From Candidatus Omnitrophota bacterium (GTDB taxonomy: Bacteria > Omnitrophota > Gorgyraeia > JAHJTE01): 64,000 bases of DNA. Below, in pieces: positions 1-64,000 of the stretch. Numbering within the stretch: the first letter of the stretch is position 1; each line of letters begins with the position of its first letter. The notes beneath the pieces are model-generated. The model did no database searches. It was not told the origin of the DNA and was given only the letters and a program-made list of their open reading frames with translations. A program made the translations under genes and the position numbers. Location: NCBI GenBank assembly GCA_018830005.1, contig JAHJTE010000002.1:331809-395808 (forward strand). The letters are read 5' to 3'.

Positions 1-1202
1 AAAACTTTATAGCCATATCTATTTATAGTTTCAGACCGGCTAATTTCAGTTTCCTTAAGCATCTTAAGCGTCCCTATTGCTACGCTATCCAAGCGCAAAT
101 CAACAAGTTCATCTATTACATGCATAAATGAATTATAAGTTTCTCCTGGTAAGCCGAATATTATCTCTGTCGTAACATTAATGTTATTCTCGTGTGCCCA
201 TTTTACCGCCTCACGAAATTTTTCTAGCCTTATATTTTGCCTCCCGATATTTTTTAATACCGAGCCGGTCAACGTTTGGGAACTAATATTGAGCGGAATC
301 AAATCCCTTAATAACAAAATTATCTCTTTTATATTATTATTTACTTCCTTGTTGGTATATACGCGCAAGGCACTAGGATAGCTGCTCTTTGTTCGATTTT
401 GAGCAATGAATTTAGCTATCTCTAAATCTCTAGCAATAATACCGAAGTTTTCATCCGCAAAGCGAATTGTTCTATTTTTGGCATTGGCCTCTAAGTAACT
501 AATCTCTTTCTTTACTCTTTCTGTGTCAAATGAGCGTAGTCTATTCCAGGAATCCCTTGCAGAAACACAAAAAGAACATTTGAATGGACAACCTCTGCTA
601 GTCTGTAGAATCGGCATCAATTCGCTATTCAGAAATTGATCAAGGTATCCAGCCAGATAAGGCGACGGAAAAATATTGATATCTTCTATTAATGCCAATT
701 GTTTACCGCTGATTACTTGCTTCCTAGATCTAGATAAATAAAAGACACCATCAATAGAGGCTTGAAAAATAGCATCTCTGCCACCTTTAATGAAAACATT
801 TAGTAAATTAACAAAGGGAATCTCTCCCTCATTTGGAATCATAACATCTATACAAGGAAATTCCTCAAAATCCCTAAGACAATCTTGGGCTGTTTCAGGT
901 ACATTTGGTCCGCCTACAACTGTTATTATCTTTGGATACTTAGATTTCAAATAAGTTAATGCATTCGTAGTAAGCCAGCGACTCCAACCATACCAGGAGC
1001 ATCCAACAATATCAGGTTCTTTATTCTGAATCGCATTATGAAGCGACTCAAACGTCCTGAATAGCTTAATATCAACTGCCTCGCCTAATTTTGATACGGC
1101 ATAGGCCTTAATATAGCCTATTTCTAAAGGCACGGTAGCTGGACTAATCCCAAATTTGGTATTCGCAAGACTCGCTAAATATATCTGAACTTTTCTCTTC
1201 AA
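1..1202 (-). CDS. Cobalamin-binding (class B) radical SAM enzyme, partial; the C-terminus runs off the window edge
   Basis: My manual minus-strand translation gives an N-terminal B12-binding-like Rossmann region (…IVGCSWYGW…VVGGPNVPE…) followed by a CxxxCxxC cluster motif (SRGCPFKCSFCVSARDSW). It is absent from the ORF track because it is not closed within the window. The probable start is TTG at 1202, 9 nt downstream of the methyltransferase stop. Confidence 0.6.
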   Translation of the reverse strand, partial: MKRKVQIYLASLANTKFGISPATVPLEIGYIKAYAVSKLGEAVDIKLFRTFESLHNAIQNKEPDIVGCSWYGWSRWLTTNALTYLKSKYPKIITVVGGPNVPETAQDCLRDFEEFPCIDVMIPNEGEIPFVNLLNVFIKGGRDAIFQASIDGVFYLSRSRKQVISGKQLALIEDINIFPSPYLAGYLDQFLNSELMPILQTSRGCPFKCSFCVSARDSWNRLRSFDTERVKKEISYLEANAKNRTIRFADENFGIIARDLEIAKFIAQNRTKSSYPSALRVYTNKEVNNNIKEIILLLRDLIPLNISSQTLTGSVLKNIGRQNIRLEKFREAVKWAHENNINVTTEIIFGLPGETYNSFMHVIDELVDLRLDSVAIGTLKMLKETEISRSETINRYGYKV

Positions 1203-1211
1203 CTCAAACCT

Positions 1212-1883
1212 CTAAAAAATTAACCTAGATACCTTTTTCAACAGAAACATTACGTCAACATTGTCATCCTTGCGGTATTTGAGAAATTTTATCTTCTTAA
1301 CCCTTAAATCTTCAAATGTATCCGTGTAGATCTTCGGAAAATTTGTCTTCCAAAGCAAACTTTTCTTGCCTCTATAGTTGATTTCATTATAATCTTCGGC
1401 AAAATACTCAAACCCCCAAATATATTTACGACTGCATCTATGTATCTCGCTAATAGCTTTTTTTATATCTTTGGGATTAATATGTATGAGGACCCCTGAG
1501 GTAAAAACAATATCAAAATATTTATCCTTAAAAGGCAAATCAAAGATATTCCCTTTCAGGATATTAATATTTTTAGTTCTTTTTCTTGATAGTCTAAGTG
1601 CATAATCCTGTGGTTCAATGCCATACAAATTTTTAAAACCCATCTTTTGCAGACATAGTAATTGATTAGCGATGTTGCATCCTACTTCCAGAATCCTAGC
1701 ATTGCGGTCAATTTTATTTAGAAAAAGCCTATTTAGAGAAGTTCTTGTTATGCCGAAAAGGCTTTTGTATAATTTATCTAAGTCAGCAAGGGAATTATAA
1801 TTCCTATCAGTATAGGCCTTACCAAATTTGCCTGTCCATTCTTTTAACTGTTTGCTTCTCTTAACCATTATTTTTGCCTTCAA
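1212..1883 (-). CDS. Class I SAM-dependent methyltransferase, similar to pseudaminic-acid-associated methylases
   Basis: The 223 aa ORF has a glycine-rich SAM motif (ILEVGCNIANQL) and a DIVFTSGVLIHI motif II. It sits next to a PseA-like amidotransferase. Confidence 0.6.
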   Translation of the reverse strand: MKAKIMVKRSKQLKEWTGKFGKAYTDRNYNSLADLDKLYKSLFGITRTSLNRLFLNKIDRNARILEVGCNIANQLLCLQKMGFKNLYGIEPQDYALRLSRKRTKNINILKGNIFDLPFKDKYFDIVFTSGVLIHINPKDIKKAISEIHRCSRKYIWGFEYFAEDYNEINYRGKKSLLWKTNFPKIYTDTFEDLRVKKIKFLKYRKDDNVDVMFLLKKVSRLIF

Positions 1884-3006
1884 GTAGATCTTTATACACC
1901 GGTTCTTTCAAGAGCCATTCCTCATTAATCTTTTCAAAGATTTCCTGATTCCAAAATTTATCTGCTATATGCCAAAATTGCTTTGGTGTATAGCCGGCAA
2001 ATTTTATAAAATCTTCCATTATCCATGGATCTAATTTATGGTCATTTTCCATAATAAGCCTTTTACCTTCTTCCTTAGTCAAGCTTCCTTCTCTGATACG
2101 TCGGCTTACAATATCAGTTGTTCTCTGGAAGCCAAATTTAGGATACTTTAACCAGAAATTAAGCAGATAAGCAACGGAGTCTATTTGTTCGAAGTCTTCA
2201 ATATAGCCTTCTCTCTTCCATTCATGAGTTAGGTCTTTAAAGCCATACCTTTTGGCAATCTCAAGATGCTCTGTACTACTCCAGGGAATAAAATAGCTCA
2301 TAAAGATTACCTGTGGGTCTACGCGTTCAAGCTCTTCTTTTGTGGGTGGGATAAAGGGATTTAATTCTTTTTGAGAAAAGCCTTTTTTTAGCCAAAAATC
2401 AATATCTATTGTATTAAAACCTTGGGTGGTTTCATCTAATATATAGCTGTTAGCTGAATGAGTTTCGCTATCTTCCTTGCCACAATACTCGTATTCTGAA
2501 TTCTCCCCAAATACGACCAAAGAAATTCCAAGCTTTACAGCCATCTTCAAGCTAACAGTATAGGCAGCTACCTCTACAAAGCGTAAAGGATCACCAAATT
2601 CCTCAAAACCTATCCTTGCTGCGCGCCTTAAGACATCAGTACTTAAATTAAATAGGATATGATCACAATTAAAGGCATCACCAATATTGGTAAAATTACT
2701 CAATCCGGCCTTGGTCTTTGTGTATGGATCACCAACTGTTAGAAGAATCGGGTTCATCTTCATTTCAGTCTTGATCACATGAAGCAAGAAATGGCTATCC
2801 TTTCCACCACTTACCGGAACCATACAATCATAAGGACCATCGTCTCTTCTATATTTATCACAGAGCTTCTTTAACTCAGCTTTCCTTTTTGCCCAATTAA
2901 CACTCTTACGCCTTTCATAACTACGACAGGCCCCGCATACACCCTGTTTATCAAAGATAATTCTAGGCCTAGTATCAGGTAATAGACATCTTTTACAATA
3001 CTTCAT
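1861..3006 (-). CDS. N-acetyl sugar amidotransferase (PP-loop ATPase, PseA/PtmG/WbuX family)
   Basis: N-terminal MKYCKRCLLPDTRPRIIFDKQGVCGACRS zinc-ribbon and PP-loop SGGKDS motif; immediately downstream of pseB and pseC. Confidence 0.75.
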   Translation of the reverse strand: MKYCKRCLLPDTRPRIIFDKQGVCGACRSYERRKSVNWAKRKAELKKLCDKYRRDDGPYDCMVPVSGGKDSHFLLHVIKTEMKMNPILLTVGDPYTKTKAGLSNFTNIGDAFNCDHILFNLSTDVLRRAARIGFEEFGDPLRFVEVAAYTVSLKMAVKLGISLVVFGENSEYEYCGKEDSETHSANSYILDETTQGFNTIDIDFWLKKGFSQKELNPFIPPTKEELERVDPQVIFMSYFIPWSSTEHLEIAKRYGFKDLTHEWKREGYIEDFEQIDSVAYLLNFWLKYPKFGFQRTTDIVSRRIREGSLTKEEGKRLIMENDHKLDPWIMEDFIKFAGYTPKQFWHIADKFWNQEIFEKINEEWLLKEPVYKDLLEGKNNG

Positions 3007-3034
3007 TTTATTCCCCTCTCTTTTTCTAAATTAT

Positions 3035-4213
3035 CTAACATGATTTTATTTTATTAAATACATCGAAGATTATCCTTACAGTATACTTTATATCTTTATC
3101 ACTCATGCCTTGGTGCAAGGGAATGCTTATTTCTCTCTGATAGAATTCCTCAGCCTTAGGACATAATCCCTTTTTATATCCTAACTTTCTATAATAGGGA
3201 TGCCAATAAACAGGAATATAGTGAACCTGAACACCTATTCTGTTTTTTCTTAATTCATCGAAAATTAAACTCTTTTTAGAAATATACTTATTTTTCAGCC
3301 TTATTGGATACAAATGCCAAGAAGACTTTACGCCTTTGCCTTCAATCGGTAAATCAAAATAATCATTGTCCAAAAAGAGCTTTCTGTATTTTTCTACAAT
3401 TTCTCTTCTTCTTTTTATAAATCTATCTAATTTCTTCAGTTGAGATATTCCTAAGGCACATTGAAAATCAGTTATTCGATAATTAAAACCTAACTCCTGC
3501 ATCTCATAGAACCAAACGCCAATGGACTTAGTATTCTTAACGCTGAATTTTCTTCTCTCCTTAGTGATGCCGTGGCTACGAAGCAATAAAAGTCTTTCAT
3601 ATAGATCTTTCCTATTAGTTAAAACCGCCCCTCCTTCACCGGTTGTAATTGGCTTAACCGGATGAAAGCTAAAAACCGACATATCGGAATATTTACATGA
3701 GCCGATCTTAGCCCCAACGTAGTCTGCGCCTAATGCATGAGTTGCGTCTTCAATAACAATCAGATTATGCTTCTTTCTAATCTTATTGATTTCTCCTAAA
3801 TCACAAGGATGTCCGGCAAAATGAACGGGTATTAGGGCCTTTGTTTTCCTATTTATATTTTTTTTAATATTAACTGGCTCGATATTCGCTGAATCTTGCT
3901 GAATATCGGCAAAAACAGGCCTAGCCCCACAATAGAGAACACAATTTGCTGAAGCAACAAAGGTCAAAGGAGAAGTTATCACTTCATTGCAAGGTTCTAT
4001 TCCAGCTGCAAGGCAGGCAATATGCAACGCTGCGGTCCCGCTTGATACTGCAACTGCATATTGCGCATTGCAATAAGAAGAAAGCCTATTTTCAAATTCA
4101 CTTACCTTTGGTCCTTGAGTAAGCCAATCAGAATGCAAGACGCTGTTAACAGCTTTTAAGTCGTCACTATCTACAGATTGCCTCGAATAAGGTATAAATT
4201 TTCTATTAGGCAT
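3035..4213 (-). CDS. pseC: UDP-4-amino-4,6-dideoxy-N-acetyl-beta-L-altrosamine transaminase (DegT family)
   Basis: DegT/DnrJ/EryC1 PLP fold. The N-terminus YSRQSVDSDDLKAVNSVLHSDWLTQGPKV is typical of PseC. It has an 8-bp overlap with pseB. Confidence 0.8.
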   Translation of the reverse strand: MPNRKFIPYSRQSVDSDDLKAVNSVLHSDWLTQGPKVSEFENRLSSYCNAQYAVAVSSGTAALHIACLAAGIEPCNEVITSPLTFVASANCVLYCGARPVFADIQQDSANIEPVNIKKNINRKTKALIPVHFAGHPCDLGEINKIRKKHNLIVIEDATHALGADYVGAKIGSCKYSDMSVFSFHPVKPITTGEGGAVLTNRKDLYERLLLLRSHGITKERRKFSVKNTKSIGVWFYEMQELGFNYRITDFQCALGISQLKKLDRFIKRRREIVEKYRKLFLDNDYFDLPIEGKGVKSSWHLYPIRLKNKYISKKSLIFDELRKNRIGVQVHYIPVYWHPYYRKLGYKKGLCPKAEEFYQREISIPLHQGMSDKDIKYTVRIIFDVFNKIKSC

Positions 4214-5186
4214 TGTCTCTTTTTAATAACTTTTTCATCTGGCTCTTGGTAAGCCATCTCGGATTTTGATCACTACTATATCTAAAGCCATGATTTAATT
4301 TCTTCCCGCCTTTAAAATTTTTATCACTCCACCAATGAAAATCAGGCTCAATTATATAATAACCTTCGAATTCCCTCGTATGCCTAGCCTCATCTTCTGT
4401 CACCAATGCCTCGTGCATCTTCTCACCTGGTCTAATTCCTATTTGCTTAATCTTACAATCGGGAAGAATCAAATTTGCCAGATCTAAAATCTTCATACTG
4501 GGGATTTTTGGAACAAATACCTCGCCACCATTCATCATTTCAATACACTTAATAACAAAATTGACTCCTTGCTCTAAGGTAATCCAGAATCTTGTCATCC
4601 GCTTATCAGTAATTGTGAGCTCGCCAGATTTTTTCTGTTCTTTGAATTTTGGAATAACGCTTCCGCGACTTCCTATTACATTGCCATAGCGAACACAGCT
4701 AAACTTCGTTTTAGACTTTCCTGAATAAGAATTACCTTGAACAAAAATCTTTTCTGCACAAAGCTTTGTGGCCCCATATAGATTTATCGGGTTTACTGCC
4801 TTATCAGTGCTTAAAGCCATTACCTTATGTACTTTGTTATCTATAGCTGCATCTATTATATTCTGGGCACCGATGATGTTTGTCTTTACTGCCTCAAAAG
4901 GATTATATTCGCATGATGGCACCTGTTTTAAGGCCGCAGCGTGCACAACAATGTCAACGCTATCCATCGCCCTTTCTAATCTTTCTCTATCCCTTATATC
5001 GCCAATAAAAAATCTTAAATGTTCATTATTATTAAACTTTTTCTCCATCTCCCATTGCTTTAATTCATCCCGGCTAAAGATTCGTATAGCCTCTGGCTTA
5101 AATTTTTTCAGGACTATTTCTGTAAATTTTTGACCAAAAGATCCGGTTCCACCGGTGAGTAGTATTATTTTTCCATTCAAAGACAT
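4206..5186 (-). CDS. pseB: UDP-N-acetylglucosamine 4,6-dehydratase (inverting), FlaA1/CapD family
   Basis: LLTGGTGSFG Rossmann motif, SRDELKQWEM, and YGATKLCAEK catalytic YxxxK; near-colinear similarity to Helicobacter and Campylobacter PseB. Confidence 0.85.
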   Translation of the reverse strand: MSLNGKIILLTGGTGSFGQKFTEIVLKKFKPEAIRIFSRDELKQWEMEKKFNNNEHLRFFIGDIRDRERLERAMDSVDIVVHAAALKQVPSCEYNPFEAVKTNIIGAQNIIDAAIDNKVHKVMALSTDKAVNPINLYGATKLCAEKIFVQGNSYSGKSKTKFSCVRYGNVIGSRGSVIPKFKEQKKSGELTITDKRMTRFWITLEQGVNFVIKCIEMMNGGEVFVPKIPSMKILDLANLILPDCKIKQIGIRPGEKMHEALVTEDEARHTREFEGYYIIEPDFHWWSDKNFKGGKKLNHGFRYSSDQNPRWLTKSQMKKLLKRDNA

Positions 5187-5207
5187 AACGCCTCCTCCAA
5201 ATATTAT

Positions 5208-7556
5208 TTAAATCTTATTAAAAACCAGATTGAAAAGGAACTTTCTAAATCTAAATCTATTTGCATAGTCATCAATCCTGCTTGATAATGAAAGACTATT
5301 GCGCTGACTCAAAAATGAACGCATGTTTTTATCAGTCTTTATTAGATTAACTTTGCTAAGCCGGCAGACTAAGCTATCATAGTCTTGCTCGAGGAATCTA
5401 ATCTTAGAAAACCAATAGCGACTTGCCTGGAAATCCTTGGACTCATATTCTAAATATGATAGAAAAAAAAGACATTGGATATATTCATCTATCTCTTCAT
5501 CTAATATCTGCCAAATATAGCTAACCCTTTCCAACACTGTCTTTTCATGGATTAGGCCATATTCTGGCTTACTATATTGCAGTTTATAGAAAGATGTTAC
5601 TTTATTAACCCAACTATGCATATCCCCCATGGTAATCCATCTTAAGTCTTCTATCTTTAAGTCAGATAACAAATAATTGAACAAAAACGGCCTTTTCTCT
5701 ACCGCTTGCCTAAACAAATTATTGGCCTGTCTATAACGTTTAAGTTTTAATTGCTCAATCCCAGAGTTGAAAAGTTGCGAAAAAGGACTGCTGTTTTTAC
5801 CCTCTGAATTATTTATTCTATATCCTTCTAAAGAATAATTTAAAGAAACCTCATTAACATTCGGAACTTGATTGAATTTAATTCTTACTGGAACCTTATC
5901 AAAGACCTGGGCAAAAACATACCTTGCATTATCATTATATTTGTCAGTAGCAGAGAATCCTTTATAATGGGCAAATTCTACGGGTTTAATTTTATTCACA
6001 TAAATATCTTCAACACCAAGTTTATCTAGGCCGTAAGTATCTTCTAAATTGCTTCTGATCACGTTTGCGGCTCGTATAAAATCATAAGTCATGAAACTAT
6101 TCACCAGCTTACCCCTGAATAAAGCTAATTTTATTGCCATTAGATTAGGTAAACAAAGGAGAACGAGCAAAAAAACTAAGATTGTCTCCTTTGTCATTAT
6201 TTTTAATCTTGTCGAATCCAATAAATGCATAATAAAATAGAATAGAACAGAACAAAACGCAATACAAAATATTGGAGACAAAAAGATAAAATATCGAGAA
6301 GGAATAGGATTACGTAAATATAGATACCCTAAAGCAAAAAGATACCAAACCCCTAATGTTATAAGCGACTTGTTTTCGAGAACAAACTTTTTAATAAAGA
6401 TAATTATTATCAAAATCCCCAGTATAAGACTATAGGAGTCAAGCTGAAACGGTATAAAATGATAAGTCCGCACAGAGTCGATTAAGAAAACATTCGTCAA
6501 AGGATGTATAAATGAAGCCAAAATACCTAAAAATGGCACTAAAAAATTATATGGTATTAGGAGTCTCTTCGCACCGCCCATTGCAATCAATAACAAAGCT
6601 AAAACAAACAATGCTATTATTGATAGCCACTTTAATTTTTTTATAAAATGATTGAATTGGGGTAATCGTAATATTACCCTTAACGTAAATAAACAAAATG
6701 CTCCCGAAAAAAACATTATTAGATACTTTGTAAATATAGGGATGTTAACATTGTGGAAAAACATAAATAGGCGTGTCTCGCCAAATGCAAATGTAACTAA
6801 AGGATATATTAGATAAGTAGCAAATAGGGGTAACCAGATATCATACTTTCTAATTCTCTCATCATGATTTTTTGAGCAGAATAATATATGAGTCATTATC
6901 ATTGCAGGCAGAATAAAAATACTTGCCCGGCTAAAAGAAGCAACTAGATTAAATATCAAGGTTAAAATATAATAGCTTCTGTATTTTTTATTGCTGCTAA
7001 TGAGTTCGTCTGTTCTCAGATAAAAATTTAAAACAAATAAAATAAAAAAGACTACTATCAAGTGCTGAAAGGCCATTGGCCACATGTAGGCATGAAAATG
7101 GGCAAAAAGCGTCAGATATACTAAAGCGGAAAAAAAGCTGATTTTTGAATTTAGGCCCAATTTCTTACAGACAAAAAATAACAAAATAGAACAAGCAAAA
7201 TGAAATAAAACAGAGACAAATATGAAATACCTCGCTAATGGTCCAAACAAAGACATAATAATAAAGCTATAAATCTTTAATGATGCGCTTGCCTGTTCTA
7301 TTGGCAGCTGACTAAAGAAAAATCTAATTAATTGAAATACCGATAGATTCTTTGCCTCTTGTGCAACCGTGGGTAAAAGCCAGAGCAGATCTTCTTCAAA
7401 AAAAGTATTTATAGCATGTGAATAAATAACTTTTATAAATAACGCAGATAAAAATATGCCAACACAGATATAGATCAATCTTATCGTGTTTATTTGCGAA
7501 AGTTTACTTACTCTATTGTGAAAAAAATTCTTCATGTGATTATTGCCTGTCAACAA
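5208..7556 (-). CDS. Large polytopic membrane protein (GT-C / ArnT-PMT-like glycosyltransferase candidate) with a C-terminal soluble domain
   Basis: 782 aa. The first ~450 residues contain more than 10 hydrophobic helices, followed by a hydrophilic C-terminal ~300 aa domain. It lies within the glycan operon. The functional call is inferential. Confidence 0.4.
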
Positions 7557-8511
7557 ATTGCCTATTCTTTACTCTTTTTAAATACCATTGATAGGTAATC
7601 TCCAAGCCTGCTTTAAGCTCAACCTTTGGTTTCCAGCCTAAAGAAGTTAAACTACTTGTATCAAGCAGTTTCCTGAAAACCCCGTCTGGTTTCTTGGTAT
7701 CAAATTTAATAGTCCCTTTAAAACCCACGATTTTCTTTAGCAATAGACTTAGGCTTTTTATAGAAATATCCCTGCCAGTTCCGACATTGATAGGCTCTAG
7801 GAAATTGCTTTTATTCATAAGAAATATACCTGCATCCACCAAATCATCTACATATATAAACTCTCTTCGAGGTCTTCCGGAACCCCAAATAGTAACGCTC
7901 CTTTTTTTTCTAATCTTTGCTTCATGAAATCTTCGCATAAGTGCAGGAATTACATGAGAGTTATTTGGATTAAAATTATCATCTGGACCAAACGTAGTAG
8001 CTGGTATTACTGAAATAAAATTAGTTCTGTATTCTCGATTATAGGCTTGGCACATCTTGATGCCGGATAATTTTGCTACTGCATATGGCTCATTAGTCTG
8101 CTCCAGGGGACCACTCAATAAATACCCTTCCTTCATTGGTTGCGGACATTTCCTAGGATAAACACAGGAAGAAGCAAAAAACAAAAGCCTCTTTACTTTC
8201 ACCTGCCAAGCTGAGTGGATTACGTTAGCCTGAATTAATAAATTCTCATAAATTAATTCTGCCGGTTGTGAAATATTAGCTGCGATACCCCCTTCTTTAA
8301 CTGAAGGTAAAAAACAATATTCTACTCTTTCTTTTTTAAAAAACGAAAACACCTGCTTCTGATCAGTAAGATTAAGCTTGTATGCATCACTTAAAAACAA
8401 GTCAACAAACCCAAGCTGCTTCAACTTAAGAGATAAAGTTCGACCTACTAATCCACTGCCTCCGGCAATAAAAATTCTTGATTTCTTATTCATAGGCGCA
8501 AATTTGAGCAA
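7540..8511 (-). CDS. fcl: GDP-L-fucose synthase family (GDP-4-keto-6-deoxy-sugar 3,5-epimerase/4-reductase)
   Basis: [16 protein letters not shown] catalytic motif, and [14 protein letters not shown], typical of Fcl/WcaG. With HddA/HddC adjacent it could act on GDP-6-deoxyheptose instead of fucose. Confidence 0.8.
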
Positions 8512-8525
8512 AAATCCTATTGACC

Positions 8526-9728
8526 TTATTCCTTTAGAAAATTCCTGATTACGTTAAGAACGTAATCGAGTTCAGTTCTGCCCATATCCTGATGGATGCC
8601 GATATGTAAACCCTTTTCTCCCATATATTCTGCATTAGGAAATTCTCCTATTCTTTTTCCTAAAAATTTAAATCCGGGACATTGTGTGGGCATTGACAAA
8701 AAGAGATTACGCGTATCGATTCCATTTTTTTCTAAGAAGAAGACAAGCTTATCCCTGCTGAATTTAACGTCTTCAGCAATGATTATAGGAAAGGCATGTG
8801 GTCCGATCTCCTCATGAGGCTCTTCTTTAATCGTATAAAGAAAAGGCTCGAACTCTTTAAATTTCTCTATCATGTATAATAAATTTTGGCGTCTTTTTTT
8901 CAAAATCTGAGGGTAGATATCGATGTTGCCTAAGCCGATTGCTGCTTCTAATTCGTTCATCTTGGCCGAGAATCCTATGCGTTCAAAAATGAATCTAATG
9001 TCTCTATTTTGACCGTACTTGAATCTCTTGTCGCAATATCCGGAAGAGGTATTTAGTATGCAGCTTTCACATTTACAAGCTCTTCCGTGAGCCCTAAGGG
9101 AACGTAAAATTTCAGCAAAATCTCCTCTATCTGTAACAACCATGCCACCTTCTACTGTAGTTATCATATGTGCCACATAGAGACTAAAGGCCGCCATATC
9201 AGCCAATGTTCCTACCTGTCTTCCTTTGTATACTGTTCCATAGGCCTCAGCCGCATCCTCAATAACGAAAAGTTTATGTTTTTTGGCAATAGCGTTAATT
9301 GTATCCATTTCAGCAGGTTTACCCATAAGATGAACAGACATTATAGCCCTTGTCTTTTTAGTTATAGCTTCCTCTATTTTTAAAGGATCAATATTCAATG
9401 TCTTTCTATCAATATCGACAAATACAGGTGTAAAACCAGCCTGGAGAACAGAATTACCTGTACTAACAAAAGAAAGTGCTGGTACAATAATTTCATCGCC
9501 TCGCTTTGCACCAAAGTCATAGCAGACCGCCATGGCAAGACAATCAGCATCTGTTCCAGAACTTACGGCGATCGCCTCTTTTGTGCCGATAACATCAGCA
9601 AAGTTTTTCTCCAATTCTCTCACGTACTTGCCACCCGAAACTCTATTTGAAGAGAGAATCTTCTCAATAAGTTCTCTTGACTTATGGGTGATGGAAATAG
9701 TTCCAAAAGCAATTCTCATTTTTTTCAT
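8526..9728 (-). CDS. DegT/DnrJ/EryC1/StrS family sugar aminotransferase (PLP)
   Basis: 400 aa with the AVSSGTDA motif and PLP-lysine region of the DegT fold. Confidence 0.8.
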
Positions 9729-9788
9729 TTTTTATTTTTCCTAAAATATACTTAGGGTTCTCATCAAGGACTGCTGTGATCAATTCTT

Positions 9789-10499
9789 TCATTTTAAAAT
9801 TTTCTGGGCTTGCCGATATCTTTCTGGTGTTCCAATGTCAATAAAATCTGCGTCTGTCTTATACCCGTAAAAATCACTTTTAGTAATTTTGGGGAAAAGT
9901 TGTCGCTCTAGAGAAAAATTCTTATCAGATGGAATCATAGAAAATATCCTATTGTCAAAAAGATAAATCCCAGCACTTATAAAACAGCCTTCTCCTGTGT
10001 CCACTTTCTCATCAAATTTCAAAATCCTATCTGAATCCCCTATGCTAACAATGCCATAATCAGCTGCTTGTTCACTTTTAAGTAATACAGCTGAAAACAA
10101 TGCCTTTCTTTCGATATGAAACTTTATAAATTCCACAAGATCTAATTTACACAATGAATCCCCGTTTAAAACTAAAAAGGTAGGGCTTTTTATTAAGCTT
10201 TTAGCATTCTTTATTGCCCCTGCGGTACCCAATGGCTTTAACTCTTGGCTAAAACTTATCCTTAGATTCCTCAATTTATCCTTATAGTAGCTCTTAATTA
10301 AATCTGATTTATATCCTGTGCAAAGAATAAAGTGTTTAAATCCGAAGTTCGCAATATAATCAATCAGAATATCTAAAAAGGCGCGTCCATTAATTTCAGC
10401 CAGGACTTTTGGCCGATCATTCACAGCCGACTTAAGACGTTCGCCTTTTCCTCCACAAAGCAAAACTACATCTATAGATTCTGTCTCGATGCTATTCAT
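9789..10499 (-). CDS. hddC: Sugar-1-phosphate nucleotidyltransferase, D-glycero-alpha-D-manno-heptose-1-P guanylyltransferase-like
   Basis: LCGGKGERL nucleotidyltransferase motif; 236 aa; 4-bp ATGA overlap with the upstream GHMP kinase. The pairing is diagnostic of HddA/HddC. Confidence 0.6.
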   Translation of the reverse strand: MNSIETESIDVVLLCGGKGERLKSAVNDRPKVLAEINGRAFLDILIDYIANFGFKHFILCTGYKSDLIKSYYKDKLRNLRISFSQELKPLGTAGAIKNAKSLIKSPTFLVLNGDSLCKLDLVEFIKFHIERKALFSAVLLKSEQAADYGIVSIGDSDRILKFDEKVDTGEGCFISAGIYLFDNRIFSMIPSDKNFSLERQLFPKITKSDFYGYKTDADFIDIGTPERYRQAQKILK

Positions 10500-11500
10500 G
10501 ATCTCAATAAAGAATCACCTGGACTATAAAATATAATTTGACTTCCTAAACTTTCAAAACTAAAAGGCACATAAAGTAATTTGCTTAGTTTTTCTCTAAT
10601 GCGTGGCTGTACATTCGGCTCTGCAAAGATTAATATAAAACCACCTCCGCCAGCGCCCAATAACTTCCCCCCTAACGCACCTGCGTTAATGGCGCTATCG
10701 TATATCTCATCGATTTTAGGAGTGGTTATTTTTTTGGATAAATTGCGTTTAATTTTCCAGCTTTCGTGCAAAAGTTTCCCAAAATCCGTCAATCTGCTTT
10801 TACTATTCAAAATTTTTAATGCCTCCTTAACCAATTCCGACAGGGTTGTCAGTTCTGTTTTCTTATTAGGCGTTTCTTTAATTTGTTCTGCAGCAATCTT
10901 AGAGGCGGTGCGTGAAAATCCTGTAAAGAAAAGCATCAAATGTTCATGTAGACAATTAAGTCTGCTTACATCAACTGTTAGGGGGCTAACCTTAATATGC
11001 TCTTTGCCTCCGAATTCTATCAAATTAAATCCACCAAATGCAGCTTGCGCTTGATCTTGGCTTCCTACATTTTCGTTAATAAGTTCTTGCTCAACATGTA
11101 TAGCATCAAGTGCTAACTGCCTCTTCGTAGGCATAATACCTTTAAGGGCATAAAGGGCATGAAGCAATCCTACCGTAAAAGTCGAGCTCGATCCCATTCC
11201 CGTACGAGCAGGCAAGTCTCCATCATGATGGATTTCGATTCCATTTTTGACTTTCATAAATCTTAAACATTCACGAACAGAAGGATGGTGGATCTCAGAA
11301 ATTTCATTTATAAGCTCTACCTCAGAATAACTAATACGGGATTTATGTTCAAAAAAAGGCGGTAAATAACGACAATTAATATAGCAATATTTATTTATAG
11401 TAGTAGCTAAAACAGCTCCGCCATTTTCCTTATACCAAACAGGATAGTCTGTGCCACCTCCGAAAAAAGAAATACGAAAAGGCGTTCTGCTTATAACCAT
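10496..11500 (-). CDS. hddA: GHMP kinase, D-glycero-alpha-D-manno-heptose-7-phosphate kinase-like
   Basis: MVISRTPFRISFFGGGTDYPVWY N-terminus, GMGSSST GHMP motif, and a GAGGGG C-terminal motif. Confidence 0.7.
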   Translation of the reverse strand: MVISRTPFRISFFGGGTDYPVWYKENGGAVLATTINKYCYINCRYLPPFFEHKSRISYSEVELINEISEIHHPSVRECLRFMKVKNGIEIHHDGDLPARTGMGSSSTFTVGLLHALYALKGIMPTKRQLALDAIHVEQELINENVGSQDQAQAAFGGFNLIEFGGKEHIKVSPLTVDVSRLNCLHEHLMLFFTGFSRTASKIAAEQIKETPNKKTELTTLSELVKEALKILNSKSRLTDFGKLLHESWKIKRNLSKKITTPKIDEIYDSAINAGALGGKLLGAGGGGFILIFAEPNVQPRIREKLSKLLYVPFSFESLGSQIIFYSPGDSLLRS

Positions 11501-11503
11501 AAT

Positions 11504-13228
11504 TTATATCTCCTTAAGTTTGTATGAATTGACCCAATATAACTTTTTTCCAAAACCCAAAATATCCGCGGGACCAAATATTTCATCTAAAGAATATTTC
11601 TTTTCAATAAAATCTTCTATGCGGGGGGATATTGATTGGAAATCACTTAAATAATTATTACTGATTTTTAAAATTATTTTCGGATTTTCATTTTCAATTT
11701 TAGAAATTATACTATGTTCAAATGAAGTTACTATGGGCCTGAGGTCCTCTCTTTTAATAGACATCTTTACCAAGAATTCAAGTTTCTTTAAAAGGTATTC
11801 TTCTCTTACAAAGATATTATTTTGCTTAGTTAAGAAGCTTAATTGTGGATAATAGCCCATAACAACTATTTTTTCATTATCCTGGAGATTCTTTGATAGA
11901 TAAGAAAATAATGACTCATATAATTCCTTTTCATAAGCAGTGACTAGGATTCCTTGGGCTCGGACTAAATTTAACGGTTCTCGATATCTTTTTGAATTAG
12001 AGTAAGGATAAATAAAAAAGTTTAAAAAACTGATATAAAATAAAAATATCGCAATACAAATTCTTGTAATTACCGGCCTAGTAGAGTAAAAAGTCTTCAA
12101 AAAATAAAGCAAATAAACGGTAAGAATAAAAGTAAGTTGAATATTGTATGCCTTGGTCATATTATGACCCACTAGAAAACTCTCGAAAGAAATAAACACC
12201 GAAGGAATAATGATGATCAATAAAGAATTTTTGTCTCTAAGCAATTTTTCCTTAATCTCAAAGTTAACTTTATTAAATCTTGCCCTGATATAAATAAAGA
12301 TAATTGAAATAGGCACTATAAAATACAGGCAATTGATAAAGGCCTCAAATGAAGTAACCAATAATTGCTTAAACTCACCAAATGAAGATATATTTATAAG
12401 GCTGCTAATTGGAAATATGCCATTAATTTTTTTTAAAATTTCTGAAAAGGTAATTATATCAATCTTGGATGAGAGGCTAACGGATACGGCAGAATTAGGT
12501 TGAAAAAACAAAGGGTAAGCCACAGGTAAATCCTTTAGCGCAGTCTGAGAATAAAAATACAATAAATATATCAACGGTAAAATGAATACACCTATTAGAA
12601 ATATCAAATAATTATTAATTTTATTTCTAAATTCCCTTAAACCATCAAACAAAAACAAAAATAAAGATACAGCAACTAAAAAACTAACTCCTGCTAATAA
12701 CGGCTTAGTTAATAAGCAAATGGAACAAAAGATACCAGCCCAAAAAATATTATATATTTTTTTATTCGATTCCAAGTATCTACAGATCATCAATAAACAG
12801 GCAATCTCAGCCAAAACAATGAAGATATGATTAAATGTATAATATGGAACATTAAAAAATATAATTGATAGAAAAGCAGCTATGCCGGCCCAAAGACTTG
12901 GCATGATCCTTTTGGACAAAAAGAAAACAAGAGGTATGACTAATGAGGCAAAAATGATATAGCTAATTCTCAAAACAATTAAATTGACACCGAATATCTT
13001 CATGATGAACGGATAGACGAAGAAAGAAAATGGACCATATAACCATTCAAAATCACGATAGGCTAAATTGCCTTGCATAGCTAAAAGATAAGCGTTTGCA
13101 TCACGACTTTCCTCAAAATTCATACCTAAACGAAAACTTAAAACATGATGAATATAATAAATCAAGGCTACGGCTAAGATAATTAGCAAGCTTTTATACT
13201 GTTTCCAAAACTCATTCTTTTTAAACAT
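11504..13228 (-). CDS. Polytopic membrane protein (GT-C-like), paralog A of a tandem pair
   Basis: 574 aa, multi-TM, with a hydrophilic C-terminal domain. About 55% aa identity to the neighbouring 13286..14992 product across the full length. Confidence 0.5.
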   Translation of the reverse strand: MFKKNEFWKQYKSLLIILAVALIYYIHHVLSFRLGMNFEESRDANAYLLAMQGNLAYRDFEWLYGPFSFFVYPFIMKIFGVNLIVLRISYIIFASLVIPLVFFLSKRIMPSLWAGIAAFLSIIFFNVPYYTFNHIFIVLAEIACLLMICRYLESNKKIYNIFWAGIFCSICLLTKPLLAGVSFLVAVSLFLFLFDGLREFRNKINNYLIFLIGVFILPLIYLLYFYSQTALKDLPVAYPLFFQPNSAVSVSLSSKIDIITFSEILKKINGIFPISSLINISSFGEFKQLLVTSFEAFINCLYFIVPISIIFIYIRARFNKVNFEIKEKLLRDKNSLLIIIIPSVFISFESFLVGHNMTKAYNIQLTFILTVYLLYFLKTFYSTRPVITRICIAIFLFYISFLNFFIYPYSNSKRYREPLNLVRAQGILVTAYEKELYESLFSYLSKNLQDNEKIVVMGYYPQLSFLTKQNNIFVREEYLLKKLEFLVKMSIKREDLRPIVTSFEHSIISKIENENPKIILKISNNYLSDFQSISPRIEDFIEKKYSLDEIFGPADILGFGKKLYWVNSYKLKEI

Positions 13229-13285
13229 AAATATTAAAATGTTTTTCTATTTAGATGCAGTATGCTAATAACCGCGAATTCACTT

Positions 13286-14992
13286 TCAATTTAATTTATA
13301 TGCATACACCCTAGCTTTTTCGTTTTCATTTCCAAGAATCTGTGCTGGTTCAAATTTTCGCTCTAGAAGATAATTTTCTGCTAGATAGTCTTTAATCTTG
13401 GGGGATATCATCCTGAAGTTAGGCAGATAATCTGCATTTATCGTCAAAACTATCTTGGGTTTCTGCGTTCTCATCATAGACATTATTTTATTCTCTAGCA
13501 AATTGCCGGAGAGAATAGCCCGGCCTGTCTTCCGTGCTCTCCAAAAGAGAACTTCGAGATTTGGAAAAATATAATCGTCTTTCGCAAAAATATTTTCTTG
13601 TTCGGTTAAGAAACTTAATTGAGGATAATAACCTATAACAGCAATCTTATCTTTGGCTTTAAGATTATCGGATAAGTATAACGACAAAGACTCATACATT
13701 CTTTTTTCTTGAGGTGTTACCAAAATTCCCCTGCTGCGTTCAAGATTCAATATTTTAGTGTTCTTTTTTAATCTAGAGTACGGATAACGGAAGAAAGACA
13801 CGAAACTTAAGGAAAATAAAACAATAAGTATTGCAGCAAACAAACGCTTACGCTGATGAATTCTTTTAAATAAATAGAGTAAATATACAGTCACTATAAA
13901 TGGGGTTTGAATAGTAAATGATCTATTGTAAATATGAGACATTACTAAGCTCTCTAGAGAAATAAATATTGAAAAAAGACCGAATAGTAGGAAGAATCTT
14001 TTGTTTTTTTTAATTTCTTCTCTAATTTCTGTTCTTTGATTACTAAATTTAGATCGATTATAAACAAGCAAAAGTAAAGCGCAGGTTAGAAACGGCAAAA
14101 TAACAATAAAATTATCAAATGAGGCAATTAGGACTTTTTTTAACTCTGTGAATGAAGTTAAATTTATAATCGTTTTGATTGGCAATAAGGTTGTTATTCT
14201 TTCAATGAGCCTTGGAATAATGCTCATTATCCTTGGAGCCTGATCAGCAAACAGCGATGAATCTTTAGCAAAATATGGATGAGCTACAGCAATACCTTTA
14301 AGTCTAGTTTGAAAATAGAAATACAAAGAATATATTAAAGGCAAAAAAACTGCGGCAATACTAAACATTAAAATATCTTTAAATCTTTTTCCCAGGCTAC
14401 CTAAATCCTTGTACAATAAAATAAATAAAGATATTGCAGCAAAAATAGTTATTCCAGAAACTAAAGGCTTAGTTAATAAGCAAATGGAACAGGAGATACC
14501 GGCTAAAATTAAATACAAGATTTTTCGATTTGTTTCCATATATAAACATATCATCAAAAGACAGATCATTGCCCCCAATGTAAGAAAAATATGATTATAC
14601 GTATAATACGGGACATCAAAGAATACAATTGATAAGAATGCGGCGATACCTGCCCAAAGAGGCGGCATTATTCTTCTGGCTAAAAAGTATGCAAGAGGAA
14701 TAATCAAAGAAGTAAATACAATATAGCTAACCCTTAAAACAATAAGATTAAAACCAAATATCTTCATAAGCACAGGGTAAACAAAAAACGCGAAAGGTCC
14801 ATATACCCATTGGAAATCACGGTAGGCTAAATTGCCCTGTATAGCCAAAAGATAAGCGTTTGCGTCACGGCCCTCCTCAAAATGCAATCCCAAACGAAAA
14901 CTAAAATATTGTTTCAAGTAATAGCTAGCAACCACTACTAAAATTATTAAGAAGCTTTTATTTTGTTGCCAAAACTTATATCTATAATTCAT
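13286..14992 (-). CDS. Polytopic membrane protein (GT-C-like), paralog B of a tandem pair
   Basis: 568 aa. It shares the motif block FRLG..FEE.RDANAYLLA.QGNLAYRDF.W.YGPF.FFVYP with paralog A. Confidence 0.5.
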   Translation of the reverse strand: MNYRYKFWQQNKSFLIILVVVASYYLKQYFSFRLGLHFEEGRDANAYLLAIQGNLAYRDFQWVYGPFAFFVYPVLMKIFGFNLIVLRVSYIVFTSLIIPLAYFLARRIMPPLWAGIAAFLSIVFFDVPYYTYNHIFLTLGAMICLLMICLYMETNRKILYLILAGISCSICLLTKPLVSGITIFAAISLFILLYKDLGSLGKRFKDILMFSIAAVFLPLIYSLYFYFQTRLKGIAVAHPYFAKDSSLFADQAPRIMSIIPRLIERITTLLPIKTIINLTSFTELKKVLIASFDNFIVILPFLTCALLLLVYNRSKFSNQRTEIREEIKKNKRFFLLFGLFSIFISLESLVMSHIYNRSFTIQTPFIVTVYLLYLFKRIHQRKRLFAAILIVLFSLSFVSFFRYPYSRLKKNTKILNLERSRGILVTPQEKRMYESLSLYLSDNLKAKDKIAVIGYYPQLSFLTEQENIFAKDDYIFPNLEVLFWRARKTGRAILSGNLLENKIMSMMRTQKPKIVLTINADYLPNFRMISPKIKDYLAENYLLERKFEPAQILGNENEKARVYAYKLN

Positions 14993-14997
14993 TTATC

Positions 14998-15930
14998 TTA
15001 AACATTGGAGAATTGGTTTAGTCTGATAACCTGATAACCTTTGATTAATTCCCTAATACCATCCCGAAGTGAAAAAATAGGCTTGAATCCTGTCTTTTCA
15101 ATTTTTGAGTTACTTACGATGTAGTCTCTTTTGTCCGGATCCTCCCCAATCTTAGCTTCGACAAAATAAAACTCAGGGATCTCCTTTTTGATCTGTTCAC
15201 ATAATTCCCATTTGCTTAAATTTGCATCGCTAATGCCAACATTATAAGGTTCGTCTTTCATCAATTCGAAATTATCTAAGGAATGAATAAATGCCTTTGC
15301 CACATCTCGCACATGAATATAATTTCTCTTGAAGTGTGGCTCGAAAATTATAATAAAATAGTCAGCTACGGCGCGATAAACAAAATTATTCACTAGAAGG
15401 TCAAGCCGCATTCGTGGACTAACCCCAAATGCCGTTGCCAGACGTAAAGAAATTGAATTTTTAGCATCCAACAGCGCCTTCTCTGCTTCTACCTTCAATC
15501 TTCCATAAAGAGAAATAGGCCGCAAAGGGGTATCCTCGGTGCAGAAGTTATCTTTCTGGCCTACTCCATAACCGCTATTCGTAGTGGGATAAATTACTCT
15601 TTGATTTTTACTGCGTAAATCTAATATCAAATTTAGGCCATCAACAATGACTGCTTTAGCCTCTGTTGGATTTTTCTGACAAACAGGCGCGCCCGTCAAA
15701 CAAGCCAAAGGGAAAATTACATCGACGTTCTGGAGCAGTTTCGAAATCAATTTTTTATCTCGACAATCTCCTCTAGTAATAGTCAATTTTTTATCATAGC
15801 AACAATCTAAAAGAGAGGTTTGATTATAAATAAAATTATCCAGAGCGATAACTTCGCAACCCTTCTTTAATAATTCAGAGACTAATACTGAACCAATATA
15901 ACCTGCTGCTCCAGTAACTAAAATCTTCAT
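14998..15930 (-). CDS. NAD-dependent epimerase/dehydratase (extended SDR)
   Basis: VTGAAGYIGS Rossmann motif and YGRLK catalytic motif. Confidence 0.7.
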   Translation of the reverse strand: MKILVTGAAGYIGSVLVSELLKKGCEVIALDNFIYNQTSLLDCCYDKKLTITRGDCRDKKLISKLLQNVDVIFPLACLTGAPVCQKNPTEAKAVIVDGLNLILDLRSKNQRVIYPTTNSGYGVGQKDNFCTEDTPLRPISLYGRLKVEAEKALLDAKNSISLRLATAFGVSPRMRLDLLVNNFVYRAVADYFIIIFEPHFKRNYIHVRDVAKAFIHSLDNFELMKDEPYNVGISDANLSKWELCEQIKKEIPEFYFVEAKIGEDPDKRDYIVSNSKIEKTGFKPIFSLRDGIRELIKGYQVIRLNQFSNV

Positions 15931-15947
15931 AATTCCCCTCTCCTTTA

Positions 15948-17414
15948 CTAAACCTTGTTTGTCGTCTCCTGTTCTTCTAATAATCTTCTTTTTAATTTGA
16001 ATTTTAGCATATCTTGTATATGCGCTAGGGTCTGTATGCCAAATTTATCTAAAATCATATCTTGATAGCGCTTACTAGAAAAATATTCTTCAAAGGCATC
16101 GTCTCTAAACTTAAGAATTTGAGATGCAGTCAAATACTTGGTTGGCAGAGGCTGTGTTTCAAAACTAAATTGAGAATAACCTAACCAAGAATCCGGTAGA
16201 GGTAATTTATCAGCTAATGTCTGTTCATACAGCTTTGAGCCGGGATAAGCCATGGCTACATAAAAATTTGCGTATTCGCAATTAAGCTCTTTTGCTAAAT
16301 CTAAAGTCTGGCCCAAAGACTCTAAATCATCTTCTGGCAAACCAAAGATAAAATTAGCGCCAATATGAATACCGACTGAATGTATCAAACTAGTGATGCG
16401 CTTCATCTTTTCATTGTCAAACCTTCCCTTGCTTACTGCGTCTCTTACCCTCTTACTGCCTGACTCAAAACCAATACCCAACCAATTGATTCCAGCCTGC
16501 TTCATTCTCTTAAGCATATTCTCATTAAGCGTATCTACTCTAGCATATGCCCAAATATTTAAATTATAACCCCTTTGAATTAAAGAATCACAGATCTGTA
16601 TAACGCGTTCTTCTTTTAAGGCAAACATTTCATCCATGATTTTGAAATTCTTGATTCCGTAATTTTCTACCAGATAATCAATCTCCCTAATGACTTTATC
16701 GGGATCCCTATACCTGATTGTATGCTTGCCGAAGATTGCATTTATGCAACAAAAGGAACAGTTAAAAGGACATCCTAAGCTTGTATAAATTACTCCGTAA
16801 GGACTACGCTTATCTAAATGACCAAAGCAATGCCAGTTATGTGCTCTATATTTATTCATTGCCAATAAATCCCATGCCGGCATAGACAAATCATCCGAAT
16901 CAACTAATTCAGCTCTCGGGTTAGAAAGAATTTTACAATTCTCTTCATAGAATAAACCCTTGATATCTTTCAAAGGTTTGCCAGATAATAAATCTAATAC
17001 TGTAAAAAACCCCTCTCCTTCGCAAACGAAATCTACCGATTCTTCTCTAAGAGTCTTCTCTGGTAAGGCTGAAGGATGAAGTCCAATCAGAATAGTCGAA
17101 ATATCCCTATTGTTTTTTTTGATATTATCAAGCAACTCCCTTGCCCCTACCATACTAGTTGTGGAGGCTGAAGGATTGGTTCCAGAAGCGACTATAGCCA
17201 CTAATCTCGGCCTCATTTTAACGACTGCTGACAAGACTCTTTCCGGCTCAATCTCAGCATCTATTATATCTACATTAAAACCCCTCTCTCTGATAAAGCC
17301 ACCCAAAAGCCCAGCCCAAAGAGGCGGCTCAAGACCAGAAAGGGACTTGCTTAAATTCTGGTATATCTTCTTCTGTGCTCCGGGTTTTATAACTAATAAA
17401 TCTAAGTTTTTCAT
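15948..17414 (-). CDS. Cobalamin-binding (class B) radical SAM enzyme
   Basis: B12-binding-like N-terminal domain followed by SLGCPFNCSFC (CxxxCxxC). The track ORF extends to 17456, but the ATG at 17414 makes a 4-nt ATGA overlap with the stop of the upstream TPP-enzyme gene, so 17414 is the more likely start. Confidence 0.7.
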   Translation of the reverse strand: MKNLDLLVIKPGAQKKIYQNLSKSLSGLEPPLWAGLLGGFIRERGFNVDIIDAEIEPERVLSAVVKMRPRLVAIVASGTNPSASTTSMVGARELLDNIKKNNRDISTILIGLHPSALPEKTLREESVDFVCEGEGFFTVLDLLSGKPLKDIKGLFYEENCKILSNPRAELVDSDDLSMPAWDLLAMNKYRAHNWHCFGHLDKRSPYGVIYTSLGCPFNCSFCCINAIFGKHTIRYRDPDKVIREIDYLVENYGIKNFKIMDEMFALKEERVIQICDSLIQRGYNLNIWAYARVDTLNENMLKRMKQAGINWLGIGFESGSKRVRDAVSKGRFDNEKMKRITSLIHSVGIHIGANFIFGLPEDDLESLGQTLDLAKELNCEYANFYVAMAYPGSKLYEQTLADKLPLPDSWLGYSQFSFETQPLPTKYLTASQILKFRDDAFEEYFSSKRYQDMILDKFGIQTLAHIQDMLKFKLKRRLLEEQETTNKV

Positions 17415-19201
17415 TTTATCGGACCAGGATAAACAGGATTCTCCCATCCCTTCCAAGGCTTAATAATCATATTTCTTTTAAATTCTTCTCTCGGTAAAAA
17501 TGGATATTGATCTTCTATTGGTGTACCCCAACCAAGCTTTGGTTGATAATCATAGAAACCAACCATATTAACATCACAAATTACTGACTCCCGGCTTTTA
17601 AGGGCATCTTTTAGTTTTCTTTTCAATTCTTTGTGATCCTTAATTCTTAACGTCTTTAAGCCATAGGCCTTAGCAACTTTTACGTAATCAGGAAAAGACA
17701 CGCCATGTTCGGAATCAACGCCTGCATATTCTGATTTAAAATGCGTGTCACGATAAGCCTTAGTTATCCCAAATGCCTGATTATTAAAGATAAAGACCTT
17801 AACCGGAAGCTTGTAATGCTTTAACGTCTGAAGTTCTTGTATATTAAAATGCATACCACCGTCTCCGAGTATACAATTCACTTTCTTGCCAGTAGCAACA
17901 GCTGCTCCTATAGCAGCCGGAAGTGCATAACCCAAAGATGAATTTCCGTTGTTACTAAATACTCTTTGATTCGCCTTAGGCTGGAAGGCCTGAGAAGTTA
18001 CAACGCAATTACCTCCTGCCTCATGTACTAAAACATCACCCGAATTCATTAGCTCAGAAAGAACCTTAACAAAGATATATGGATTAACGCTCCCCTTTTG
18101 TTTGACGTATTCTTTCCTGACTACAGGATATCTATTCTCCCATTCCTTGACCCGAGCCAACCAAGTAGGATCAATATTCGCTCCAAATTTAGGAGATTTT
18201 CTAAAGGCTTTCGTAAATTCATTAATAAATACCTTCGCGTCGCAATAAATATTCAAATCGCCCTTTGTTTGTTGAAATTTCATTTCGTATTTATCAATAT
18301 CTACGATTATCTTCCTTGCAGCTCGAGCAAAGGTATGCTGCATACCTCCGGTAATTCTTCCGGAGATTCTGCTTCCTATAGCTAAAAGAAAATCGCAATT
18401 CTGGATACCGAAATTTCTGCCGTCGCCGCCGAATGTACCCACTTTTCCGCCAAAGAATTTAGGGTCGTAATGATCGATCATATTCCAAGTTACAAAAAAC
18501 GGCACACTCTTTAATTTGCGAGCTAAAATCTTTGCCTGTTCGCTGGCACCGGCCAACCATACCCCGCCGCCTAAAAGAATAGCTGGCCGCTTTGCTTGCC
18601 TTAGATAATTTAAAACACGAACAATCTTATTAATCTCCCACCCCTCTGAACTAGGGGGTAAATAACCTTTCAATTTTGAAGAAACCTTTGCTCTTTGTAT
18701 ATCCATAGGGACATCTAACAGTACTGGACCTGGCCTACCACTTGTTGCTAAAAAGTAAGCTTTCTCCAATTCATATCGAATATCAGCTGCCTTCCTAATA
18801 ACAGTAGCATATTTGGTAATCGGTTTAACCATTGACACAATATCACTTTCCTGAAAACCCCATTGCCTAACTAGATTATTAGGTTTTATAAAACGGGAAT
18901 TAACCTGACCTGTAAAATAGAGCGCTGGACAGGAATCGTAAAAACTAGCTGCAATGCCATTTAATAGATTCTGGCCTCCTGGACCGGAGGTGGCAATCAT
19001 TGCTGACATCTTGCGCGTGGCCTTAAAATAGCCATCAACCATGAATGCGCCTGCTTGTTCATGCAACGGACAATAATACTTGAGCTTCTTGTTTCTGGCA
19101 ACCGACACGACAAGACTTGCCGCAGCAGACCCCTCAATAAAAAACACATCACGAATACCTTTCTTAACTAAAAAATCAGCAATAAATTCCGAAACTATCA
19201 T
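17411..19201 (-). CDS. Thiamine-diphosphate-dependent enzyme, acetolactate-synthase large-subunit-like (YerE-like)
   Basis: 596 aa with the three-domain ALS/POX architecture: TPP Pyr domain (GPGGQNL), a central domain, and a TPP-binding C-terminal domain (GDGGMHFNIQEL). Confidence 0.8.
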   Translation of the reverse strand: MIVSEFIADFLVKKGIRDVFFIEGSAAASLVVSVARNKKLKYYCPLHEQAGAFMVDGYFKATRKMSAMIATSGPGGQNLLNGIAASFYDSCPALYFTGQVNSRFIKPNNLVRQWGFQESDIVSMVKPITKYATVIRKAADIRYELEKAYFLATSGRPGPVLLDVPMDIQRAKVSSKLKGYLPPSSEGWEINKIVRVLNYLRQAKRPAILLGGGVWLAGASEQAKILARKLKSVPFFVTWNMIDHYDPKFFGGKVGTFGGDGRNFGIQNCDFLLAIGSRISGRITGGMQHTFARAARKIIVDIDKYEMKFQQTKGDLNIYCDAKVFINEFTKAFRKSPKFGANIDPTWLARVKEWENRYPVVRKEYVKQKGSVNPYIFVKVLSELMNSGDVLVHEAGGNCVVTSQAFQPKANQRVFSNNGNSSLGYALPAAIGAAVATGKKVNCILGDGGMHFNIQELQTLKHYKLPVKVFIFNNQAFGITKAYRDTHFKSEYAGVDSEHGVSFPDYVKVAKAYGLKTLRIKDHKELKRKLKDALKSRESVICDVNMVGFYDYQPKLGWGTPIEDQYPFLPREEFKRNMIIKPWKGWENPVYPGPIK

Positions 19202-19295
19202 TCTTGTACCTCTCCTAGCTCCTATCTTATTAAAACGTCCTTCCTCAATTGTCCCAAGAGCTTACTTTGAAGGCTTAATTTATTTCCTAGATCTA

Positions 19296-20780
19296 TCATA
19301 ACTGCAATAAATGATGAATAGGTAATTTTCTGTTTCTATTTAAGCTTGCATAGCGTTGCGTGATTATATCCTCTGCTTTTTTTCGAAATTCAATTAATTC
19401 TTCGATATCCAAATTATAAGGTTTGATCCATGGCTTATCGCTAGCTTGATGAAAATTCTCGGCATATAAAATATCCTGATCAGGAACTAATAACAACTTA
19501 TTCCTAATAACTTCATCATATAATCTAGAGCCAGGAAGCGGGACGGCGGTATGGATTGATATGTTATCTAAATAAAGTTTATTTATCATCTCGTAAGTTT
19601 CCCTAAGAGTATCCGAGGTTTCTTGAGGTAGGCCAATAATAAAAAAAGCCCTTACAAAAATATCCTTTTCCTTGCGCATTAGTTCAAATACCTCAAATAT
19701 TTTTTCCCTCGGCAATTTTTTTCCCATAACTTTATTTCTAATGTAATCAGAACCGCTCTCTACAGCAAAGGATATCCTTAAAAGGCCCATAGCTTTTAGC
19801 GCCTCTAGAATATCCCTATCAAAAAACTTTATAGAGATACCGTTTGGTGTATCAACATAGATCTTGAGATTCTTTTTCCTAATCTTACTAGCGAGTTCAA
19901 GTACTCTACTTTTATCCATGCTAAAGTTATCATCTATTATTGAAAAATAATTAATACCATATTCATTATATAGGTATTCTATTTCTTTTAGGCAATTCTC
20001 AGCTGATCTGTATCTTATTTCTTTTCCATGAAGAAGATGCATAGCACAAAAATTACATCCCATAGGACAGCTACGACTTGAAAGGAAGGGGAATCTGTAT
20101 TTAAGGCTATATCCTTTGGGGTTGTGCCAATGCCTTTCCCACTTCTCTGACTCAATCTCATAATCCTGCAAATTTAAGAGTTCCCAGGCTGGATAGGGTA
20201 AAATGTCTAAATCATTAATGAAGTTTCTTTTAGGGTTGACTCTTATCCGGCCATCTCTGTAACATATTCCATCTATGTCTGATAGTGAACCACCATTGAA
20301 AATACAATTTAACAACTGAAGGAAAGACTCCTCCCCTTCACCAATAATAATAAAATCAACACAATCAAAGCGTTCAAGAATTTCCTTATAAAATACGGTC
20401 GGCTGGATACCACCTAGGACAACCGGAAGAGAACTATCTATCTTTTTTAAAACGGAACTTATGAAGATAGTGGCTGGAAATTTACCCGAAAATAAACAAC
20501 TAATACCAACAAGATCGGGTTTGTAATCATTGTAGGTGTCAGTAATTGTTTGCTCGACAAAAGCATCGAGATCATCTTTAAAAGATAAATTATGTCTTTT
20601 CAGAAGAGCTGGAATATCTAGATAAAATATATTATAACGGTTCTTCTTTAGAGTAGCTGCCAAAGAAAGCAAGCCTACCGAAGGATAAGGCTCCTCTCTC
20701 AAATTGCTAACCATTGAATCATTCGAGATATTACTGGATCTAACGTGAGAATTAATTAATAAAATCTTCTTACTATTCAT
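19296..20780 (-). CDS. Cobalamin-binding (class B) radical SAM enzyme
   Basis: N-terminal B12-binding-like domain (LVGISCLF…VVLGGIQPT), then SRSCPMGCNFC (CxxxCxxC). Confidence 0.75.
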   Translation of the reverse strand: MNSKKILLINSHVRSSNISNDSMVSNLREEPYPSVGLLSLAATLKKNRYNIFYLDIPALLKRHNLSFKDDLDAFVEQTITDTYNDYKPDLVGISCLFSGKFPATIFISSVLKKIDSSLPVVLGGIQPTVFYKEILERFDCVDFIIIGEGEESFLQLLNCIFNGGSLSDIDGICYRDGRIRVNPKRNFINDLDILPYPAWELLNLQDYEIESEKWERHWHNPKGYSLKYRFPFLSSRSCPMGCNFCAMHLLHGKEIRYRSAENCLKEIEYLYNEYGINYFSIIDDNFSMDKSRVLELASKIRKKNLKIYVDTPNGISIKFFDRDILEALKAMGLLRISFAVESGSDYIRNKVMGKKLPREKIFEVFELMRKEKDIFVRAFFIIGLPQETSDTLRETYEMINKLYLDNISIHTAVPLPGSRLYDEVIRNKLLLVPDQDILYAENFHQASDKPWIKPYNLDIEELIEFRKKAEDIITQRYASLNRNRKLPIHHLLQL

Positions 20781-21688
20781 CTTGACCTTTTATAGCTGGG
20801 GTCTTTTATCAATTGCTTTGCAGCTAGAGCAATTTGTTCAGCGGAAGGAGTGGAATTTCGAGACTCAAAATTAACGCCAATAGATCTATCCTCTAATCCT
20901 AATGCCTTTAGGGGCTTCCCGGTCTCCAACATCAACTGGTAGGCTATAGATTCAGATGCGCCACAAATTTCAAATCCGGCATCGATTACCAGCCCCGCCC
21001 TGCTATTACTTAGTGCTGCTATGATATGTTCCTTCTTAAACGGCTTTAACCATGCAACATGAGCAATATTACAACTAATGCCGTCCTTCTTTAAAATAGC
21101 TGCAGCCTCTTCTACTTCAAAACGAGCTGCTGAAATTGGAATTAATGTTATATCCGCGTCATTATCTGAATTTGTAAACTCTTCGGTGTTCTCAAAACTT
21201 GCTCTATGTTCACTAACGAACATGGGATCATCGTGCTCCATAAAATCATTCCAAGCCTGCTCATATTCAGTTGGTGTCATAGGAGAACAAACCCTCATAC
21301 CTGGCATATGCATAAATACGCTATGCAATACACCCGAATGGACACAACCCGCATCTTCCTGGGCTAATGCCCTTACAAATATAGGCATTAAAATTCCAAA
21401 AATATCTTTTGCCTTAGCAGCGTAATTTACTAACGTACTGCTATTAAGCCACATAAAATCTTGAAAACGAATTACAATAATAGGCCGTCTTCCTGTAATA
21501 CCTGCGCCGCAGGCAATACCCATATTTGATACATCTGACATAGGCAATTCAACCAGATTCTTAGAATTAGGTACTGTTTCGTTAATCCAGCCAACAGCTC
21601 TAATACATTGACCAAGTAGAAGGCCGTTATTTTCCTCAAGGTGCCTGCGAGTAATTTCTTTTATTGTCCCTGCAACTGTTTTCGCCAT
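20777..21688 (-). CDS. TPP-dependent dehydrogenase E1 beta-like / transketolase pyrimidine-binding and C-terminal domain protein
   Basis: 303 aa with Pyr-domain and transketolase-C-like segments; 4-bp overlap with the downstream rSAM gene and a 28-bp overlap with the E1 alpha-like gene. Confidence 0.6.
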   Translation of the reverse strand: MAKTVAGTIKEITRRHLEENNGLLLGQCIRAVGWINETVPNSKNLVELPMSDVSNMGIACGAGITGRRPIIVIRFQDFMWLNSSTLVNYAAKAKDIFGILMPIFVRALAQEDAGCVHSGVLHSVFMHMPGMRVCSPMTPTEYEQAWNDFMEHDDPMFVSEHRASFENTEEFTNSDNDADITLIPISAARFEVEEAAAILKKDGISCNIAHVAWLKPFKKEHIIAALSNSRAGLVIDAGFEICGASESIAYQLMLETGKPLKALGLEDRSIGVNFESRNSTPSAEQIALAAKQLIKDPSYKRSR

Positions 21689-22488
21689 AACTCTCCTACA
21701 TATCTTTTCATCTCATTCTCAATTAGTTTTGCATTAGAGATCTTCTTTTTTACCTCAGACAATCTATCTTGCTTAGGCGATCCATCATTACCTATACCAA
21801 CATGCCAAAGATGTCTACAGGTCTTTATATTAATAAAGGCGGGGAGACATTTAGTTAATTTCTTAATGCTATCAAAAATTATCTCAGGATCATCTACGAT
21901 TGATTCACTGACTAGCCCCATCGCCTTTGTTACGTCTGGAATCTTCCAATTTCTTCTTACCTCAATAGGCGTCAAAATAGACAAGTTGTTATCTTCACAA
22001 ACATACAAAATTGGCAATTTATTCTTTTCCGCAAAACCATAAGAGGATAATACATAATCCTCTTCGGCTGCTGCATCTCCGAAATAAACAACAGTAGGCT
22101 TTCCAGAGGCTAGGCAATAACCTGTAGCTAAAGGGATGTTTTCCCCTATAAGGCCATTATGGCTATACATAGGAATATTCAGATCTTTGATGCAAGGCGA
22201 TCCCCCCCTACCTTCACAACAGCCCGATCTTCTTCCTAATAACTCGTCAATGAGACGCTCGATATCGCCTCCGTACGACAAATAGGTTGAATGACAACGA
22301 TGTTGAGTAAAAACTGCGTAACCTTCTGTAAGAGCAGACATAGTTGCAGAAATTGCTTCTTGGCCTACTGACAAATAAACTACTCCGGGAACAAGGTTCT
22401 TTTTTACAGCTTCAACTACCTGAAACTCAAAATAACGAATAAGGCACATCTTCCTAAATATCTCTTCTAAATTTAGCTTTTTTTCCAT
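21661..22488 (-). CDS. TPP-dependent dehydrogenase E1 alpha-like subunit
   Basis: MCLIRYFEFQVVEAV…GVVYLSVGQEA resembles the pyruvate/acetoin dehydrogenase E1-alpha N-terminus; a GDAAAEE TPP-binding region. Confidence 0.65.
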   Translation of the reverse strand: MEKKLNLEEIFRKMCLIRYFEFQVVEAVKKNLVPGVVYLSVGQEAISATMSALTEGYAVFTQHRCHSTYLSYGGDIERLIDELLGRRSGCCEGRGGSPCIKDLNIPMYSHNGLIGENIPLATGYCLASGKPTVVYFGDAAAEEDYVLSSYGFAEKNKLPILYVCEDNNLSILTPIEVRRNWKIPDVTKAMGLVSESIVDDPEIIFDSIKKLTKCLPAFINIKTCRHLWHVGIGNDGSPKQDRLSEVKKKISNAKLIENEMKRYVGELWRKQLQGQ

Positions 22489-23627
22489 TTCTTATATAGG
22501 ATTAAAATATCACCATCTGTTAAAGATCTATTTTTTGCGGCATTATTTTTGCAAAACTTTAGGAATCCTCTCAGCTCTTCCTCTTCTAAATCAAGCTTTA
22601 GCTTTTTTAGTTTTTGCTCTAAGGCGCGCCTACCAGATAATTTTCCAATAACGAGTTGATAACCATCCAGGCCTATGTCTTGTGGATTTAAAAGCTGATA
22701 TGTTCGATTATATTTAATCATGCCATCTTGATGAATCCCTGATTCATGCAGGAATGCATTTGCCCCTACGATTGCCTTATTGGATGCAATTTTTATCCCC
22801 GATAATTCTTCAACTAACTTACTTGTATTTATAATTTCTTTCGTATTTATATAGCTTATATCTTCTTTAAATACATCTTCCCTGGCCTTTAGCGCCATAA
22901 TAACTTCTTCGCAAGCGGCATTTCCAACACGCTCTCCTATCCCATTAATGGTAACCTCTACTTGTCTGGCGCCTGCCTTTATCCCTGCCAAGGTATTTGC
23001 TACCGCCAATCCTAAATCATTGTGACAATGGGTGGAGACAACGATATCTTCTGGTAATTCCTTCGTGATGCTACCAATTAAAAAAGCATATTCTTCAGGA
23101 GTCGCATAACCAACTGTATCGGGCAGCTCAATTGTCAATGCACCTGCTTGCACGCAGGACTTACATACTTGTATAAGATAATCCAATTCGCTGCGAGTTG
23201 AATCCTCCGCAGCAAACTCGACATCTTGCCTAAAGCTCTTTGCATATTGAACCATTTCCACGCAAAGATCCAAAGCCTGCTGAGGAGAGATATTAAATTT
23301 ATGTTTCAAATGTATATCAGAAGTGCCCATTACAACTTGAATACGCCCTTTTTTTGCCTCGCCTAGAGCTTCTGCTGCCACCTCTATATCCTTTTTATGC
23401 GCCCTACACATGGTACTGATGATAATTGAATTTCCGAATTCCTTCGCGACAAGATTTACGCCTTTAGCATCTTGCTCAGAAGCTATAGGAAATCCTGCCT
23501 CAATAATAGGAAGTCCTAGCTTCACCAACTGCTCAGCGATCCTCAGCTTTTCTTCTGGTAAAAAATTTACGCCTGCTGCTTGCTCGCCGTCTCTTAAAGT
23601 AATATCATTTATTAACAAGTCTTTCAT
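22473..23627 (-). CDS. 2-isopropylmalate / homocitrate / citramalate synthase family (DRE-TIM metallolyase), short form without the LeuA regulatory domain
   Basis: LRDGEQ motif and the [16 protein letters not shown] signature; 384 aa. Confidence 0.75.
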
Positions 23628-24813
23628 TTCTCTTCACCACCTTCATATTCTTTGTCTCCATTAATACCTTCTTCATCTTTTCACAAGCCTCTTCAATAAT
23701 TTCAGGCCGCCTCATATAACAAAGTCTTATATAACCCTCCCCATATTCGCCAAAACAAGTTCCAGGAAGCAACACAACATTGCACTTCTCTAAAGCAAAA
23801 TCAGCAAACTGAGTACTGCTCATGCCTGTGCCTTTTATATTTGCAAAAACATAACAGGCGCCTTCCGGAAGACAACAAGAAACTCCCGGAATCTCATTTA
23901 ACTTCTTTACTATTAAATCCCTTAAGGATTTGTACTGCCTAATCCTATCCTCAATAACACTCTGGTCACCCTTTAAGGCACTTACACCCCCATATTGTAT
24001 AAAAGGAGGTGTACAAGAATAAATCGTTTGAAAAAGGCTGCCCATTTTTTCTATGACCTCTTTTGGACCTATTGCATAACCCAGGCGCCATCCAGGCATT
24101 GAATAGTTTTTGGCAAATCCATTTAGGATAATCGTACGCTCTTGACATTTATCAAGAGAGCTAGGGGAAAAATGCTCACCGTCGTAAATAATCTTAGAAT
24201 AAATTTCATCGCTTAAAAGATAGGTATCGTTATCTTTGGCCACTTTAGCAATAGCCTCCATCTCTTCCTTAGTCAGCACTGCGCCTGTGGGATTCTGGGG
24301 TGAATTTACAATTATCAGACGAGTCTTATCGGTAATCCGCTTTTCTATTGCATCGGCTTGTATATGGAATTTACTCTCTTCTTTAATAGGCACGCCAACC
24401 TTCTTTATGCCAGTATAATTCGTCACAGCCAGATAGGTGGAAAAGCCTGGGTCTGGATAAAGCACCTCTTCTCCCGGATTTGCCACGCAGCGCATTACAA
24501 AATCTATGATGCCATTTGCCGGCATAACCACTACTTGATCCAACTCTGGTTTAAAACCCAACGTCTCATGGGCATATTCACAGATGGCTTCCTTTAACTC
24601 AGGGATGCCTGCTGAATCAACATAATGAGTACAGCCATTATCTAAGGCCTCTTTAGTTGCATCTATTATGTGCTGATGAGCCCTAAAATCTGAATCGCCA
24701 ATCTCAAAATGAAAAATTTTCTTTCCAGCCTTCTCCATCTTCCTTATTTTAGCCATAAGCTTAAACATTGGCTGACCGATTAGTCCTTGCGTAATCTTAG
24801 CTAGTTTTTTCAT
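23605..24813 (-). CDS. Class I/II PLP aminotransferase (aspartate/aromatic aminotransferase-like)
   Basis: 402 aa; NSPQNPTG motif, SFAKNY (PLP-Lys region), and a GYIR C-terminal region. Confidence 0.75.
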   Translation of the reverse strand: MKKLAKITQGLIGQPMFKLMAKIRKMEKAGKKIFHFEIGDSDFRAHQHIIDATKEALDNGCTHYVDSAGIPELKEAICEYAHETLGFKPELDQVVVMPANGIIDFVMRCVANPGEEVLYPDPGFSTYLAVTNYTGIKKVGVPIKEESKFHIQADAIEKRITDKTRLIIVNSPQNPTGAVLTKEEMEAIAKVAKDNDTYLLSDEIYSKIIYDGEHFSPSSLDKCQERTIILNGFAKNYSMPGWRLGYAIGPKEVIEKMGSLFQTIYSCTPPFIQYGGVSALKGDQSVIEDRIRQYKSLRDLIVKKLNEIPGVSCCLPEGACYVFANIKGTGMSSTQFADFALEKCNVVLLPGTCFGEYGEGYIRLCYMRRPEIIEEACEKMKKVLMETKNMKVVKRNERLVNK

Positions 24814-24858
24814 TACGTTCTCCCTAAATAAAAATTTTCTGTTATTAATTCGCTGTAA

Positions 24859-25569
24859 TTAATGCCAAATGAATACTTCTCTTAAAACTTGAAAAAGATA
24901 AGCTGCTCCCCATTTAAAAACCTGTAATTTTGCTTCTCCGCCGATTCTTTTTGGTTCATCACCGGGGATCTCAGCAACTTTAAGTTTCCTTTTTGCTGCC
25001 CGAACTGACAATATCGGCTCCCAGCCGATTTTAGTCCTAAATAATTTCTCGGGTGTAGAATAAGTAATATCTTTATCTAAATCCAACTCTCTGACTAAAC
25101 TCTTTTTATATATTCGAAAGATATTCATAACATCTGTGTATTTACCGCCGTGTAATAAGTTCATGAGAGTAGTGAACATCCAATTGCCAAAGGCCGTAAC
25201 TGGAGTATCATCATAACTTTTAGCTCCTTTGGCGTAACGAGACGCAATAACCATGTCATAGCCTTCTTTCATCTTCTCGATTAATTTAGGAATAAGTTCA
25301 GGGATACAATTCCCATCCGGACTAAAGGTAATAAGTACCTCACTATTGACAGCTTCAAGGGCATCTATAAATGCATTACGCACGCCTGAACCTAGGTGCT
25401 TTTCAAATATTAAAGTCCAGCCATTCTCTTTAATGTAATCAATTGTCCCATCTGTAGAATAGCCATCAACAAAAACAATCTCATCGACCCACTCTCTTTT
25501 TATTCTGGGCATAATTTGTTTTAGACCATCAATTTCGTTAAGCGTAGGAATAAGTAAAGCTACTTTCAT
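24859..25569 (-). CDS. GT2 glycosyltransferase, polyprenyl-phosphate sugar synthase (DPM1/ArnC-like)
   Basis: LIPTLNE…VDGYSTDGT and DxD-type motifs; 236 aa soluble GT2. Confidence 0.7.
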   Translation of the reverse strand: MKVALLIPTLNEIDGLKQIMPRIKREWVDEIVFVDGYSTDGTIDYIKENGWTLIFEKHLGSGVRNAFIDALEAVNSEVLITFSPDGNCIPELIPKLIEKMKEGYDMVIASRYAKGAKSYDDTPVTAFGNWMFTTLMNLLHGGKYTDVMNIFRIYKKSLVRELDLDKDITYSTPEKLFRTKIGWEPILSVRAAKRKLKVAEIPGDEPKRIGGEAKLQVFKWGAAYLFQVLREVFIWH

Positions 25570-25596
25570 TCTTTGACCCCTTTCTAAGAATTAAGA

Positions 25597-26124
25597 TTAA
25601 TCGAACTCACTTCTTTTCCCTAAAATAATGATTTTTAATGCTATTATAATTTTTGAAATCCATAAAACAGTCGGCTTTCCAATATAATATTTACCATCTT
25701 TAAATATTATCTGACCACTGTTAATTAATCTATTCGTTCTCTTTTGGAATATCTCCTTGGCGCTGTATCGATTTAGAAGCTCTCCTAACTTGAGTCCGTC
25801 TCCTGCCTCATATAATTCCCTTAATATTCTTATACGACGTGCTGTCTCGCCTAAATTTATAAAATGAAAATAACAATAACCCAGACAACCGTAGCCTATC
25901 AAATTTATAACAAAAATATCACTAAGGCCTTCTAAGGAAACCTCTGGCCTAAAGGAGATAAAAGAGGTGAAAAATAAGAGATACAAAATGCCAATAACAA
26001 ATCCCAAATAAATTGAGTTCAATAATCCTATTTGTTTAAAATATCTAAAACTAAGTAGTTGTACTAAGACATTTATAATAAGGCAAATAACTGGCATAAA
26101 AACTAGAAAATAATCAAAAGTCAT
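25597..26124 (-). CDS. Small membrane protein with a C-terminal soluble domain (paralog 1)
   Basis: 175 aa; about 3 N-terminal TM helices; the C-terminal domain (…DGKYYIGKPT…) is similar to the neighbouring 26133..26645 product. Confidence 0.4.
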   Translation of the reverse strand: MTFDYFLVFMPVICLIINVLVQLLSFRYFKQIGLLNSIYLGFVIGILYLLFFTSFISFRPEVSLEGLSDIFVINLIGYGCLGYCYFHFINLGETARRIRILRELYEAGDGLKLGELLNRYSAKEIFQKRTNRLINSGQIIFKDGKYYIGKPTVLWISKIIIALKIIILGKRSEFD

Positions 26125-26132
26125 CTTATGAT

Positions 26133-26645
26133 CTATCCACCTTTTTCTAATCTGAGTAACTTACGATAAAAAACAAACAGCTTTGCTACTAAGGCTCCTG
26201 TTGCTCTTAACTTGTATTTGCCATTGCCAACGTAGATCATCTTCGCGGTAAGAAGATCATTCAATCTCGGCAATACTAAAACATCGTCATTCATATTTTG
26301 CTGTAACATATTTTCATCCAAGCCATTAGGACCTGCCTCATGGACTTTCATAACCATGACCAGAGAGGGACTATCTACCTCTAATCCTGAATAGGTCACA
26401 ATATAGGCTAATGTCAAAGAAATAAAAAGAATGCAAAGTTTTAGATATCCTAGAGGTAAGACTCTAGCGAAAATATCAGCTTGATTTGAAGATGTCCTCA
26501 AAAACAAAATCCCAACTAGCAAGATAGATAGAAAAATCAAAAACAATACATTAGTTTGATTTTTTGGGATACGAATCTTCCAAATTGCAAGATGAATAAA
26601 AAATGCTATTACAAATAGAACTATGCCATATAATAAAACGCTCAT
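26133..26645 (-). CDS. Small membrane protein with a C-terminal soluble domain (paralog 2)
   Basis: 170 aa; same architecture as the neighbouring 25597..26124 product (…EAGPNGLDENML…NGKYKLRATG…). Confidence 0.4.
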   Translation of the reverse strand: MSVLLYGIVLFVIAFFIHLAIWKIRIPKNQTNVLFLIFLSILLVGILFLRTSSNQADIFARVLPLGYLKLCILFISLTLAYIVTYSGLEVDSPSLVMVMKVHEAGPNGLDENMLQQNMNDDVLVLPRLNDLLTAKMIYVGNGKYKLRATGALVAKLFVFYRKLLRLEKGG

Positions 26646-26649
26646 AAAA

Positions 26650-27369
26650 TCAAAACTTCCCTTTAGTTATCGTTGCCTTATTAGCTTCTTTCCAGCTCAT
26701 ATAGAAATCATTTAATTTTTTAAACTCAAAGTAAGTCTGCAATGATGCTCTTGCCTCTGATACGACAAATCCAGAATACCCAGCCCTCCTAATCAAATCC
26801 AACATATATAAACTATGATCTGGCGATTGATGCAAGTGTGTATGCCATAAATCGCTACCAAAGACATAACCGGTCAAATGAATATGGGAGGCATCTTTTA
26901 TAACCGGTAAAAATTCCTCTTCATATACACCGCAACATTCTAACTGTAAATGCTCCACATCCAGACATCTGCCCAACCCAAATCGCCTCATAAATTTCAA
27001 AGGTTCATGCACGCTATGGGTATTTTCAACGCAGAGCTTAGTCTTAATGGGTGTAAAAATCTTTGTTATATCCAGCCATTCATCCTCCCAATAAATATTA
27101 TGAAAGACAACGATTTTTGCGCCGATTGCTTTCACTAACTCTGATAATTTATCTGGAGTTCCTAAGTCATGCGGTGCATGTACAGCATAGCTAAATGAAA
27201 ATCTCCTGCACAAAGCTATGAGGACATCTAGATTCCCTAGCATCTGTCCGTTTAGATAAAGTTCAACTCCACAGATGCCGGCCTTTTCAATATCGGATAA
27301 GATTCTCAGCTCTGGGGCAGACTTTACTGCCAAAACAATATCATTAATTTTATTCATAACTCTAGACAA
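26650..27369 (-). CDS. Sugar phosphate isomerase/epimerase (xylose-isomerase-like TIM barrel)
   Basis: 239 aa; the pattern of His/Glu/Asp metal ligands fits AP-endonuclease-2 / xylose isomerase-like barrels. Moderate confidence from composition and context. Confidence 0.5.
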   Translation of the reverse strand: MSRVMNKINDIVLAVKSAPELRILSDIEKAGICGVELYLNGQMLGNLDVLIALCRRFSFSYAVHAPHDLGTPDKLSELVKAIGAKIVVFHNIYWEDEWLDITKIFTPIKTKLCVENTHSVHEPLKFMRRFGLGRCLDVEHLQLECCGVYEEEFLPVIKDASHIHLTGYVFGSDLWHTHLHQSPDHSLYMLDLIRRAGYSGFVVSEARASLQTYFEFKKLNDFYMSWKEANKATITKGKF

Positions 27370-27389
27370 ACTACTAAAGCCTTAGATCT

Positions 27390-28157
27390 CTAACCAGATG
27401 AGCGTCTTATTGCCGTCAATGAATCTTTGGCAAAACCTGGTTCGCCTGCCTTATCTTTTTTAAAATAGAAATCTCTCAACAAGCGCAAATAACCACTAGC
27501 AACATGTAGAAGTGAAGGAAAACTAACAGCCTTGGAAATACCGTGTTCCCTTACGTCAAGCCTATATGGGACTTCAGCGAAGAGATAGCCTCGCTTTGCA
27601 GCTCTTATCAGTATGTCTGTCTGAAAGAAAAAGCCATTACTCCTAAATTTGAGCTCTTTTAAAATGGATTTTCTATAAAGTATGGTGCCATTTGTGTAAT
27701 GGAAGTTAACAACAAAAGTAGTATTAATAATAAAACGATAAATGAAAGAGAGAGCATTCCTGAATAAAGATCTTGCGTTTTTGTTAAAGACAAAAGGAAT
27801 AACTATATCTACCTGTTCAAGCAATTTGTAGTAACGCAAAATTTCCAAAGGGTCATTTTCATTATCCCCAGGCATCCAAAGCACAAAATCACCACCTGCC
27901 TTATCCACCCCATCCCAGAACGATGTCCCTACGCCTTTGGGCTTAGAGTGCGAAAGAATTTTAACCTTAGGATTCTTCTCCTTTAATATCTTTACTAAAT
28001 CTTCTGTCTTATCACAACTTCCGTCGTTAACTACAATAATCTCACCCTCAATATTAAAAACCTCAAAGGCCCTCAGGATATTCTCAATAGTTGCGGTGAT
28101 ATTCTTTTCTTCGTTAAGTGCAGTTACAACTACTGATACGCCTTTAACTTTATCCAT
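27390..28157 (-). CDS. GT2 glycosyltransferase, polyprenyl-phosphate sugar synthase-like
   Basis: VVVTALNEE…VNDGSCDKT…WMPGDNEND, typical of DPM-synthase-type GT2. Confidence 0.7.
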   Translation of the reverse strand: MDKVKGVSVVVTALNEEKNITATIENILRAFEVFNIEGEIIVVNDGSCDKTEDLVKILKEKNPKVKILSHSKPKGVGTSFWDGVDKAGGDFVLWMPGDNENDPLEILRYYKLLEQVDIVIPFVFNKNARSLFRNALSFIYRFIINTTFVVNFHYTNGTILYRKSILKELKFRSNGFFFQTDILIRAAKRGYLFAEVPYRLDVREHGISKAVSFPSLLHVASGYLRLLRDFYFKKDKAGEPGFAKDSLTAIRRSSG

Positions 28158-28178
28158 AATTTACTGTTTATCTAACCT

Positions 28179-29270
28179 TTAAACAAAATTAACATGCTCA
28201 GGTGGATTTTTTAACTGCCAAACAAACTCATTTATAGCGTGAGTCCTACAATTTGAGTAACATTTATTAACATCAATTTGTGCAACTTTTTCCACTATCT
28301 TCCAGTATCTATCACTTCTGATTATGTCTTTGAAAGACTCCTTAGTTAAATCACCCATGCGATATTCTTTCTCCATGCTAGTATCCTTATCAAAACACAT
28401 ACCGCAAGGATATATTCTTCCCTCACCGCTTGAATATAACAAAAATGGCACGCCAAGGCATTGTTTATAACCTCTTTCTCCTCTATTTGCGATCTTCCAC
28501 CATTTTATTATCACATTATAGTTCTGCTGACTTTCACTCTCTGCCTCTTTCAGTACTTTTTGGAAATTCTCATATTCAGCAAGTTTACTATATACACCAA
28601 TATCGCTTTCTACTGTATCACTGCACTGTTTTACGACCAAATAATCTACCCCTAATTCCTTACCAAGTTTTGCTAAAGGAACTACCTGATCTACATTTGT
28701 AGGAGTTAAAACCATCTGAAGACCGACAGTGACACCTAATTTCTTTCTTTTTTTAGTCTGGACACAGAATCTTATTTTCTCAACTGCCGTAGAGAATTCC
28801 TTGCTACGATGAACTCTTAGATAAGCTACATCACTAGCAGCGCTGATGTTAAATCTTATCCAACTTAAATGTTCTAATGCCTCCTGGCCTGCTTGGCCTG
28901 TATCAAATAAAATACCATTCGTACCCATAGAGACATCTACGCCAGCTCTTTTAGCCTCTACTATTGCTTCGTAGACATGGGGGTTCAGTAATGGCTCGCC
29001 TTCCCCAATAAGCCCAAGAGACCTGACCCCTGCCTCAGGAGCTTCTCTTACATATCTTAAGAGGGCTTCTCGTGGGAAGAATTTATCAGCACCTTTCTTA
29101 TAAAAATTTCCCTGGAGCACTCCAAAACAGTACTCGCATCTAATATTACAACCTTTGCTTAATCCTACATCTATATGTATGGGAACAATCCTCTTGCCAT
29201 TGAGCCAGTCAGTAACTCTATCCAGGTGCCAATAAAGTTTATGTCCATCCATTATATATTTATCAATCAC
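28179..29270 (-). CDS. Radical SAM enzyme with a C-terminal SPASM/twitch-like Cys cluster (paralog 1)
   Basis: GCNIRCEYC (CxxxCxxC) near the N-terminus; a C-terminal C…GEGRIYPCGMC auxiliary-cluster-like motif; the tail ends …NPPEHVNFV. Confidence 0.7.
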   Translation of the reverse strand: MIDKYIMDGHKLYWHLDRVTDWLNGKRIVPIHIDVGLSKGCNIRCEYCFGVLQGNFYKKGADKFFPREALLRYVREAPEAGVRSLGLIGEGEPLLNPHVYEAIVEAKRAGVDVSMGTNGILFDTGQAGQEALEHLSWIRFNISAASDVAYLRVHRSKEFSTAVEKIRFCVQTKKRKKLGVTVGLQMVLTPTNVDQVVPLAKLGKELGVDYLVVKQCSDTVESDIGVYSKLAEYENFQKVLKEAESESQQNYNVIIKWWKIANRGERGYKQCLGVPFLLYSSGEGRIYPCGMCFDKDTSMEKEYRMGDLTKESFKDIIRSDRYWKIVEKVAQIDVNKCYSNCRTHAINEFVWQLKNPPEHVNFV

Positions 29271-29283
29271 GATTCAATCTCCG

Positions 29284-30183
29284 TCAAATTTTGGCTTTTA
29301 TCCTATCGCAATATTCTCTTACGGCGTCTTGCCAAGGCCTTAAGCTGGGGATTTTCTCAGATTTCAGCGGTGTATTAGTATTTTTTATACAGGTAAAAGG
29401 GAAATCTTTATAAGATGCCTTCTGAATCTCAGCATCCAATTTAAGACATTTAATAATCTCTTTCATTAATTCAAACAATGATGCCTTGCCTTGGTTAGCT
29501 ATATGATAAAGCCCAAAGGCAGAGCTTGACCTTAGAATACGCAAGATCTCCCCTGCTACATCTCTACTGTATGTTGGCGATGAAATAATATCAGCAGCAA
29601 TCTTTAAAGCCTTTTGCCCTTGTTTTATTCTTTGTAGCATCTTTTCAACGAATTGATTGTCTTTTGTAGTTTCACCAAACAATACAGATACTCTAAAAAT
29701 ATAATATGTCTTCGCTATTGCCTGTATGAGACAATCAGCACCATACTTTGTAAGCCCATATAAATTTAGAGGATGAGGCGCATCACTTTCAACATAATAA
29801 TCCTGTTTTTCATCATTAAAAACAGCATCTGTACTAAAGTGAACCAGCAAAAATCCGTATTCATTTGAAAGTTCAGCTAACGCTTTAGGATATAGGGTAT
29901 TTACTGCCAGGGTATCTTGCGGGTCATCTGCGCAAGGATCAAGGCCTAAGGAGGCGACAGTATTTAAAACTACCTCTGGCTTATTTTCTTTAATAAGTGC
30001 GTGAACCTGTCTTGAGTCTCTTGCATCAAAATCCTTGCTATTTTTCCCGATGACCTCAAAATCATTGTTTGTAAAAACCTCAGTTAAAGCAAGTCCCATT
30101 TTGCCTGTGGAACCAAGCAATAAGACTCTTCCTTTTAAAGGATTAGGAAGGCCTATCCCTGTGGATAATACCCTTTTACTCAT
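29284..30183 (-). CDS. NAD(P)-dependent sugar 4-reductase, RmlD (dTDP-4-dehydrorhamnose reductase)-like
   Basis: LLLGSTGKMG Rossmann motif and YGLTK catalytic motif; 299 aa. Confidence 0.65.
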   Translation of the reverse strand: MSKRVLSTGIGLPNPLKGRVLLLGSTGKMGLALTEVFTNNDFEVIGKNSKDFDARDSRQVHALIKENKPEVVLNTVASLGLDPCADDPQDTLAVNTLYPKALAELSNEYGFLLVHFSTDAVFNDEKQDYYVESDAPHPLNLYGLTKYGADCLIQAIAKTYYIFRVSVLFGETTKDNQFVEKMLQRIKQGQKALKIAADIISSPTYSRDVAGEILRILRSSSAFGLYHIANQGKASLFELMKEIIKCLKLDAEIQKASYKDFPFTCIKNTNTPLKSEKIPSLRPWQDAVREYCDRIKAKI

Positions 30184-31087
30184 ACCTGAGTGCCTCCTTA
30201 ACTGCGCATCTAATAGCTTTTGAGGAAATCCCGTAATAATCTCTCATGCCTTTCCTATTTTTAATCTTATGTATAAATTCATTACTTATGCCCATTTTCT
30301 TTAATCTAATGCTGAGGCCTTGCTCAAGAATCCAATCAGCAATGATACTACCTAGCCCGCCATCTATGAAATGTTCCTCAACCGTTATTACGGTATGTAT
30401 ATTCTTTAGCTCCTTAAGAAGAGCTGGGAAATCCAGAGGACAAATCTTAGGAACAGATATTACCTTCACTGTCCCCTTAAAACCTTCTACTGCAGAGATT
30501 ACTTCCTCCCCAATTGAACCGTGAAATAAAACTGCCACTTCCTTGCCTTCTCTTATTACTATAGGTTTCTCTATTGTCTTTGGCGGCCTTTTGTGAATCC
30601 TAGGCTCACCGCTTTTGGCAAGGCGTATATAAACCGGTAACTTACTAGAAAAAGCATACTCAGCACATTTTTCTGCCTCAAGCGGATCTGAAGGAGAAAG
30701 TATGACTAAATTAGGTAAACTCCTTGCAATTTGTATATCCTCAATAGAATAATGTGTGACACCTTGCGGTGCATACGTCAGTCCACTTCCAATCCCCACT
30801 AAAGTAATCGGTAATCTCTGATAACAGATATCATTTCTAACCTGTTCATAGCACCTGAAAAGAAGAAAAGGAATGATATTGTATAAAAAGATCTTATACC
30901 CGGCAAGCGCTAAGCCAGCGGAAAAACTTATCATATTCTGTTCGGCAACGCCAAGGTTTAAGAATCTATCTGGAAACGTCTTTTTAAATTCATCCAAGAC
31001 CCCGAAGCCAGCGTCTCCGGTTATTAAGAAGATTCTTTTATTCTCTCTGGCGCAATCTGTTATTCTACTGATTACACTATCTCTCAT
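30176..31087 (-). CDS. Transketolase, C-terminal section (split transketolase subunit B)
   Basis: Pyrimidine-binding and C-terminal transketolase domains (VAEQNM…); 4-bp overlap with the N-terminal-section gene. Confidence 0.8.
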   Translation of the reverse strand: MRDSVISRITDCARENKRIFLITGDAGFGVLDEFKKTFPDRFLNLGVAEQNMISFSAGLALAGYKIFLYNIIPFLLFRCYEQVRNDICYQRLPITLVGIGSGLTYAPQGVTHYSIEDIQIARSLPNLVILSPSDPLEAEKCAEYAFSSKLPVYIRLAKSGEPRIHKRPPKTIEKPIVIREGKEVAVLFHGSIGEEVISAVEGFKGTVKVISVPKICPLDFPALLKELKNIHTVITVEEHFIDGGLGSIIADWILEQGLSIRLKKMGISNEFIHKIKNRKGMRDYYGISSKAIRCAVKEALRYE

Positions 31088-31899
31088 TTTGCCTTAGGGC
31101 ATAAATTCTTAAGCGCTTCTCTTTTTAAATCATCCGTAACAATAAAATAATGCCATTTATTCTCATTTTCCATGAAGGGAACGCCTTTGCCTTTCACTGT
31201 CTGAGCTATTATTATTTTAGGCCTTCCTTTAGAAGGCTCTTTTAGGGCTTTAAAAATCTGCGTAAAATTATGCCCATCAACTTTATGTGTCTGCCATCCA
31301 AACGCCTCCCATTTTTCAATAATAGGCTCAAAATAGCATATCTCTGTTGGCCGGCCGTAACCTTGAAGATTGTTATAATCTAGGATTGCAGTAAGATTAT
31401 CTACTCCTAATTTTGAAGCAAATAAGGCACCTTCCCAGATAGAACCCTCTTGTGATTCTCCGTCACCAATCAAAGTAAAAATTCTTCTCTTATCTTTTTT
31501 GAGTTTATAGCCGTAGGCCATTCCGATTGCCATATTAAACCCATGCCCTAAAGAACCACAGGATGCCTCAATCGGCTTTGCGCTGAATCTATCAAGATGA
31601 GCAGGTAATGTTCCATCATTTTGAAAATATCTCTTTAAGGTATCCTGGCTAATAAACTTCTTTAAAGCAAAAACAGCATAAAGCGCCATAGCTGCATGCG
31701 CTTTACTAAGTATGAATATATCTCTGTTTTTCCAATCCCCTAGATCTATTTTAAGTTCATGGAAATAAAGAGCTACTAGTAAATCCACGCACGATAAAGA
31801 TGATCCTACATGTGCGCTTCCTGATCTACAGGCAACATCTAGAATCAATTTTCTTGCTTCATCTGCGATTCTTTTAAATTTAGTTTCTAGTCCTGGCAT
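31084..31899 (-). CDS. Transketolase, N-terminal section (split transketolase subunit A)
   Basis: GHVGSSLS and GDGESQEG TPP-binding motifs. Confidence 0.8.
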   Translation of the reverse strand: MPGLETKFKRIADEARKLILDVACRSGSAHVGSSLSCVDLLVALYFHELKIDLGDWKNRDIFILSKAHAAMALYAVFALKKFISQDTLKRYFQNDGTLPAHLDRFSAKPIEASCGSLGHGFNMAIGMAYGYKLKKDKRRIFTLIGDGESQEGSIWEGALFASKLGVDNLTAILDYNNLQGYGRPTEICYFEPIIEKWEAFGWQTHKVDGHNFTQIFKALKEPSKGRPKIIIAQTVKGKGVPFMENENKWHYFIVTDDLKREALKNLCPKAK

Positions 31900-31919
31900 A
31901 TTTGTTTTAAAGAAAACTT

Positions 31920-33008
31920 TTATACAAAATTTACGTGTTCTGGCGGATGTTTTAATCTCCAGAGATACCTATTTACTTCATCCAAACGGCAAACTTCGCG
32001 ACACTCATCTATATTCCATTTGCTCTTCATCATCTTACGAATTGCCTTTCTTTTCTTTCCCTTCCATATCTTACTAAATGTTGCTTTGTTAATATTGCCA
32101 TAGCGAAAACGTTCCTCTCCTAAAAAGCTGCTACAGGCATATAAGTCGCCATTTGAAGCAAGATAGGCCCAAAAAGGAAGTCCTAAACATTTCCTGTAAG
32201 GTCTCGGTTGCGTGATCTTTGACATAGTATGTTTTCTAAATATTATTCTAAAATCTTCTCTTTTATATTTCTTCAGGCTCTCTTCTAAGGATAGCAATCT
32301 CTTGTAATCAAGCTTGGATTTAAGACGGTTAATACTTAAAGGGTGTTGCGAATAGGGCTTTATAATAAGGTAATCAGCTCCAATGTCCCTTAAGATCTTT
32401 GCTACTTTTTCTACCTCATTATAATTCTCATTTAAAAGCAGAAATTGAACACCGATAGTGCAGGCGTATCCCATTTTCTTTTTTAATCTAACCGCCTCTT
32501 TAATATTATTGATAACCTTGTTAAAATCGTTTTGCTTAGTGCGGTGAATCAAAGAATAGGTCTTTGCACTTCCAGCGTTAAGGCTTATCCTCAGCCAGCT
32601 AAGTGAAGAAAGAATCTGCCCTGAGATATGTTTAGTTAACAATACGCCATTTGTAGTAATGGCTACATCTAGACCATTTTTCTTTGCGTATTTTACTAAG
32701 GAGGCTAGGTCTTTATTAAGCAAGGGCTCCCCCTCACCGGCAAACATTATGCTTTTTACTCCTCTGGCGGCAATGTCTTTTATAAATCCTTTCAGGATTT
32801 TGGTGTCTAGGCGGCATGCCTTATATCCTAAATAGTCTAGGCCGCAAAAAATACAACGATGATTACATCCACCATAAGGCGTAATCTCCATATAAATAGG
32901 ATAGATATCTTTTCCTAGCAGCCAATCAGAAACGCGTTGCGGATGATAGATTAATTTTTGACTTTCAATTCTATATTCATCCATTGTTTTTAATAAAATA
33001 ATCAACAA
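31920..33008 (-). CDS. Radical SAM enzyme with a SPASM/twitch-like C-terminus (paralog 2)
   Basis: GGCNHRCIFC cluster motif; C…NGDLYACSSF auxiliary motif; the identical C-terminal tail …HPPEHVNFV to the 28179..29270 product. The likely true start is the internal MDEYRIE Met at 32984. Confidence 0.7.
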   Translation of the reverse strand: MLIILLKTMDEYRIESQKLIYHPQRVSDWLLGKDIYPIYMEITPYGGCNHRCIFCGLDYLGYKACRLDTKILKGFIKDIAARGVKSIMFAGEGEPLLNKDLASLVKYAKKNGLDVAITTNGVLLTKHISGQILSSLSWLRISLNAGSAKTYSLIHRTKQNDFNKVINNIKEAVRLKKKMGYACTIGVQFLLLNENYNEVEKVAKILRDIGADYLIIKPYSQHPLSINRLKSKLDYKRLLSLEESLKKYKREDFRIIFRKHTMSKITQPRPYRKCLGLPFWAYLASNGDLYACSSFLGEERFRYGNINKATFSKIWKGKKRKAIRKMMKSKWNIDECREVCRLDEVNRYLWRLKHPPEHVNFV

Positions 33009-33537
33009 TTAAATGACAGATTGCAAGATGGGTAATCTCTGCGTATCCATAAGAAGAAGACGGAACATAAAAATTTATATCCCCTAATGTCCTCAAGGGA
33101 TTACCTTTTTCAAATCCAGAGAGGGTAATTATAAAGCAGCCTCGACCCCTTACCTCTTCTGTGGCATTTAAAATATTTTTTGATTTTCCAGAGCTACTTA
33201 TAGAAAATAAAATATCGCCCTTTCTAGAGAGCATCTCTAGAGGCTTTTGAAATACTGCCTCGTATCCCAAATCATTACTCAAACAAGTAAGCAAACTAGC
33301 ATCATTAAAGACAATGGCTCTCACCTTGGCGTTTTTCAAGAAATCCGTGGCAATATGGCTGGCAATAGATGCGCTTCCGCCATTGCCGATAAGCATAATC
33401 TTATTCTCTTTTTTATCTAGTGCTGTAATTAAACTGGTTATTTCAGAAATTGCCTTATCAAAAGATATAATCTTACCCATCTTTTCAGTTATCTCTATTT
33501 TTGAAAAAAGATCTGATAATTCTTTAAAATAGTGCAT
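32977..33537 (-). CDS. gmhA: Sedoheptulose-7-phosphate isomerase (SIS domain)
   Basis: 186 aa SIS-domain protein with GNGGSA…SSSGKS motifs, typical of GmhA/LpcA. Confidence 0.8.
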   Translation of the reverse strand: MHYFKELSDLFSKIEITEKMGKIISFDKAISEITSLITALDKKENKIMLIGNGGSASIASHIATDFLKNAKVRAIVFNDASLLTCLSNDLGYEAVFQKPLEMLSRKGDILFSISSSGKSKNILNATEEVRGRGCFIITLSGFEKGNPLRTLGDINFYVPSSSYGYAEITHLAICHLIVDYFIKNNG

Positions 33538-33549
33538 TTTATTTTCCTC

Positions 33550-35085
33550 TTATTTAAGAAGAGTTAATATATATTTAAATAAAGGCCCTAGCTCTACAGA
33601 AGAGCGATTTCCCACGATCAAAACCTTCATTGCCCCTGCGGCATTGCCTATAAAACCTACGACTTGCATTGGATTATCATTCAGTACCCAAGGTGATGTC
33701 AGGGAAAAATAGGCATCTCCTGCCCCAATCCTATCTACCACCTCTTTAGAGAAAACCGGAATCTCACTAAAACCATCTTTTTTCGAATATATCAAAGAAC
33801 CTCTGTGGCCTCGCGTAATAATTATCTTTTCACATTTCAGCTTCTTGCTTATTTCAAGAATTAATCTTTCTAAGTTAGAAAATTTATCATGACATGCAAG
33901 CCTTATTTCAGGTTCATCAATACAGATATAGTCAGCTCTAGGAAATTTCGTAATAAGATTAAAACCGAGGTTTGCGCTATTGGTCTGGACATTAACAGCT
34001 AAATGCGGCGCATTCTTAGAAAGCACATCCACTACCTTAGGTGTAATCAATCCATGGCCAAAATCAGCCACCAGCACCATATCAAATTCCCTAAGCTGAG
34101 ACTTTAAATAGCCACATATCTCATTTTCTAATTCTCTCGGCAAATGATTTGCATCTTCTAGGTAGCAAATTTCAAATAATTTATTCAAAAAATTAGGGTC
34201 AACAAATCTACGTTTAACTACCGTAGGGGCTTCTTTATTATAATAAAACTTGGTTTTTATATTTTTCTTGAGATGACTCTTAATAAAATCTGCGTAGTCA
34301 TTTTTCTTGCCGATACAACTAAGCAAAGTTACCTTCTTAGAAAACCCTGCTAAGTGATTAGCAGCAGCTAAAGCGCCACCTGCGAATGTCTCCTCATTTA
34401 AGAATCTAGTAGCAATTATGTTGTCCTTGGCAGACTTTCCCATACCCACACAGTAGTGATATTCATCTATGATTATGTCTCCTATGACAAGGATCTTTAT
34501 ATCTTGTATTTTCTTGAATCGATCAATTATATCTTTGGCAGGATACCGCCTCTTAAATTTATTAAGAAAATCTCTTGCCTCTTCCGAATAAGGAGCAAGA
34601 AATGTATTTATAATATTGGAAGAACTAAAGGTAATTTCATCAGTAAAATGAAGCATGCCGCCAACAGATTTAACTACTGCCTCTTCTTCGTAGATCTTGC
34701 CTGTAATATCGTCTTCCTTTCTTGCATAATCGCTGCCCTTAACATAGAAGTGCGGTTTTATCTTTTTCAAGGTCTCGACTGCTGTTGGCCATTCATTTAT
34801 TGCTACAAAATCAACTGCCTCTATAGCTGCAATGCTTTCTGCACGTAATTGCTGATTAAATATGGGCCTGCCCGGACCCCTATTCACATGTTCATCGCGT
34901 GTTAACGTAACTACCAGAATATCCCCCTTTTCCTTTGCCGCTTCGAAATGCTTCAGATGTCCTGGATGTAGAAGATCAAATACGCCATGGCAATGAACTA
35001 TTCTTTTGCCCTTTTTCCTAAAACCTTCTAGGATTTTGCTAAGTTCATTGAGTGTTTTAATTTTTGAATCAATATTTTTACCCAT
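33550..35085 (-). CDS. Bifunctional heptose-phosphate nucleotidyltransferase / PfkB-family sugar kinase (HldE-like, but with inverted domain order)
   Basis: An N-terminal cytidylyltransferase-like domain with HCHGVFDLLHPGH (HxGH); a C-terminal ribokinase/PfkB domain with DRIGAGDAY (GAGD anion hole). Confidence 0.7.
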   Translation of the reverse strand: MGKNIDSKIKTLNELSKILEGFRKKGKRIVHCHGVFDLLHPGHLKHFEAAKEKGDILVVTLTRDEHVNRGPGRPIFNQQLRAESIAAIEAVDFVAINEWPTAVETLKKIKPHFYVKGSDYARKEDDITGKIYEEEAVVKSVGGMLHFTDEITFSSSNIINTFLAPYSEEARDFLNKFKRRYPAKDIIDRFKKIQDIKILVIGDIIIDEYHYCVGMGKSAKDNIIATRFLNEETFAGGALAAANHLAGFSKKVTLLSCIGKKNDYADFIKSHLKKNIKTKFYYNKEAPTVVKRRFVDPNFLNKLFEICYLEDANHLPRELENEICGYLKSQLREFDMVLVADFGHGLITPKVVDVLSKNAPHLAVNVQTNSANLGFNLITKFPRADYICIDEPEIRLACHDKFSNLERLILEISKKLKCEKIIITRGHRGSLIYSKKDGFSEIPVFSKEVVDRIGAGDAYFSLTSPWVLNDNPMQVVGFIGNAAGAMKVLIVGNRSSVELGPLFKYILTLLK

Positions 35086-35095
35086 AACTATCCTT

Positions 35096-36091
35096 TTATT
35101 TAGAGAGATACTTAAACCACTCTTTCGTGGTCTCTCCTATCTTCTCCGGAGTCCATACCGGAGCATCCTTCCAGTAATCTATGTTTTCTAAAATCTTATC
35201 GACTCCCGCTTGAAATGAAACTTGAGGTTGCCAGGAAAGTTTCTCGCTAATCTTATGTATATCCGCCCACGTGCAATCAGGCTCACCCGGCCTTTTAGGG
35301 ATATGTACAACCTCCCCGCCTAAAATGGAAACCAGCTTATTTACGCTCTGTGGATTGCCTGTGCCTACATTGAAAATTCCTGTTTTTACCTTAGAGCTTG
35401 CAGCCCTAACAAAGGCACTTACAACATCAGAGACATAGATAAAATCTCTTTTTTGCTCACCGTCACCAACTACTGTAAAAGGCATAGACTTTAACTTTTG
35501 TGCTAAAAATACTCCAAAAACAGCTCCGTAGGTACCGGATGTCCTTGAACGCGGACCGTAGACATTAAATAATCTTAATGATATAACCGGCATCTTATAT
35601 ACTTTACCCCAATGAAAAACTATTTGTTCTCCTAAATATTTTGTTAATGCATAAGGATATTGGGGACTAATCTTAGCTGTCTCTTTAGTAGGCAAAACCT
35701 TGGCTATACCGTAACAAGAAGAAGATGCGGCATAAATCAACTTTTTAACTTTAGAAACTCTAGAGGCCTCAGCCACACAGGCTGTACCTGTAACATTTGA
35801 ATCATAGTATTTTATGGGATTAACTATTGAAGGAACAATATCAGCTAATGCTCCAAGATGAAATACTATATCTATTCCTTTAAAATATTCTATTATCTTA
35901 TCAAGTTTTGTTATGTCCTCTTTAATCAAGGTAAAATTCTTATTTTTTTTCTGATGAGCTAAGTTCTCAGCCCTACCAGTTGAAAAGTTATCAATTACAG
36001 TAACCTTATTGCCCTCTAAAAGCAAGCAGTCAACTAAATGACTACCTATAAAACCTGCCCCACCTGTAACTAAACACCTTTTCATCTTCAT
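35096..36091 (-). CDS. NAD-dependent epimerase/dehydratase (UDP-glucuronate decarboxylase / heptose epimerase-like extended SDR)
   Basis: LVTGGAGFIGSHL and YALTK catalytic motif. It is the first gene of the long operon. Confidence 0.75.
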   Translation of the reverse strand: MKMKRCLVTGGAGFIGSHLVDCLLLEGNKVTVIDNFSTGRAENLAHQKKNKNFTLIKEDITKLDKIIEYFKGIDIVFHLGALADIVPSIVNPIKYYDSNVTGTACVAEASRVSKVKKLIYAASSSCYGIAKVLPTKETAKISPQYPYALTKYLGEQIVFHWGKVYKMPVISLRLFNVYGPRSRTSGTYGAVFGVFLAQKLKSMPFTVVGDGEQKRDFIYVSDVVSAFVRAASSKVKTGIFNVGTGNPQSVNKLVSILGGEVVHIPKRPGEPDCTWADIHKISEKLSWQPQVSFQAGVDKILENIDYWKDAPVWTPEKIGETTKEWFKYLSK

Positions 36092-36276
36092 TTTTCCCTT
36101 ATTATCATCTAGTCAGAGCTTTTAAAACACAAACATTAATGCTAACACAATTCAGTATGTAAATCAACTATCTTTTAGGGATAAAACTCTTTACAATACA
36201 ATCAGTTACAACAATTTTATACGTTAAAAATCCGCTCAATTTTTGCCTAATTTTGGGTATAATCTTTGACTATTTT
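36092..36276 (-). promoter_or_regulatory. Only sizeable intergenic gap (185 bp) upstream of the glycan operon; probable promoter/leader region
   Basis: AT-rich and non-coding, positioned between the manC stop and the start of the first operon gene. I could not pin down convincing -35/-10 hexamers by eye. Confidence 0.3.
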
Positions 36277-37710
36277 TCACCTTAGGAAATCATCATCGAA
36301 TCTTTTTATGTCATCTTCTTCCAAGTATTTCCCAGTCTGCACCTCAACAATCTTAAGCGTGGAATTTCTTGGATTCTCCAAACGGTGCTTCGTGCCCTTT
36401 GGGATATAGATACTCTGATTGCTCTTAATGAGTTTTTTCTTGCCGCAAGAGATAACCTTAGCGCAACCCGAAACCACAACCCAGTGTTCAGCGCGCTTAG
36501 AGTGGCTCTGAAGACTAAGACGTTTGCCTGATTCTATCTGGACTAATTTAATCTTAAATCCAGGGGCTGTTTGTAAGACTGTATAAGAGCCCCAGGGTCG
36601 CTTTTCAGTTAAATGTCTTATATGTTCTTTTCGCTTAGAAGACTTTAATTTCTCAATGATTTTCTTTACATCCTGTGATCTGGATCTGTCACATACCATT
36701 AAGGCATCAGGGGTATCGGCAATAATCAAATCCTCTAAACCGATTGTAGCAATCAATCTCTTACCTCGGCTGAAAACACAAATTCCCTTGCTATCCAAAT
36801 CCACAGAATCTGCCTGGATTAAGTTTCCATGCTTATCCTTGCCTAAAACATCCTCAAGGGCATCCCAGCTACCTAGGTCTGCCCAGCTAAAGGTTGCAGG
36901 TAAAAGAGCAATTTTTCCTGAGCGTTCCAGAATACCGTAATCAACTGATATCGGCTTAACTCTATGCCAAACCTTATTAATATCCTCAATTGAGTTTATG
37001 GACATTAATTGTGAATATAGTGCCGGTAGATAGCGTTTTAACTCCTCAAGAAAAGCCGCTACCTTCCAGACAAAAATACCGCTATTCCAAAAGTAATCCC
37101 GATCAGCCATATACTTTTTCGCCTTCTCTAAACTCGGCTTCTCCAGGAATCTATCAACCTTGTAATAACAAACTCTTTTATTTGTTCTTTTGTGAGGTCG
37201 CTTTATTTTTATATAACCATATCCGGTTGAGATTCTTTTTGGCTTTATGCCTAATGTCACCAAAAAACCAAGATCAGCAACATCTATAGCCCTAAGCAAA
37301 CTCATCTTAAATTTAGGAAGATCTCTAATGAAATGATCAGATGGCAGAACGATTAATGTTGCATCTTTATCTAGCTGCTCAATCAATCTTGCGCAATATC
37401 CTATAGCAGGAGCAGTGTTTTTCGCCTCGGGCTCTAATAATATATTTACTTCAGGAATATGAAACTTTTTTATCTGCCTCTTTAATTCGAAGAAATAAGA
37501 GAATCTGGTAATAATGTAGATCTGCCTAGGCCTTACTAATCCCTGAAGACGAAAGAGTGTATTTTGAATTAAGGAACCTCCTTCTCCCAGTTCCATAAAT
37601 TGCTTTGGCTCAAGCTCCCTGGAAAAAGGCCAAAAACGACTACCCACGCCGCCGGCTAAAATCAAGGCAAAAATATTTTTGTTGGAATGCCTATCACTGG
37701 CCATAAACAA
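36277..37710 (-). CDS. manC: Mannose-1-phosphate guanylyltransferase / mannose-6-phosphate isomerase (type II PMI-GMP)
   Basis: LAGGVGSRFWP N-terminal nucleotidyltransferase motif and a C-terminal cupin PMI domain (QSHSKRAEHWVVVSG). Confidence 0.85.
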   Translation of the reverse strand: MFMASDRHSNKNIFALILAGGVGSRFWPFSRELEPKQFMELGEGGSLIQNTLFRLQGLVRPRQIYIITRFSYFFELKRQIKKFHIPEVNILLEPEAKNTAPAIGYCARLIEQLDKDATLIVLPSDHFIRDLPKFKMSLLRAIDVADLGFLVTLGIKPKRISTGYGYIKIKRPHKRTNKRVCYYKVDRFLEKPSLEKAKKYMADRDYFWNSGIFVWKVAAFLEELKRYLPALYSQLMSINSIEDINKVWHRVKPISVDYGILERSGKIALLPATFSWADLGSWDALEDVLGKDKHGNLIQADSVDLDSKGICVFSRGKRLIATIGLEDLIIADTPDALMVCDRSRSQDVKKIIEKLKSSKRKEHIRHLTEKRPWGSYTVLQTAPGFKIKLVQIESGKRLSLQSHSKRAEHWVVVSGCAKVISCGKKKLIKSNQSIYIPKGTKHRLENPRNSTLKIVEVQTGKYLEEDDIKRFDDDFLR

Positions 37711-37714
37711 CTCC

Positions 37715-38467
37715 TTATTTTAACGCTAAAGAGATTATCTTCTTATTCATGAAGGCCTCGCCTATCAAAACTGCATCAATGCCTGCCTTCTTGAGATTAG
37801 AAATATCACTATTTCTTTTTATGCCACTCTCGCTAACTACTAACTTCCCTTTAGGAATTAATTTCATAAGCCGGGGTGTAGTCTTTAAATCTATTCGGAA
37901 GGTTTTTAGATTTCTATTGTTTATGCCTATAATACGAGGTTTAATAGCAAGCGCCTTTTTCAAGTCACTCTTTGAAAAAACCTCAACAACGCAATCCATG
38001 CCTAATTTCTCTGCAAGATCATATAGGATCTTAAGCCTCTTTTGGGTCAGAATTCTAGCAATTAAAAGAATTGCATCAGCACCAAAGGCACGTGATTCGT
38101 ATACCTGATATTCATCGATTATGAAATCTTTACGCAAGATAGGTAATTTTACTTTTGCCTTAATCTTACTTATATATGAAAGATGACCTTTAAAAAATTT
38201 TCTATCAGTAAGCACTGAGAGGGCATCTGCACCTGCCTTCTCTAGCTGCAAAGCCAACTGTACTGGATTGAAATTACTGCGTATGATGCCTGCTGAAGGC
38301 GAAGCCTTCTTAACCTCGGCAATAACACAAAGCTTATTTCTCTTAGCTATAGCCTTTTTAAAATCTCTAGGCCTTGCTCTATACCTTAAACTAGTCAGAG
38401 ATCTTCTCTTTTTTGCCTTGCTAATTTCGATTCTTTTATTTTTGATTATATTGCTTAAGATATCCAC
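37715..38467 (-). CDS. trpC: Indole-3-glycerol phosphate synthase
   Basis: CVIAEVKKASPS, RKDFIIDEYQ, and a GINNRNL C-terminal region. Confidence 0.85.
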   Translation of the reverse strand: MDILSNIIKNKRIEISKAKKRRSLTSLRYRARPRDFKKAIAKRNKLCVIAEVKKASPSAGIIRSNFNPVQLALQLEKAGADALSVLTDRKFFKGHLSYISKIKAKVKLPILRKDFIIDEYQVYESRAFGADAILLIARILTQKRLKILYDLAEKLGMDCVVEVFSKSDLKKALAIKPRIIGINNRNLKTFRIDLKTTPRLMKLIPKGKLVVSESGIKRNSDISNLKKAGIDAVLIGEAFMNKKIISLALK

Positions 38468-38471
38468 TCTC

Positions 38472-39482
38472 TCACCTGTTAGTGAACGCCTTCAAGTCTT
38501 GCAACTTATCCAAGGCCTTACCTGAGCCTATGGATTCTCGCGCCTTTTCTATTCCTGCTTCAATCGTTGCCGCGCTATCTGCTACATAAATTGCAACGCC
38601 TGCATTAAGAAGAACAATATCCTTTTTAGGGCCGTCTTTACCTTTTAAGACTTCCAACACAATCTGTGCATTAAAGACTGCATCGCCGCCCTTAAGATCT
38701 GCAAGCCTTGCCTGACTTATACCAAATTTATCAGGTTCAATCGTAAAATTTTTAAAATCATTATCTTTATATTCACAAACCAATGTATTGTCACAAGTCG
38801 TAATCTCATCTAAGCCGTCCTCACCATGTACGACCATTGCATGAGAAAGTCCTAAATTTGCCAAGACGTGTATAAGAGGATCAATCAGCTTTCTATCAAA
38901 AACACCTATAATCTGATGAGTCGCAAACGCAGGATTAGTCAAAGGGCCTAAGATATTGAATATTGTGCGTGTCTTTAATCTCTTGCGCACTGGCATTGCA
39001 TATTTCATTGCTGGATGTAGATTAGGAGCAAATAAAAAAACAACACCAATCTCCTCTAATGCCTGTTCAATAGCCTTCGCGTCAATTAACAAATTAACCC
39101 CTAACGCCTCTAGGACATCAGCGCTACCACAAGAGGAAGAAACGCCTCTATTGCCATGTTTTGCAACCCTTATATCAGCTCCTGCTAAGACAAATGCAAC
39201 TATTGTTGAAATATTAAACGTTTGGGCATTATCTCCACCTGTGCCACAGGTATCAAAGATAATACCTGTGGGTGCTTTTATTCTTTTTACAAACTTGCGC
39301 ATTGTTAAGCTAGCACCAGTAATCTCATCGACTGTCTCGCCTTTAGCCTTCAAGAGCAGCAGAAAAGATTCAATATCAGACTCAGCCGCATGTCCAGTCA
39401 TAATCTCCTCCATGCAAATGCGCATCTCTCCTTGAGTTAAATCTGTTTTTTGTTCTAAGATTTTAATGGCTTCTTTTAACAT
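38472..39482 (-). CDS. trpD: Anthranilate phosphoribosyltransferase
   Basis: DTCGTGGD, NISTIVAFVLA, and KHGNRGVSS motifs. Confidence 0.85.
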   Translation of the reverse strand: MLKEAIKILEQKTDLTQGEMRICMEEIMTGHAAESDIESFLLLLKAKGETVDEITGASLTMRKFVKRIKAPTGIIFDTCGTGGDNAQTFNISTIVAFVLAGADIRVAKHGNRGVSSSCGSADVLEALGVNLLIDAKAIEQALEEIGVVFLFAPNLHPAMKYAMPVRKRLKTRTIFNILGPLTNPAFATHQIIGVFDRKLIDPLIHVLANLGLSHAMVVHGEDGLDEITTCDNTLVCEYKDNDFKNFTIEPDKFGISQARLADLKGGDAVFNAQIVLEVLKGKDGPKKDIVLLNAGVAIYVADSAATIEAGIEKARESIGSGKALDKLQDLKAFTNR

Positions 39483-39498
39483 ATTTGCCCTCTTAAGA

Positions 39499-40062
39499 TC
39501 ATAGGTCTAGAAAATTCTTCAAAATCTTTTTACCTTCTCCTGTCAATATTGATTCCGGATGAAATTGAACACCAAAAACAGGTTTCCTCTTATGTTGCAA
39601 ACCCATAATCTCACCCTGTTTTGTCCAGGCAGTAATCTCTAAACTAGAAGGCAGGCCTCTCTTCTCTACGATAAGCGAATGATAGCGAGTAGCGAGGAAG
39701 GGATTTCTAATATCTTTAAAGATCTTGCAATTGTTATGATAAATTAGAGATGTCTTGCCGTGCATTAGCTTTTTTGCACCTACAATCTTAGCGCCAAAGG
39801 CCTCGCCAATACACTGATGCCCCAGACATACACCCAGGATAGGGACAGAATTGCAAAAATTAGTTACAACCTCAAGAGATATGCCTGCATGCTTAGGCCT
39901 TCCCGGACCTGGAGATATGACTATTCTTTTTGGCATAAGCCTTTTTATTTCTTTAATTGTGATCTTGTCATTGCGAAAGACCTTAAGATTAGCGCCAAGT
40001 TCACCTAGATACTGAACAAGGTTATATGTGAAAGAATCATAGTTATCAATTACTAAAATCAT
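39499..40062 (-). CDS. trpG: Anthranilate synthase component II / PabA-type glutamine amidotransferase
   Basis: [26 protein letters not shown] catalytic Cys, and HPES C-terminal His. Confidence 0.8.
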
Positions 40063-40065
40063 ACC

Positions 40066-41334
40066 TTACTCCTTCTCTCTCCAGATCTTTGCGCCTAAAT
40101 TCTGTAGCTTTAAGTCTAATTTTTCATATCCGCGATCAAGATGATATATTCGCGATATTGTGCTTTTGCCTTCTGATACTAGGGCTGCTAAAACAAGCGC
40201 AGCTGAAGCCCGCAAATCACATGCCATTAGTGAAGCACCCGAAAGACGCTTGACTCCATGCACAACAGCATAAGGACCTTCACGCTGGATATGTGCGCCC
40301 ATACGGTTTAACTCTGCCACATGCATAAATCTATCAGGATATACCTTTTCATGGATAATACTGATTCCTGAGGTAACGCTCATCAGAGACATTGTCTGGG
40401 CTTGCATATCTGTAGGAAACCCAGGATAAGGAAAGGTAGTTACATTAATTGCTTTTGTATTCCTAATGCTCTTAACCCTTAATTCATTATCCCTGGCCTT
40501 GATTTCAACTCCGGCTCTTATCAAAACATCTATTATTGCTCCTAAATGTTCTGCAACGCAGTTTTTTATGAGTATGTCACCTTTGGTAATCGCAGCTGCC
40601 ACCATGAATGTACCGGCCTCAATCCTATCAGGTATAACAGTATGTTCTGCACCACCTAATTTATCTACGCCATCAATCTTTATAATCGGTGTACCAGCCC
40701 CTTTAATCTTTGCTCCCATTTTTATAAGAAATTCAGCTAGGTCGGAAATTTCAGGCTCACAGGCAGCAGCCTCAATTATTGTACTGCCGCGAGCTAACGT
40801 AGCTGCCATCATTATATTAGCCGTTGCTGTTACTGAAGGACCAAATTCACCACCAAGATAAATACGATTGCCGCGTAAATGATTATTCTTGGCAGAAGCA
40901 ATGACATAGCCAGAATCAATGTTAATATCAACACCCAGACCAATTAAGCCTTTTAAATGTAAATCCACTGGTCGTACACCAATAATGCAGCCACCTGGCA
41001 AAGATACCTTAGCATGCTTCAAGCGGGCAACCAATGGACCCAAGACACAAAAAGAAGCACGCATAGTTGATACTAGCTTATAAGGTGCTAAGCTATTTAA
41101 TTCCTTTCGCGGCTTCACTACCACTGTACCATTCTGAAAATCAACCCTTTTACCTAGATACTCGATAATCTTAATCATTGTCTGCACATCTTTGAGTTTA
41201 GGGGAAGAGTGAATCTTGCATACCTCATCTGTCAAGAGTGTTGCCGCTAAAATAGGAAGAAAGGCATTCTTAGCACCACTCACCTCAACCTTACCCTCTA
41301 ACTTAACGCCACCTTCAATAACTAACTTATCCAT
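40066..41334 (-). CDS. murA: UDP-N-acetylglucosamine 1-carboxyvinyltransferase
   Basis: EPSP-synthase-fold protein with the MDKLVIEGG…GAKNAFLPILAA N-terminus. Confidence 0.9.
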   Translation of the reverse strand: MDKLVIEGGVKLEGKVEVSGAKNAFLPILAATLLTDEVCKIHSSPKLKDVQTMIKIIEYLGKRVDFQNGTVVVKPRKELNSLAPYKLVSTMRASFCVLGPLVARLKHAKVSLPGGCIIGVRPVDLHLKGLIGLGVDINIDSGYVIASAKNNHLRGNRIYLGGEFGPSVTATANIMMAATLARGSTIIEAAACEPEISDLAEFLIKMGAKIKGAGTPIIKIDGVDKLGGAEHTVIPDRIEAGTFMVAAAITKGDILIKNCVAEHLGAIIDVLIRAGVEIKARDNELRVKSIRNTKAINVTTFPYPGFPTDMQAQTMSLMSVTSGISIIHEKVYPDRFMHVAELNRMGAHIQREGPYAVVHGVKRLSGASLMACDLRASAALVLAALVSEGKSTISRIYHLDRGYEKLDLKLQNLGAKIWREKE

Positions 41335-41348
41335 TAGTTCTGGCCCTC

Positions 41349-42155
41349 TTATATCCTATCTAAACATATAACTCTTTCGATGCCATTATAATCATTGATG
41401 ATTTCTCTAATTTCAAATTGAGGATAATCAGCGATAATCTTACTTATGCCCTCAACCTGGCCTAAGCCAATTTCAAATAATAAAATGCCTCGTGGTTTTA
41501 ATAGATCTTTGGCTGTCTTTAAAATTTGTCCATAAAAATGTAGCCCATCCTTACCGCCATCCAAGGCAGGCCTTGGTTCATTTTTTACCTCAGGCGCAAG
41601 ATGCCCTAAATCTGTGGTCGTTATATAAGGAGGATTGGAAACAATCATATCAAAGCTAGAAGCTAAAAACTGCAAGCCAGAAGCTGAGAATAAATCTACC
41701 TTCCTAAAATCTATTTTCTTCTGGACTGCATGCAACCTTGCATTCTGCTCTGCCAGATCTAGTGTGATTACAGCAATATCTATTGCTGTAATCTTTGCAT
41801 TTGTAAGATTTTTAGCTAAACTGATAGCGATATTACCGGCACCAGTTCCTATATCTAGGATCTTTAGATCTTGCCCTTTACATCTTGGCCCTTGCATCAG
41901 GGAAATTGCCTCCTCAACCAATATCTCGGTCTCAGGACGAGGAATAAACGTACCAGGCTGAATCTTAAATTCCAGCCCAAAGAATTCACATCTGCCTAAG
42001 ATATATTGAAGCGGCACGCCCTTTTGCCTTTCTCTATTAATTGCAAGCCTACGAGACTCCTGTTCTCCAGATAAATGCAAGGTCCGAGGATCTGAGTATA
42101 ATTGGGCACGCGTACAATTTAATAAATCACAAAGTATCAACTCTTGCTCATTCAT
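41349..42155 (-). CDS. prmC: Release factor glutamine N5-methyltransferase
   Basis: DIGTGAGNIAI SAM motif and NPPY motif (VSNPPYI). Confidence 0.85.
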   Translation of the reverse strand: MNEQELILCDLLNCTRAQLYSDPRTLHLSGEQESRRLAINRERQKGVPLQYILGRCEFFGLEFKIQPGTFIPRPETEILVEEAISLMQGPRCKGQDLKILDIGTGAGNIAISLAKNLTNAKITAIDIAVITLDLAEQNARLHAVQKKIDFRKVDLFSASGLQFLASSFDMIVSNPPYITTTDLGHLAPEVKNEPRPALDGGKDGLHFYGQILKTAKDLLKPRGILLFEIGLGQVEGISKIIADYPQFEIREIINDYNGIERVICLDRI

Positions 42156-43227
42156 TGTTCATTAGCCGCTTGCGCTTATCCTTATCTTCATTCTCAATAA
42201 GGGCTTGGATGATTTCATCAAGACTACCCTCTAATATCTCTTCTAACCTATGAATTACAAGGCCGATGCGGTGATCAGTAACGCGATGCTCAGAGAAATT
42301 ATAGGTGCGAATTTTCTCACTTCGATCACCACTTCTAATCTGGGAACGCCGCTGATTAGAGATTTCGTTTTCATTCTTTTCTCTTTCTGCCTCTAAGAGC
42401 CTGGTTCGCAATACGCGCATTGCCTTATATTTGTTCTTAAGCTGAGAACGCTCATCCTGACAGATAATAACCAAACCCGAAGGCAAATGAGTAATTCTAA
42501 CAGCTGAATCTGTAGTATTAACACTCTGGCCACCTGGCCCGGATGATTTGAACACATCAATCTTTAAATCCTTGGGGTCAACTTTTACATCTGCCTCTTT
42601 TGCCTCAGGTAAAACTGCAACTGTTGCTGCAGAGGTATGAATCCTGCCTGAGGCCTCGGTAACTGGCACGCGCTGGACTCGATGAACGCCGCTTTCAAAT
42701 CTTAACTTTCTAAAGGCATCCTTTCCTCTCACGGAAAATATGACTTCTTTGAAGCCCCCTGCTTCAGAAGGATGACTACTTAAGATCTCAGCCCTCCAGC
42801 CGCACTTATCAGCAAATCTAGAATACATTCTGAATAGATCAGCGGCAAATAGGCTCGCCTCCTGGCCTCCGGTTCCAGCCCGAATCTCGACAATAACGTC
42901 TAGACTGGCATCTTTATCTTCGCCTAATAAAAACTGCTCCAGTTTCTTTCCTAGGTCTTTCTGGGTAGCCTCAAGCACTTCTATCTCCGCCTTTGCAAGA
43001 TCCAAAAACTCCTGATCATGCTTTTCTTCTAATACATTTTCTAATTGAACCAATTCCAGCGTAATCTTCTTCCATTTACGGAAATCCCTAACCGGTTCAA
43101 CCAAGGCGGATAATTCCTTTGCCAAGGATAGACACTTAGGCTGATCAGAGATAATTTTAGGATCAGCCAAAAGATGCTCAATATCTACTAGCCGTTTTTC
43201 TAAATCTTCGAATTTTTTCTTAAACAT
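42148..43227 (-). CDS. prfA: Peptide chain release factor 1
   Basis: GGQ motif (SGPGGQSVN) and a PxT-type decoding region. Confidence 0.9.
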   Translation of the reverse strand: MFKKKFEDLEKRLVDIEHLLADPKIISDQPKCLSLAKELSALVEPVRDFRKWKKITLELVQLENVLEEKHDQEFLDLAKAEIEVLEATQKDLGKKLEQFLLGEDKDASLDVIVEIRAGTGGQEASLFAADLFRMYSRFADKCGWRAEILSSHPSEAGGFKEVIFSVRGKDAFRKLRFESGVHRVQRVPVTEASGRIHTSAATVAVLPEAKEADVKVDPKDLKIDVFKSSGPGGQSVNTTDSAVRITHLPSGLVIICQDERSQLKNKYKAMRVLRTRLLEAEREKNENEISNQRRSQIRSGDRSEKIRTYNFSEHRVTDHRIGLVIHRLEEILEGSLDEIIQALIENEDKDKRKRLMNNE

Positions 43228-43287
43228 TTTATATAAATAGAAAAATGGATTAAAGATACTCTAAAATTCAGTAATCTTTAATTCCAC

Positions 43288-43491
43288 TTATTTTTCTTTC
43301 TTATATTTCTTAAGAAATTTTTCGACCCTTCCTGCAGAATCAACAAATTTCTGTCTACCTGTAAAAAAAGGATGACATTTTGAACAGATTTCAACCCTGA
43401 TATTCTGTTTTGTTGAACGCGTGTGGATAACCTCTCCACAGGCACAGGTAATCGTTGCTTGCTTATATTCTGGATGTATACTCTTCTTCAT
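43288..43491 (-). CDS. rpmE: 50S ribosomal protein L31
   Basis: [10 protein letters not shown]…CxxC…[10 protein letters not shown]; a strong GGGAGGTGAAA Shine-Dalgarno sequence upstream. Confidence 0.85.
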
Positions 43492-43518
43492 TACTTCTTA
43501 TTTCACCTCCCTAAAAGT

Positions 43519-44814
43519 TTAAGTCTTGGCTTGATTCATGCTGTTTAAAAACTCTTCATTATCTTTGGTCTTATTCAACTTATCAATTAAAAGCTCCATT
43601 GCCTCAGCAGAATTAAGTTCATTGAGGACCTTACGCAGAATCCACGTCTTTTGCAACTGCTCTCGATTAACAAGCAGTTCTTCTCTGCGCGTATTGGAGC
43701 GTTTTATATCTATTGCCGGATAAATCCTTCGTTGGAATAGAGTCCTATCAAGCTGCAGTTCCATATTACCCGTGCCTTTAAATTCTTCAAATATTACCTC
43801 ATCCATACGCGAACCAGTATCTACTAAGGCAGTAGCAACAATGGTTAGACTTCCGCCTTCTTCTATAGCACGTGCAGCTCCGAAGAAGCGTTTAGGCTTA
43901 TGCAAGGCATTGGAATCTACGCCACCAGTAAGAATCTTGCCGCTGTGCGGAACAACTGTGTTATAAGCACGCGCTAATCTTGTAATGCTGTCAAGCAAGA
44001 TAACAACATCTTTCTTATGCTCAACGAGGCGTTTAGCCTTCTCCAATACAATCTCTGCTACCTGTACGTGCCGTTCTGCTGGCTCATCAAAGGTAGAAGA
44101 AATAACCTCACCCTTAACAATCCTCTGCATATCTGTTACCTCTTCCGGCCGTTCATCTATAAGCAGTACGATTAATGTAACCTCTGGATAATTCTCTGCT
44201 ATTGAATTGGCAATCTTTTGCAAGAGAACCGTCTTTCCACTATAAGGAGCAGCCACAATCATAGAGCGCTGGCCCTTTCCAATCGGAGTAAGCAAGTCCA
44301 TTACCCGCATTGATACTTCCTCAGGTTTTACCTCAAGCTTCAATCTTTGATTCGGGTATAAAGGCGTAAGATTATCAAAGAGGACCTTATCCTTAATCGA
44401 TTCCGGATTCTCAAAATTTACAGCCTCTACCTTTAAAAGGGCAAAATATTTCTCACCTTCTTTGGGCGGTCGAATCTGTCCACTAACAGTATCTCCGGTG
44501 TGTAAATCAAATTTTCTTATTTGAGACGGCGAAATATAAATATCATCCGGACAGGGCAGGTAGTTATAATTGGGGGAACGCAAGAAGCCAAAGCCATCTG
44601 GTAAGACCTCCAAGACTCCCTCCCCGAACATCAACCCTTCCTTCTCTGCCTGGGCCTGCAGGATTTTAAAAATTAAGTCCTGCTTCCTTAAACTACTTAT
44701 GCCATTAACATTTAAACTCCTGGCAACCTTGTTTAATTCTGATACCTTCATTTCCTTTAGATGTACAATATCAACCTTAGCAACTTTTATCTCTTTCTTT
44801 GCTTCTGTAGTCAT
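43519..44814 (-). CDS. rho: Transcription termination factor Rho
   Basis: N-terminal RNA-binding domain ([14 protein letters not shown]), Walker A (AAPYSGKT), and a RecA-like core. Confidence 0.9.
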
Positions 44815-45407
44815 CTCGCCACCTCTTTGTAAATCTTTTTTATTTGCCCTTTTAACTGATTTAAAGATCCTGAGTTATTAATAACAAAATGCGCATGCCT
44901 CTTTTTATCTATAAACGGAAGCTGATGATTAAGGCGCATCCTGAACTCTGCTTCCGATAACTTATGTTTTCCTAAGGCGCGTTTCAACCTTAGCCGCAAC
45001 GGACAATTTATCAAAAGGACATAATCAACAAAACGATTAAAACCGCTCTCTATCAAAAGCGCAGCATCAACTATGATTAAGCCGTATTTTTTTCCTATCT
45101 CTTGCTTTAGTCTTTTTATAATATGGGGGTGCACTATTCTATTCAAGGCCCTTAGTGCATTTTTATCGCAAAATGCTCTCAGACTAAGTTTTTTTCTATC
45201 TAAATGACCCTTGGCAGTCAACACATCCTTACCAAAGGTCTCGGCTATTTTTTTTACAACTGCTGGTCTCATCCTGTAGATATCTTTTGTGAGCCTGTCG
45301 GCATCAAGAACCTTTGCGCCCAATTTCTTAAAGATTGATGCGGCCGTGCTTTTTCCGCTTCCGATACTGCCGGTAACTCCAATAACAATCCTGTTTTTAA
45401 TCTGCAT
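44811..45407 (-). CDS. coaE: Dephospho-CoA kinase
   Basis: [13 protein letters not shown]-loop. Confidence 0.85.
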
Positions 45408-45469
45408 TGTTTAATATTTTTTCATAAAGTTTTCGGCAAGCCTAGATGTCATAGCAATAAATTATTGCC

Positions 45470-46039
45470 TTAGACTGATGTAGTAGGCCTTGCGATTAGA
45501 GAAACGGTTATTACGATAATTATAAACTGAATTATCCAGCCGATAATACAAACTGCAACTGCCCTAAATGTGCTGCGATAATCAAGTGCCTGTCTGACAG
45601 CAATTACCATTGCCGCTAACATCCAGAATGCAGCTACAAAAAACACAATATTAGTAAGAAAAGGAATAATGCCTAAAATCCGAATAAGTCCGGGTGAAGT
45701 CGAGAATCCTATAGTGCGCAATAACTGTCCCAAATCTGCCTTTGTATCTGGGGTTGGTAGCAATTTTGTGCCGACAAAGTAAGTAATAAAGGCCCAAATA
45801 TACCAGGCTACCAATGCTAAAATCGTACCTGCTAAGACTGAACTAAAGCCTCCTGTTGTAATAGTGCCTAAACCAGCAGCAAGACTTGATAAAACCACAA
45901 CCAGCATAGCCTGAGTCATGGCAGACTTATCTGCCTCTACCTCTTCGTACAATTTAGGCTCTAACTGTGCTGCCCGAATCATCCTCTCCCTCAACTTCTT
46001 CCAATCAACCATTTCCAACCTCCCATTTTGTACCGCCAT
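45470..46039 (-). CDS. Yip1-family membrane protein
   Basis: 189 aa; a hydrophilic N-terminus followed by about 5 TM helices. The family assignment is tentative. Confidence 0.45.
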   Translation of the reverse strand: MAVQNGRLEMVDWKKLRERMIRAAQLEPKLYEEVEADKSAMTQAMLVVVLSSLAAGLGTITTGGFSSVLAGTILALVAWYIWAFITYFVGTKLLPTPDTKADLGQLLRTIGFSTSPGLIRILGIIPFLTNIVFFVAAFWMLAAMVIAVRQALDYRSTFRAVAVCIIGWIIQFIIIVITVSLIARPTTSV

Positions 46040-46049
46040 TGTTTATACT

Positions 46050-48581
46050 CTAACATTCTTCCATCTCTAGCCAATTCTTCCCTTTTTTTATAGTAACCTT
46101 GATCGGAACAGAAAGACTAAAAGCATGTTCCATCTTACTCTTAATAATCGCAATAATATCTTCTAGTTCTTTCTTTTCACAATCAAAGATAAGTTCATCA
46201 TGCACTTGCAGCACCATCTTCGAAGAAAAACCTTTTTCTTTAAACTCCCCAAATATATCTAACATTGCCTTTTTTATTAAATCTGCGGCTGAACCCTGTA
46301 CTGGCATATTTATTGCCTGACGCTCGGCAAAAGAACGCACTCTAATATTCTGAGAGTTAATTGCAGGCAAGTAGCGCCGGCGACCCATGATTGTACTGAT
46401 AAAACCATCGCGCCTTGCGTCTTCAATGCAAGAGATCATAAAATCCTTCACCTTAGGATAACGCAAGAAATAATTTTCTATAAATTCCTCCGCCTCATAC
46501 AAGGCTACTCCTAAATCCTTTGCCAGGCCAAATGAACTTATACCGTAGATTATTCCAAAATTTACTCTTTTGGCAATATTGCGCATTGATTCATCCAGAT
46601 CTTTTTTGTCTACTCCAAAGATCAAAGAAGCAGTATGATTATGGACATCCTCATTGTTCTTAAAGGCCTCGATAAGATTCTCCTCACCTGAGAGATGCGC
46701 TAGGATACGCAGTTCTATCTGAGAATAATCAGCGCTTAATAGGAAATTGCTAACCTTGGAGGGAATAAATGCCTTTCTGATTTGAGCACCCACCTCGGTT
46801 TTAATCGGTATATTTTGTAAATTTGGATTAGAGGAACTTAAACGGCCTGTCTGGGTTCCTGTCTGATTAAGAGAGGTATGTAGTCTTGCCTTTTTATCAA
46901 TTAACTTCGGAAAGACATCAAGATAGGTAGTCTTAAGTTTGGTTAACTGCCTAATTTTGAGTATCTCCTCTACGATGGGATGCTCATTAGATAGGCTCTT
47001 TAATACTGCCTCATCAGTTGCAGCATGGGTTTTTCTACGCTTTCTTATTGGTAGTTTCAACTCTTCAAAAAGAACCTGACTTAACTGCTTGGGAGAATTT
47101 ATATTGAATTCTCTACCCGCCAGTCCAATAATGTCTTCTCGCAGTTTATTTATCTGTCTATCTACTTTTTTAGACAGTGCCTCCAAGATCTGCCTATCGA
47201 TTCCTACTCCAGTCATTTCTAAATCAGCCAATACTTCTAAAAGCGGCATCTCAATGTCGAAAAAGAGTTGCTGCATACCTTTTTCTTCTAGCTCTGTTTC
47301 AACAGGACGCAGATCATCCATAAGCGAAAAAGCTGAATCAAGCATAAGATGCTGGCTATCCGCAACAACCTTGTTAGCATAATTAAGTGCCAGACTAGAT
47401 AAACTGTAGTCACTGCGGCCAGAATCCAAAAGATAAAATGCAATGGAAAAATCCAAGAACAATCCTTTCAAATCAATGCCTTTATCAGCTAAGAAAATCT
47501 TGACCCTTTTAAGGTCATTGGAGATCTTTTTAATCCCTGCATCAGAAAGTATATCCCTCATCTGTTGGCTAATTTCTTGGAGTTCACAAAAATAACGAAT
47601 ACTAGCCAAGTTTAGCGAATCCTTGACTTCATCATAATAAAGATACAATTCTTTTTTTTCTCTTGCCTGCTTTATTAACAAAGAAGCATCGTTAGAGCGC
47701 TCTCTTGTTTTTTCTACATTTTCTCTATTTGTATCCAAGGCCTGCAGCAGAGATTTAAACTCCATCTCCTTAAATAATGAAAATAGCTTATCCTTATCAG
47801 GGGAACTGACCTTCATATCTTCTGTCTTTATTTTGATAGGGACGTTGAAATCTAACGTTGCAAGCTGCCGACTCAATAATATGTTCTCTTTCTCGGATGC
47901 AATGCGCTTGCCTTGAGAATCTCCTATTCTTTTAAGATTCTTGAGTAAATTATCAAGTGAACCAAATTGATTTATTAATTTAACTGCTGTCTTGTCTCCT
48001 ATACCAGCTGCTCCGGGAATATTGTCGCTTTTATCTCCGGCTAAAGCTAAAAAGTCAACTATCTGCTGTGGACCTATGCCAAAACGTTCTTTAACAGACT
48101 TTGCATCAAGGATTACAGATTCCTTGCCTGGCTTATAAATCTTAGTATGCCCATTAACAAGCTGACACATATCCTTATCTGAACTAATGATATAAACAGA
48201 AAATCCTTTCTTGGCTAATGTCTTGGCTAAAGTCGCAATAATATCATCTGCTTCAAATCTATCACACTCAAAGGTCTTCAGGCGATATGCTGCTATAAGT
48301 TCCCTAATCTTGGAAAGCTGGACTTTTAGTTCGTCCGGCATCTTAGGCCGATGTATCTTATAATCCTTGAATTGCTCAGTGCGAAAACTTGGTTTTCCCG
48401 AATCAAAGCAAAATGCTAAATAGTCAGGTTGCTCCTCTCTTAAAATCCGAGAAATAAAGGTAGTAAAACCATAAACAGCGCCTGTAGGCATTCCTGAACT
48501 CGTTGTTAACGCCGGCAGGGCATAATAAGCACGATAAAGATAGGAGTTGGCATCAACAAGAAATACTTTTTTCTTCTTCAT
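46050..48581 (-). CDS. polA: DNA polymerase I
   Basis: 843 aa; 5'-nuclease N-terminus (LVDANSYLYRAYYA); polymerase motifs A, B and C (…RRxxKxxNFGxxYG… as KRVNFGIIYG; QVHDEL). Confidence 0.9.
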   Translation of the reverse strand: MKKKKVFLVDANSYLYRAYYALPALTTSSGMPTGAVYGFTTFISRILREEQPDYLAFCFDSGKPSFRTEQFKDYKIHRPKMPDELKVQLSKIRELIAAYRLKTFECDRFEADDIIATLAKTLAKKGFSVYIISSDKDMCQLVNGHTKIYKPGKESVILDAKSVKERFGIGPQQIVDFLALAGDKSDNIPGAAGIGDKTAVKLINQFGSLDNLLKNLKRIGDSQGKRIASEKENILLSRQLATLDFNVPIKIKTEDMKVSSPDKDKLFSLFKEMEFKSLLQALDTNRENVEKTRERSNDASLLIKQAREKKELYLYYDEVKDSLNLASIRYFCELQEISQQMRDILSDAGIKKISNDLKRVKIFLADKGIDLKGLFLDFSIAFYLLDSGRSDYSLSSLALNYANKVVADSQHLMLDSAFSLMDDLRPVETELEEKGMQQLFFDIEMPLLEVLADLEMTGVGIDRQILEALSKKVDRQINKLREDIIGLAGREFNINSPKQLSQVLFEELKLPIRKRRKTHAATDEAVLKSLSNEHPIVEEILKIRQLTKLKTTYLDVFPKLIDKKARLHTSLNQTGTQTGRLSSSNPNLQNIPIKTEVGAQIRKAFIPSKVSNFLLSADYSQIELRILAHLSGEENLIEAFKNNEDVHNHTASLIFGVDKKDLDESMRNIAKRVNFGIIYGISSFGLAKDLGVALYEAEEFIENYFLRYPKVKDFMISCIEDARRDGFISTIMGRRRYLPAINSQNIRVRSFAERQAINMPVQGSAADLIKKAMLDIFGEFKEKGFSSKMVLQVHDELIFDCEKKELEDIIAIIKSKMEHAFSLSVPIKVTIKKGKNWLEMEEC

Positions 48582-48713
48582 GAATCAGCTATATGTAAAA
48601 ACCTTGTTTCTTGTTTAATTTTCTAACGCTGTAAATGGGATTCATTTGCTCGGCGTGAGCTACATTTTCGAATTGAATTTAAAGAGAATAAAAATCGGAA
48701 AGTAAATCTTGTG

Positions 48714-49457
48714 CTATGGTGTCAAAAGTGCACGTTTCTGAGCCTCAATTAAAAGCTGTTCAACCTCCTTATTATGCGGGTCGAAATTAAAAGCCCTATG
48801 AAGCTGTCTTAAGGCCTTCACATATTCACCTCGATCATAATACTCCTTGCCTCTGGCAAAATAAGCCTCAGCTGCAAGTTGACTACTATCTCTAATGTCC
48901 TGTTTTAATTCTTTGACCTCTGCGATAAGCTCTAAGGTCTGGGTCTCCTCATATACCTTATATGATCCCTTATCAATCTTGCCTAATCTCTCTAAATGCT
49001 TCTTTGCTTTCTGGGTCCAGGCCTGGGATGAATCTCCCAGCTCAATCCTCTTACTCCATAAGCGGGCAGCATTTTCAAAATCCTTATTTTTCTCATAGAT
49101 TAATGCAAGATTGGTATAAGGACAAGGATATTGCGGATCTAGCTCAATTGCGCGTTTATATGCCTTCTCAGCTTCATGCAGTAGATTCATCTTTTCGTAA
49201 ACTATGCCTAAATCATTGTGGCTAACTGCATAATTCGGGGCAAGCTTAATTGCTTCCTTATAAAGCCTTAAGGCCTTAGCATAATCCCCGTTCAGTTGCG
49301 CTTGAAACCCTTGTTGCCGGAACAAATGAGCTTTATTTTCTGATAATTCGTTAGCCCAGAGGGGATTATTTACGCAAGAAAGGCAATAAACTAAAAGCGT
49401 AAAAATAAGTATAAAATAGGTCTTTTTGGTGGACATTTTTGAAGGCGAATCTAACAT
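48714..49457 (-). CDS. Secreted/lipoprotein-like TPR-repeat protein
   Basis: N-terminal signal-like hydrophobic segment with Cys (LLVYCLSC); several TPR units (…AKALRLYKEAIKLAPNYAVSHNDLG…). Confidence 0.7.
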   Translation of the reverse strand: MLDSPSKMSTKKTYFILIFTLLVYCLSCVNNPLWANELSENKAHLFRQQGFQAQLNGDYAKALRLYKEAIKLAPNYAVSHNDLGIVYEKMNLLHEAEKAYKRAIELDPQYPCPYTNLALIYEKNKDFENAARLWSKRIELGDSSQAWTQKAKKHLERLGKIDKGSYKVYEETQTLELIAEVKELKQDIRDSSQLAAEAYFARGKEYYDRGEYVKALRQLHRAFNFDPHNKEVEQLLIEAQKRALLTP

Positions 49458-49515
49458 TTAAATTAACACAAAAAAAATCCTAAGTCAAGTGAAATCTATA
49501 AGTTATCGCAATATT

Positions 49516-51699
49516 TTATATAAGAGAAGGCATGTTTAATGCAGGGTGATTTTTCTCTTTTAAATACTTCACTAGATCCTCTGCTGTAACAGCAATAGTC
49601 TCATCTGCAATCTTTTCAAAGAAATCTGGCTCATTGATCTCTTTACTTCGCTGTTTTAAGCGGCTCATTAGAGCCTCTTTCAATTCCTTAGGCATCCAGA
49701 CTAAGCGCTTCAAGCCGCCATCAGCTGATATGAATTTCTTACTGGCAACATAAAGTTTACCCACTCCCAGAAACCCCGGAGTCTGTAATCCGCCACCAAC
49801 AGAACTGGCCAAAGTAGTAAATGTCATGCCAACCGGAGTCATGCCTGTGTGATCACGATGCACTACCATAACGCCATTGGCCTCTGGAATAACAGCAAGT
49901 ATGCACTCAAAACAGCCACAGGAAGTCTGAGGATTGTCCATAATTGAATACATGCTAACTATGGGAATACTCTTATTGGATTTCTCGTATACAAATTTAT
50001 TGGTATTTTCCCATTGTCCTAACTTCGTATCTATAGGCTTGCCCTTTGTCACCGGCTGGTTAGGACCTGTGGGAGTAATTTCATAAGATGCCTTTCCGTC
50101 TAACCAAGAATAAGCACCACAAAGGCCAAGACGCTCAGGAGTGATAATGCAGACATGATTAGGGGCAAAGGACTGACATAAAAGACAAGAAAAGAAGGTA
50201 TCCACTGATTCATCTGTCATGCCCATAATTCTCTCATCCCGTTCCTGAAAGGACTGGTTTGCCTTAACCAATAACTTCTCCACATCCTCTTGTTTCGTGT
50301 AAAGAGTTACCTGGACTTTATCTACAATTGCACTATATTCTTGGTGCAGCATTGCATGAATCAGAAGCCCTATGTGTTTTAAGCGAAATCCTTTATCAAA
50401 CGCATCTTTACTAATTCTAATCCAACACATATCTCTCTGACCAATATGCATTACGCCCATTGCACCATTGACATAACGATGAATCTGGCGTTCCATTATT
50501 GGCTCAAAATCCTTCTGCATCTTACGACCATAGACATTAACTACAATACCTAAAGGCATTGATTTTTTAACGCTATCTTCGATGGAATCCAAGTCCTGGC
50601 CGACTAATTCTACCTTAGCATCTTCAACTTCCTCTGTATCTTTAGTTTCTAAAAATTCTAAAGCTGTAGATGCCTTACCGCCAAATTCTACTGCCAAGTT
50701 CTCTTTCCTTACCCTTTCTCCTTCAAATGCAGCAGCGTAGGGAACCGGAATCGGAACCTTGCTTACCTTTACCTTTACCCCGCGCACATCAACACAGCGA
50801 GAGACTATTTTTTTATAATCAAATTCTTTTACTAATGCCTCGTAAATAGTTACTCCGCTTGGTTTAATCTCCGGAATATCTGTATCCGCAATCACGGGAA
50901 ATCCCATTGCGATTGCGCCAGCACCAGTGGCATACTTGATATCATCCAAAGGCCCTAAAGCAAGTCCAAATGCAAACACCCTATTCTTTGTATATAAAAG
51001 GCATTTTTGCACCTGACCCGGCTTTATGCCGCCAAAGGTAATTGCTGATCTTATTGCCCAATTAAGAGGATAGATTGCTGATTGGGTATCTCTACCATAA
51101 GGCACGATATAAGTATCCCAGCCCATCTCTACTTTTTCTTCTTTAAGCTGGTCAACAATAGAACGGCCGTTGCTTGAGCAACCCACAAAGGTAAGTATAT
51201 TTCTCTTCTGCAACTCTCTGACAATATCTACAGCGATTTTATTATCAGGCGCAGCGCCTAAGATAGCAGCAAATCCTGGCATACGGCCATCAACTAATTG
51301 TATGCCTAAAGAGCGCATTGCTGTATCAGAAAAGAATCCATTACAATCAACCTGGGGTTCCTCCTCTTTTAGATATCTTAAGGCCATGATGATTTCTTCT
51401 GCTAGGAGTGCTGCTATTCCAGCATCAAGCGTTACTCCTAAATAGGGCAACCAGAGCTTTTCACTCGGCACCTCTGGCAATAAAGACTTTGCGTGTTTTA
51501 ATATTTTAGTTACATCAGCGAGTGTCTTTGTCTCATAGGCAAATAAGGCATAAGAAAATGGAAGATAGAATGCTGTCTCAGGATACGCTATTTTTGTTTC
51601 AGGGCCTTTTTCTTTTAAGGCTTGTTCAAAAAGGCTTGCAGCCTCATTTACTAAACTGTGTGCACCCCTTATCGCACTCGTTGCAACAATCTTTGACAT
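49516..51699 (-). CDS. acsB: CO-methylating acetyl-CoA synthase (ACS) catalytic subunit, AcsB/CdhC family
   Basis: 727 aa; A-cluster motif SCGCFEC (Cys-Gly-Cys Ni-binding) plus upstream Cys ligands. Confidence 0.85.
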   Translation of the reverse strand: MSKIVATSAIRGAHSLVNEAASLFEQALKEKGPETKIAYPETAFYLPFSYALFAYETKTLADVTKILKHAKSLLPEVPSEKLWLPYLGVTLDAGIAALLAEEIIMALRYLKEEEPQVDCNGFFSDTAMRSLGIQLVDGRMPGFAAILGAAPDNKIAVDIVRELQKRNILTFVGCSSNGRSIVDQLKEEKVEMGWDTYIVPYGRDTQSAIYPLNWAIRSAITFGGIKPGQVQKCLLYTKNRVFAFGLALGPLDDIKYATGAGAIAMGFPVIADTDIPEIKPSGVTIYEALVKEFDYKKIVSRCVDVRGVKVKVSKVPIPVPYAAAFEGERVRKENLAVEFGGKASTALEFLETKDTEEVEDAKVELVGQDLDSIEDSVKKSMPLGIVVNVYGRKMQKDFEPIMERQIHRYVNGAMGVMHIGQRDMCWIRISKDAFDKGFRLKHIGLLIHAMLHQEYSAIVDKVQVTLYTKQEDVEKLLVKANQSFQERDERIMGMTDESVDTFFSCLLCQSFAPNHVCIITPERLGLCGAYSWLDGKASYEITPTGPNQPVTKGKPIDTKLGQWENTNKFVYEKSNKSIPIVSMYSIMDNPQTSCGCFECILAVIPEANGVMVVHRDHTGMTPVGMTFTTLASSVGGGLQTPGFLGVGKLYVASKKFISADGGLKRLVWMPKELKEALMSRLKQRSKEINEPDFFEKIADETIAVTAEDLVKYLKEKNHPALNMPSLI

Positions 51700-51739
51700 A
51701 TCAGGCCTCCAACGAATTAGTCAATTTATCGATTTTTTA

Positions 51740-52999
51740 TTATTTCTTCAAGTAGACTTCATCCCTACCAAATAAATCAATCACCTTAGCATAGCTGAAA
51801 GAATCAGCCAATAACTGCGTCTTTATAGACGAGATATCTGTTCTTTCCCTTATTAATCTTAAGAATATTCCGCTATTTTCTATTTTACCTACACCGATAA
51901 ACCCTTTCAGGATATTGTCCTTTATGATAAATTTCTTATAGATTGAATTCTTTTTATCACTAAATCTTAAAGTTTCGCAATCCTCTTCTTCTTTTTTCAG
52001 GCCAATAGAGATAACCGGCAGAGCAAAAAAGTCAACAGAATTCATGGCGACGGAACCTGAATAAGCGCATTTTTCTCCTCTAATATTAGAGCCGGCAATT
52101 CTTCCTTGTTCAACAGCATTTGGCCAGAGGGCATTTATGTAAGATGCGCCTCTTGCAACGTCAAAGGTCTCAGCCACATCACCAGCAGCAAAAACTCCCT
52201 CAACGTTAGTTTGCAAGTATTCATTTGTCAATATTCCAAAATTCGTATTAATTCCTGATTGCTTAACCAGTTCTATATTCGGACTAACGCCTTTTCCAAC
52301 AATTACTATGGCAGATTCAATAATCTTGCCGGATGAAAGTTTTACTGCCCTTACCTGGCCATTACCGATAATTTCCACTGCCTCCTCGCCTGTTAAAATC
52401 TCTATACCCTGATTCTCTAAATGCGCACCAACAATAGATGCAGCTTCCTCATCCAGGACCTGTGACATAACTTGTTTTGATTTAATAAGCACCTTTACAC
52501 TCAGTCCTCTCCTCTTTAGTGCATAAGCAGCCTTTAGACCAATAAGACCGCCTCCTAAAATGCAAGCAGCCTTTGCATAGACAGCTATAGATATTATATC
52601 CTTGGCATCGTTAAGCGTGCGAAAACCTGAAACCCCTTCTCTTTTAATACCTTTTGTCTCCGGTAGCTTAGACCTTGCTCCAGTTGCAATTAAGGCAATA
52701 TCAAAATCAAGTTTTGAATTATCTAATAAGGTTAAACGTCGCTTCTTAGGATCAAGTTTTATAACCTTTTTACCCAATGCTAAATCAACTGAATTCTCCT
52801 TATAAAAATCTTCTGGCCGAAGCCTCAGCTTGGCCTGGAGGACCTCACCTGAAACAAAAGAAGTAATGAGGCAACGACAATATGCCGGATATTCTTCATC
52901 GGAAATTAGCGTTATCTTCGAATCCTTGTCACGGCTTCTTATAGCCTCAACGCAAGAGACAGCTGCAGCAGAATTTCCAATAATACAGATATGCTTCAT
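51740..52999 (-). CDS. FAD-dependent pyridine-nucleotide-disulfide-family oxidoreductase (CooS-associated FNOR-like)
   Basis: ICIIGNSAAAVS and ACILGGGLIGLKAA dinucleotide-binding motifs. Confidence 0.65.
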   Translation of the reverse strand: MKHICIIGNSAAAVSCVEAIRSRDKDSKITLISDEEYPAYCRCLITSFVSGEVLQAKLRLRPEDFYKENSVDLALGKKVIKLDPKKRRLTLLDNSKLDFDIALIATGARSKLPETKGIKREGVSGFRTLNDAKDIISIAVYAKAACILGGGLIGLKAAYALKRRGLSVKVLIKSKQVMSQVLDEEAASIVGAHLENQGIEILTGEEAVEIIGNGQVRAVKLSSGKIIESAIVIVGKGVSPNIELVKQSGINTNFGILTNEYLQTNVEGVFAAGDVAETFDVARGASYINALWPNAVEQGRIAGSNIRGEKCAYSGSVAMNSVDFFALPVISIGLKKEEEDCETLRFSDKKNSIYKKFIIKDNILKGFIGVGKIENSGIFLRLIRERTDISSIKTQLLADSFSYAKVIDLFGRDEVYLKK

Positions 53000-53448
53000 T
53001 TTACGCCCTCTTCCTCTTCGTAACTAATCGCCTTTGTAGGACAATTCTTTGCACATTGGGGCTGGCCAATCTCAACACAATGATCACAGCGAGTAGGGAT
53101 TTTAACGCGTTTATCAGGTCTTATCGCACCATAAGGACAGACCATAATACACATCCAACAGCCAACGCATTTGTCTTTATCGTGAATTACCTCTTTTTTC
53201 TCAAGATCATAAGTCAAGGCACGCGCTATGCAGGCGTCAACACATTTAGGATCATCACAATGCCTACAGGCAACAGGAAAATTTTTACCTTTATCTTGAA
53301 AGACCTTTACCTTAGGCAGGTGTATCTTTTTCTCACTTATTGCCTCAAAGATATCTTTGCTCAAGGAATGACCCACAAAACAGACAAGTTCACAAGTCCT
53401 GCAGGCCACACATTTAGTCACATCATAATGTAGTCTTTTCTTTTTCAT
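52996..53448 (-). CDS. cooF: CooF-type 4Fe-4S ferredoxin (CODH electron-transfer subunit)
   Basis: 150 aa with several CxxCxxCxxxCP motifs (CVACRTCELVC, CVGCWMCIMVCP, CDHC). Confidence 0.75.
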   Translation of the reverse strand: MKKKRLHYDVTKCVACRTCELVCFVGHSLSKDIFEAISEKKIHLPKVKVFQDKGKNFPVACRHCDDPKCVDACIARALTYDLEKKEVIHDKDKCVGCWMCIMVCPYGAIRPDKRVKIPTRCDHCVEIGQPQCAKNCPTKAISYEEEEGVK

Positions 53449-53454
53449 TGTCCT

Positions 53455-55383
53455 TTACCTACCTACCTCTACCTTGGATTCATACATCATTGGCTTTAGA
53501 CTGAGTGCCTTTCTTTTAGAATCTATGTGTTCAATCATAATCTTGGCCATTTTCAAAGGGTCTTTATCAAAGGCCCATTTCCCGCCTGTAATCTTCTCCA
53601 CGTCTTCAAAAACGTATTTAGTCATATTATCGCTGCCATAAACAGGCAAAGGTTCACCCAGCACAACCAAAAGTCCAGAAGCAACAAAATACCAACCAAT
53701 GGCGATTGCCTTCTCGCTCATCCATTCTGGAGCAGCGCCTGCCACAGGAAGCTCATCTAGGCTCCTACCAATGCCGCCTTCTTTTACCATCTCACAACAG
53801 GCAGTAAGTATTCTAGAATTATCCACACAAGAACCCAAATGCAGAACCGGCGGACAACCTACTGCCTCACATACCTCTTTTAAACCTTTGCCAGCATAAT
53901 CAAAAGCAGCCTCAGGAGTCAACAGGCCTGCTCGACCGCAGGAAAGCGCAGAACAGCCCGTTTGAACCACCAATACATCATTTTTTATCAATTCTTTAAC
54001 CAATGTAACGTGGCTTGCGCTACTTGCCATTTTCGGATTATCGCATCCCACAACACCAGCAACACCTCTAATGCGTCCGTTAATAATTGCCTCGTTCAAC
54101 GGCTTGTAGCTTGGCCTATATCTTCCGCCTAACATATCAAACACATATTCAGTAGTAAAACCAGGTATTAGGTCTTTTCCTTCTCCCTTAGGAATACAAA
54201 CCTTTTCCTTATTACGATTCGGAAAATTCTCAATTGCCATACGAACTATTGCTTTGGCAATAGGCAGGGCCTCTTCTTCATGGAATTCTACATGATTCAT
54301 GCCTGGAAAGCGTGCCTTTTCAGAAGTTGATACTATTTTTGTATGAAAGCAATTCCCTAACTCAGATAACGAAGGCATAATACATTGTAAATCAACAAGC
54401 ATCAAATCTACAGCGCCAGTCATAATTGCCAACTCCTGCTGCAAAAAATCCCCTGCTACTGGATATCCACGACGAACAAGAATCTCATTGGCAGTACAGC
54501 AAATACCAGCAAGGTTTATTCCCAAGGCACCATGCTCTTTAGCCAGAGAAATAAGCTCTGGATCACTTGAGGCATCACAAATAACCTCTGATAAAAGCGG
54601 AACATGCCCATGCACTATTAAGTTTACCTGATCCTCTTTTAGAACTGACAAATTCGCCTTTGCTCTTTTAGGAGAAGGTTTGCCAAATAATATATCAGTT
54701 AATTCTGTAGCAATCATTGAACCGCCCCAGCCATCAGCTAAAGCTACACGCATACCATGCTGCATTAAATTATTATAATCATTGTCTACTCCAATATGAG
54801 TGCGACTCAAGGCCTCAACTGGCTCTCTGTCAATGCCGCGCGGCATAAGAGAATATTTTCTCCAGATCTTTTTCTGTTTCTCAGGAGCACGCTGTATAAG
54901 GGCAAGCTCTCCTTCCTGCTGACCAAATTCAGCAAACATTTTTTCCGCCAGCTCTTTTGCAATTGTCTCTACTGTCCGGCCATCAACATTTACCTTATAT
55001 TCTTTTGCAACTGCTTTAAGTTTTTCTTCATCCCTAACCTTATAGAATTTAGTTTTACCAACAGCAGTTAAATGTAAAGTCTTGACTATTTCGCGACCAT
55101 GATCACTATGACAAGAAGCCCCAGCAGCAATATGGCGTACCAAATTCCTTGCCGAAATTGTATCTGCATCTGCACCGCAGACACCACGAGTAGCACCTTC
55201 CCCAAAAGGATCAATGCGACAAGGACCCAGGTTGCAATTCTTGCAACACAGGCCCAACGTGCCAAAACCACAATGTGGCTGTTGTTTTTCCTCGCGCTCC
55301 CAAATTGTCTGAATGCCTTCTTGTTGGCTGCGTTCGTATAATTGATTCTGTATTGGGTCTTTTTTTAAATCTTCACGACTCAT
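53455..55383 (-). CDS. cooS: Anaerobic Ni-dependent carbon-monoxide dehydrogenase catalytic subunit
   Basis: HCGFGTLGLCCKNCNLGPCRI N-terminal B/D-cluster motifs; 642 aa; hybrid-cluster/CODH fold. Confidence 0.9.
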   Translation of the reverse strand: MSREDLKKDPIQNQLYERSQQEGIQTIWEREEKQQPHCGFGTLGLCCKNCNLGPCRIDPFGEGATRGVCGADADTISARNLVRHIAAGASCHSDHGREIVKTLHLTAVGKTKFYKVRDEEKLKAVAKEYKVNVDGRTVETIAKELAEKMFAEFGQQEGELALIQRAPEKQKKIWRKYSLMPRGIDREPVEALSRTHIGVDNDYNNLMQHGMRVALADGWGGSMIATELTDILFGKPSPKRAKANLSVLKEDQVNLIVHGHVPLLSEVICDASSDPELISLAKEHGALGINLAGICCTANEILVRRGYPVAGDFLQQELAIMTGAVDLMLVDLQCIMPSLSELGNCFHTKIVSTSEKARFPGMNHVEFHEEEALPIAKAIVRMAIENFPNRNKEKVCIPKGEGKDLIPGFTTEYVFDMLGGRYRPSYKPLNEAIINGRIRGVAGVVGCDNPKMASSASHVTLVKELIKNDVLVVQTGCSALSCGRAGLLTPEAAFDYAGKGLKEVCEAVGCPPVLHLGSCVDNSRILTACCEMVKEGGIGRSLDELPVAGAAPEWMSEKAIAIGWYFVASGLLVVLGEPLPVYGSDNMTKYVFEDVEKITGGKWAFDKDPLKMAKIMIEHIDSKRKALSLKPMMYESKVEVGR

Positions 55384-55424
55384 ATTTAGCCTCCGTAAAA
55401 TTAAATCAGCGCCATCCCAAGCTA

Positions 55425-56183
55425 TTAATTGCTTAACGTATACAATTTATTAAAAATTTCGTCAAATTCAACCTTCAGGTTATCATCAAACTTAAATACT
55501 CCCCGATTAGCCTGTAAAGATTCACTTAAGTGTATAAAACCCAAAAACTCATTTCCTAAATTTTTGAGTAGGAAATCTCTATCCTGTTCACTCTCTATTT
55601 TGTTACCGACAAAAAAACTCATTCTTATGCCTAATTCTTTTACTAAACTCTTAATGCGGCCTGCGGTAACCACGCCTAGCTGGGTTGGTTCGACTACAAT
55701 TAAGGCCACGTCTACATTAGCTGCTGTTGCCCGGCCTAAATGTTCACTGCCAGCCACCATATCCAGAATAACGACTTCATTCTTTCTTAATACCAGGTGT
55801 GAAATTAGCCTTTTAATAAATGTGTTTTCCGGACACATGCAGCCGCTGCCAGCCTTGGAAACCTTACCCATAACAATGAGCTTTATGCCATTATGGATTT
55901 TGCAAAATTTATCCGGTATATCATCTACTTTGGGATTTATCTTAAAAAAAGTGGAGGGCGTATCAAGAGACTCGACCTCAGTACGTTCTGCAATAAGCTG
56001 CTTCATTTCAGAGATAGGGACGATCTCTTCCTCGAGGGGAAAACCTAAGCAAATAGAAAAATTTGCATCAGGGTCACAATCCACAATAATGACCTGCTTG
56101 CCTTGCTCTTTAAATTCTAAAGCAAGAGCACTTGCTAGGGTTGTTTTACCGGCTCCTCCTTTACCGGTTACGGCAATCTTCAT
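55425..56183 (-). CDS. cooC: CODH nickel-insertion accessory ATPase (MinD/ParA family)
   Basis: VTGKGGAGKTT deviant Walker A and CxC motif (GSGCMCPEN). Confidence 0.85.
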   Translation of the reverse strand: MKIAVTGKGGAGKTTLASALALEFKEQGKQVIIVDCDPDANFSICLGFPLEEEIVPISEMKQLIAERTEVESLDTPSTFFKINPKVDDIPDKFCKIHNGIKLIVMGKVSKAGSGCMCPENTFIKRLISHLVLRKNEVVILDMVAGSEHLGRATAANVDVALIVVEPTQLGVVTAGRIKSLVKELGIRMSFFVGNKIESEQDRDFLLKNLGNEFLGFIHLSESLQANRGVFKFDDNLKVEFDEIFNKLYTLSN

Positions 56184-56184
56184 G

Positions 56185-57054
56185 TTATAATCCTGCTGCC
56201 TCTAGAACAAGCGGCACTTTCTTATCCCATCCTATAGGCATAATATGAACACCATCACACATCGGCTTTAAAGCCTTTATCAGCCCTGCTGCAATATCAA
56301 TTGATGTAGCAACCTTATCAGTTGTATCCTGCATCTGGCTTATTAATTCTTGAGGCACATTAACACCAGCTACGTTTTTATTCATATACTTTGCCATACC
56401 AGCTGATTTTAAAAGTACGATTCCTACTAAGATTTTTGTCTTTAGATGCTTAATTTTTTTAATGAAATTCTCGAATATCTCCACATCATATACTGCCTGG
56501 GTTTGAAAGAATTCTGCTCCTGCTTCGATCTTTTTCTCCATCTTTATAATCTGCGGCTCTAAAGGGTCGGCGCCTGGATTTACTACAGCTCCGACGCAAA
56601 ACTTCCCAGATTCACCCTCTAAGGCATTGCCTGCCATATCCTTACCAGCCTCCAGACCCCTTATAACCTTAATCAATTGTACAGAATCCAAATCAAATAC
56701 TGGTTTTGCCTGAGGATGATCGCCCAAAGAAGGATGATCACCTGTTAAGGCCAAGACATTTTCAATGCCTAAACTCGCAGCAGATAAAATATCTGATTGT
56801 AAGGCAAGGCGATTCCTATCCCTACAGGTAAGCTGATAAATCGGCTCATATCCTTTTTCCTTCAAGAGCCGACAGACCGCCAGGGAGCCTAAGCGCATCA
56901 CTGAACTCTGCAGGTCTGTAACATTTATTGCATCAACGCGGCTGCGAATGAGTTCTGCATCCTCTAGGAGGGTTTCGGTGTGTATTCCTTTAGGCGGGCC
57001 AATCTCGCTGGTAATTAGAAATTTTTCCTGTTTGATTTTTTCTTTAAAACTCAT
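56185..57054 (-). CDS. metF: Methylenetetrahydrofolate reductase
   Basis: 289 aa MTHFR TIM-barrel (…SFEIGPPKG…TCRD…). Confidence 0.8.
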   Translation of the reverse strand: MSFKEKIKQEKFLITSEIGPPKGIHTETLLEDAELIRSRVDAINVTDLQSSVMRLGSLAVCRLLKEKGYEPIYQLTCRDRNRLALQSDILSAASLGIENVLALTGDHPSLGDHPQAKPVFDLDSVQLIKVIRGLEAGKDMAGNALEGESGKFCVGAVVNPGADPLEPQIIKMEKKIEAGAEFFQTQAVYDVEIFENFIKKIKHLKTKILVGIVLLKSAGMAKYMNKNVAGVNVPQELISQMQDTTDKVATSIDIAAGLIKALKPMCDGVHIMPIGWDKKVPLVLEAAGL

Positions 57055-57902
57055 TTTGAATTTAGGAACTTGTAGGCCTGAACTAGATTCTTCATCAACA
57101 TTGTAACTGTAAGCGGTCCGACTCCGCCGGGAACAGGGGTAATAAAAGAGGCTCTTTTGGCTGCATTTTCAAACTCAACATCTCCAACAAGCTTACCCTC
57201 AACTCTATTTATTCCTACATCAATAACAATTGCACCTTGTTTTATCCAGTCACCTGGGATTAGATTCGGCCTACCCACAGCAACGATTAAGATTTCTGCT
57301 TTTCTAACATGTTCCTCTAACTTGAGAGCCTTACTTGTAGCTATATGGCAAGTAGTAACAGTAGCAAATTCTTCCAAAAGAAGAAGACTTAAAGGTTTTC
57401 CTACTATCTCACTATGTCCAACTACTACAACCTCTTTACCATAAAGTTTAACCCCGGTCTCCTTCAACAATTGCATACAGGCAGCAGGCGTACAAGGTAG
57501 GATTTTGGCTTTACCAAACACAATCTTTCCCATATTGGCTGGATGCATGCCTTCAACATCCTTGTCTGGACTGATATATTGGCTAATCTTCTTATAATCA
57601 ATAGCAGCAGGTAAAGGCATCTGTATAATGATGCCATGGACAGCAGTATCGGAGTTGAATTTATATATAAATTCAATTAGTGCGCTCTCAGTTGTGTCCT
57701 GATTTAATTTATGATACCGATAATCTATTCCTAAATTCTCGGCTGTTTTCTTTTGGCTTTTGGCATAACTTTCAGAGCCGGCATTGTCTCCCACCTGCAC
57801 GCTGACTAGAACTGGCTTAGAAGAAAACTCTTCCACTTCCTTCTTTATCTCTTCTTTTATTCTAACGGCAATCGGTTTACCTTCTAACAATTTCGCGCAC
57901 AT
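57051..57902 (-). CDS. folD: Bifunctional methylene-THF dehydrogenase / methenyl-THF cyclohydrolase
   Basis: VVVGHSEIVGKPL and PGGVGP motifs. Confidence 0.9.
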   Translation of the reverse strand: MCAKLLEGKPIAVRIKEEIKKEVEEFSSKPVLVSVQVGDNAGSESYAKSQKKTAENLGIDYRYHKLNQDTTESALIEFIYKFNSDTAVHGIIIQMPLPAAIDYKKISQYISPDKDVEGMHPANMGKIVFGKAKILPCTPAACMQLLKETGVKLYGKEVVVVGHSEIVGKPLSLLLLEEFATVTTCHIATSKALKLEEHVRKAEILIVAVGRPNLIPGDWIKQGAIVIDVGINRVEGKLVGDVEFENAAKRASFITPVPGGVGPLTVTMLMKNLVQAYKFLNSK

Positions 57903-58437
57903 AAGTCACTACCTCATCTCTTATTGCTTTAAGCATATCTTCGTTTTTATCAAGCTCTTGTATTATATTTGCTTTTTTCTCATCTTCCAAGATATTTTTT
58001 AGATTTATCTCTACATTAATCCTAGCACAAGAAAAAGCAGCCATTAAACAATCAATTCCACATGCTACATCTGTTATTAGATTAGGATTGCCTTTCTTGG
58101 CAAGGTCAGGACATAGACAAGCTGCCTCAGATGCTAAGTGAGAGATCTCAAGCGGGACGCTTAAGGATTTCTGGATATCTTTGGACTTAAAGGCTGCTAC
58201 ATCTTCATCAATAAGTTCTTGAAAACGGCTGTTTAATTTCCGGGACTCCTCCAAGATCTTACTTACGTCATTCTCTACTGATTTGTGCTTTTCTTTTCCG
58301 ACAGTGAAATTACAAACCATGTTTATGAGGCTTGTTCCCAGACAAGCCAAAACAGCAGCTGCTGAACCTCCACCAGGTGCAGGTAACTTATCTGATAAAT
58401 CGTCGAGATATTTTTTCAATGAGTCGTTAATGTACAT
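57877..58437 (-). CDS. fchA: Methenyltetrahydrofolate cyclohydrolase (formiminotransferase-cyclodeaminase family)
   Basis: 186 aa alpha-helical protein with PAPGGGSAAA. It sits between fhs and folD as in acetogen clusters. Confidence 0.7.
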   Translation of the reverse strand: MYINDSLKKYLDDLSDKLPAPGGGSAAAVLACLGTSLINMVCNFTVGKEKHKSVENDVSKILEESRKLNSRFQELIDEDVAAFKSKDIQKSLSVPLEISHLASEAACLCPDLAKKGNPNLITDVACGIDCLMAAFSCARINVEINLKNILEDEKKANIIQELDKNEDMLKAIRDEVVTYVREIVRR

Positions 58438-58464
58438 ACTAACTCCGGTTTAAGCTATTATTAT

Positions 58465-60156
58465 TTAAAATAATCCGACAATCCTGCCTTCACTGTCAAT
58501 ATCCACATTCTCGCCAGCAGGGTTTGTAGGCAGCCCGGGCATAGTGCGCATCGTGCCACAGAGAGGATACAGGAATCCTGCACCTACTGAAGCGTTGATA
58601 TCGCGAATCGGTAATATAAAATCCTTTGGCGCTCCTTTTAATTTAGGGTCATGCGATAAGGACAGATGGGTCTTTGCCATACAAATCGGCAGTTTATCAA
58701 ACCCGAGCTTTGAAAACTCTGCAATCTTCTTTTGGGCCAAATCAGAATACTCCACATCTTTAGCACCATAAATTTTAGTCGCAATTGTTTTTATCTTGTC
58801 CTTAATTGGGATATCTAAAGCGTACAGGAACTTAAAATTCTTTTTAACTTTAGAGGCTGCGATAACTGACCTTGCTAACATCTCGCCGCCCTTGCCACCT
58901 TTTTCCCAAACCTCGCTTGCCACAGCATCCTCTGCTCCGGCCTTTAATGCCAAATCTCTCACCAAGTTAACTTCAGAATTTGTATCAGCACTAAATTTAT
59001 TAATCGCTACAACAACCGGGACTCCGAATAACTTCATATTCTCGATTTGTCTTAGGAGATTGCAGCTACCCAGCTTTACTGCCTCTAGATTCTCTTCTAA
59101 AAGAGCCTTATCCAAAGGCCTTCCGGCAATAACTTCAAATTTTCCCGAATGCATCTTGAGTGCCCTAATAGAGGAAACAATTACTACGCAATCCGGGCTA
59201 AGTCCGCTATAGCGGCACTTGATATTCATAAACTTCTCTGCGCCGCAATCTGCACCAAATCCTGCCTCAGTAACCACATAATCAGCTAATTTAAGGGCAA
59301 TCTTATCAGCTATAATTGAACTGTTACCATGAGCAATATTGGCAAAAGGCCCGGCATGAACAAAGCAAGGCGTATTCTCTAATGTCTGGATAAGGGTCGG
59401 TTTTATGGCATCCTTCAGCAACACAGCCATTGCTCCGGCAACCTTTATATCCTCGCATGTTACAGGCCTGCCGTCTTTTGTCCTTGCTAAAACAATCCTG
59501 CCAAGTCTTTTCCTTAAATCAGAGAGGCTATCTGTCAAGGCAAGAATAGCCATTACCTCTGAGGCAACCGTAATATCAAAACCTGAATCACGCGGGATGC
59601 CATCCTGAGAGGTCCCTAGGCCTATTTTTACATTTCGCAGGAATCTATCGCTTACATCAACAACGCGGCGCCAGCTGATTGTTGTAGGATCTATATCGAT
59701 CTTTTTCTTAAAATGCGCATTGTCTAAAAATGCGGCAGCCAAATTATGAGCAAGCCCAATCGCATGTACGTCTCCGGTAAAATGAAGATTAAAATCCTCC
59801 ATTGGTATTACTTGAGAATATCCGCCGCCTGCAGCGCCTCCTTTTATACCGAATACAGGCCCTAGGGAAGGTTGTCGAATACAAGCTAGTGTATTACCTA
59901 CTATCCGATTCAAACCCATAGAAAGCCCAATAGTAGTAACGGTCTTGCCTTCTCCCAAAGGCGTTGGGGTGATTGCCGTGACAAGGATATACTTAGCGCT
60001 AGGCCTGTTTTTTATCCTGTCTAAAATAGAAAGCGAAACCTTAGCTTTATGCTCGCCGTATAATTCTAATTCAGAAGTGCGAATCCCTGCTCTTGAGGCG
60101 ATTTTTTTAATCGGTTTAATCTTTGCAGCTTGAGCAATTCCTAAATCAGGCAACAT
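58465..60156 (-). CDS. fhs: Formate--tetrahydrofolate ligase
   Basis: [17 protein letters not shown]-loop; 563 aa. Confidence 0.9.
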
Positions 60157-60168
60157 ATTTTTTTCTTG

Positions 60169-60176
60169 ACCTCCTT
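60169..60176 (-). promoter_or_regulatory. Shine-Dalgarno (AAGGAGGT) for fhs
   Basis: The plus-strand acctcctt at 60169-60176 is AAGGAGGT on the minus strand, 12 nt upstream of the fhs ATG (60156). Confidence 0.5.
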
Positions 60177-60213
60177 ATTAGAAAACACCTGCTGCAATCA
60201 AGCGACTATTCTC

Positions 60214-60801
60214 TCATCGGGAAAGAGGACGAAAACTCAACCTATGAATAGAACAAGGACCAAACTTCCTGATTGCCGCAAGATGGGTCTTTGTCGCATA
60301 ACCTTTATGAAATTTAAATCCGTATTTTGGATATACCTTATGATAAAGCTCCATTATCCGATCGCGGATTACCTTGGCGATAATAGAGGCGGCAGCAATT
60401 GTTATACTCTTGCTATCTCCACCGATGATCTTTTTCGATGGTATATCTACTTCCAAATCCATATTGCCGTCAATAAGAAGAAAGTCAGCCCTTACAGATA
60501 GATTAGCAAGCGCTCGCTGCATTGAAATCTTGCTTGCCTCTAAAATGTTAATATGGTCTATCGCTTTCTCATTGACAATCCCGATGCCGAAATCGCAATG
60601 TTTAATTAATTCATGATAAGCTAAGGTCCTTGCCTTTCTTGATAATTTTTTTGAATCGTCTATTCTATTTTTAAATCTCATCTTTTTAAGATGCACTGCG
60701 CAAGATACCACAGGACCAGCCAAGGTTCCACGGCCAACTTCATCTACTCCTGCAACAAACTTAAAACCTGAAAGCTTAGCCTTTCTTTCGTGATATCTCA
60801 T
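60214..60801 (-). CDS. rnhB: Ribonuclease HII
   Basis: GVDEVGRGTLAGPVV and DDSKKLS motifs. Confidence 0.9.
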   Translation of the reverse strand: MRYHERKAKLSGFKFVAGVDEVGRGTLAGPVVSCAVHLKKMRFKNRIDDSKKLSRKARTLAYHELIKHCDFGIGIVNEKAIDHINILEASKISMQRALANLSVRADFLLIDGNMDLEVDIPSKKIIGGDSKSITIAAASIIAKVIRDRIMELYHKVYPKYGFKFHKGYATKTHLAAIRKFGPCSIHRLSFRPLSR

Positions 60802-60817
60802 AATAAACTCTAAAGAT

Positions 60818-61159
60818 CTACCCTGCAGAACGAACCTTGGCGGCTTTACCTTTTCTTGCGCGTAGATAATATAATTTTGCGCGCCTTACCTTTCCTTTAT
60901 GCAACAGTTCTATTCTTTCCAGATTAGGGGAATTAATAGGAAATATCCTCTCCACGCCTTCTCCGTAAGAAATCTTGCGCAAGGTAAAGGTTTCAGAAAT
61001 ACCCTTTCCCTTTTTAGCAATAACTATGCCTTCAAAGGGATGTATGCGCACCTTACCTGCTTCCAAGACCTTTCCATACACCTTTAAAGTATCGCCGATA
61101 TTAAACTGCGGCAAGTCCTTTCTTAACTGCTTCTTCGTAAATTCTTCTAATCTTTTCAT
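60818..61159 (-). CDS. rplS: 50S ribosomal protein L19
   Basis: 113 aa with a …FNIGDTLKV…[10 protein letters not shown]… motif. Confidence 0.9.
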
Positions 61160-61177
61160 TTCGCATCTCCGCTTTTT

Positions 61178-61870
61178 TTATTTTTGTTTTAAAAGGTCAG
61201 CCCTTTTCTTCTTTGTCTCTAACAACGCCTGCTTACGCCTCCAGTCTGCAATTGCCTTATGATCTCCTGAAAGCAACAATGCAGGCACCTTCATCTTTCT
61301 GAAATCTGCTGGTCGGGTATATTGAGGGTACTCTAGAATTCCGGACTCAAAACTCTCTTCCTTCAAAGATTCGCTTCTTCCTAAGACACCCGGCAGAAGA
61401 CGAACAACAGAATCAATTAACACCATTGCTGGTAATTCTCCACCCGTCAAGACATAATCTCCGATTGAAATCTCTTCATCAACCAGATATCCTTTTACCC
61501 TCTCATCCACTCCTTCATAATGACCGCAAATCAAAACAAGATGTTTAAATTTAGAAAGCTGCTTGGCTCTTTCTTGCGTTAACTTACGGCCTTGGGGCGA
61601 AAGCAATATTATCTTTCTTTTATCCTTCCTGACTTTATTCTTTTTGCATATTGCCTCCACAGCGCTAAAGATTGGCTGCGGACACATTACCATACCTGGA
61701 CCACCGCCAAAAGGACGATCATCAACCTTTTTGTGCTTATCTTCTGTATAATCCCTTATGTCATTAATACGTATCTTAACCTTGCCAGCGCGCTGGGCAC
61801 GTTTAAGTATTGATTCATTCAGAACTGCTGGGAAACTTGCAGGAAAAATAGTCAGGACGTCAATTAACAT
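61178..61870 (-). CDS. trmD: tRNA (guanine37-N1)-methyltransferase
   Basis: IDVLTIFP and [13 protein letters not shown] motifs. Confidence 0.9.
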
Positions 61871-61876
61871 CGTAAT

Positions 61877-64000
<2,124 letters not shown>

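Follow-up and report, generated by a model that had tools for sequence, protein, structure and literature searches.

Twitch-type radical SAM paralogs in a sugar-nucleotide gene cassette of a Candidatus Omnitrophota bacterium

Gene content of the locus

The window, a stretch of 64,000 nucleotides from a Candidatus Omnitrophota MAG, contains a minus-strand block of tightly packed genes (26650-36091), which is probably one operon and encodes two radical SAM enzymes, rSAM-A and rSAM-B. Between their genes lie an RmlD-like SDR gene and then a transketolase-like enzyme encoded in two halves (Pyr/C-terminal, N-terminal), and a GmhA-like SIS gene and an HldE-like gene are located directly upstream in the sense of transcription, at higher coordinates. 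The first-pass annotation had described the same neighbors, and Pfam and NCBIfam profiles agree with it. The features are as follows:

25597-26124, minus: TM2, small membrane protein with soluble C-terminal domain, paralogous to TM1
26133-26645, minus: TM1, small membrane protein with soluble C-terminal domain
26650-27369, minus: CbiR-like / AP_endonuc_2 TIM-barrel protein (NF041277, PF01261)
27390-28157, minus: GT2 polyprenyl-phosphate glycosyltransferase-like enzyme, ArnC/DPM1 type (Pfam Glycos_transf_2)
28179-29270, minus: rSAM-A, twitch-type radical SAM enzyme, A1 orthogroup, 363 aa (Pfam and orthologues)
29284-30183, minus: RmlD-like, putative NAD(P)H-dependent sugar-nucleotide ketoreductase, partner of rSAM-A (PF04321, E 3e-59)
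30176-31087, minus: transketolase-like ThDP enzyme, Pyr and C-terminal half, remodelled acceptor/phosphate site (6yaj)
31084-31899, minus: transketolase-like ThDP enzyme, PP (N-terminal) half (6yak)
31920-32984, minus: rSAM-B, twitch-type radical SAM enzyme, B orthogroup, 354 aa, start M9
32977-33537, minus: GmhA-like sedoheptulose-7-phosphate isomerase (SIS; NCBIfam and PDB matches)
33550-35085, minus: HldE-like bifunctional enzyme, reversed domain order (N-terminal nucleotidyltransferase, C-terminal PfkB kinase)
35096-36091, minus: extended SDR, NDP-sugar 4-epimerase-like, first gene of the packed block

Both radical SAM genes exist as minus-strand ORFs and rSAM-A has the extent first assigned to it, but rSAM-B spans 31920-32984 and does not reach 33008. 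The TTG start of the longer ORF was rejected, as it overlaps with gmhA and all orthologues as well as the public annotation (P0121, 100% identity) begin at M9. The window also harbors HddA-like and HddC-like genes and PMT_2 (GT-C) enzymes at 11504-14992, and no GmhB phosphatase was found in it.

The upstream genes resemble the ADP-heptose pathway (GmhA, HldE, GmhB, HldD) without matching it completely. The 13 best PDB matches of the SIS protein are phosphoheptose isomerases (GmhA) and its four best NCBIfam matches are GmhA models, with 66-105 bits versus cut-offs of 209-320 (TIGR00441: 105 versus 209). At the catalytic and metal positions of GmhA (His61, Glu65, Gln172 and His180 in E. coli), the SIS protein aligns with two His at the first and last position, with Asp in place of Glu and with Glu in place of Gln. 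The kinase/nucleotidyltransferase is nearest to HldE/RfaE (NF008454 158.8 bits, rfaE_dom_I 114, rfaE_dom_II 103), but in contrast to HldE, with its N-terminal kinase, C-terminal adenylyltransferase and a score of at least 521 bits, the nucleotidyltransferase comes first (CTP_transf_like 33-159, PfkB 197-496); it may still work as HldE. The extended SDR, whose counterparts in the cassettes of other phyla share 55-70% identity with it, is GalE/WbpP-like and not HldD-like: its best PDB matches are UDP-hexose/HexNAc 4-epimerases (6dnt, 7ys8, WbgU, WbpP), whereas the HldD entry 3sxp matched much more weakly. The RmlD-like protein carries GSTGKMG (GxxGxxG) and YGLTK (YxxxK) motifs, is closest in the PDB to dTDP-4-dehydrorhamnose reductases and scores 191.4 bits with TIGR01214 (cut-off 224). 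As the GmhA, HldE and RmlD scores stay below the cut-offs, the HldE order is reversed and the SDR is nearer to UDP-hexose 4-epimerases, the substrate may differ from ordinary ADP-heptose.

A twitch-type radical SAM family

Both radical SAM proteins combine a CxxxCxxC motif (C41/C45/C48 in rSAM-A, C40/C44/C47 in rSAM-B) with a PF04055 match above the gathering score (51.3 and 65.1 bits versus 29.5), which defines them as members of the superfamily, and PF13186 (SPASM) was likewise recognized in both (29.6 and 34.5 bits versus 21.5). The profile searches suggested by the first-pass annotation were thus positive, and no NCBIfam model reached its own cut-off for rSAM-A. The proposed paralogy is evident from 32% identity over the full length (BLASTP, E 9e-66), together with the shared CxxxCxxC, C-terminal Cys motif and terminal PPEHVNFV. 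In detail, both contain a C-x12-G-x4-C motif (C271 and C289 in rSAM-A) and a CxxxC motif (C337, C341), and the C-x2-C-x5 part of the seven-Cys SPASM motif C-x9-15-G-x4-C...C-x2-C-x5-C-x3-C...C is missing from both. Because these four are the only conserved C-terminal cysteines, the sequences indicate a twitch domain, i.e., a truncated SPASM with C-x9-15-G-x4-C and further Cys, with one putative auxiliary cluster; the original label SPASM/twitch can be kept in its second half, but not for a full 7-Cys SPASM.

Conservation of the C-terminal cysteines in homologues had been named as a check and was confirmed for the four residues family-wide. The identical tail, in contrast, is not a particular trait of this pair, since among 150 diverse representatives of the family nearly all have the C-terminus ...P..H.NF(I/V). 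Tail and four Cys mark a large family of 1581 clusters at 50% identity, with CxxxCxxC in 144 of the 150 representatives. Six of the eight PPEHVNFV codons differ synonymously between rSAM-A and rSAM-B, which rules out recent gene conversion as source of the identical tails and argues for selection on the protein.

The best PDB match of both enzymes is DesII (TDP-4-amino-4,6-dideoxy-D-glucose deaminase, also TDP-quinovose dehydrogenase; 8hzv/8hzy), a structural similarity that does not separate dehydrogenase, lyase, epimerase and C-C-forming chemistry. The likeness is one of fold only, with 16-18% identity and 36.4 bits (rSAM-A) and 50.4 bits (rSAM-B) for the DesII model TIGR04426 (cut-off 450). 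Furthermore, DesII has about 100 additional residues at its N-terminus, the family is set apart by the ...H.NF(I/V) tail and the four conserved Cys near it, and DesII is not known to have an auxiliary cluster. SkfB and SuiB also rank high among the fold matches (AF2 model of rSAM-A with a pLDDT of 87.6), and there is kinship to anSME, BtrN, MoaA and BlsE, with MoaA also found among the sequence matches. The twitch/SPASM dehydrogenases BtrN and anSME have the same C-x9-15-G-x4-C motif and oxidize an alcohol to a carbonyl, which is the chemistry that we propose here. BlsE (PDB 7vob; TIGR04466 48 bits, cut-off 400) is a cytosylglucuronate decarboxylase, whereas the cassette has no uronic acid pathway.

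Conserved neighborhoods and an altered transketolase site

The gene order SDR, HldE-like, SIS, rSAM-B, ThDP pair, RmlD-like, rSAM-A and GT2 recurs across phyla, with carriers in Omnitrophota, Elusimicrobiota, Nitrospirota, Planctomycetota, Desulfobacterota, Pseudomonadota, Bacillota, DPANN archaea and CPR. Cultured organisms are among the carriers, namely Aquitalea magnusonii DSM 25134, Pseudoalteromonas luteoviolacea and Azospirillum oryzae KACC 14407. Neighbor statistics were calculated for 82 loci. A SIS, HldE-like or GT9 gene is located directly upstream of rSAM-B in 29 of 51 loci, and in 27 of 51 the next gene after rSAM-B is TktN, E1a or NUDIX. The RmlD-like gene directly precedes A1 in 23 of 31 loci, is present in 28 of them and occurs in only five loci without A1. 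The A type is tied to the RmlD-like reductase, and the B type has NDP-heptose genes on one side and ThDP enzymes on the other. As the two types, with rSAM-A orthologues 60-84% identical across phyla, belong to separate orthogroups that split anciently and each have conserved partners of their own, the earlier idea that the duplication reflects two distinct steps is strengthened. A ThDP pair accompanies rSAM-B in 44 of its 51 loci; the ThDP genes are absent from about a quarter of loci, e.g., L016 and L065, so that the coupling is frequent, but not obligatory.

B-type orthologues with 40-46% identity are fused to SIS, to an HldE-type nucleotidyltransferase (three times) and to an ALS-like ThDP enzyme. 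Together with the DesII match and the lack of space for a precursor peptide gene, these fusions support the previous assignment as sugar-acting enzymes in a heptose-nucleotide context. GT9 enzymes (heptosyltransferase family) were detected in 13 loci, DegT keto-sugar aminotransferases in 15, and locus L003 combines four twitch radical SAM enzymes with two ThDP pairs. The GT2 gene, with weak NCBIfam matches to ArnC, PgfS and PpgS, is present in 27 of the 82 loci and often adjoins the A type. A CbiR-like gene follows GT2/rSAM again in seven loci (L003, L033, L045, L055, L056, L059, L065); the protein of the window has 34 bits with NF041277 CbiR (cut-off 105) and a weak PF01261 match. TM1 and TM2, for which Pfam and NCBIfam searches gave no match, recur downstream of GT2/CbiR-like genes in 10 and 5 loci of several phyla and possibly handle the lipid-linked sugar.

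In the PDB, the Pyr/C-terminal half is closest to 6yaj (E 3e-44), which is the split transketolase from C. hydrogenoformans, and the PP half matches 6yak (E 3e-62), whereas the NCBIfam transketolase models reach only 228 bits (N half) and 130 bits (C half) with a cut-off of 488. In alignments with 6yak, 6yaj and human TKT, the enzyme retains the GDG motif for ThDP, the Glu that activates this cofactor and all four catalytic His. In yeast transketolase, Arg359, Ser386, His469 and Arg528 presumably bind the sugar phosphate and Asp477 reads the C2-OH of the acceptor. Arg359 has a retained equivalent (MR-D/N), but the other three phosphate-binding positions and Asp477 are replaced in the window enzyme and in all close orthologues: a one-residue deletion accompanies the loss of Ser386, His469 is Gly, Asp477 is Gln, Gly or Ala, and Arg528 is Lys. 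In other genomes, the slot directly after rSAM-B is occupied by pyruvate-type E1 alpha/beta pairs. Because of the lost site residues, these exchanges and the fusion of an ALS-like enzyme to rSAM-B, we place the ThDP step after rSAM-B and on a sugar nucleotide.

Proposed pathway and alternatives

Starting from the observed family signature, the structural kinship to DesII and BlsE, gene order, fusions and altered transketolase site, we propose that rSAM-A and rSAM-B belong to a large, uncharacterised twitch-type family that modifies a nucleotide-activated sugar, with an NDP-heptose as the likeliest candidate, and we give this reading a probability of about 0.5. The enzymes probably make keto groups, which are then used by the thiamine-dependent enzymes and the reductase. 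By homology, the pathway would start from sedoheptulose 7-phosphate, which the GmhA-like isomerase together with the HldE-like kinase/nucleotidyltransferase would turn into an NDP-heptose, and an SDR may epimerise the latter. rSAM-B would then take a hydrogen from a carbinol carbon in a BtrN-type or DesII-type reaction, leaving a sugar carbonyl, with its single auxiliary [4Fe-4S] cluster as putative electron acceptor. The transketolase-like enzyme could add a two-carbon (dihydroxyethyl) unit to this carbonyl to yield a C-branched or chain-extended sugar, and elsewhere a hydroxyethyl unit would come instead from an E1 alpha/beta or ALS-like enzyme of the respective genome. The dyad of rSAM-A and RmlD-like reductase might generate a keto (or deoxy-keto) sugar by radical chemistry and reduce it with NAD(P)H, resulting in net epimerisation or deoxygenation, or alternatively reduce the newly added ketol. 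Finally, GT2 would load the product onto polyprenyl phosphate for export and transfer by PMT_2 (GT-C). The same even chance applies to the pathway as a whole, from NDP-heptose radical oxidation over ThDP-dependent C2 addition and ketoreduction to polyprenyl phosphate transfer, and we found no published description of it. ThDP-dependent two-carbon branching of NDP-keto-sugars is known from YerE (yersiniose) and, for antibiotic sugars, from AviB1/AviB2 and related E1 alpha/beta pairs. These systems likewise have ThDP enzymes beside sugar-nucleotide genes, require a keto-sugar acceptor and continue with a ketoreductase, but their keto group stems from an SDR 4,6-dehydratase, in place of which the cassette core has a radical SAM enzyme, and the sugar of the cassette is apparently a heptose.

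A clearly less probable reading, although the most serious of the alternatives, keeps the sugar and changes the reaction: one or both radical SAM enzymes might not be dehydrogenases, but epimerases (HygY, NeoN, AviX12 type), diol dehydratases (AprD4 type, with the RmlD-like protein as AprD3) or carbocycle-closing C-C cyclases acting after the ThDP step. The close association of A1 with the RmlD-like gene recalls the obligate pairing of radical SAM diol dehydratase and NADPH reductase in C3' deoxygenation of apramycin by AprD4/AprD3, DesII is natively a lyase and the C-C-forming MoaA is found among sequence and fold matches.

We consider it improbable that, as the first-pass annotation suggested, the split transketolase is a dedicated source of sedoheptulose 7-phosphate (or another ketose phosphate) for the GmhA-like isomerase and that the radical SAM enzymes carry out two regiospecific steps on a heptose nucleotide. 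In the lincosamide octose, a ketose phosphate is supplied by a transaldolase/isomerase route. The active split transketolase as closest solved relative, the kept catalytic residues and the adjoining GmhA-like and HldE-like genes are in line with such a supply, but three phosphate-binding positions and the acceptor-reading Asp are replaced, and a supplier role seems unlikely from the sequence. E1 alpha/beta pairs take the transketolase slot while SIS and HldE-like genes stay (e.g., L043, L044, L048, L067-L069), although methyl ketones, the pyruvate-type products, cannot serve SIS; the ThDP genes follow rSAM-B instead of preceding SIS, and the ALS-like enzyme is fused to rSAM-B. Far less probable still is a generic role in peptide or metallocofactor maturation (PqqE/AlbA type or tungsten cofactor oxidoreductase maturase), with the enzymes as chance neighbors in a glycan island. 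TIGR04317 is indeed the top NCBIfam match of the pair (80.1 and 107.9 bits), PapB, PqqE and SCIFF maturase models match weakly and SkfB and SuiB are structurally close, but the scores are far below the cut-offs (380 for TIGR04317; 36-46 bits versus 340-425 for peptide maturase models). Gaps of 13-21 nt or overlaps around both genes leave no room for the precursor gene that had been named as a check, only about 35 residues with two short modelled helices precede CxxxCxxC, with no RRE/PqqD-like domain, and the sugar-gene neighborhood and fusions are kept across phyla.

If the proposed NDP-heptose tailoring is extended to the family, the cassettes might represent a route, widespread and independent of oxygen, that yields higher-carbon or C-branched sugars from heptose, an idea that we regard as tentative. 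A twitch radical SAM enzyme would replace the SDR dehydratase as keto/aldehyde maker, interchangeable ThDP enzymes (transketolase-like, E1 alpha/beta, ALS-like) would add C2 units, rSAM/reductase modules could iterate, with L003 as an example, and export would proceed on polyprenyl phosphate. In this case, the product would decorate the envelopes of bacteria and archaea of many phyla, including DPANN and CPR with their small genomes.

The radical SAM pair and its gene block

The first-pass annotation had described a paralogous pair of radical SAM genes, here called rSAM-A and rSAM-B, that brackets a reductase and a split transketolase, and this arrangement is confirmed by 32% identity in a full-length alignment (E 9e-66), by the CxxxCxxC motif and the C-terminal PPEHVNFV common to both proteins, and by the gene order. 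Both Pfam domains, Radical_SAM and SPASM, exceed the gathering score in each protein. The second gene had been placed at 31920-33008 and is real, but its TTG start at 33008 is wrong: the longer ORF runs into the upstream gene, and the start lies at M9 in all orthologues as well as in P0121, a 100% identical public protein from an NCBI ‘Candidatus Omnitrophica’ MAG, so that rSAM-B comprises 31920-32984. Every gene of this region is encoded on the minus strand.

Table. The radical SAM pair, the genes between them and the genes upstream of rSAM-B in the direction of transcription
28179-29270, minus, rSAM-A, 363 aa
29284-30183, minus, RmlD-like SDR, between the pair
30176-31087, minus, Pyr/C-terminal half of the transketolase-like enzyme, between the pair
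31084-31899, minus, PP half of the transketolase-like enzyme, between the pair
31920-32984, minus, rSAM-B, 354 aa
32977-33537, minus, GmhA-like SIS protein, upstream
33550-35085, minus, HldE-like protein with reversed domain order, upstream
35096-36091, minus, extended SDR, upstream

As the genes from 26650 to 36091 either overlap or are separated by gaps of at most 21 nt, this block is probably one operon. Promoter-like and terminator-like sites in 24000-38500 were no commoner than in shuffled sequences and are uninformative on operon structure, and no Rfam RNA family was found anywhere in the window.

Family signature and enzyme class

Alignment of A-type and B-type orthologues leaves only seven cysteines that are invariant or nearly so, three in CxxxCxxC and four in the C-terminal part (C271/C289 in C-x12-G-x4-C and C337/C341 in CxxxC). 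The four auxiliary cysteines fit a putative twitch domain with one cluster and not the seven-cysteine SPASM motif. A profile search of 1.84 billion cluster representatives retrieved at least 1581 family clusters at 50% identity (E <= 1e-30). Among the best 150 representatives of these clusters, CxxxCxxC was present in 144, C-x9-15-G-x4-C in 143 and CxxxC near the C-terminus in 139, and nearly all ended in ...CR(M/L)D.xN.YLW.LK(N/H)P..H.NF(I/V)-COOH, which identifies the shared tail as a hallmark of a large family and not as a peculiarity of the window pair. Recent gene conversion was considered as the source of the identical tails and rejected, since the DNA of the two PPEHVNFV tails differs synonymously at six of eight codons; this indicates purifying selection instead. 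Two family representatives (P0340, P0355), neither of them from the window, have inteins (Intein_splicing with HNH or LAGLIDADG domains) inserted close to where the radical SAM core begins.

No NCBIfam model came near its cut-off for rSAM-A or rSAM-B: the best match, TIGR04317, reached 80-108 bits (cut-off 380) and the DesII model 36-50 bits (cut-off 450), and a PDB sequence search gave only the distant matches MoaA, BlsE and DesII. A peptide maturase with an adjacent precursor, which had been named as the case against a role in sugar metabolism, is not supported. About 35 residues stand ahead of the radical SAM core, so an RRE domain is absent, and beside both genes there is no room for a precursor peptide gene; the spacing of the genes, their domain content and their context led to rejection of the maturase reading. 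For relatives on complete plasmids of Solidesulfovibrio carbinolicus and Azospirillum oryzae, PGAP annotation goes no further than ‘radical SAM protein’ or ‘radical SAM/SPASM domain-containing protein’. Searching a phage collection yielded a single weak match, a distant relative in an uncultured Caudoviricetes (MW202801.1 19661-20701; 23% identity, E 7e-20) that is annotated as Fe-S oxidoreductase and adjoins a putative glycosyltransferase.

Conserved neighbourhood and gene fusions

Loci with rSAM-A orthologues were inspected in Scalindua, Thermodesulfovibrionales and Elusimicrobiota, and all three carry closely related cassettes. The gene order in Scalindua and Thermodesulfovibrionales is HldE-like, SIS, rSAM-B, NUDIX, TktN, TktC, RmlD-like and rSAM-A, with TktN and TktC denoting the PP half and the Pyr plus C-terminal half of the transketolase-like ThDP enzyme. 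The Elusimicrobiota locus reads NUDIX, TktN, TktC, RmlD-like, rSAM-A and GT2, followed by SIS and HldE-like genes on the opposite strand, and has no rSAM-B gene within the 21 kb shown. A scan with one genome per species gave 80 loci from Omnitrophota, Elusimicrobiota, Nitrospirota, Nitrospinota, Planctomycetota, Desulfobacterota, Alpha-, Beta- and Gammaproteobacteria, Magnetococcales, Campylobacterota, Lachnospiraceae and Lentisphaerae, and also from DPANN archaea and a Paceibacterota. Among the carriers that have been cultured are Phaeospirillum tilakii, Roseospirillum parvum, Aquitalea magnusonii, a Nitrospina isolate and Pseudoalteromonas luteoviolacea.

Neighbours were counted by tblastn and ORF clustering over 82 non-redundant loci. 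Directly upstream of the rSAM-A orthogroup A1 (at least 55% identical to rSAM-A; 31 loci) stands the RmlD-like gene in 23 cases, whereas the downstream neighbour is varied (GT2 in 5). An RmlD-like gene occurs anywhere in the locus in 28 of the 31 A1 loci, compared with only five loci without A1. The rSAM-B orthogroup (51 loci) is directly preceded by SIS (11), HldE-like (10) or GT9-family glycosyltransferase genes (8) and followed by TktN (13), E1 alpha (10) or NUDIX (4), and a ThDP pair is found in 44 of these loci and in 60 of all 82. More distant A-like types (~40-48% identity) come after E1 beta or GT2 genes. Since orthologues are 60-84% (rSAM-A) and 45-73% (rSAM-B) identical across phyla, compared with 32% between A and B, and since each gene keeps its own partner, the window pair, judged by these identities, is not a recent duplication.

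MAGs labelled Hydrothermarchaeota, Nanoarchaeota, Woesearchaeota and Paceibacterota contain A1-type orthologues with 60-73% identity (L008, L028, L039) or a more distant A-like homologue with 41% (L063), all accompanied by cassette parts; such a spread implies that the genes moved horizontally and that the acceptor is not LPS-specific. The most elaborate cassette is that of a Thermodesulfovibrionales genome (L003, JAUXOF010000063.1, 3785-18782), where a single run contains four twitch rSAM genes, a transketolase-like pair, an E1 alpha/beta pair, two SDRs, GT2, CbiR-like and TM1/TM2 genes; this suggests iterated rSAM/ThDP modules. In 12 loci (L001 2271-3239, L003 2333-3280 and ten more) the cassette is headed by a ~320-aa protein with weak similarity both to deoxyhypusine synthase and to the C-terminal Rossmann domain of ArgZ, often followed (8 loci) by a small stand-alone RfaE-domain-II-like nucleotidyltransferase; the window lacks both. 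In 16 loci (L054, L055, L060-L066, L077-L085 and others) the second of the two transketolase-like genes encodes a short protein of ~170 aa that consists of the Pyr domain alone and lacks the transketolase C-terminal domain.

Family representatives also include gene fusions, in which the rSAM part is B-type and 40-46% identical to rSAM-B of the window.

Table. Fusions with a radical SAM part
SIS-rSAM: P0249, SIS part 36% identical to the window SIS protein
HldE-type nucleotidyltransferase-rSAM: P0251, P0272 and P0296, 37-46% identical to the N-terminal domain of the window HldE-like protein
ALS-like ThDP enzyme-rSAM: P0256, 39% identical to the window ALS-like gene 17411-19201
Methyltransferase-rSAM: P0255

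In a more distant member, P0372, a DegT aminotransferase is flanked by two rSAM modules. The fusions tie rSAM-B to enzymes that make the activated sugar on one side and, on the other, to a ThDP enzyme of a kind that, in YerE-type chemistry, needs a keto-sugar acceptor.

The sugar, the transketolase-like enzyme and a proposed route

We favor an NDP-heptose or a close analogue as the sugar, with a rough probability of 0.6-0.7. The 13 best PDB matches of the window SIS protein are phosphoheptose isomerases, with aligned His, acidic, Gln/Glu and His positions, the nearest NCBIfam models of the 511-aa HldE-like protein are HldE, rfaE_dom_I and rfaE_dom_II, and GT9, the heptosyltransferase family, is present in 13 related loci. 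On the other side, all SIS, HldE and rfaE scores stay under the curated cut-offs, the domain order of the HldE-like protein is reversed, the extended SDR is closer to UDP-hexose/HexNAc 4-epimerases than to HldD, and no GmhB is present in the window, where a motif scan for a HAD (GmhB-like) or NUDIX ORF was negative. The HddC-like and HddA-like genes of the window (9789-10499 and 10496-11500, minus; best NCBIfam matches at 146 bits, under the cut-off) again speak for a heptose and suggest a second, GDP-heptose-type activation route; they adjoin two paralogous PMT_2/ArnT-like GT-C membrane proteins of ~570 aa (9789-14992 together, minus).

Among solved structures, the transketolase-like enzyme is nearest to the split transketolase of Carboxydothermus hydrogenoformans, an active enzyme (E 3e-62 and 3e-44). 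The ThDP GDG motif, the cofactor-activating Glu (GVAEQN) and four catalytic His are kept, whereas the substrate-binding segments are altered in the window enzyme and in all close orthologues.

Table. Substrate-binding segments, C. hydrogenoformans versus cassette (yeast numbering)
DADLSKSTKT versus GDAGFGV-L: Ser386 lost, one-residue deletion, DXS-like
ATHAG versus GIGSG: His469 to Gly
GEDG versus APQG: Asp477 to Gln, Gly or Ala
RLGRSG versus RLAKSG: Arg528 to Lys

These four yeast residues we take to bind the substrate phosphate and to read the C2 hydroxyl of the acceptor; at this site only the Arg359 equivalent is retained. In cassettes that keep SIS and HldE-like genes (e.g., L043, L048, L067-L069) the same slot can be filled by E1 alpha/beta pairs, and a GmhA-type isomerase could make no use of the methyl ketones that a pyruvate-type enzyme produces. 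The altered site, the exchange in the same slot and the unusable methyl ketones speak for a ThDP step that follows rSAM-B and has the sugar nucleotide as its substrate. The earlier proposal that the transketolase supplies a sedoheptulose-derived intermediate is, given the replaced residues and the E1 swap, unlikely.

Direct observation covers only the family signature, the kinship in fold, the statistics on synteny, the gene fusions and the changed substrate site of the transketolase-like enzyme, and on this basis we propose the following route. SIS and HldE-like enzymes would make the NDP-heptose, from which rSAM-B might abstract a carbinol hydrogen and, with its auxiliary cluster, form a keto or aldehyde sugar. 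To such a product the transketolase-like enzyme may add a dihydroxyethyl unit, and E1 or ALS-like enzymes elsewhere a hydroxyethyl unit. The RmlD-like reductase and rSAM-A could be a keto-forming/keto-reducing dyad with net epimerisation or deoxygenation as outcome, or the new ketol could be reduced. Finally, a GT2 enzyme (27390-28157) would load the sugar on polyprenyl phosphate, and a CbiR-like and two small membrane proteins (25597-27369), which loci of several phyla keep downstream, together with the two PMT_2 GT-C proteins (11504-14992) would see to its export and transfer. That the radical SAM chemistry is instead that of an epimerase, dehydratase or cyclase seems to us, all three taken together, less likely than this oxidative route.

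The two small membrane proteins (25597-26645, minus) are paralogues of ~170 aa in which three or four membrane helices at the N-terminus precede a soluble C-terminal domain; they match nothing in Pfam or NCBIfam and are kept after GT2/CbiR-like genes in Nitrospirota, Planctomycetota, Elusimicrobiota, Omnitrophota and Nitrospina loci. A second tailoring block (15948-24813) follows downstream and is oriented alike, and the window glycan locus contains in total three ThDP enzyme classes (transketolase-like, E1 alpha/beta-like, ALS-like) and four radical SAM genes.

Table. Other genes of the window
1212-1883, minus, ORF of 223 aa with methyltransferase-like motif, read by eye
1861-3006, minus, ORF of 381 aa, read by eye
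3035-4213, minus, PseC/DegT-like
4206-5186, minus, PseB-like
5208-7556, large unannotated membrane protein, 782 aa, no Pfam match
15948-17456 and 19296-20780, minus, two B12-binding radical SAM proteins
17411-19201, minus, ALS-like ThDP enzyme
20777-22488, minus, E1 alpha/beta-like pair
22473-23627, minus, isopropylmalate/homocitrate-synthase-like, without C-terminal regulatory domain (497 bits, cut-off 532)
23605-24813, minus, class I/II aminotransferase

Literature searches on radical SAM enzymes with heptose, transketolase and nucleotide sugar topics found no description of the family or the cassette; the radical SAM genes mentioned in a paper on C. jejuni HS:19 are unrelated. As a kind, sugar-acting twitch-type radical SAM enzymes are already known, whereas neither this family with its signature tail nor its systematic association, in many phyla, with NDP-heptose genes, exchangeable ThDP enzymes and an RmlD-like reductase was found in the literature searched or in curated models. 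The known sugar-acting radical SAM enzymes come from a few antibiotic pathways; the present family, with at least 1581 clusters so far annotated just as ‘radical SAM protein’, is linked through synteny and gene fusions with primary surface-glycan genes in more than ten phyla and has Aquitalea, Pseudoalteromonas, Azospirillum, Phaeospirillum and Solidesulfovibrio among its cultured carriers. Direct tests are feasible in several cultured hosts. Should the coupling of rSAM to ThDP enzymes be real, it would be a new oxygen-free logic for branched or extended sugars and would give a distinct transketolase-like subfamily a testable function; monosaccharides not yet known would then be expected in the envelopes of Omnitrophota, anammox bacteria, Nitrospirota and others.

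Follow-up and report, generated by a model that had tools for sequence, protein, structure and literature searches.

Keto-sugars are branched by three ThDP superfamilies, among them split-gene transketolases, which have been proposed for miharamycin and amipurimycin (PMC12247030). The YerE-like and alpha-KADH2 (E1-like) enzymes, whose products include yersiniose, erwiniose, caryophyllose, aldgarose and the kibdelomycin sugar, belong to other ThDP superfamilies and use ThDP to form a C-C bond with an NDP-keto-sugar, with 2-oxo acids (pyruvate, for example) as the expected donors as opposed to a ketol for the transketolase type. Branching of a ketone by a split transketolase has not been demonstrated in vitro, the Streptomyces cases included (PMC12247030). 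In the HldE (RfaE) pathway to ADP-heptose, a fused heptose-7-P kinase and heptose-1-P adenylyltransferase, found as the separate enzymes HldA and HldC in other cases, works with the partners GmhA (the sedoheptulose-7-phosphate isomerase) and GmhB.

Here we describe a gene block from an uncultured anaerobic Candidatus Omnitrophota bacterium, found in a stretch of 64,000 nucleotides that we call the window. All of its genes are on the minus strand, and the interval is most likely the opening part of an operon of more than 46 kb for a surface glycan. We found no published study of this gene block, which is common across uncultured microbes. Our preferred reading, to which we give a probability of about 0.55, is that the block would combine heptose activation with C2-branch tailoring by a transketolase-like pair and loading onto a lipid carrier; what we observed is which genes are present, how their families are related, which residues they carry and how well their context is conserved, and every substrate and product is inferred from this.

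A reversed HldE-like protein and a GmhA-like isomerase

A sequence-only reading of the window had described four of the genes, encoding two transketolase halves, a SIS-domain isomerase and a 511-aa fusion protein, and all four are indeed long minus-strand open reading frames where it placed them, with domain E-values far beyond chance. The 511-aa protein (33550-35085) has a nucleotidyltransferase domain at its N-terminus (CTP_transf_like, residues 33-159, 2e-16) and a PfkB kinase domain at its C-terminus (residues 197-496, 1.3e-24). The nucleotidyltransferase HxGH motif (HCHGVFDLLHPGH, residues 31-43) and the GAGD motif of the PfkB domain (residues 454-457) are present as first read and are conserved in 41 family members. 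Both domain families and both motifs are shared with HldE, HldA and HldC, but the nucleotidyltransferase precedes the kinase, the opposite of the order in HldE. The best profile for the kinase half is rfaE_dom_I (113.7 bits, against 44 for the next PfkB family), and for the other half it is rfaE_dom_II (103 bits, against 36 for TagD), which rules out a TagD-type glycerol-3-P cytidylyltransferase as the N-terminal domain. In a search of PDB sequences, however, that domain matched an ethanolamine-phosphate cytidylyltransferase (65 bits) better than HldC (47 bits). The AlphaFold model (pLDDT 92.6) has HldA of B. cenocepacia as the closest structural match to its kinase domain, accounting for all of the top seven Foldseek matches (E 5e-25 to 4e-23) ahead of ribokinases (3e-16). 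Unlike HldE, the protein scores far under the HldE equivalog cut-off (158.8 vs 521) and has FSSS where relatives show ISTT (xSTT).

The family of this NT-PfkB protein is very large and spans bacteria and archaea, with full-length relatives in no fewer than 581 species-level genomes and with members of roughly constant length. The inverted fusion is separate from the HldE fusion, as had been suggested, but it is not peculiar to one genome. Proteins of the same types as the HldE partners GmhA and GmhB are found with the family: one relative (P0126) has the architecture GmhB-type HAD + NT + PfkB and another (P0171) NT + PfkB + SIS, and the free-standing HADs that adjoin the NT-kinase gene in relatives reach 174 bits with the GmhB model NF006506 (cut-off 178). 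In contrast to the HldE pathway, the gene in the window has a GalE-like SDR as its partner in place of HldD, and tailoring genes of the ThDP and radical-SAM types in place of heptosyltransferases. The SDR, which we call SDRa (331 aa, 35096-36091, Pfam Epimerase 2.7e-59), matches 6dnt best among PDB entries (191 bits), with GalE and WbgU types next, while HldD (3sxp) reaches only 84 bits. It is encoded by the first gene of the cassette and probably acts as a C4 epimerase or oxidase on the NDP-sugar.

The SIS protein (186 aa, 32977-33537, SIS_2 1.8e-13) shares with GmhA the SIS fold, the phosphate loop and both histidines, and its best PDB and NCBIfam matches are all phosphoheptose isomerases. 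Its score against TIGR00441 (gmhA) is 105 bits, half of the equivalog cut-off of 209, and the four metal/catalytic positions read His/Asp/Glu/His in place of His/Glu/Gln/His in GmhA. Both changes, from Glu to Asp and from Gln to Glu, hold throughout the subfamily, with each of the new residues in 31/32 sequences.

As the sequence-only reading had remarked, no GmhB-like HAD phosphatase is present in the window, where 12 HAD probes against all six-frame open reading frames gave 0 matches; because GmhB is missing here, its description of the heptose line as self-contained was wrong. Its pairing of the SIS and 511-aa proteins for nucleotide-heptose activation agrees with the profiles, the HldA structural matches and the GmhB and SIS fusions in relatives. 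With GmhB-type phosphatases and GmhA-type isomerases joined to relatives in one chain or encoded next to them, a route to nucleotide-heptose through the NT-PfkB protein and the GmhA-like isomerase is well supported. All equivalog cut-offs were missed, so the substrates of the cassette enzymes may differ from the textbook ones.

A split transketolase with an altered acceptor site

TktN (271 aa, 31084-31899) is the PP-domain ThDP subunit (Transketolase_N 4.6e-35) and TktC (303 aa, 30176-31087) is the Pyr + C-domain subunit (Transket_pyr 6.4e-26; Transketolase_C 6.2e-12). Their genes overlap by 4 nt and the halves can therefore be considered coupled, as was first thought. The SIS gene was also placed correctly upstream, but it does not directly adjoin the transketolase, because a radical-SAM/SPASM gene that the sequence-only reading had passed over, rSAM1 (33008-31920), intervenes. 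The two-gene, alpha2beta2-type architecture is that of the split transketolases of C. hydrogenoformans (6yaj/6yak) and Streptomyces; TktN scores 213 bits against the N chain 6yak and TktC 154 bits against 6yaj, while the transketolase equivalog cut-off is missed (228 vs 488).

The ThDP, metal and donor-site residues of split-gene transketolases are conserved in the pair. TktN retains the four donor-site His, the GDG motif and the Asn, and its change from GSLGQG to GSLGHG is family-wide. TktC retains the cofactor Glu, His473 and the Arg358 equivalent, but has lost the equivalents of Ser385, His461 and Asp469 and has Lys for Arg520. In canonical transketolases these four residues bind the acceptor and its phosphate, and the window-type family differs from them in this respect: Ser385, His461 and Asp469 are absent from the window TktC and from 19/19 aligned relatives, in which the donor His are retained, and the Arg520 position is Lys or Thr across the family. 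Among 70 metagenomic relatives with the altered TktC signature, His461 is found in 0 and Asp469 in 1; the window TktC forms its own subtype inside this altered class.

Gene neighborhoods in related loci

Among 46 well-flanked related loci, 28 have a SIS gene and 27 have an SDRa ortholog (at least 380 bits), which in 19 of these 27 immediately precedes the NT-kinase gene. A ThDP pair accompanies the SIS gene in 19/19 cassette-type SIS loci. The pair is not always of one kind, and PDH-E1-like pairs fill the transketolase slot in related cassettes; in 44 well-flanked loci, 18 have Tkt-like pairs and 14 E1-like pairs, with both in one locus, making the two nearly exclusive. A Patescibacteria relative (L001) encodes an E1-type ThDP beta subunit and a GT2 as a single fused protein. 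DegT aminotransferases adjoin the NT-kinase in 18/44 well-flanked loci and are found in many transketolase-anchored loci.

Of the altered-signature loci of at least 8 kb, 36/37 have two or more sugar-tailoring partner families, while the four canonical-like TktC proteins have 0-1 such partner and lie outside sugar cassettes. The recurring order is a dehydratase-like SDR or radical-SAM gene, then TktN and TktC, then a Zn-ADH or RmlD-like reductase. Some altered transketolases adjoin an RmlA-like nucleotidyltransferase, a 4,6-dehydratase-like SDR and DegT. One (L130) has no SIS or NT-kinase gene within 10 kb on either side, and two others (L146, L157) have none in the 9-10 kb upstream, on contigs that end soon after TktC. 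The Streptomyces split transketolases for miharamycin and amipurimycin, for which a hydroxyacetyl branch is proposed, likewise lie in sugar-tailoring clusters beside oxidoreductases (PMC12247030). The window-type enzymes differ in occurring in Omnitrophota, many other phyla and archaea, and in cell-surface glycan loci, not actinomycete antibiotic clusters.

The function of the split transketolase

In the sequence-only reading, the split transketolase is dedicated to providing sedoheptulose-7-P, from which nucleotide-heptose would be formed by the GmhA-like isomerase together with the reversed HldE. We consider this unlikely, even though TktN is close to a biochemically active split transketolase and keeps all of the donor His, the transketolase, SIS and NT-kinase genes share one tightly packed operon, a ThDP pair is near every cassette-type SIS locus, and duplicated primary-metabolism genes often sit in biosynthetic clusters. 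Against it are the lost acceptor and phosphate residues of the TktC family and the E1-type pairs in the same slot, from which sedoheptulose-7-P is not an expected product because they belong to a class of 2-oxo-acid enzymes; the E1-GT2 fusion also speaks against a supplier. The tie to heptose supply is further loosened by altered transketolases in sugar-tailoring clusters, some of which have no SIS or NT-kinase gene in the available flanks, and by the location of the canonical-like split transketolases outside sugar cassettes. In addition, the Alphaproteobacteria and Planctomycetes that carry the cassette normally have a housekeeping transketolase. It is quite unlikely, too, that the pair makes an unusual ketose phosphate, such as octulose-8-P from hexose-6-P, to be activated as an NDP-octose or higher sugar in the way that LmbR, LmbN, LmbP, LmbK and LmbO lead to GDP-octose for lincomycin. 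The systematic change in the SIS active site, the NT-kinase scores below all HldE equivalog cut-offs (as a non-standard substrate would allow), the Arg358 equivalent kept in the transketolase-like family and the constant company of SIS genes and ThDP pairs would fit, but 3/5 acceptor/phosphate contacts are lost, contrary to a sugar-phosphate acceptor of the usual type, the E1-type replacements and the contexts that lack SIS and NT-kinase genes fit poorly, and an oxidoreductase before the pair with a reductase after it is a better fit for late tailoring.

Two other explanations seem more remote. Two-component transketolases supply glycolyl units to the quinocarcin and naphthyridinomycin assembly lines, and with its transketolase-type donor site and the frequent DegT neighbors the pair might provide activated glycolyl (C2) for N- or O-acylation of an amino sugar; this is very improbable given that lipoyl, E2-type and carrier-protein families are absent from the 28 most frequent neighbor families and that no such gene adjoins the transketolase genes in the window. 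It is improbable that the 511-aa enzyme and the SIS protein activate a phosphosugar or polyol other than heptose, such as a CDP-linked alditol destined for a polymer resembling teichoic acid. The ethanolamine-phosphate cytidylyltransferase match, the failure to reach any heptose equivalog cut-off and the inexact match to the published heptose nucleotidyltransferase motif (F/L)XXGXSTT point that way, but they are opposed by the rfaE_dom_II score over TagD, the lead of rfaE_dom_I over all other PfkB families, HldA as every top structural match, and the GmhB- and GmhA-type proteins fused or adjacent in relatives. Most likely, judging from residues and context, the split transketolase is a keto-sugar C2-branching (tailoring) enzyme. 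Some observations count against C2-branching: two residues that might still bind a phosphate remain, the conserved Arg358 equivalent and the Lys at position 520, precursor supply would predict the same constant co-occurrence of SIS gene and ThDP pair, and neither GmhB nor an obvious 4,6-dehydratase adjoins the transketolase in the window.

Proposed pathway and the remaining cassette genes

The genes from 36091 to 32977 (GalE-like SDR, NT-PfkB protein and GmhA-like isomerase) are a module conserved in many phyla. The isomerase would act on a ketose phosphate, for which sedoheptulose-7-P drawn from central metabolism is the simplest candidate, to give heptose-7-P, which the PfkB domain would phosphorylate at O-1. 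A GmhB-type phosphatase, fused or adjacent in relatives but absent from the window, would remove the 7-phosphate, the N-terminal domain would form NDP-beta-heptose, and SDRa would epimerize or oxidize it. The split transketolase (31899-30176), flanked by a radical-SAM enzyme and an RmlD-like reductase, would keep transketolase-type donor chemistry (dihydroxyethyl-ThDP) in front of a rebuilt acceptor pocket. Its most likely reaction is the attachment of two carbons, as a hydroxyacetyl branch or extension, to a keto-form intermediate of the nucleotide sugar, followed by reduction. This is the type of step that YerE-like and alpha-KADH2 enzymes catalyze, and the window operon also encodes one of each class, a YerE-like enzyme and an E1-like pair.

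rSAM1 (31920-33008, Radical_SAM 1.1e-17, SPASM 2.6e-8) is 362 aa when counted from a TTG, but translation more likely begins at the ATG of codon 9. Its closest solved structures are the sugar-modifying BlsE and DesII, with weak similarity (43 bits to BlsE), and radical-SAM genes in related loci fill the slot before the ThDP genes that is otherwise held by an SDR. From this position and similarity, rSAM1 is a candidate anaerobic oxidase or dehydratase producing the keto-sugar. The RmlD-like NDP-ketosugar reductase (299 aa, 29284-30183, RmlD_sub_bind 3.4e-59) shares the first 8 nt of its gene with the end of TktC, and scores 191 bits against TIGR01214 (rmlD, cut-off 224).

The small GT2 (255 aa, 27390-28157, Glycos_transf_2 5.9e-22) has PgfS, ArnC, AglJ, PpgS and dolichyl-phosphate hexose transferase as its best NCBIfam matches, and is probably of the polyprenyl-phosphate glycosyltransferase type that loads a finished sugar onto a lipid carrier. 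The product would be loaded onto polyprenyl phosphate and transferred by the downstream PMT_2 (GT-C) enzymes, in the manner of the Arn pathway, where the ArnC GT2 makes undecaprenyl-P-sugar for the GT-C enzyme ArnT. The window operon has the ArnC/DPM1-like GT2, two PMT_2 genes and DegT aminotransferases, but unlike the Arn pathway no ArnA-like or ArnD-like genes were identified in it. Between the reductase and the GT2 is rSAM2 (363 aa, 28179-29270), a radical-SAM/SPASM paralog by its domain matches, 32% identical to rSAM1 over the full length and ending in the same PPEHVNFV. Beyond the GT2 is a xylose-isomerase-like TIM-barrel protein (239 aa, 26650-27369), with weak matches to AP_endonuc_2 and CbiR (33.9 bits), which is conserved in the Patescibacteria cassette that carries the E1-GT2 fusion (290 bits).

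Gene order and operon setting

In transcription order, the glycan genes on the minus strand begin with a GalE-like SDR (331 aa, 36091..35096), followed by the NT-kinase protein, in which a nucleotidyltransferase (NT) domain comes before a PfkB kinase (511 aa, 35085..33550), a SIS protein (186 aa, 33537..32977), the radical-SAM/SPASM enzyme rSAM1 (362 aa, 33008..31920), the subunits TktN (271 aa, 31899..31084) and TktC (303 aa, 31087..30176) of a split transketolase-like ThDP enzyme, an RmlD-like reductase (299 aa, 30183..29284), a second radical-SAM/SPASM enzyme, the rSAM1 paralog rSAM2 (363 aa, 29270..28179), a small GT2 (255 aa, 28157..27390), and a TIM-barrel protein (239 aa, 27369..26650). 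All of these genes are long ORFs that are 10-21 nt apart or overlap, with overlaps of 4 nt between TktN and TktC and of 8 nt between TktC and the reductase, and each assignment was confirmed by Pfam with E-values of 1e-12 to 1e-59. The sequence-only reading was right that the NT-kinase, SIS, TktN and TktC genes are real, and it overlooked rSAM1, which separates the isomerase from the transketolase. The TTG start listed for rSAM1 creates a 32 nt overlap with the end of the SIS gene (32977-33008); judging from the alignment with the N-terminus of rSAM2, the ATG at codon 9 (MDEYRIES...) is the more likely start, and the overlap would then be 8 nt.

The cassette interval opens a very long minus-strand operon. 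We scanned the 185-nt gap 5' of the SDR gene for promoters and terminators and found none on the coding strand, although such a scan carries no information in this phylum. Upstream of the glycan genes are the housekeeping genes aroA, prfA, rho and polA, along with trpC and trpD (these two read by eye from translations), and the Wood-Ljungdahl genes for formate-THF ligase (60156-58465), CODH (Prismane/CODH, 55383-53455) and ACS (ACS/CODH beta, 51699-49516), all three on the minus strand. Because Wood-Ljungdahl genes are present in the window (49516-60156), we consider the organism to be an anaerobe, and these genes point to an acetogen-like lifestyle for this Omnitrophota bacterium.

An HldE-like protein with reversed domain order

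In the 511-aa protein, Pfam places CTP_transf_like at residues 33-159 and PfkB at residues 197-496, which is the opposite of the HldE domain order, as had been proposed from the sequence alone, and the HxGH and GAGD motifs that had been pointed out are present and conserved throughout the family. In the HxGH motif (residues 40-43), His40 is found in 40/41 family members, Gly42 in 41/41 and His43 in 38/41. Judged by profile scores, both halves of the protein are nearest to the halves of HldE: rfaE_dom_I scores 113.7 bits (cut-off 345), with ribokinase the next PfkB family at 44 bits, and rfaE_dom_II scores 103 bits (cut-off 181.5). The protein misses the cut-off of the HldE equivalog NF008454 (158.8 bits vs 521). 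The N-terminal domain exceeds the PF01467 gathering score (60.9 bits vs a cut-off of 21), and we rejected its identity as a TagD-type glycerol-3-phosphate cytidylyltransferase, with TagD at 36 bits vs 103 for rfaE_dom_II. The AlphaFold model of the protein is confident (pLDDT 92.6), and in a Foldseek search with this model the seven top matches were all B. cenocepacia HldA (E 5e-25 to 4e-23, TM 0.80-0.86), with ribokinases next at 3e-16. By both model and profiles, the kinase domain is predicted to be of the HldA type and not another PfkB kinase.

The passages on heptose nucleotidyltransferases (HENases) in two commentaries on a cross-kingdom survey (PMC11573728, PMC11461863) describe three architectures, namely mono-domain, kinase/NT and isomerase/kinase/NT, and the reversed architecture goes unmentioned in those passages. 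They also describe the HENase motif of Tang et al. 2024, (F/L)XXGXSTT, near the C-terminus of the nucleotidyltransferase domain (PMC11573728, PMC11461863). The window protein does not match this motif, having DEITFSSS at this site, and the family consensus is F-S-S-(S/T). At the motif site that is Arg in the nucleotide-promiscuous enzymes, as those passages describe them, 27/41 family members have Phe.

The reversed fusion is no oddity of one genome and belongs to a large family, found in at least 581 species-level genomes of bacteria and archaea. More than 7,800 proteins match the 511-aa protein at E<=1e-10 (for the best 120, nearly all 511 aa), and the best 150 cluster representatives, mostly about 500-520 aa, align at near full length with 34-55% identity. 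Given the near-full-length alignment at similar size, we infer that these best 150 relatives share the NT-first order, and an all-against-all search found only NT-kinase-type proteins among them. The bacterial hosts include Omnitrophota, Elusimicrobiota, Chloroflexota, Planctomycetota, Verrucomicrobiota, Bdellovibrionota, Nitrospinota, Bacteroidota, candidate-phyla-radiation lineages, and Proteobacteria, the last with a non-MAG record, Azospirillum sp. INR13. The archaeal hosts include Nitrosotalea, Nanoarchaeota, Methanomassiliicoccales and Methanomicrobia. Two fusion relatives tie the family to the heptose pathway: in P0126 a GmhB-type HAD precedes NT and PfkB, and in P0171 SIS comes after NT and PfkB.

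In other loci, free-standing HADs with DRDG / TNQSG / CxCRKP motifs are found beside the NT-kinase gene, scoring 174 bits vs the GmhB equivalog cut-off of 178. The window itself has no GmhB-like HAD, as the first inspection had stated, with zero matches to HAD probes in all frames, and a GmhB-type HAD was also not called in the further sequence past the low-coordinate end of the window (metagenome locus L085). On a heptose reading, GmhB would be either encoded elsewhere in the genome or dispensable here. We also considered whether GmhB might be hidden in two unannotated ORFs (26645-25597), and rejected this as they have no family match, no HAD-probe match, and membrane-like sequences.

The SIS isomerase

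The SIS protein does not reach the cut-off of the GmhA equivalog TIGR00441 (105.3 bits vs 209.45), and its best profile and structure matches are all phosphoheptose isomerases. The metal and catalytic tetrad of GmhA, which we take from the B. pseudomallei and E. coli structures to be His-Glu-Gln-His, is altered in a consistent way in 32 cassette SIS proteins: both His residues are invariant, Glu is replaced by Asp in 31/32 and Gln by Glu in 31/32. Based on this alignment, His/Asp/Glu/His appears to be a coordinated, subfamily-specific change. The subfamily probably retains isomerase chemistry, and the stereochemical outcome of its reaction could differ from that of GmhA.

Altered acceptor and phosphate residues in the split transketolase

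The split transketolase of C. hydrogenoformans is an active enzyme; TktN matches its N chain at 213 bits and retains GDG...N and four donor-site His residues. Together, TktN and TktC of the window have the ThDP/metal motif, the cofactor Glu and every donor-site His (E. coli H26, H66, H100, H261, H473). We observed that the GSLGQG of canonical transketolases is GSLGHG in every cassette TktN, and that in the TktN of four loci (L005, L013, L025, L037) the His100 equivalent is Cys (GCM or GCV, not GHP).

We aligned TktC to the C chain of the C. hydrogenoformans enzyme and to E. coli DXS. In TktC, DLSKST is changed to DAGFGV with a one-residue deletion and loss of the Ser385 equivalent, ATHAG to GIGSG with loss of His461, GEDG to APQG with loss of Asp469, and LGRSG to LAKSG with Lys in place of Arg520. 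What TktC retains is the cofactor Glu, His473 and, as the equivalent of Arg358, an N-terminal Met-Arg. This pattern is common to all 19 aligned cassette relatives. From established transketolase structures, we take R358, S385, H461, D469 and R520 (E. coli) to bind the acceptor or phosphate and the C2 hydroxyl of sugar phosphates. The transketolase equivalog is missed by TktN (227.7 vs a cut-off of 488), and the best profile of TktC is dxs at 137.9, with transketolase at 129.6.

As an independent test, we scanned metagenomes with the TktC family as the anchor. Among 70 metagenomic proteins with the altered signature, His461 is found in none and Asp469 in one. Nearly all of the altered-signature loci of at least 8 kb (36 of 37) have at least two sugar-tailoring partner families, and 24 have an NT-kinase gene. 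The deletion is missing from four hits (L141, L152, L155, L160), which are closer to canonical transketolases, with His461 in three and Asp469 also in one, and have at most one partner. Some altered transketolases are beside genes for an RmlA-like nucleotidyltransferase, a dehydratase-like SDR and DegT proteins. In one of these loci (L130), SIS and NT-kinase genes are absent from the 10 kb to either side of the altered transketolase, and two more (L146, L157) lack them over 9-10 kb of upstream sequence, on contigs that stop soon after TktC.

Conserved context in related loci

We examined 80 genome loci around relatives of the NT-kinase gene, comparing their ORFs with the window proteins, and counted features over 46 of them, those whose flanks reach at least 2.5 kb upstream and at least 8 kb downstream. 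An ortholog of the GalE-like SDR (>=380 bits) is present in 27/46 loci and is directly upstream in 19, a SIS gene in 28/46, a Tkt-like pair in 19/46, an rSAM1/2-like gene in 13/46, and a GmhB-like HAD in 7/46. When neighboring genes were clustered for 44 well-flanked loci, 18 had a Tkt-like pair and 14 had an E1-like alpha/beta pair, with both in one locus, so the two types of pair are almost mutually exclusive. All of the loci with a cassette-type SIS gene (19/19) have one pair or the other. L028 has a compact cassette of SDR, NT-kinase, SIS, GmhB, SDR, TktN and TktC genes. In a Patescibacteria MAG (GCA_035506195.1, L001 14165-15991), the ThDP beta subunit (Transket_pyr + Transketolase_C) is fused to a GT2 in a 608-aa protein whose alpha partner is of the E1_dh type.

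The window order is rSAM1, TktN, TktC, RmlD-like reductase, and the recurring order in relatives is a 4,6-dehydratase-like SDR or a radical-SAM gene, then TktN and TktC, then a Zn-ADH or an RmlD-like reductase. The dehydratase-like SDR, a frequent neighbor, matches dTDP-glucose dehydratase at 224 bits, and other frequent neighbors are DegT aminotransferases, a methyltransferase, a Zn-dependent alcohol dehydrogenase, an APH-like kinase and a HAD-like protein. The HAD-like protein (~210 aa, no Pfam match) and the APH/choline-kinase-like kinase (~360 aa) are directly 5' of TktN/TktC, at about 2.5 to 1 kb from TktN, in many loci (e.g. L087, L088, L108, L115). Both are absent from the window, and they might serve in donor preparation.

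Probable heptose activation and proposed role of the transketolase

Nucleotide-heptoses are building blocks of LPS, capsule and S-layer, as well as innate-immune agonists. The simplest reading of the cassette is a nucleotide-heptose activation module built on the reversed HldE, to which we assign a probability of roughly three in four. The sequence-only reading further had the transketolase supplying sedoheptulose-7-P to GmhA and the HldE-like enzyme. This supply role is unlikely given that most residues of the sugar-phosphate site are lost, that E1-type pairs replace the transketolase, that the beta subunit is fused to a GT2 in L001, and that altered transketolases occur in clusters without heptose genes in the sequence available, and we rejected a housekeeping transketolase on the residue pattern and context. 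A different role in making sugar phosphates is that TktN/TktC could build an unusual ketose phosphate for the isomerase, since a phosphate could still be bound by the Arg and Lys that TktC conserves. All of the transketolase observations, that is the altered site, the E1 exchange, the GT2 fusion and the context, fit a tailoring enzyme acting on a keto nucleotide sugar, and we consider a tailoring role for TktN/TktC fairly likely. For the combination of heptose activation with a tailoring transketolase, we see a somewhat better than even chance.

In the proposed mechanism, a keto intermediate of a nucleotide sugar would receive a two-carbon ketol unit from TktN/TktC. Among solved structures, the radical-SAM paralogs come closest, with weak matches, to BlsE and DesII, which modify sugars, and these paralogs may stand in for NAD-dependent steps in this anaerobe. 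The small ArnC/DPM1-like GT2, together with the two PMT_2 enzymes, points to a polyprenyl-phosphate carrier for delivery. The split transketolases of miharamycin and amipurimycin biosynthesis, for which branching has been proposed, are likewise split genes in a sugar-tailoring cluster beside a candidate ketone-making enzyme. Their hydroxyacetyl or ketol transfer is a proposal and the activity is undemonstrated, only 13 candidate branching transketolases are listed, all from Streptomycetes, and E1-like and YerE-like enzymes are known to branch keto-sugars with 2-oxo-acid donors (PMC12247030).

We hold more tentatively, as a broad claim that may well fail, that the cassette is an undescribed, very widespread route, in many bacterial phyla and several archaeal lineages, to surface sugars that derive from heptose and are C2-branched or chain-extended (nine-carbon). 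Its parts would be the GalE-like SDR, the reversed HldE, the His/Asp/Glu/His GmhA variant and a ThDP enzyme of the transketolase-like or E1-like type, with a transketolase-like family that accepts an NDP-keto-sugar and with anaerobes using radical-SAM enzymes in place of the NAD-dependent dehydratases of other organisms. If true, these would be the first NDP-keto-sugar-accepting transketolases outside actinomycete antibiotic clusters.

Each component comes from a known superfamily, and there are precedents for the chemistry. The reversed HldE as a large family, the His/Asp/Glu/His GmhA variant, the altered transketolase-like family, and the conserved association of the three across many phyla appear to be undescribed, and our literature search for the gene combination and the reversed domain order found no description. 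The altered TktC family can be recognized from sequence by the one-residue deletion and the lack of His461 and Asp469, and it provides many candidates for biochemical tests and for tertiary-alcohol biocatalysis. When the metabolism of uncultured lineages is reconstructed, the cassette genes should not be counted as pentose-phosphate transketolases or standard ADP-heptose genes.

The remainder of the operon

Further downstream in the window, the operon includes a second GT2, further SDRs, two DegT aminotransferases, and two adjacent PMT_2 GT-C glycosyltransferases (568 and 574 aa, 11504-14992, minus strand). With two small GT2 genes also present, the PMT_2 genes point to an Arn-like polyprenyl-phosphate-sugar route. 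Two small proteins (175 and 170 aa, 25597-26645, minus strand), encoded between the TIM-barrel gene and the second GT2, look membrane-type and matched no Pfam or NCBIfam family.

The operon also has a PDH-E1-like alpha/beta pair (22488-20777, minus strand), for which no E2/E3 genes were identified among the annotated ORFs of the window, and an acetolactate-synthase-like ThDP enzyme (19201-17411, minus strand), whose best solved relatives, above true AHAS enzymes, are 8rph (336 bits) and 5ahk (253 bits), which we take to be the YerE-type enzymes JanthE and PpYerE. A recent review lists three ThDP superfamilies as keto-sugar branching enzymes (PMC12247030), and the operon has one member of each (split transketolase, E1-like and ALS-like). 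Directly upstream of the E1-like pair are a truncated 2-isopropylmalate-synthase-like enzyme (384 aa without the regulatory domain, 497 bits vs a cut-off of 532) and a class I/II aminotransferase (22473-24813, minus strand), which may supply an extended 2-oxo-acid donor. Flanking the ALS-like gene are two B12-binding radical-SAM enzymes (15948-17456 and 19296-20780, minus strand), with best profiles of the P-methyltransferase, BchE and HpnJ types, and from these profiles both are probably C-methyltransferases or ring-modifying enzymes.

A GHMP kinase adjoins an NTP_transferase (9789-11500, minus strand). The best profile of the kinase is HddA (146.5 bits vs a cut-off of 600) and that of the transferase is HddC (146 bits vs a cut-off of 300), tied with mannose-1-P guanylyltransferase, so these could be a second activation pair within the operon, of the GDP-alpha-heptose type. 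We noted a close relative of the HddA-like kinase (369 bits) beside SIS, E1 and Tkt genes in a metagenome locus (L159).

We extended the window past its low-coordinate end only, via a 381-aa neighbor, into L085 (a Logan SRR6514730 contig). This sequence encodes a methyltransferase, two B12 radical-SAM enzymes, an IspD-like cytidylyltransferase, an SDR, a metallophosphatase, an ATP-grasp enzyme, NeuB, and a NeuC-like/Glyphos_transf protein, and by these similarities this part of the glycan locus would be a nonulosonic-acid branch.
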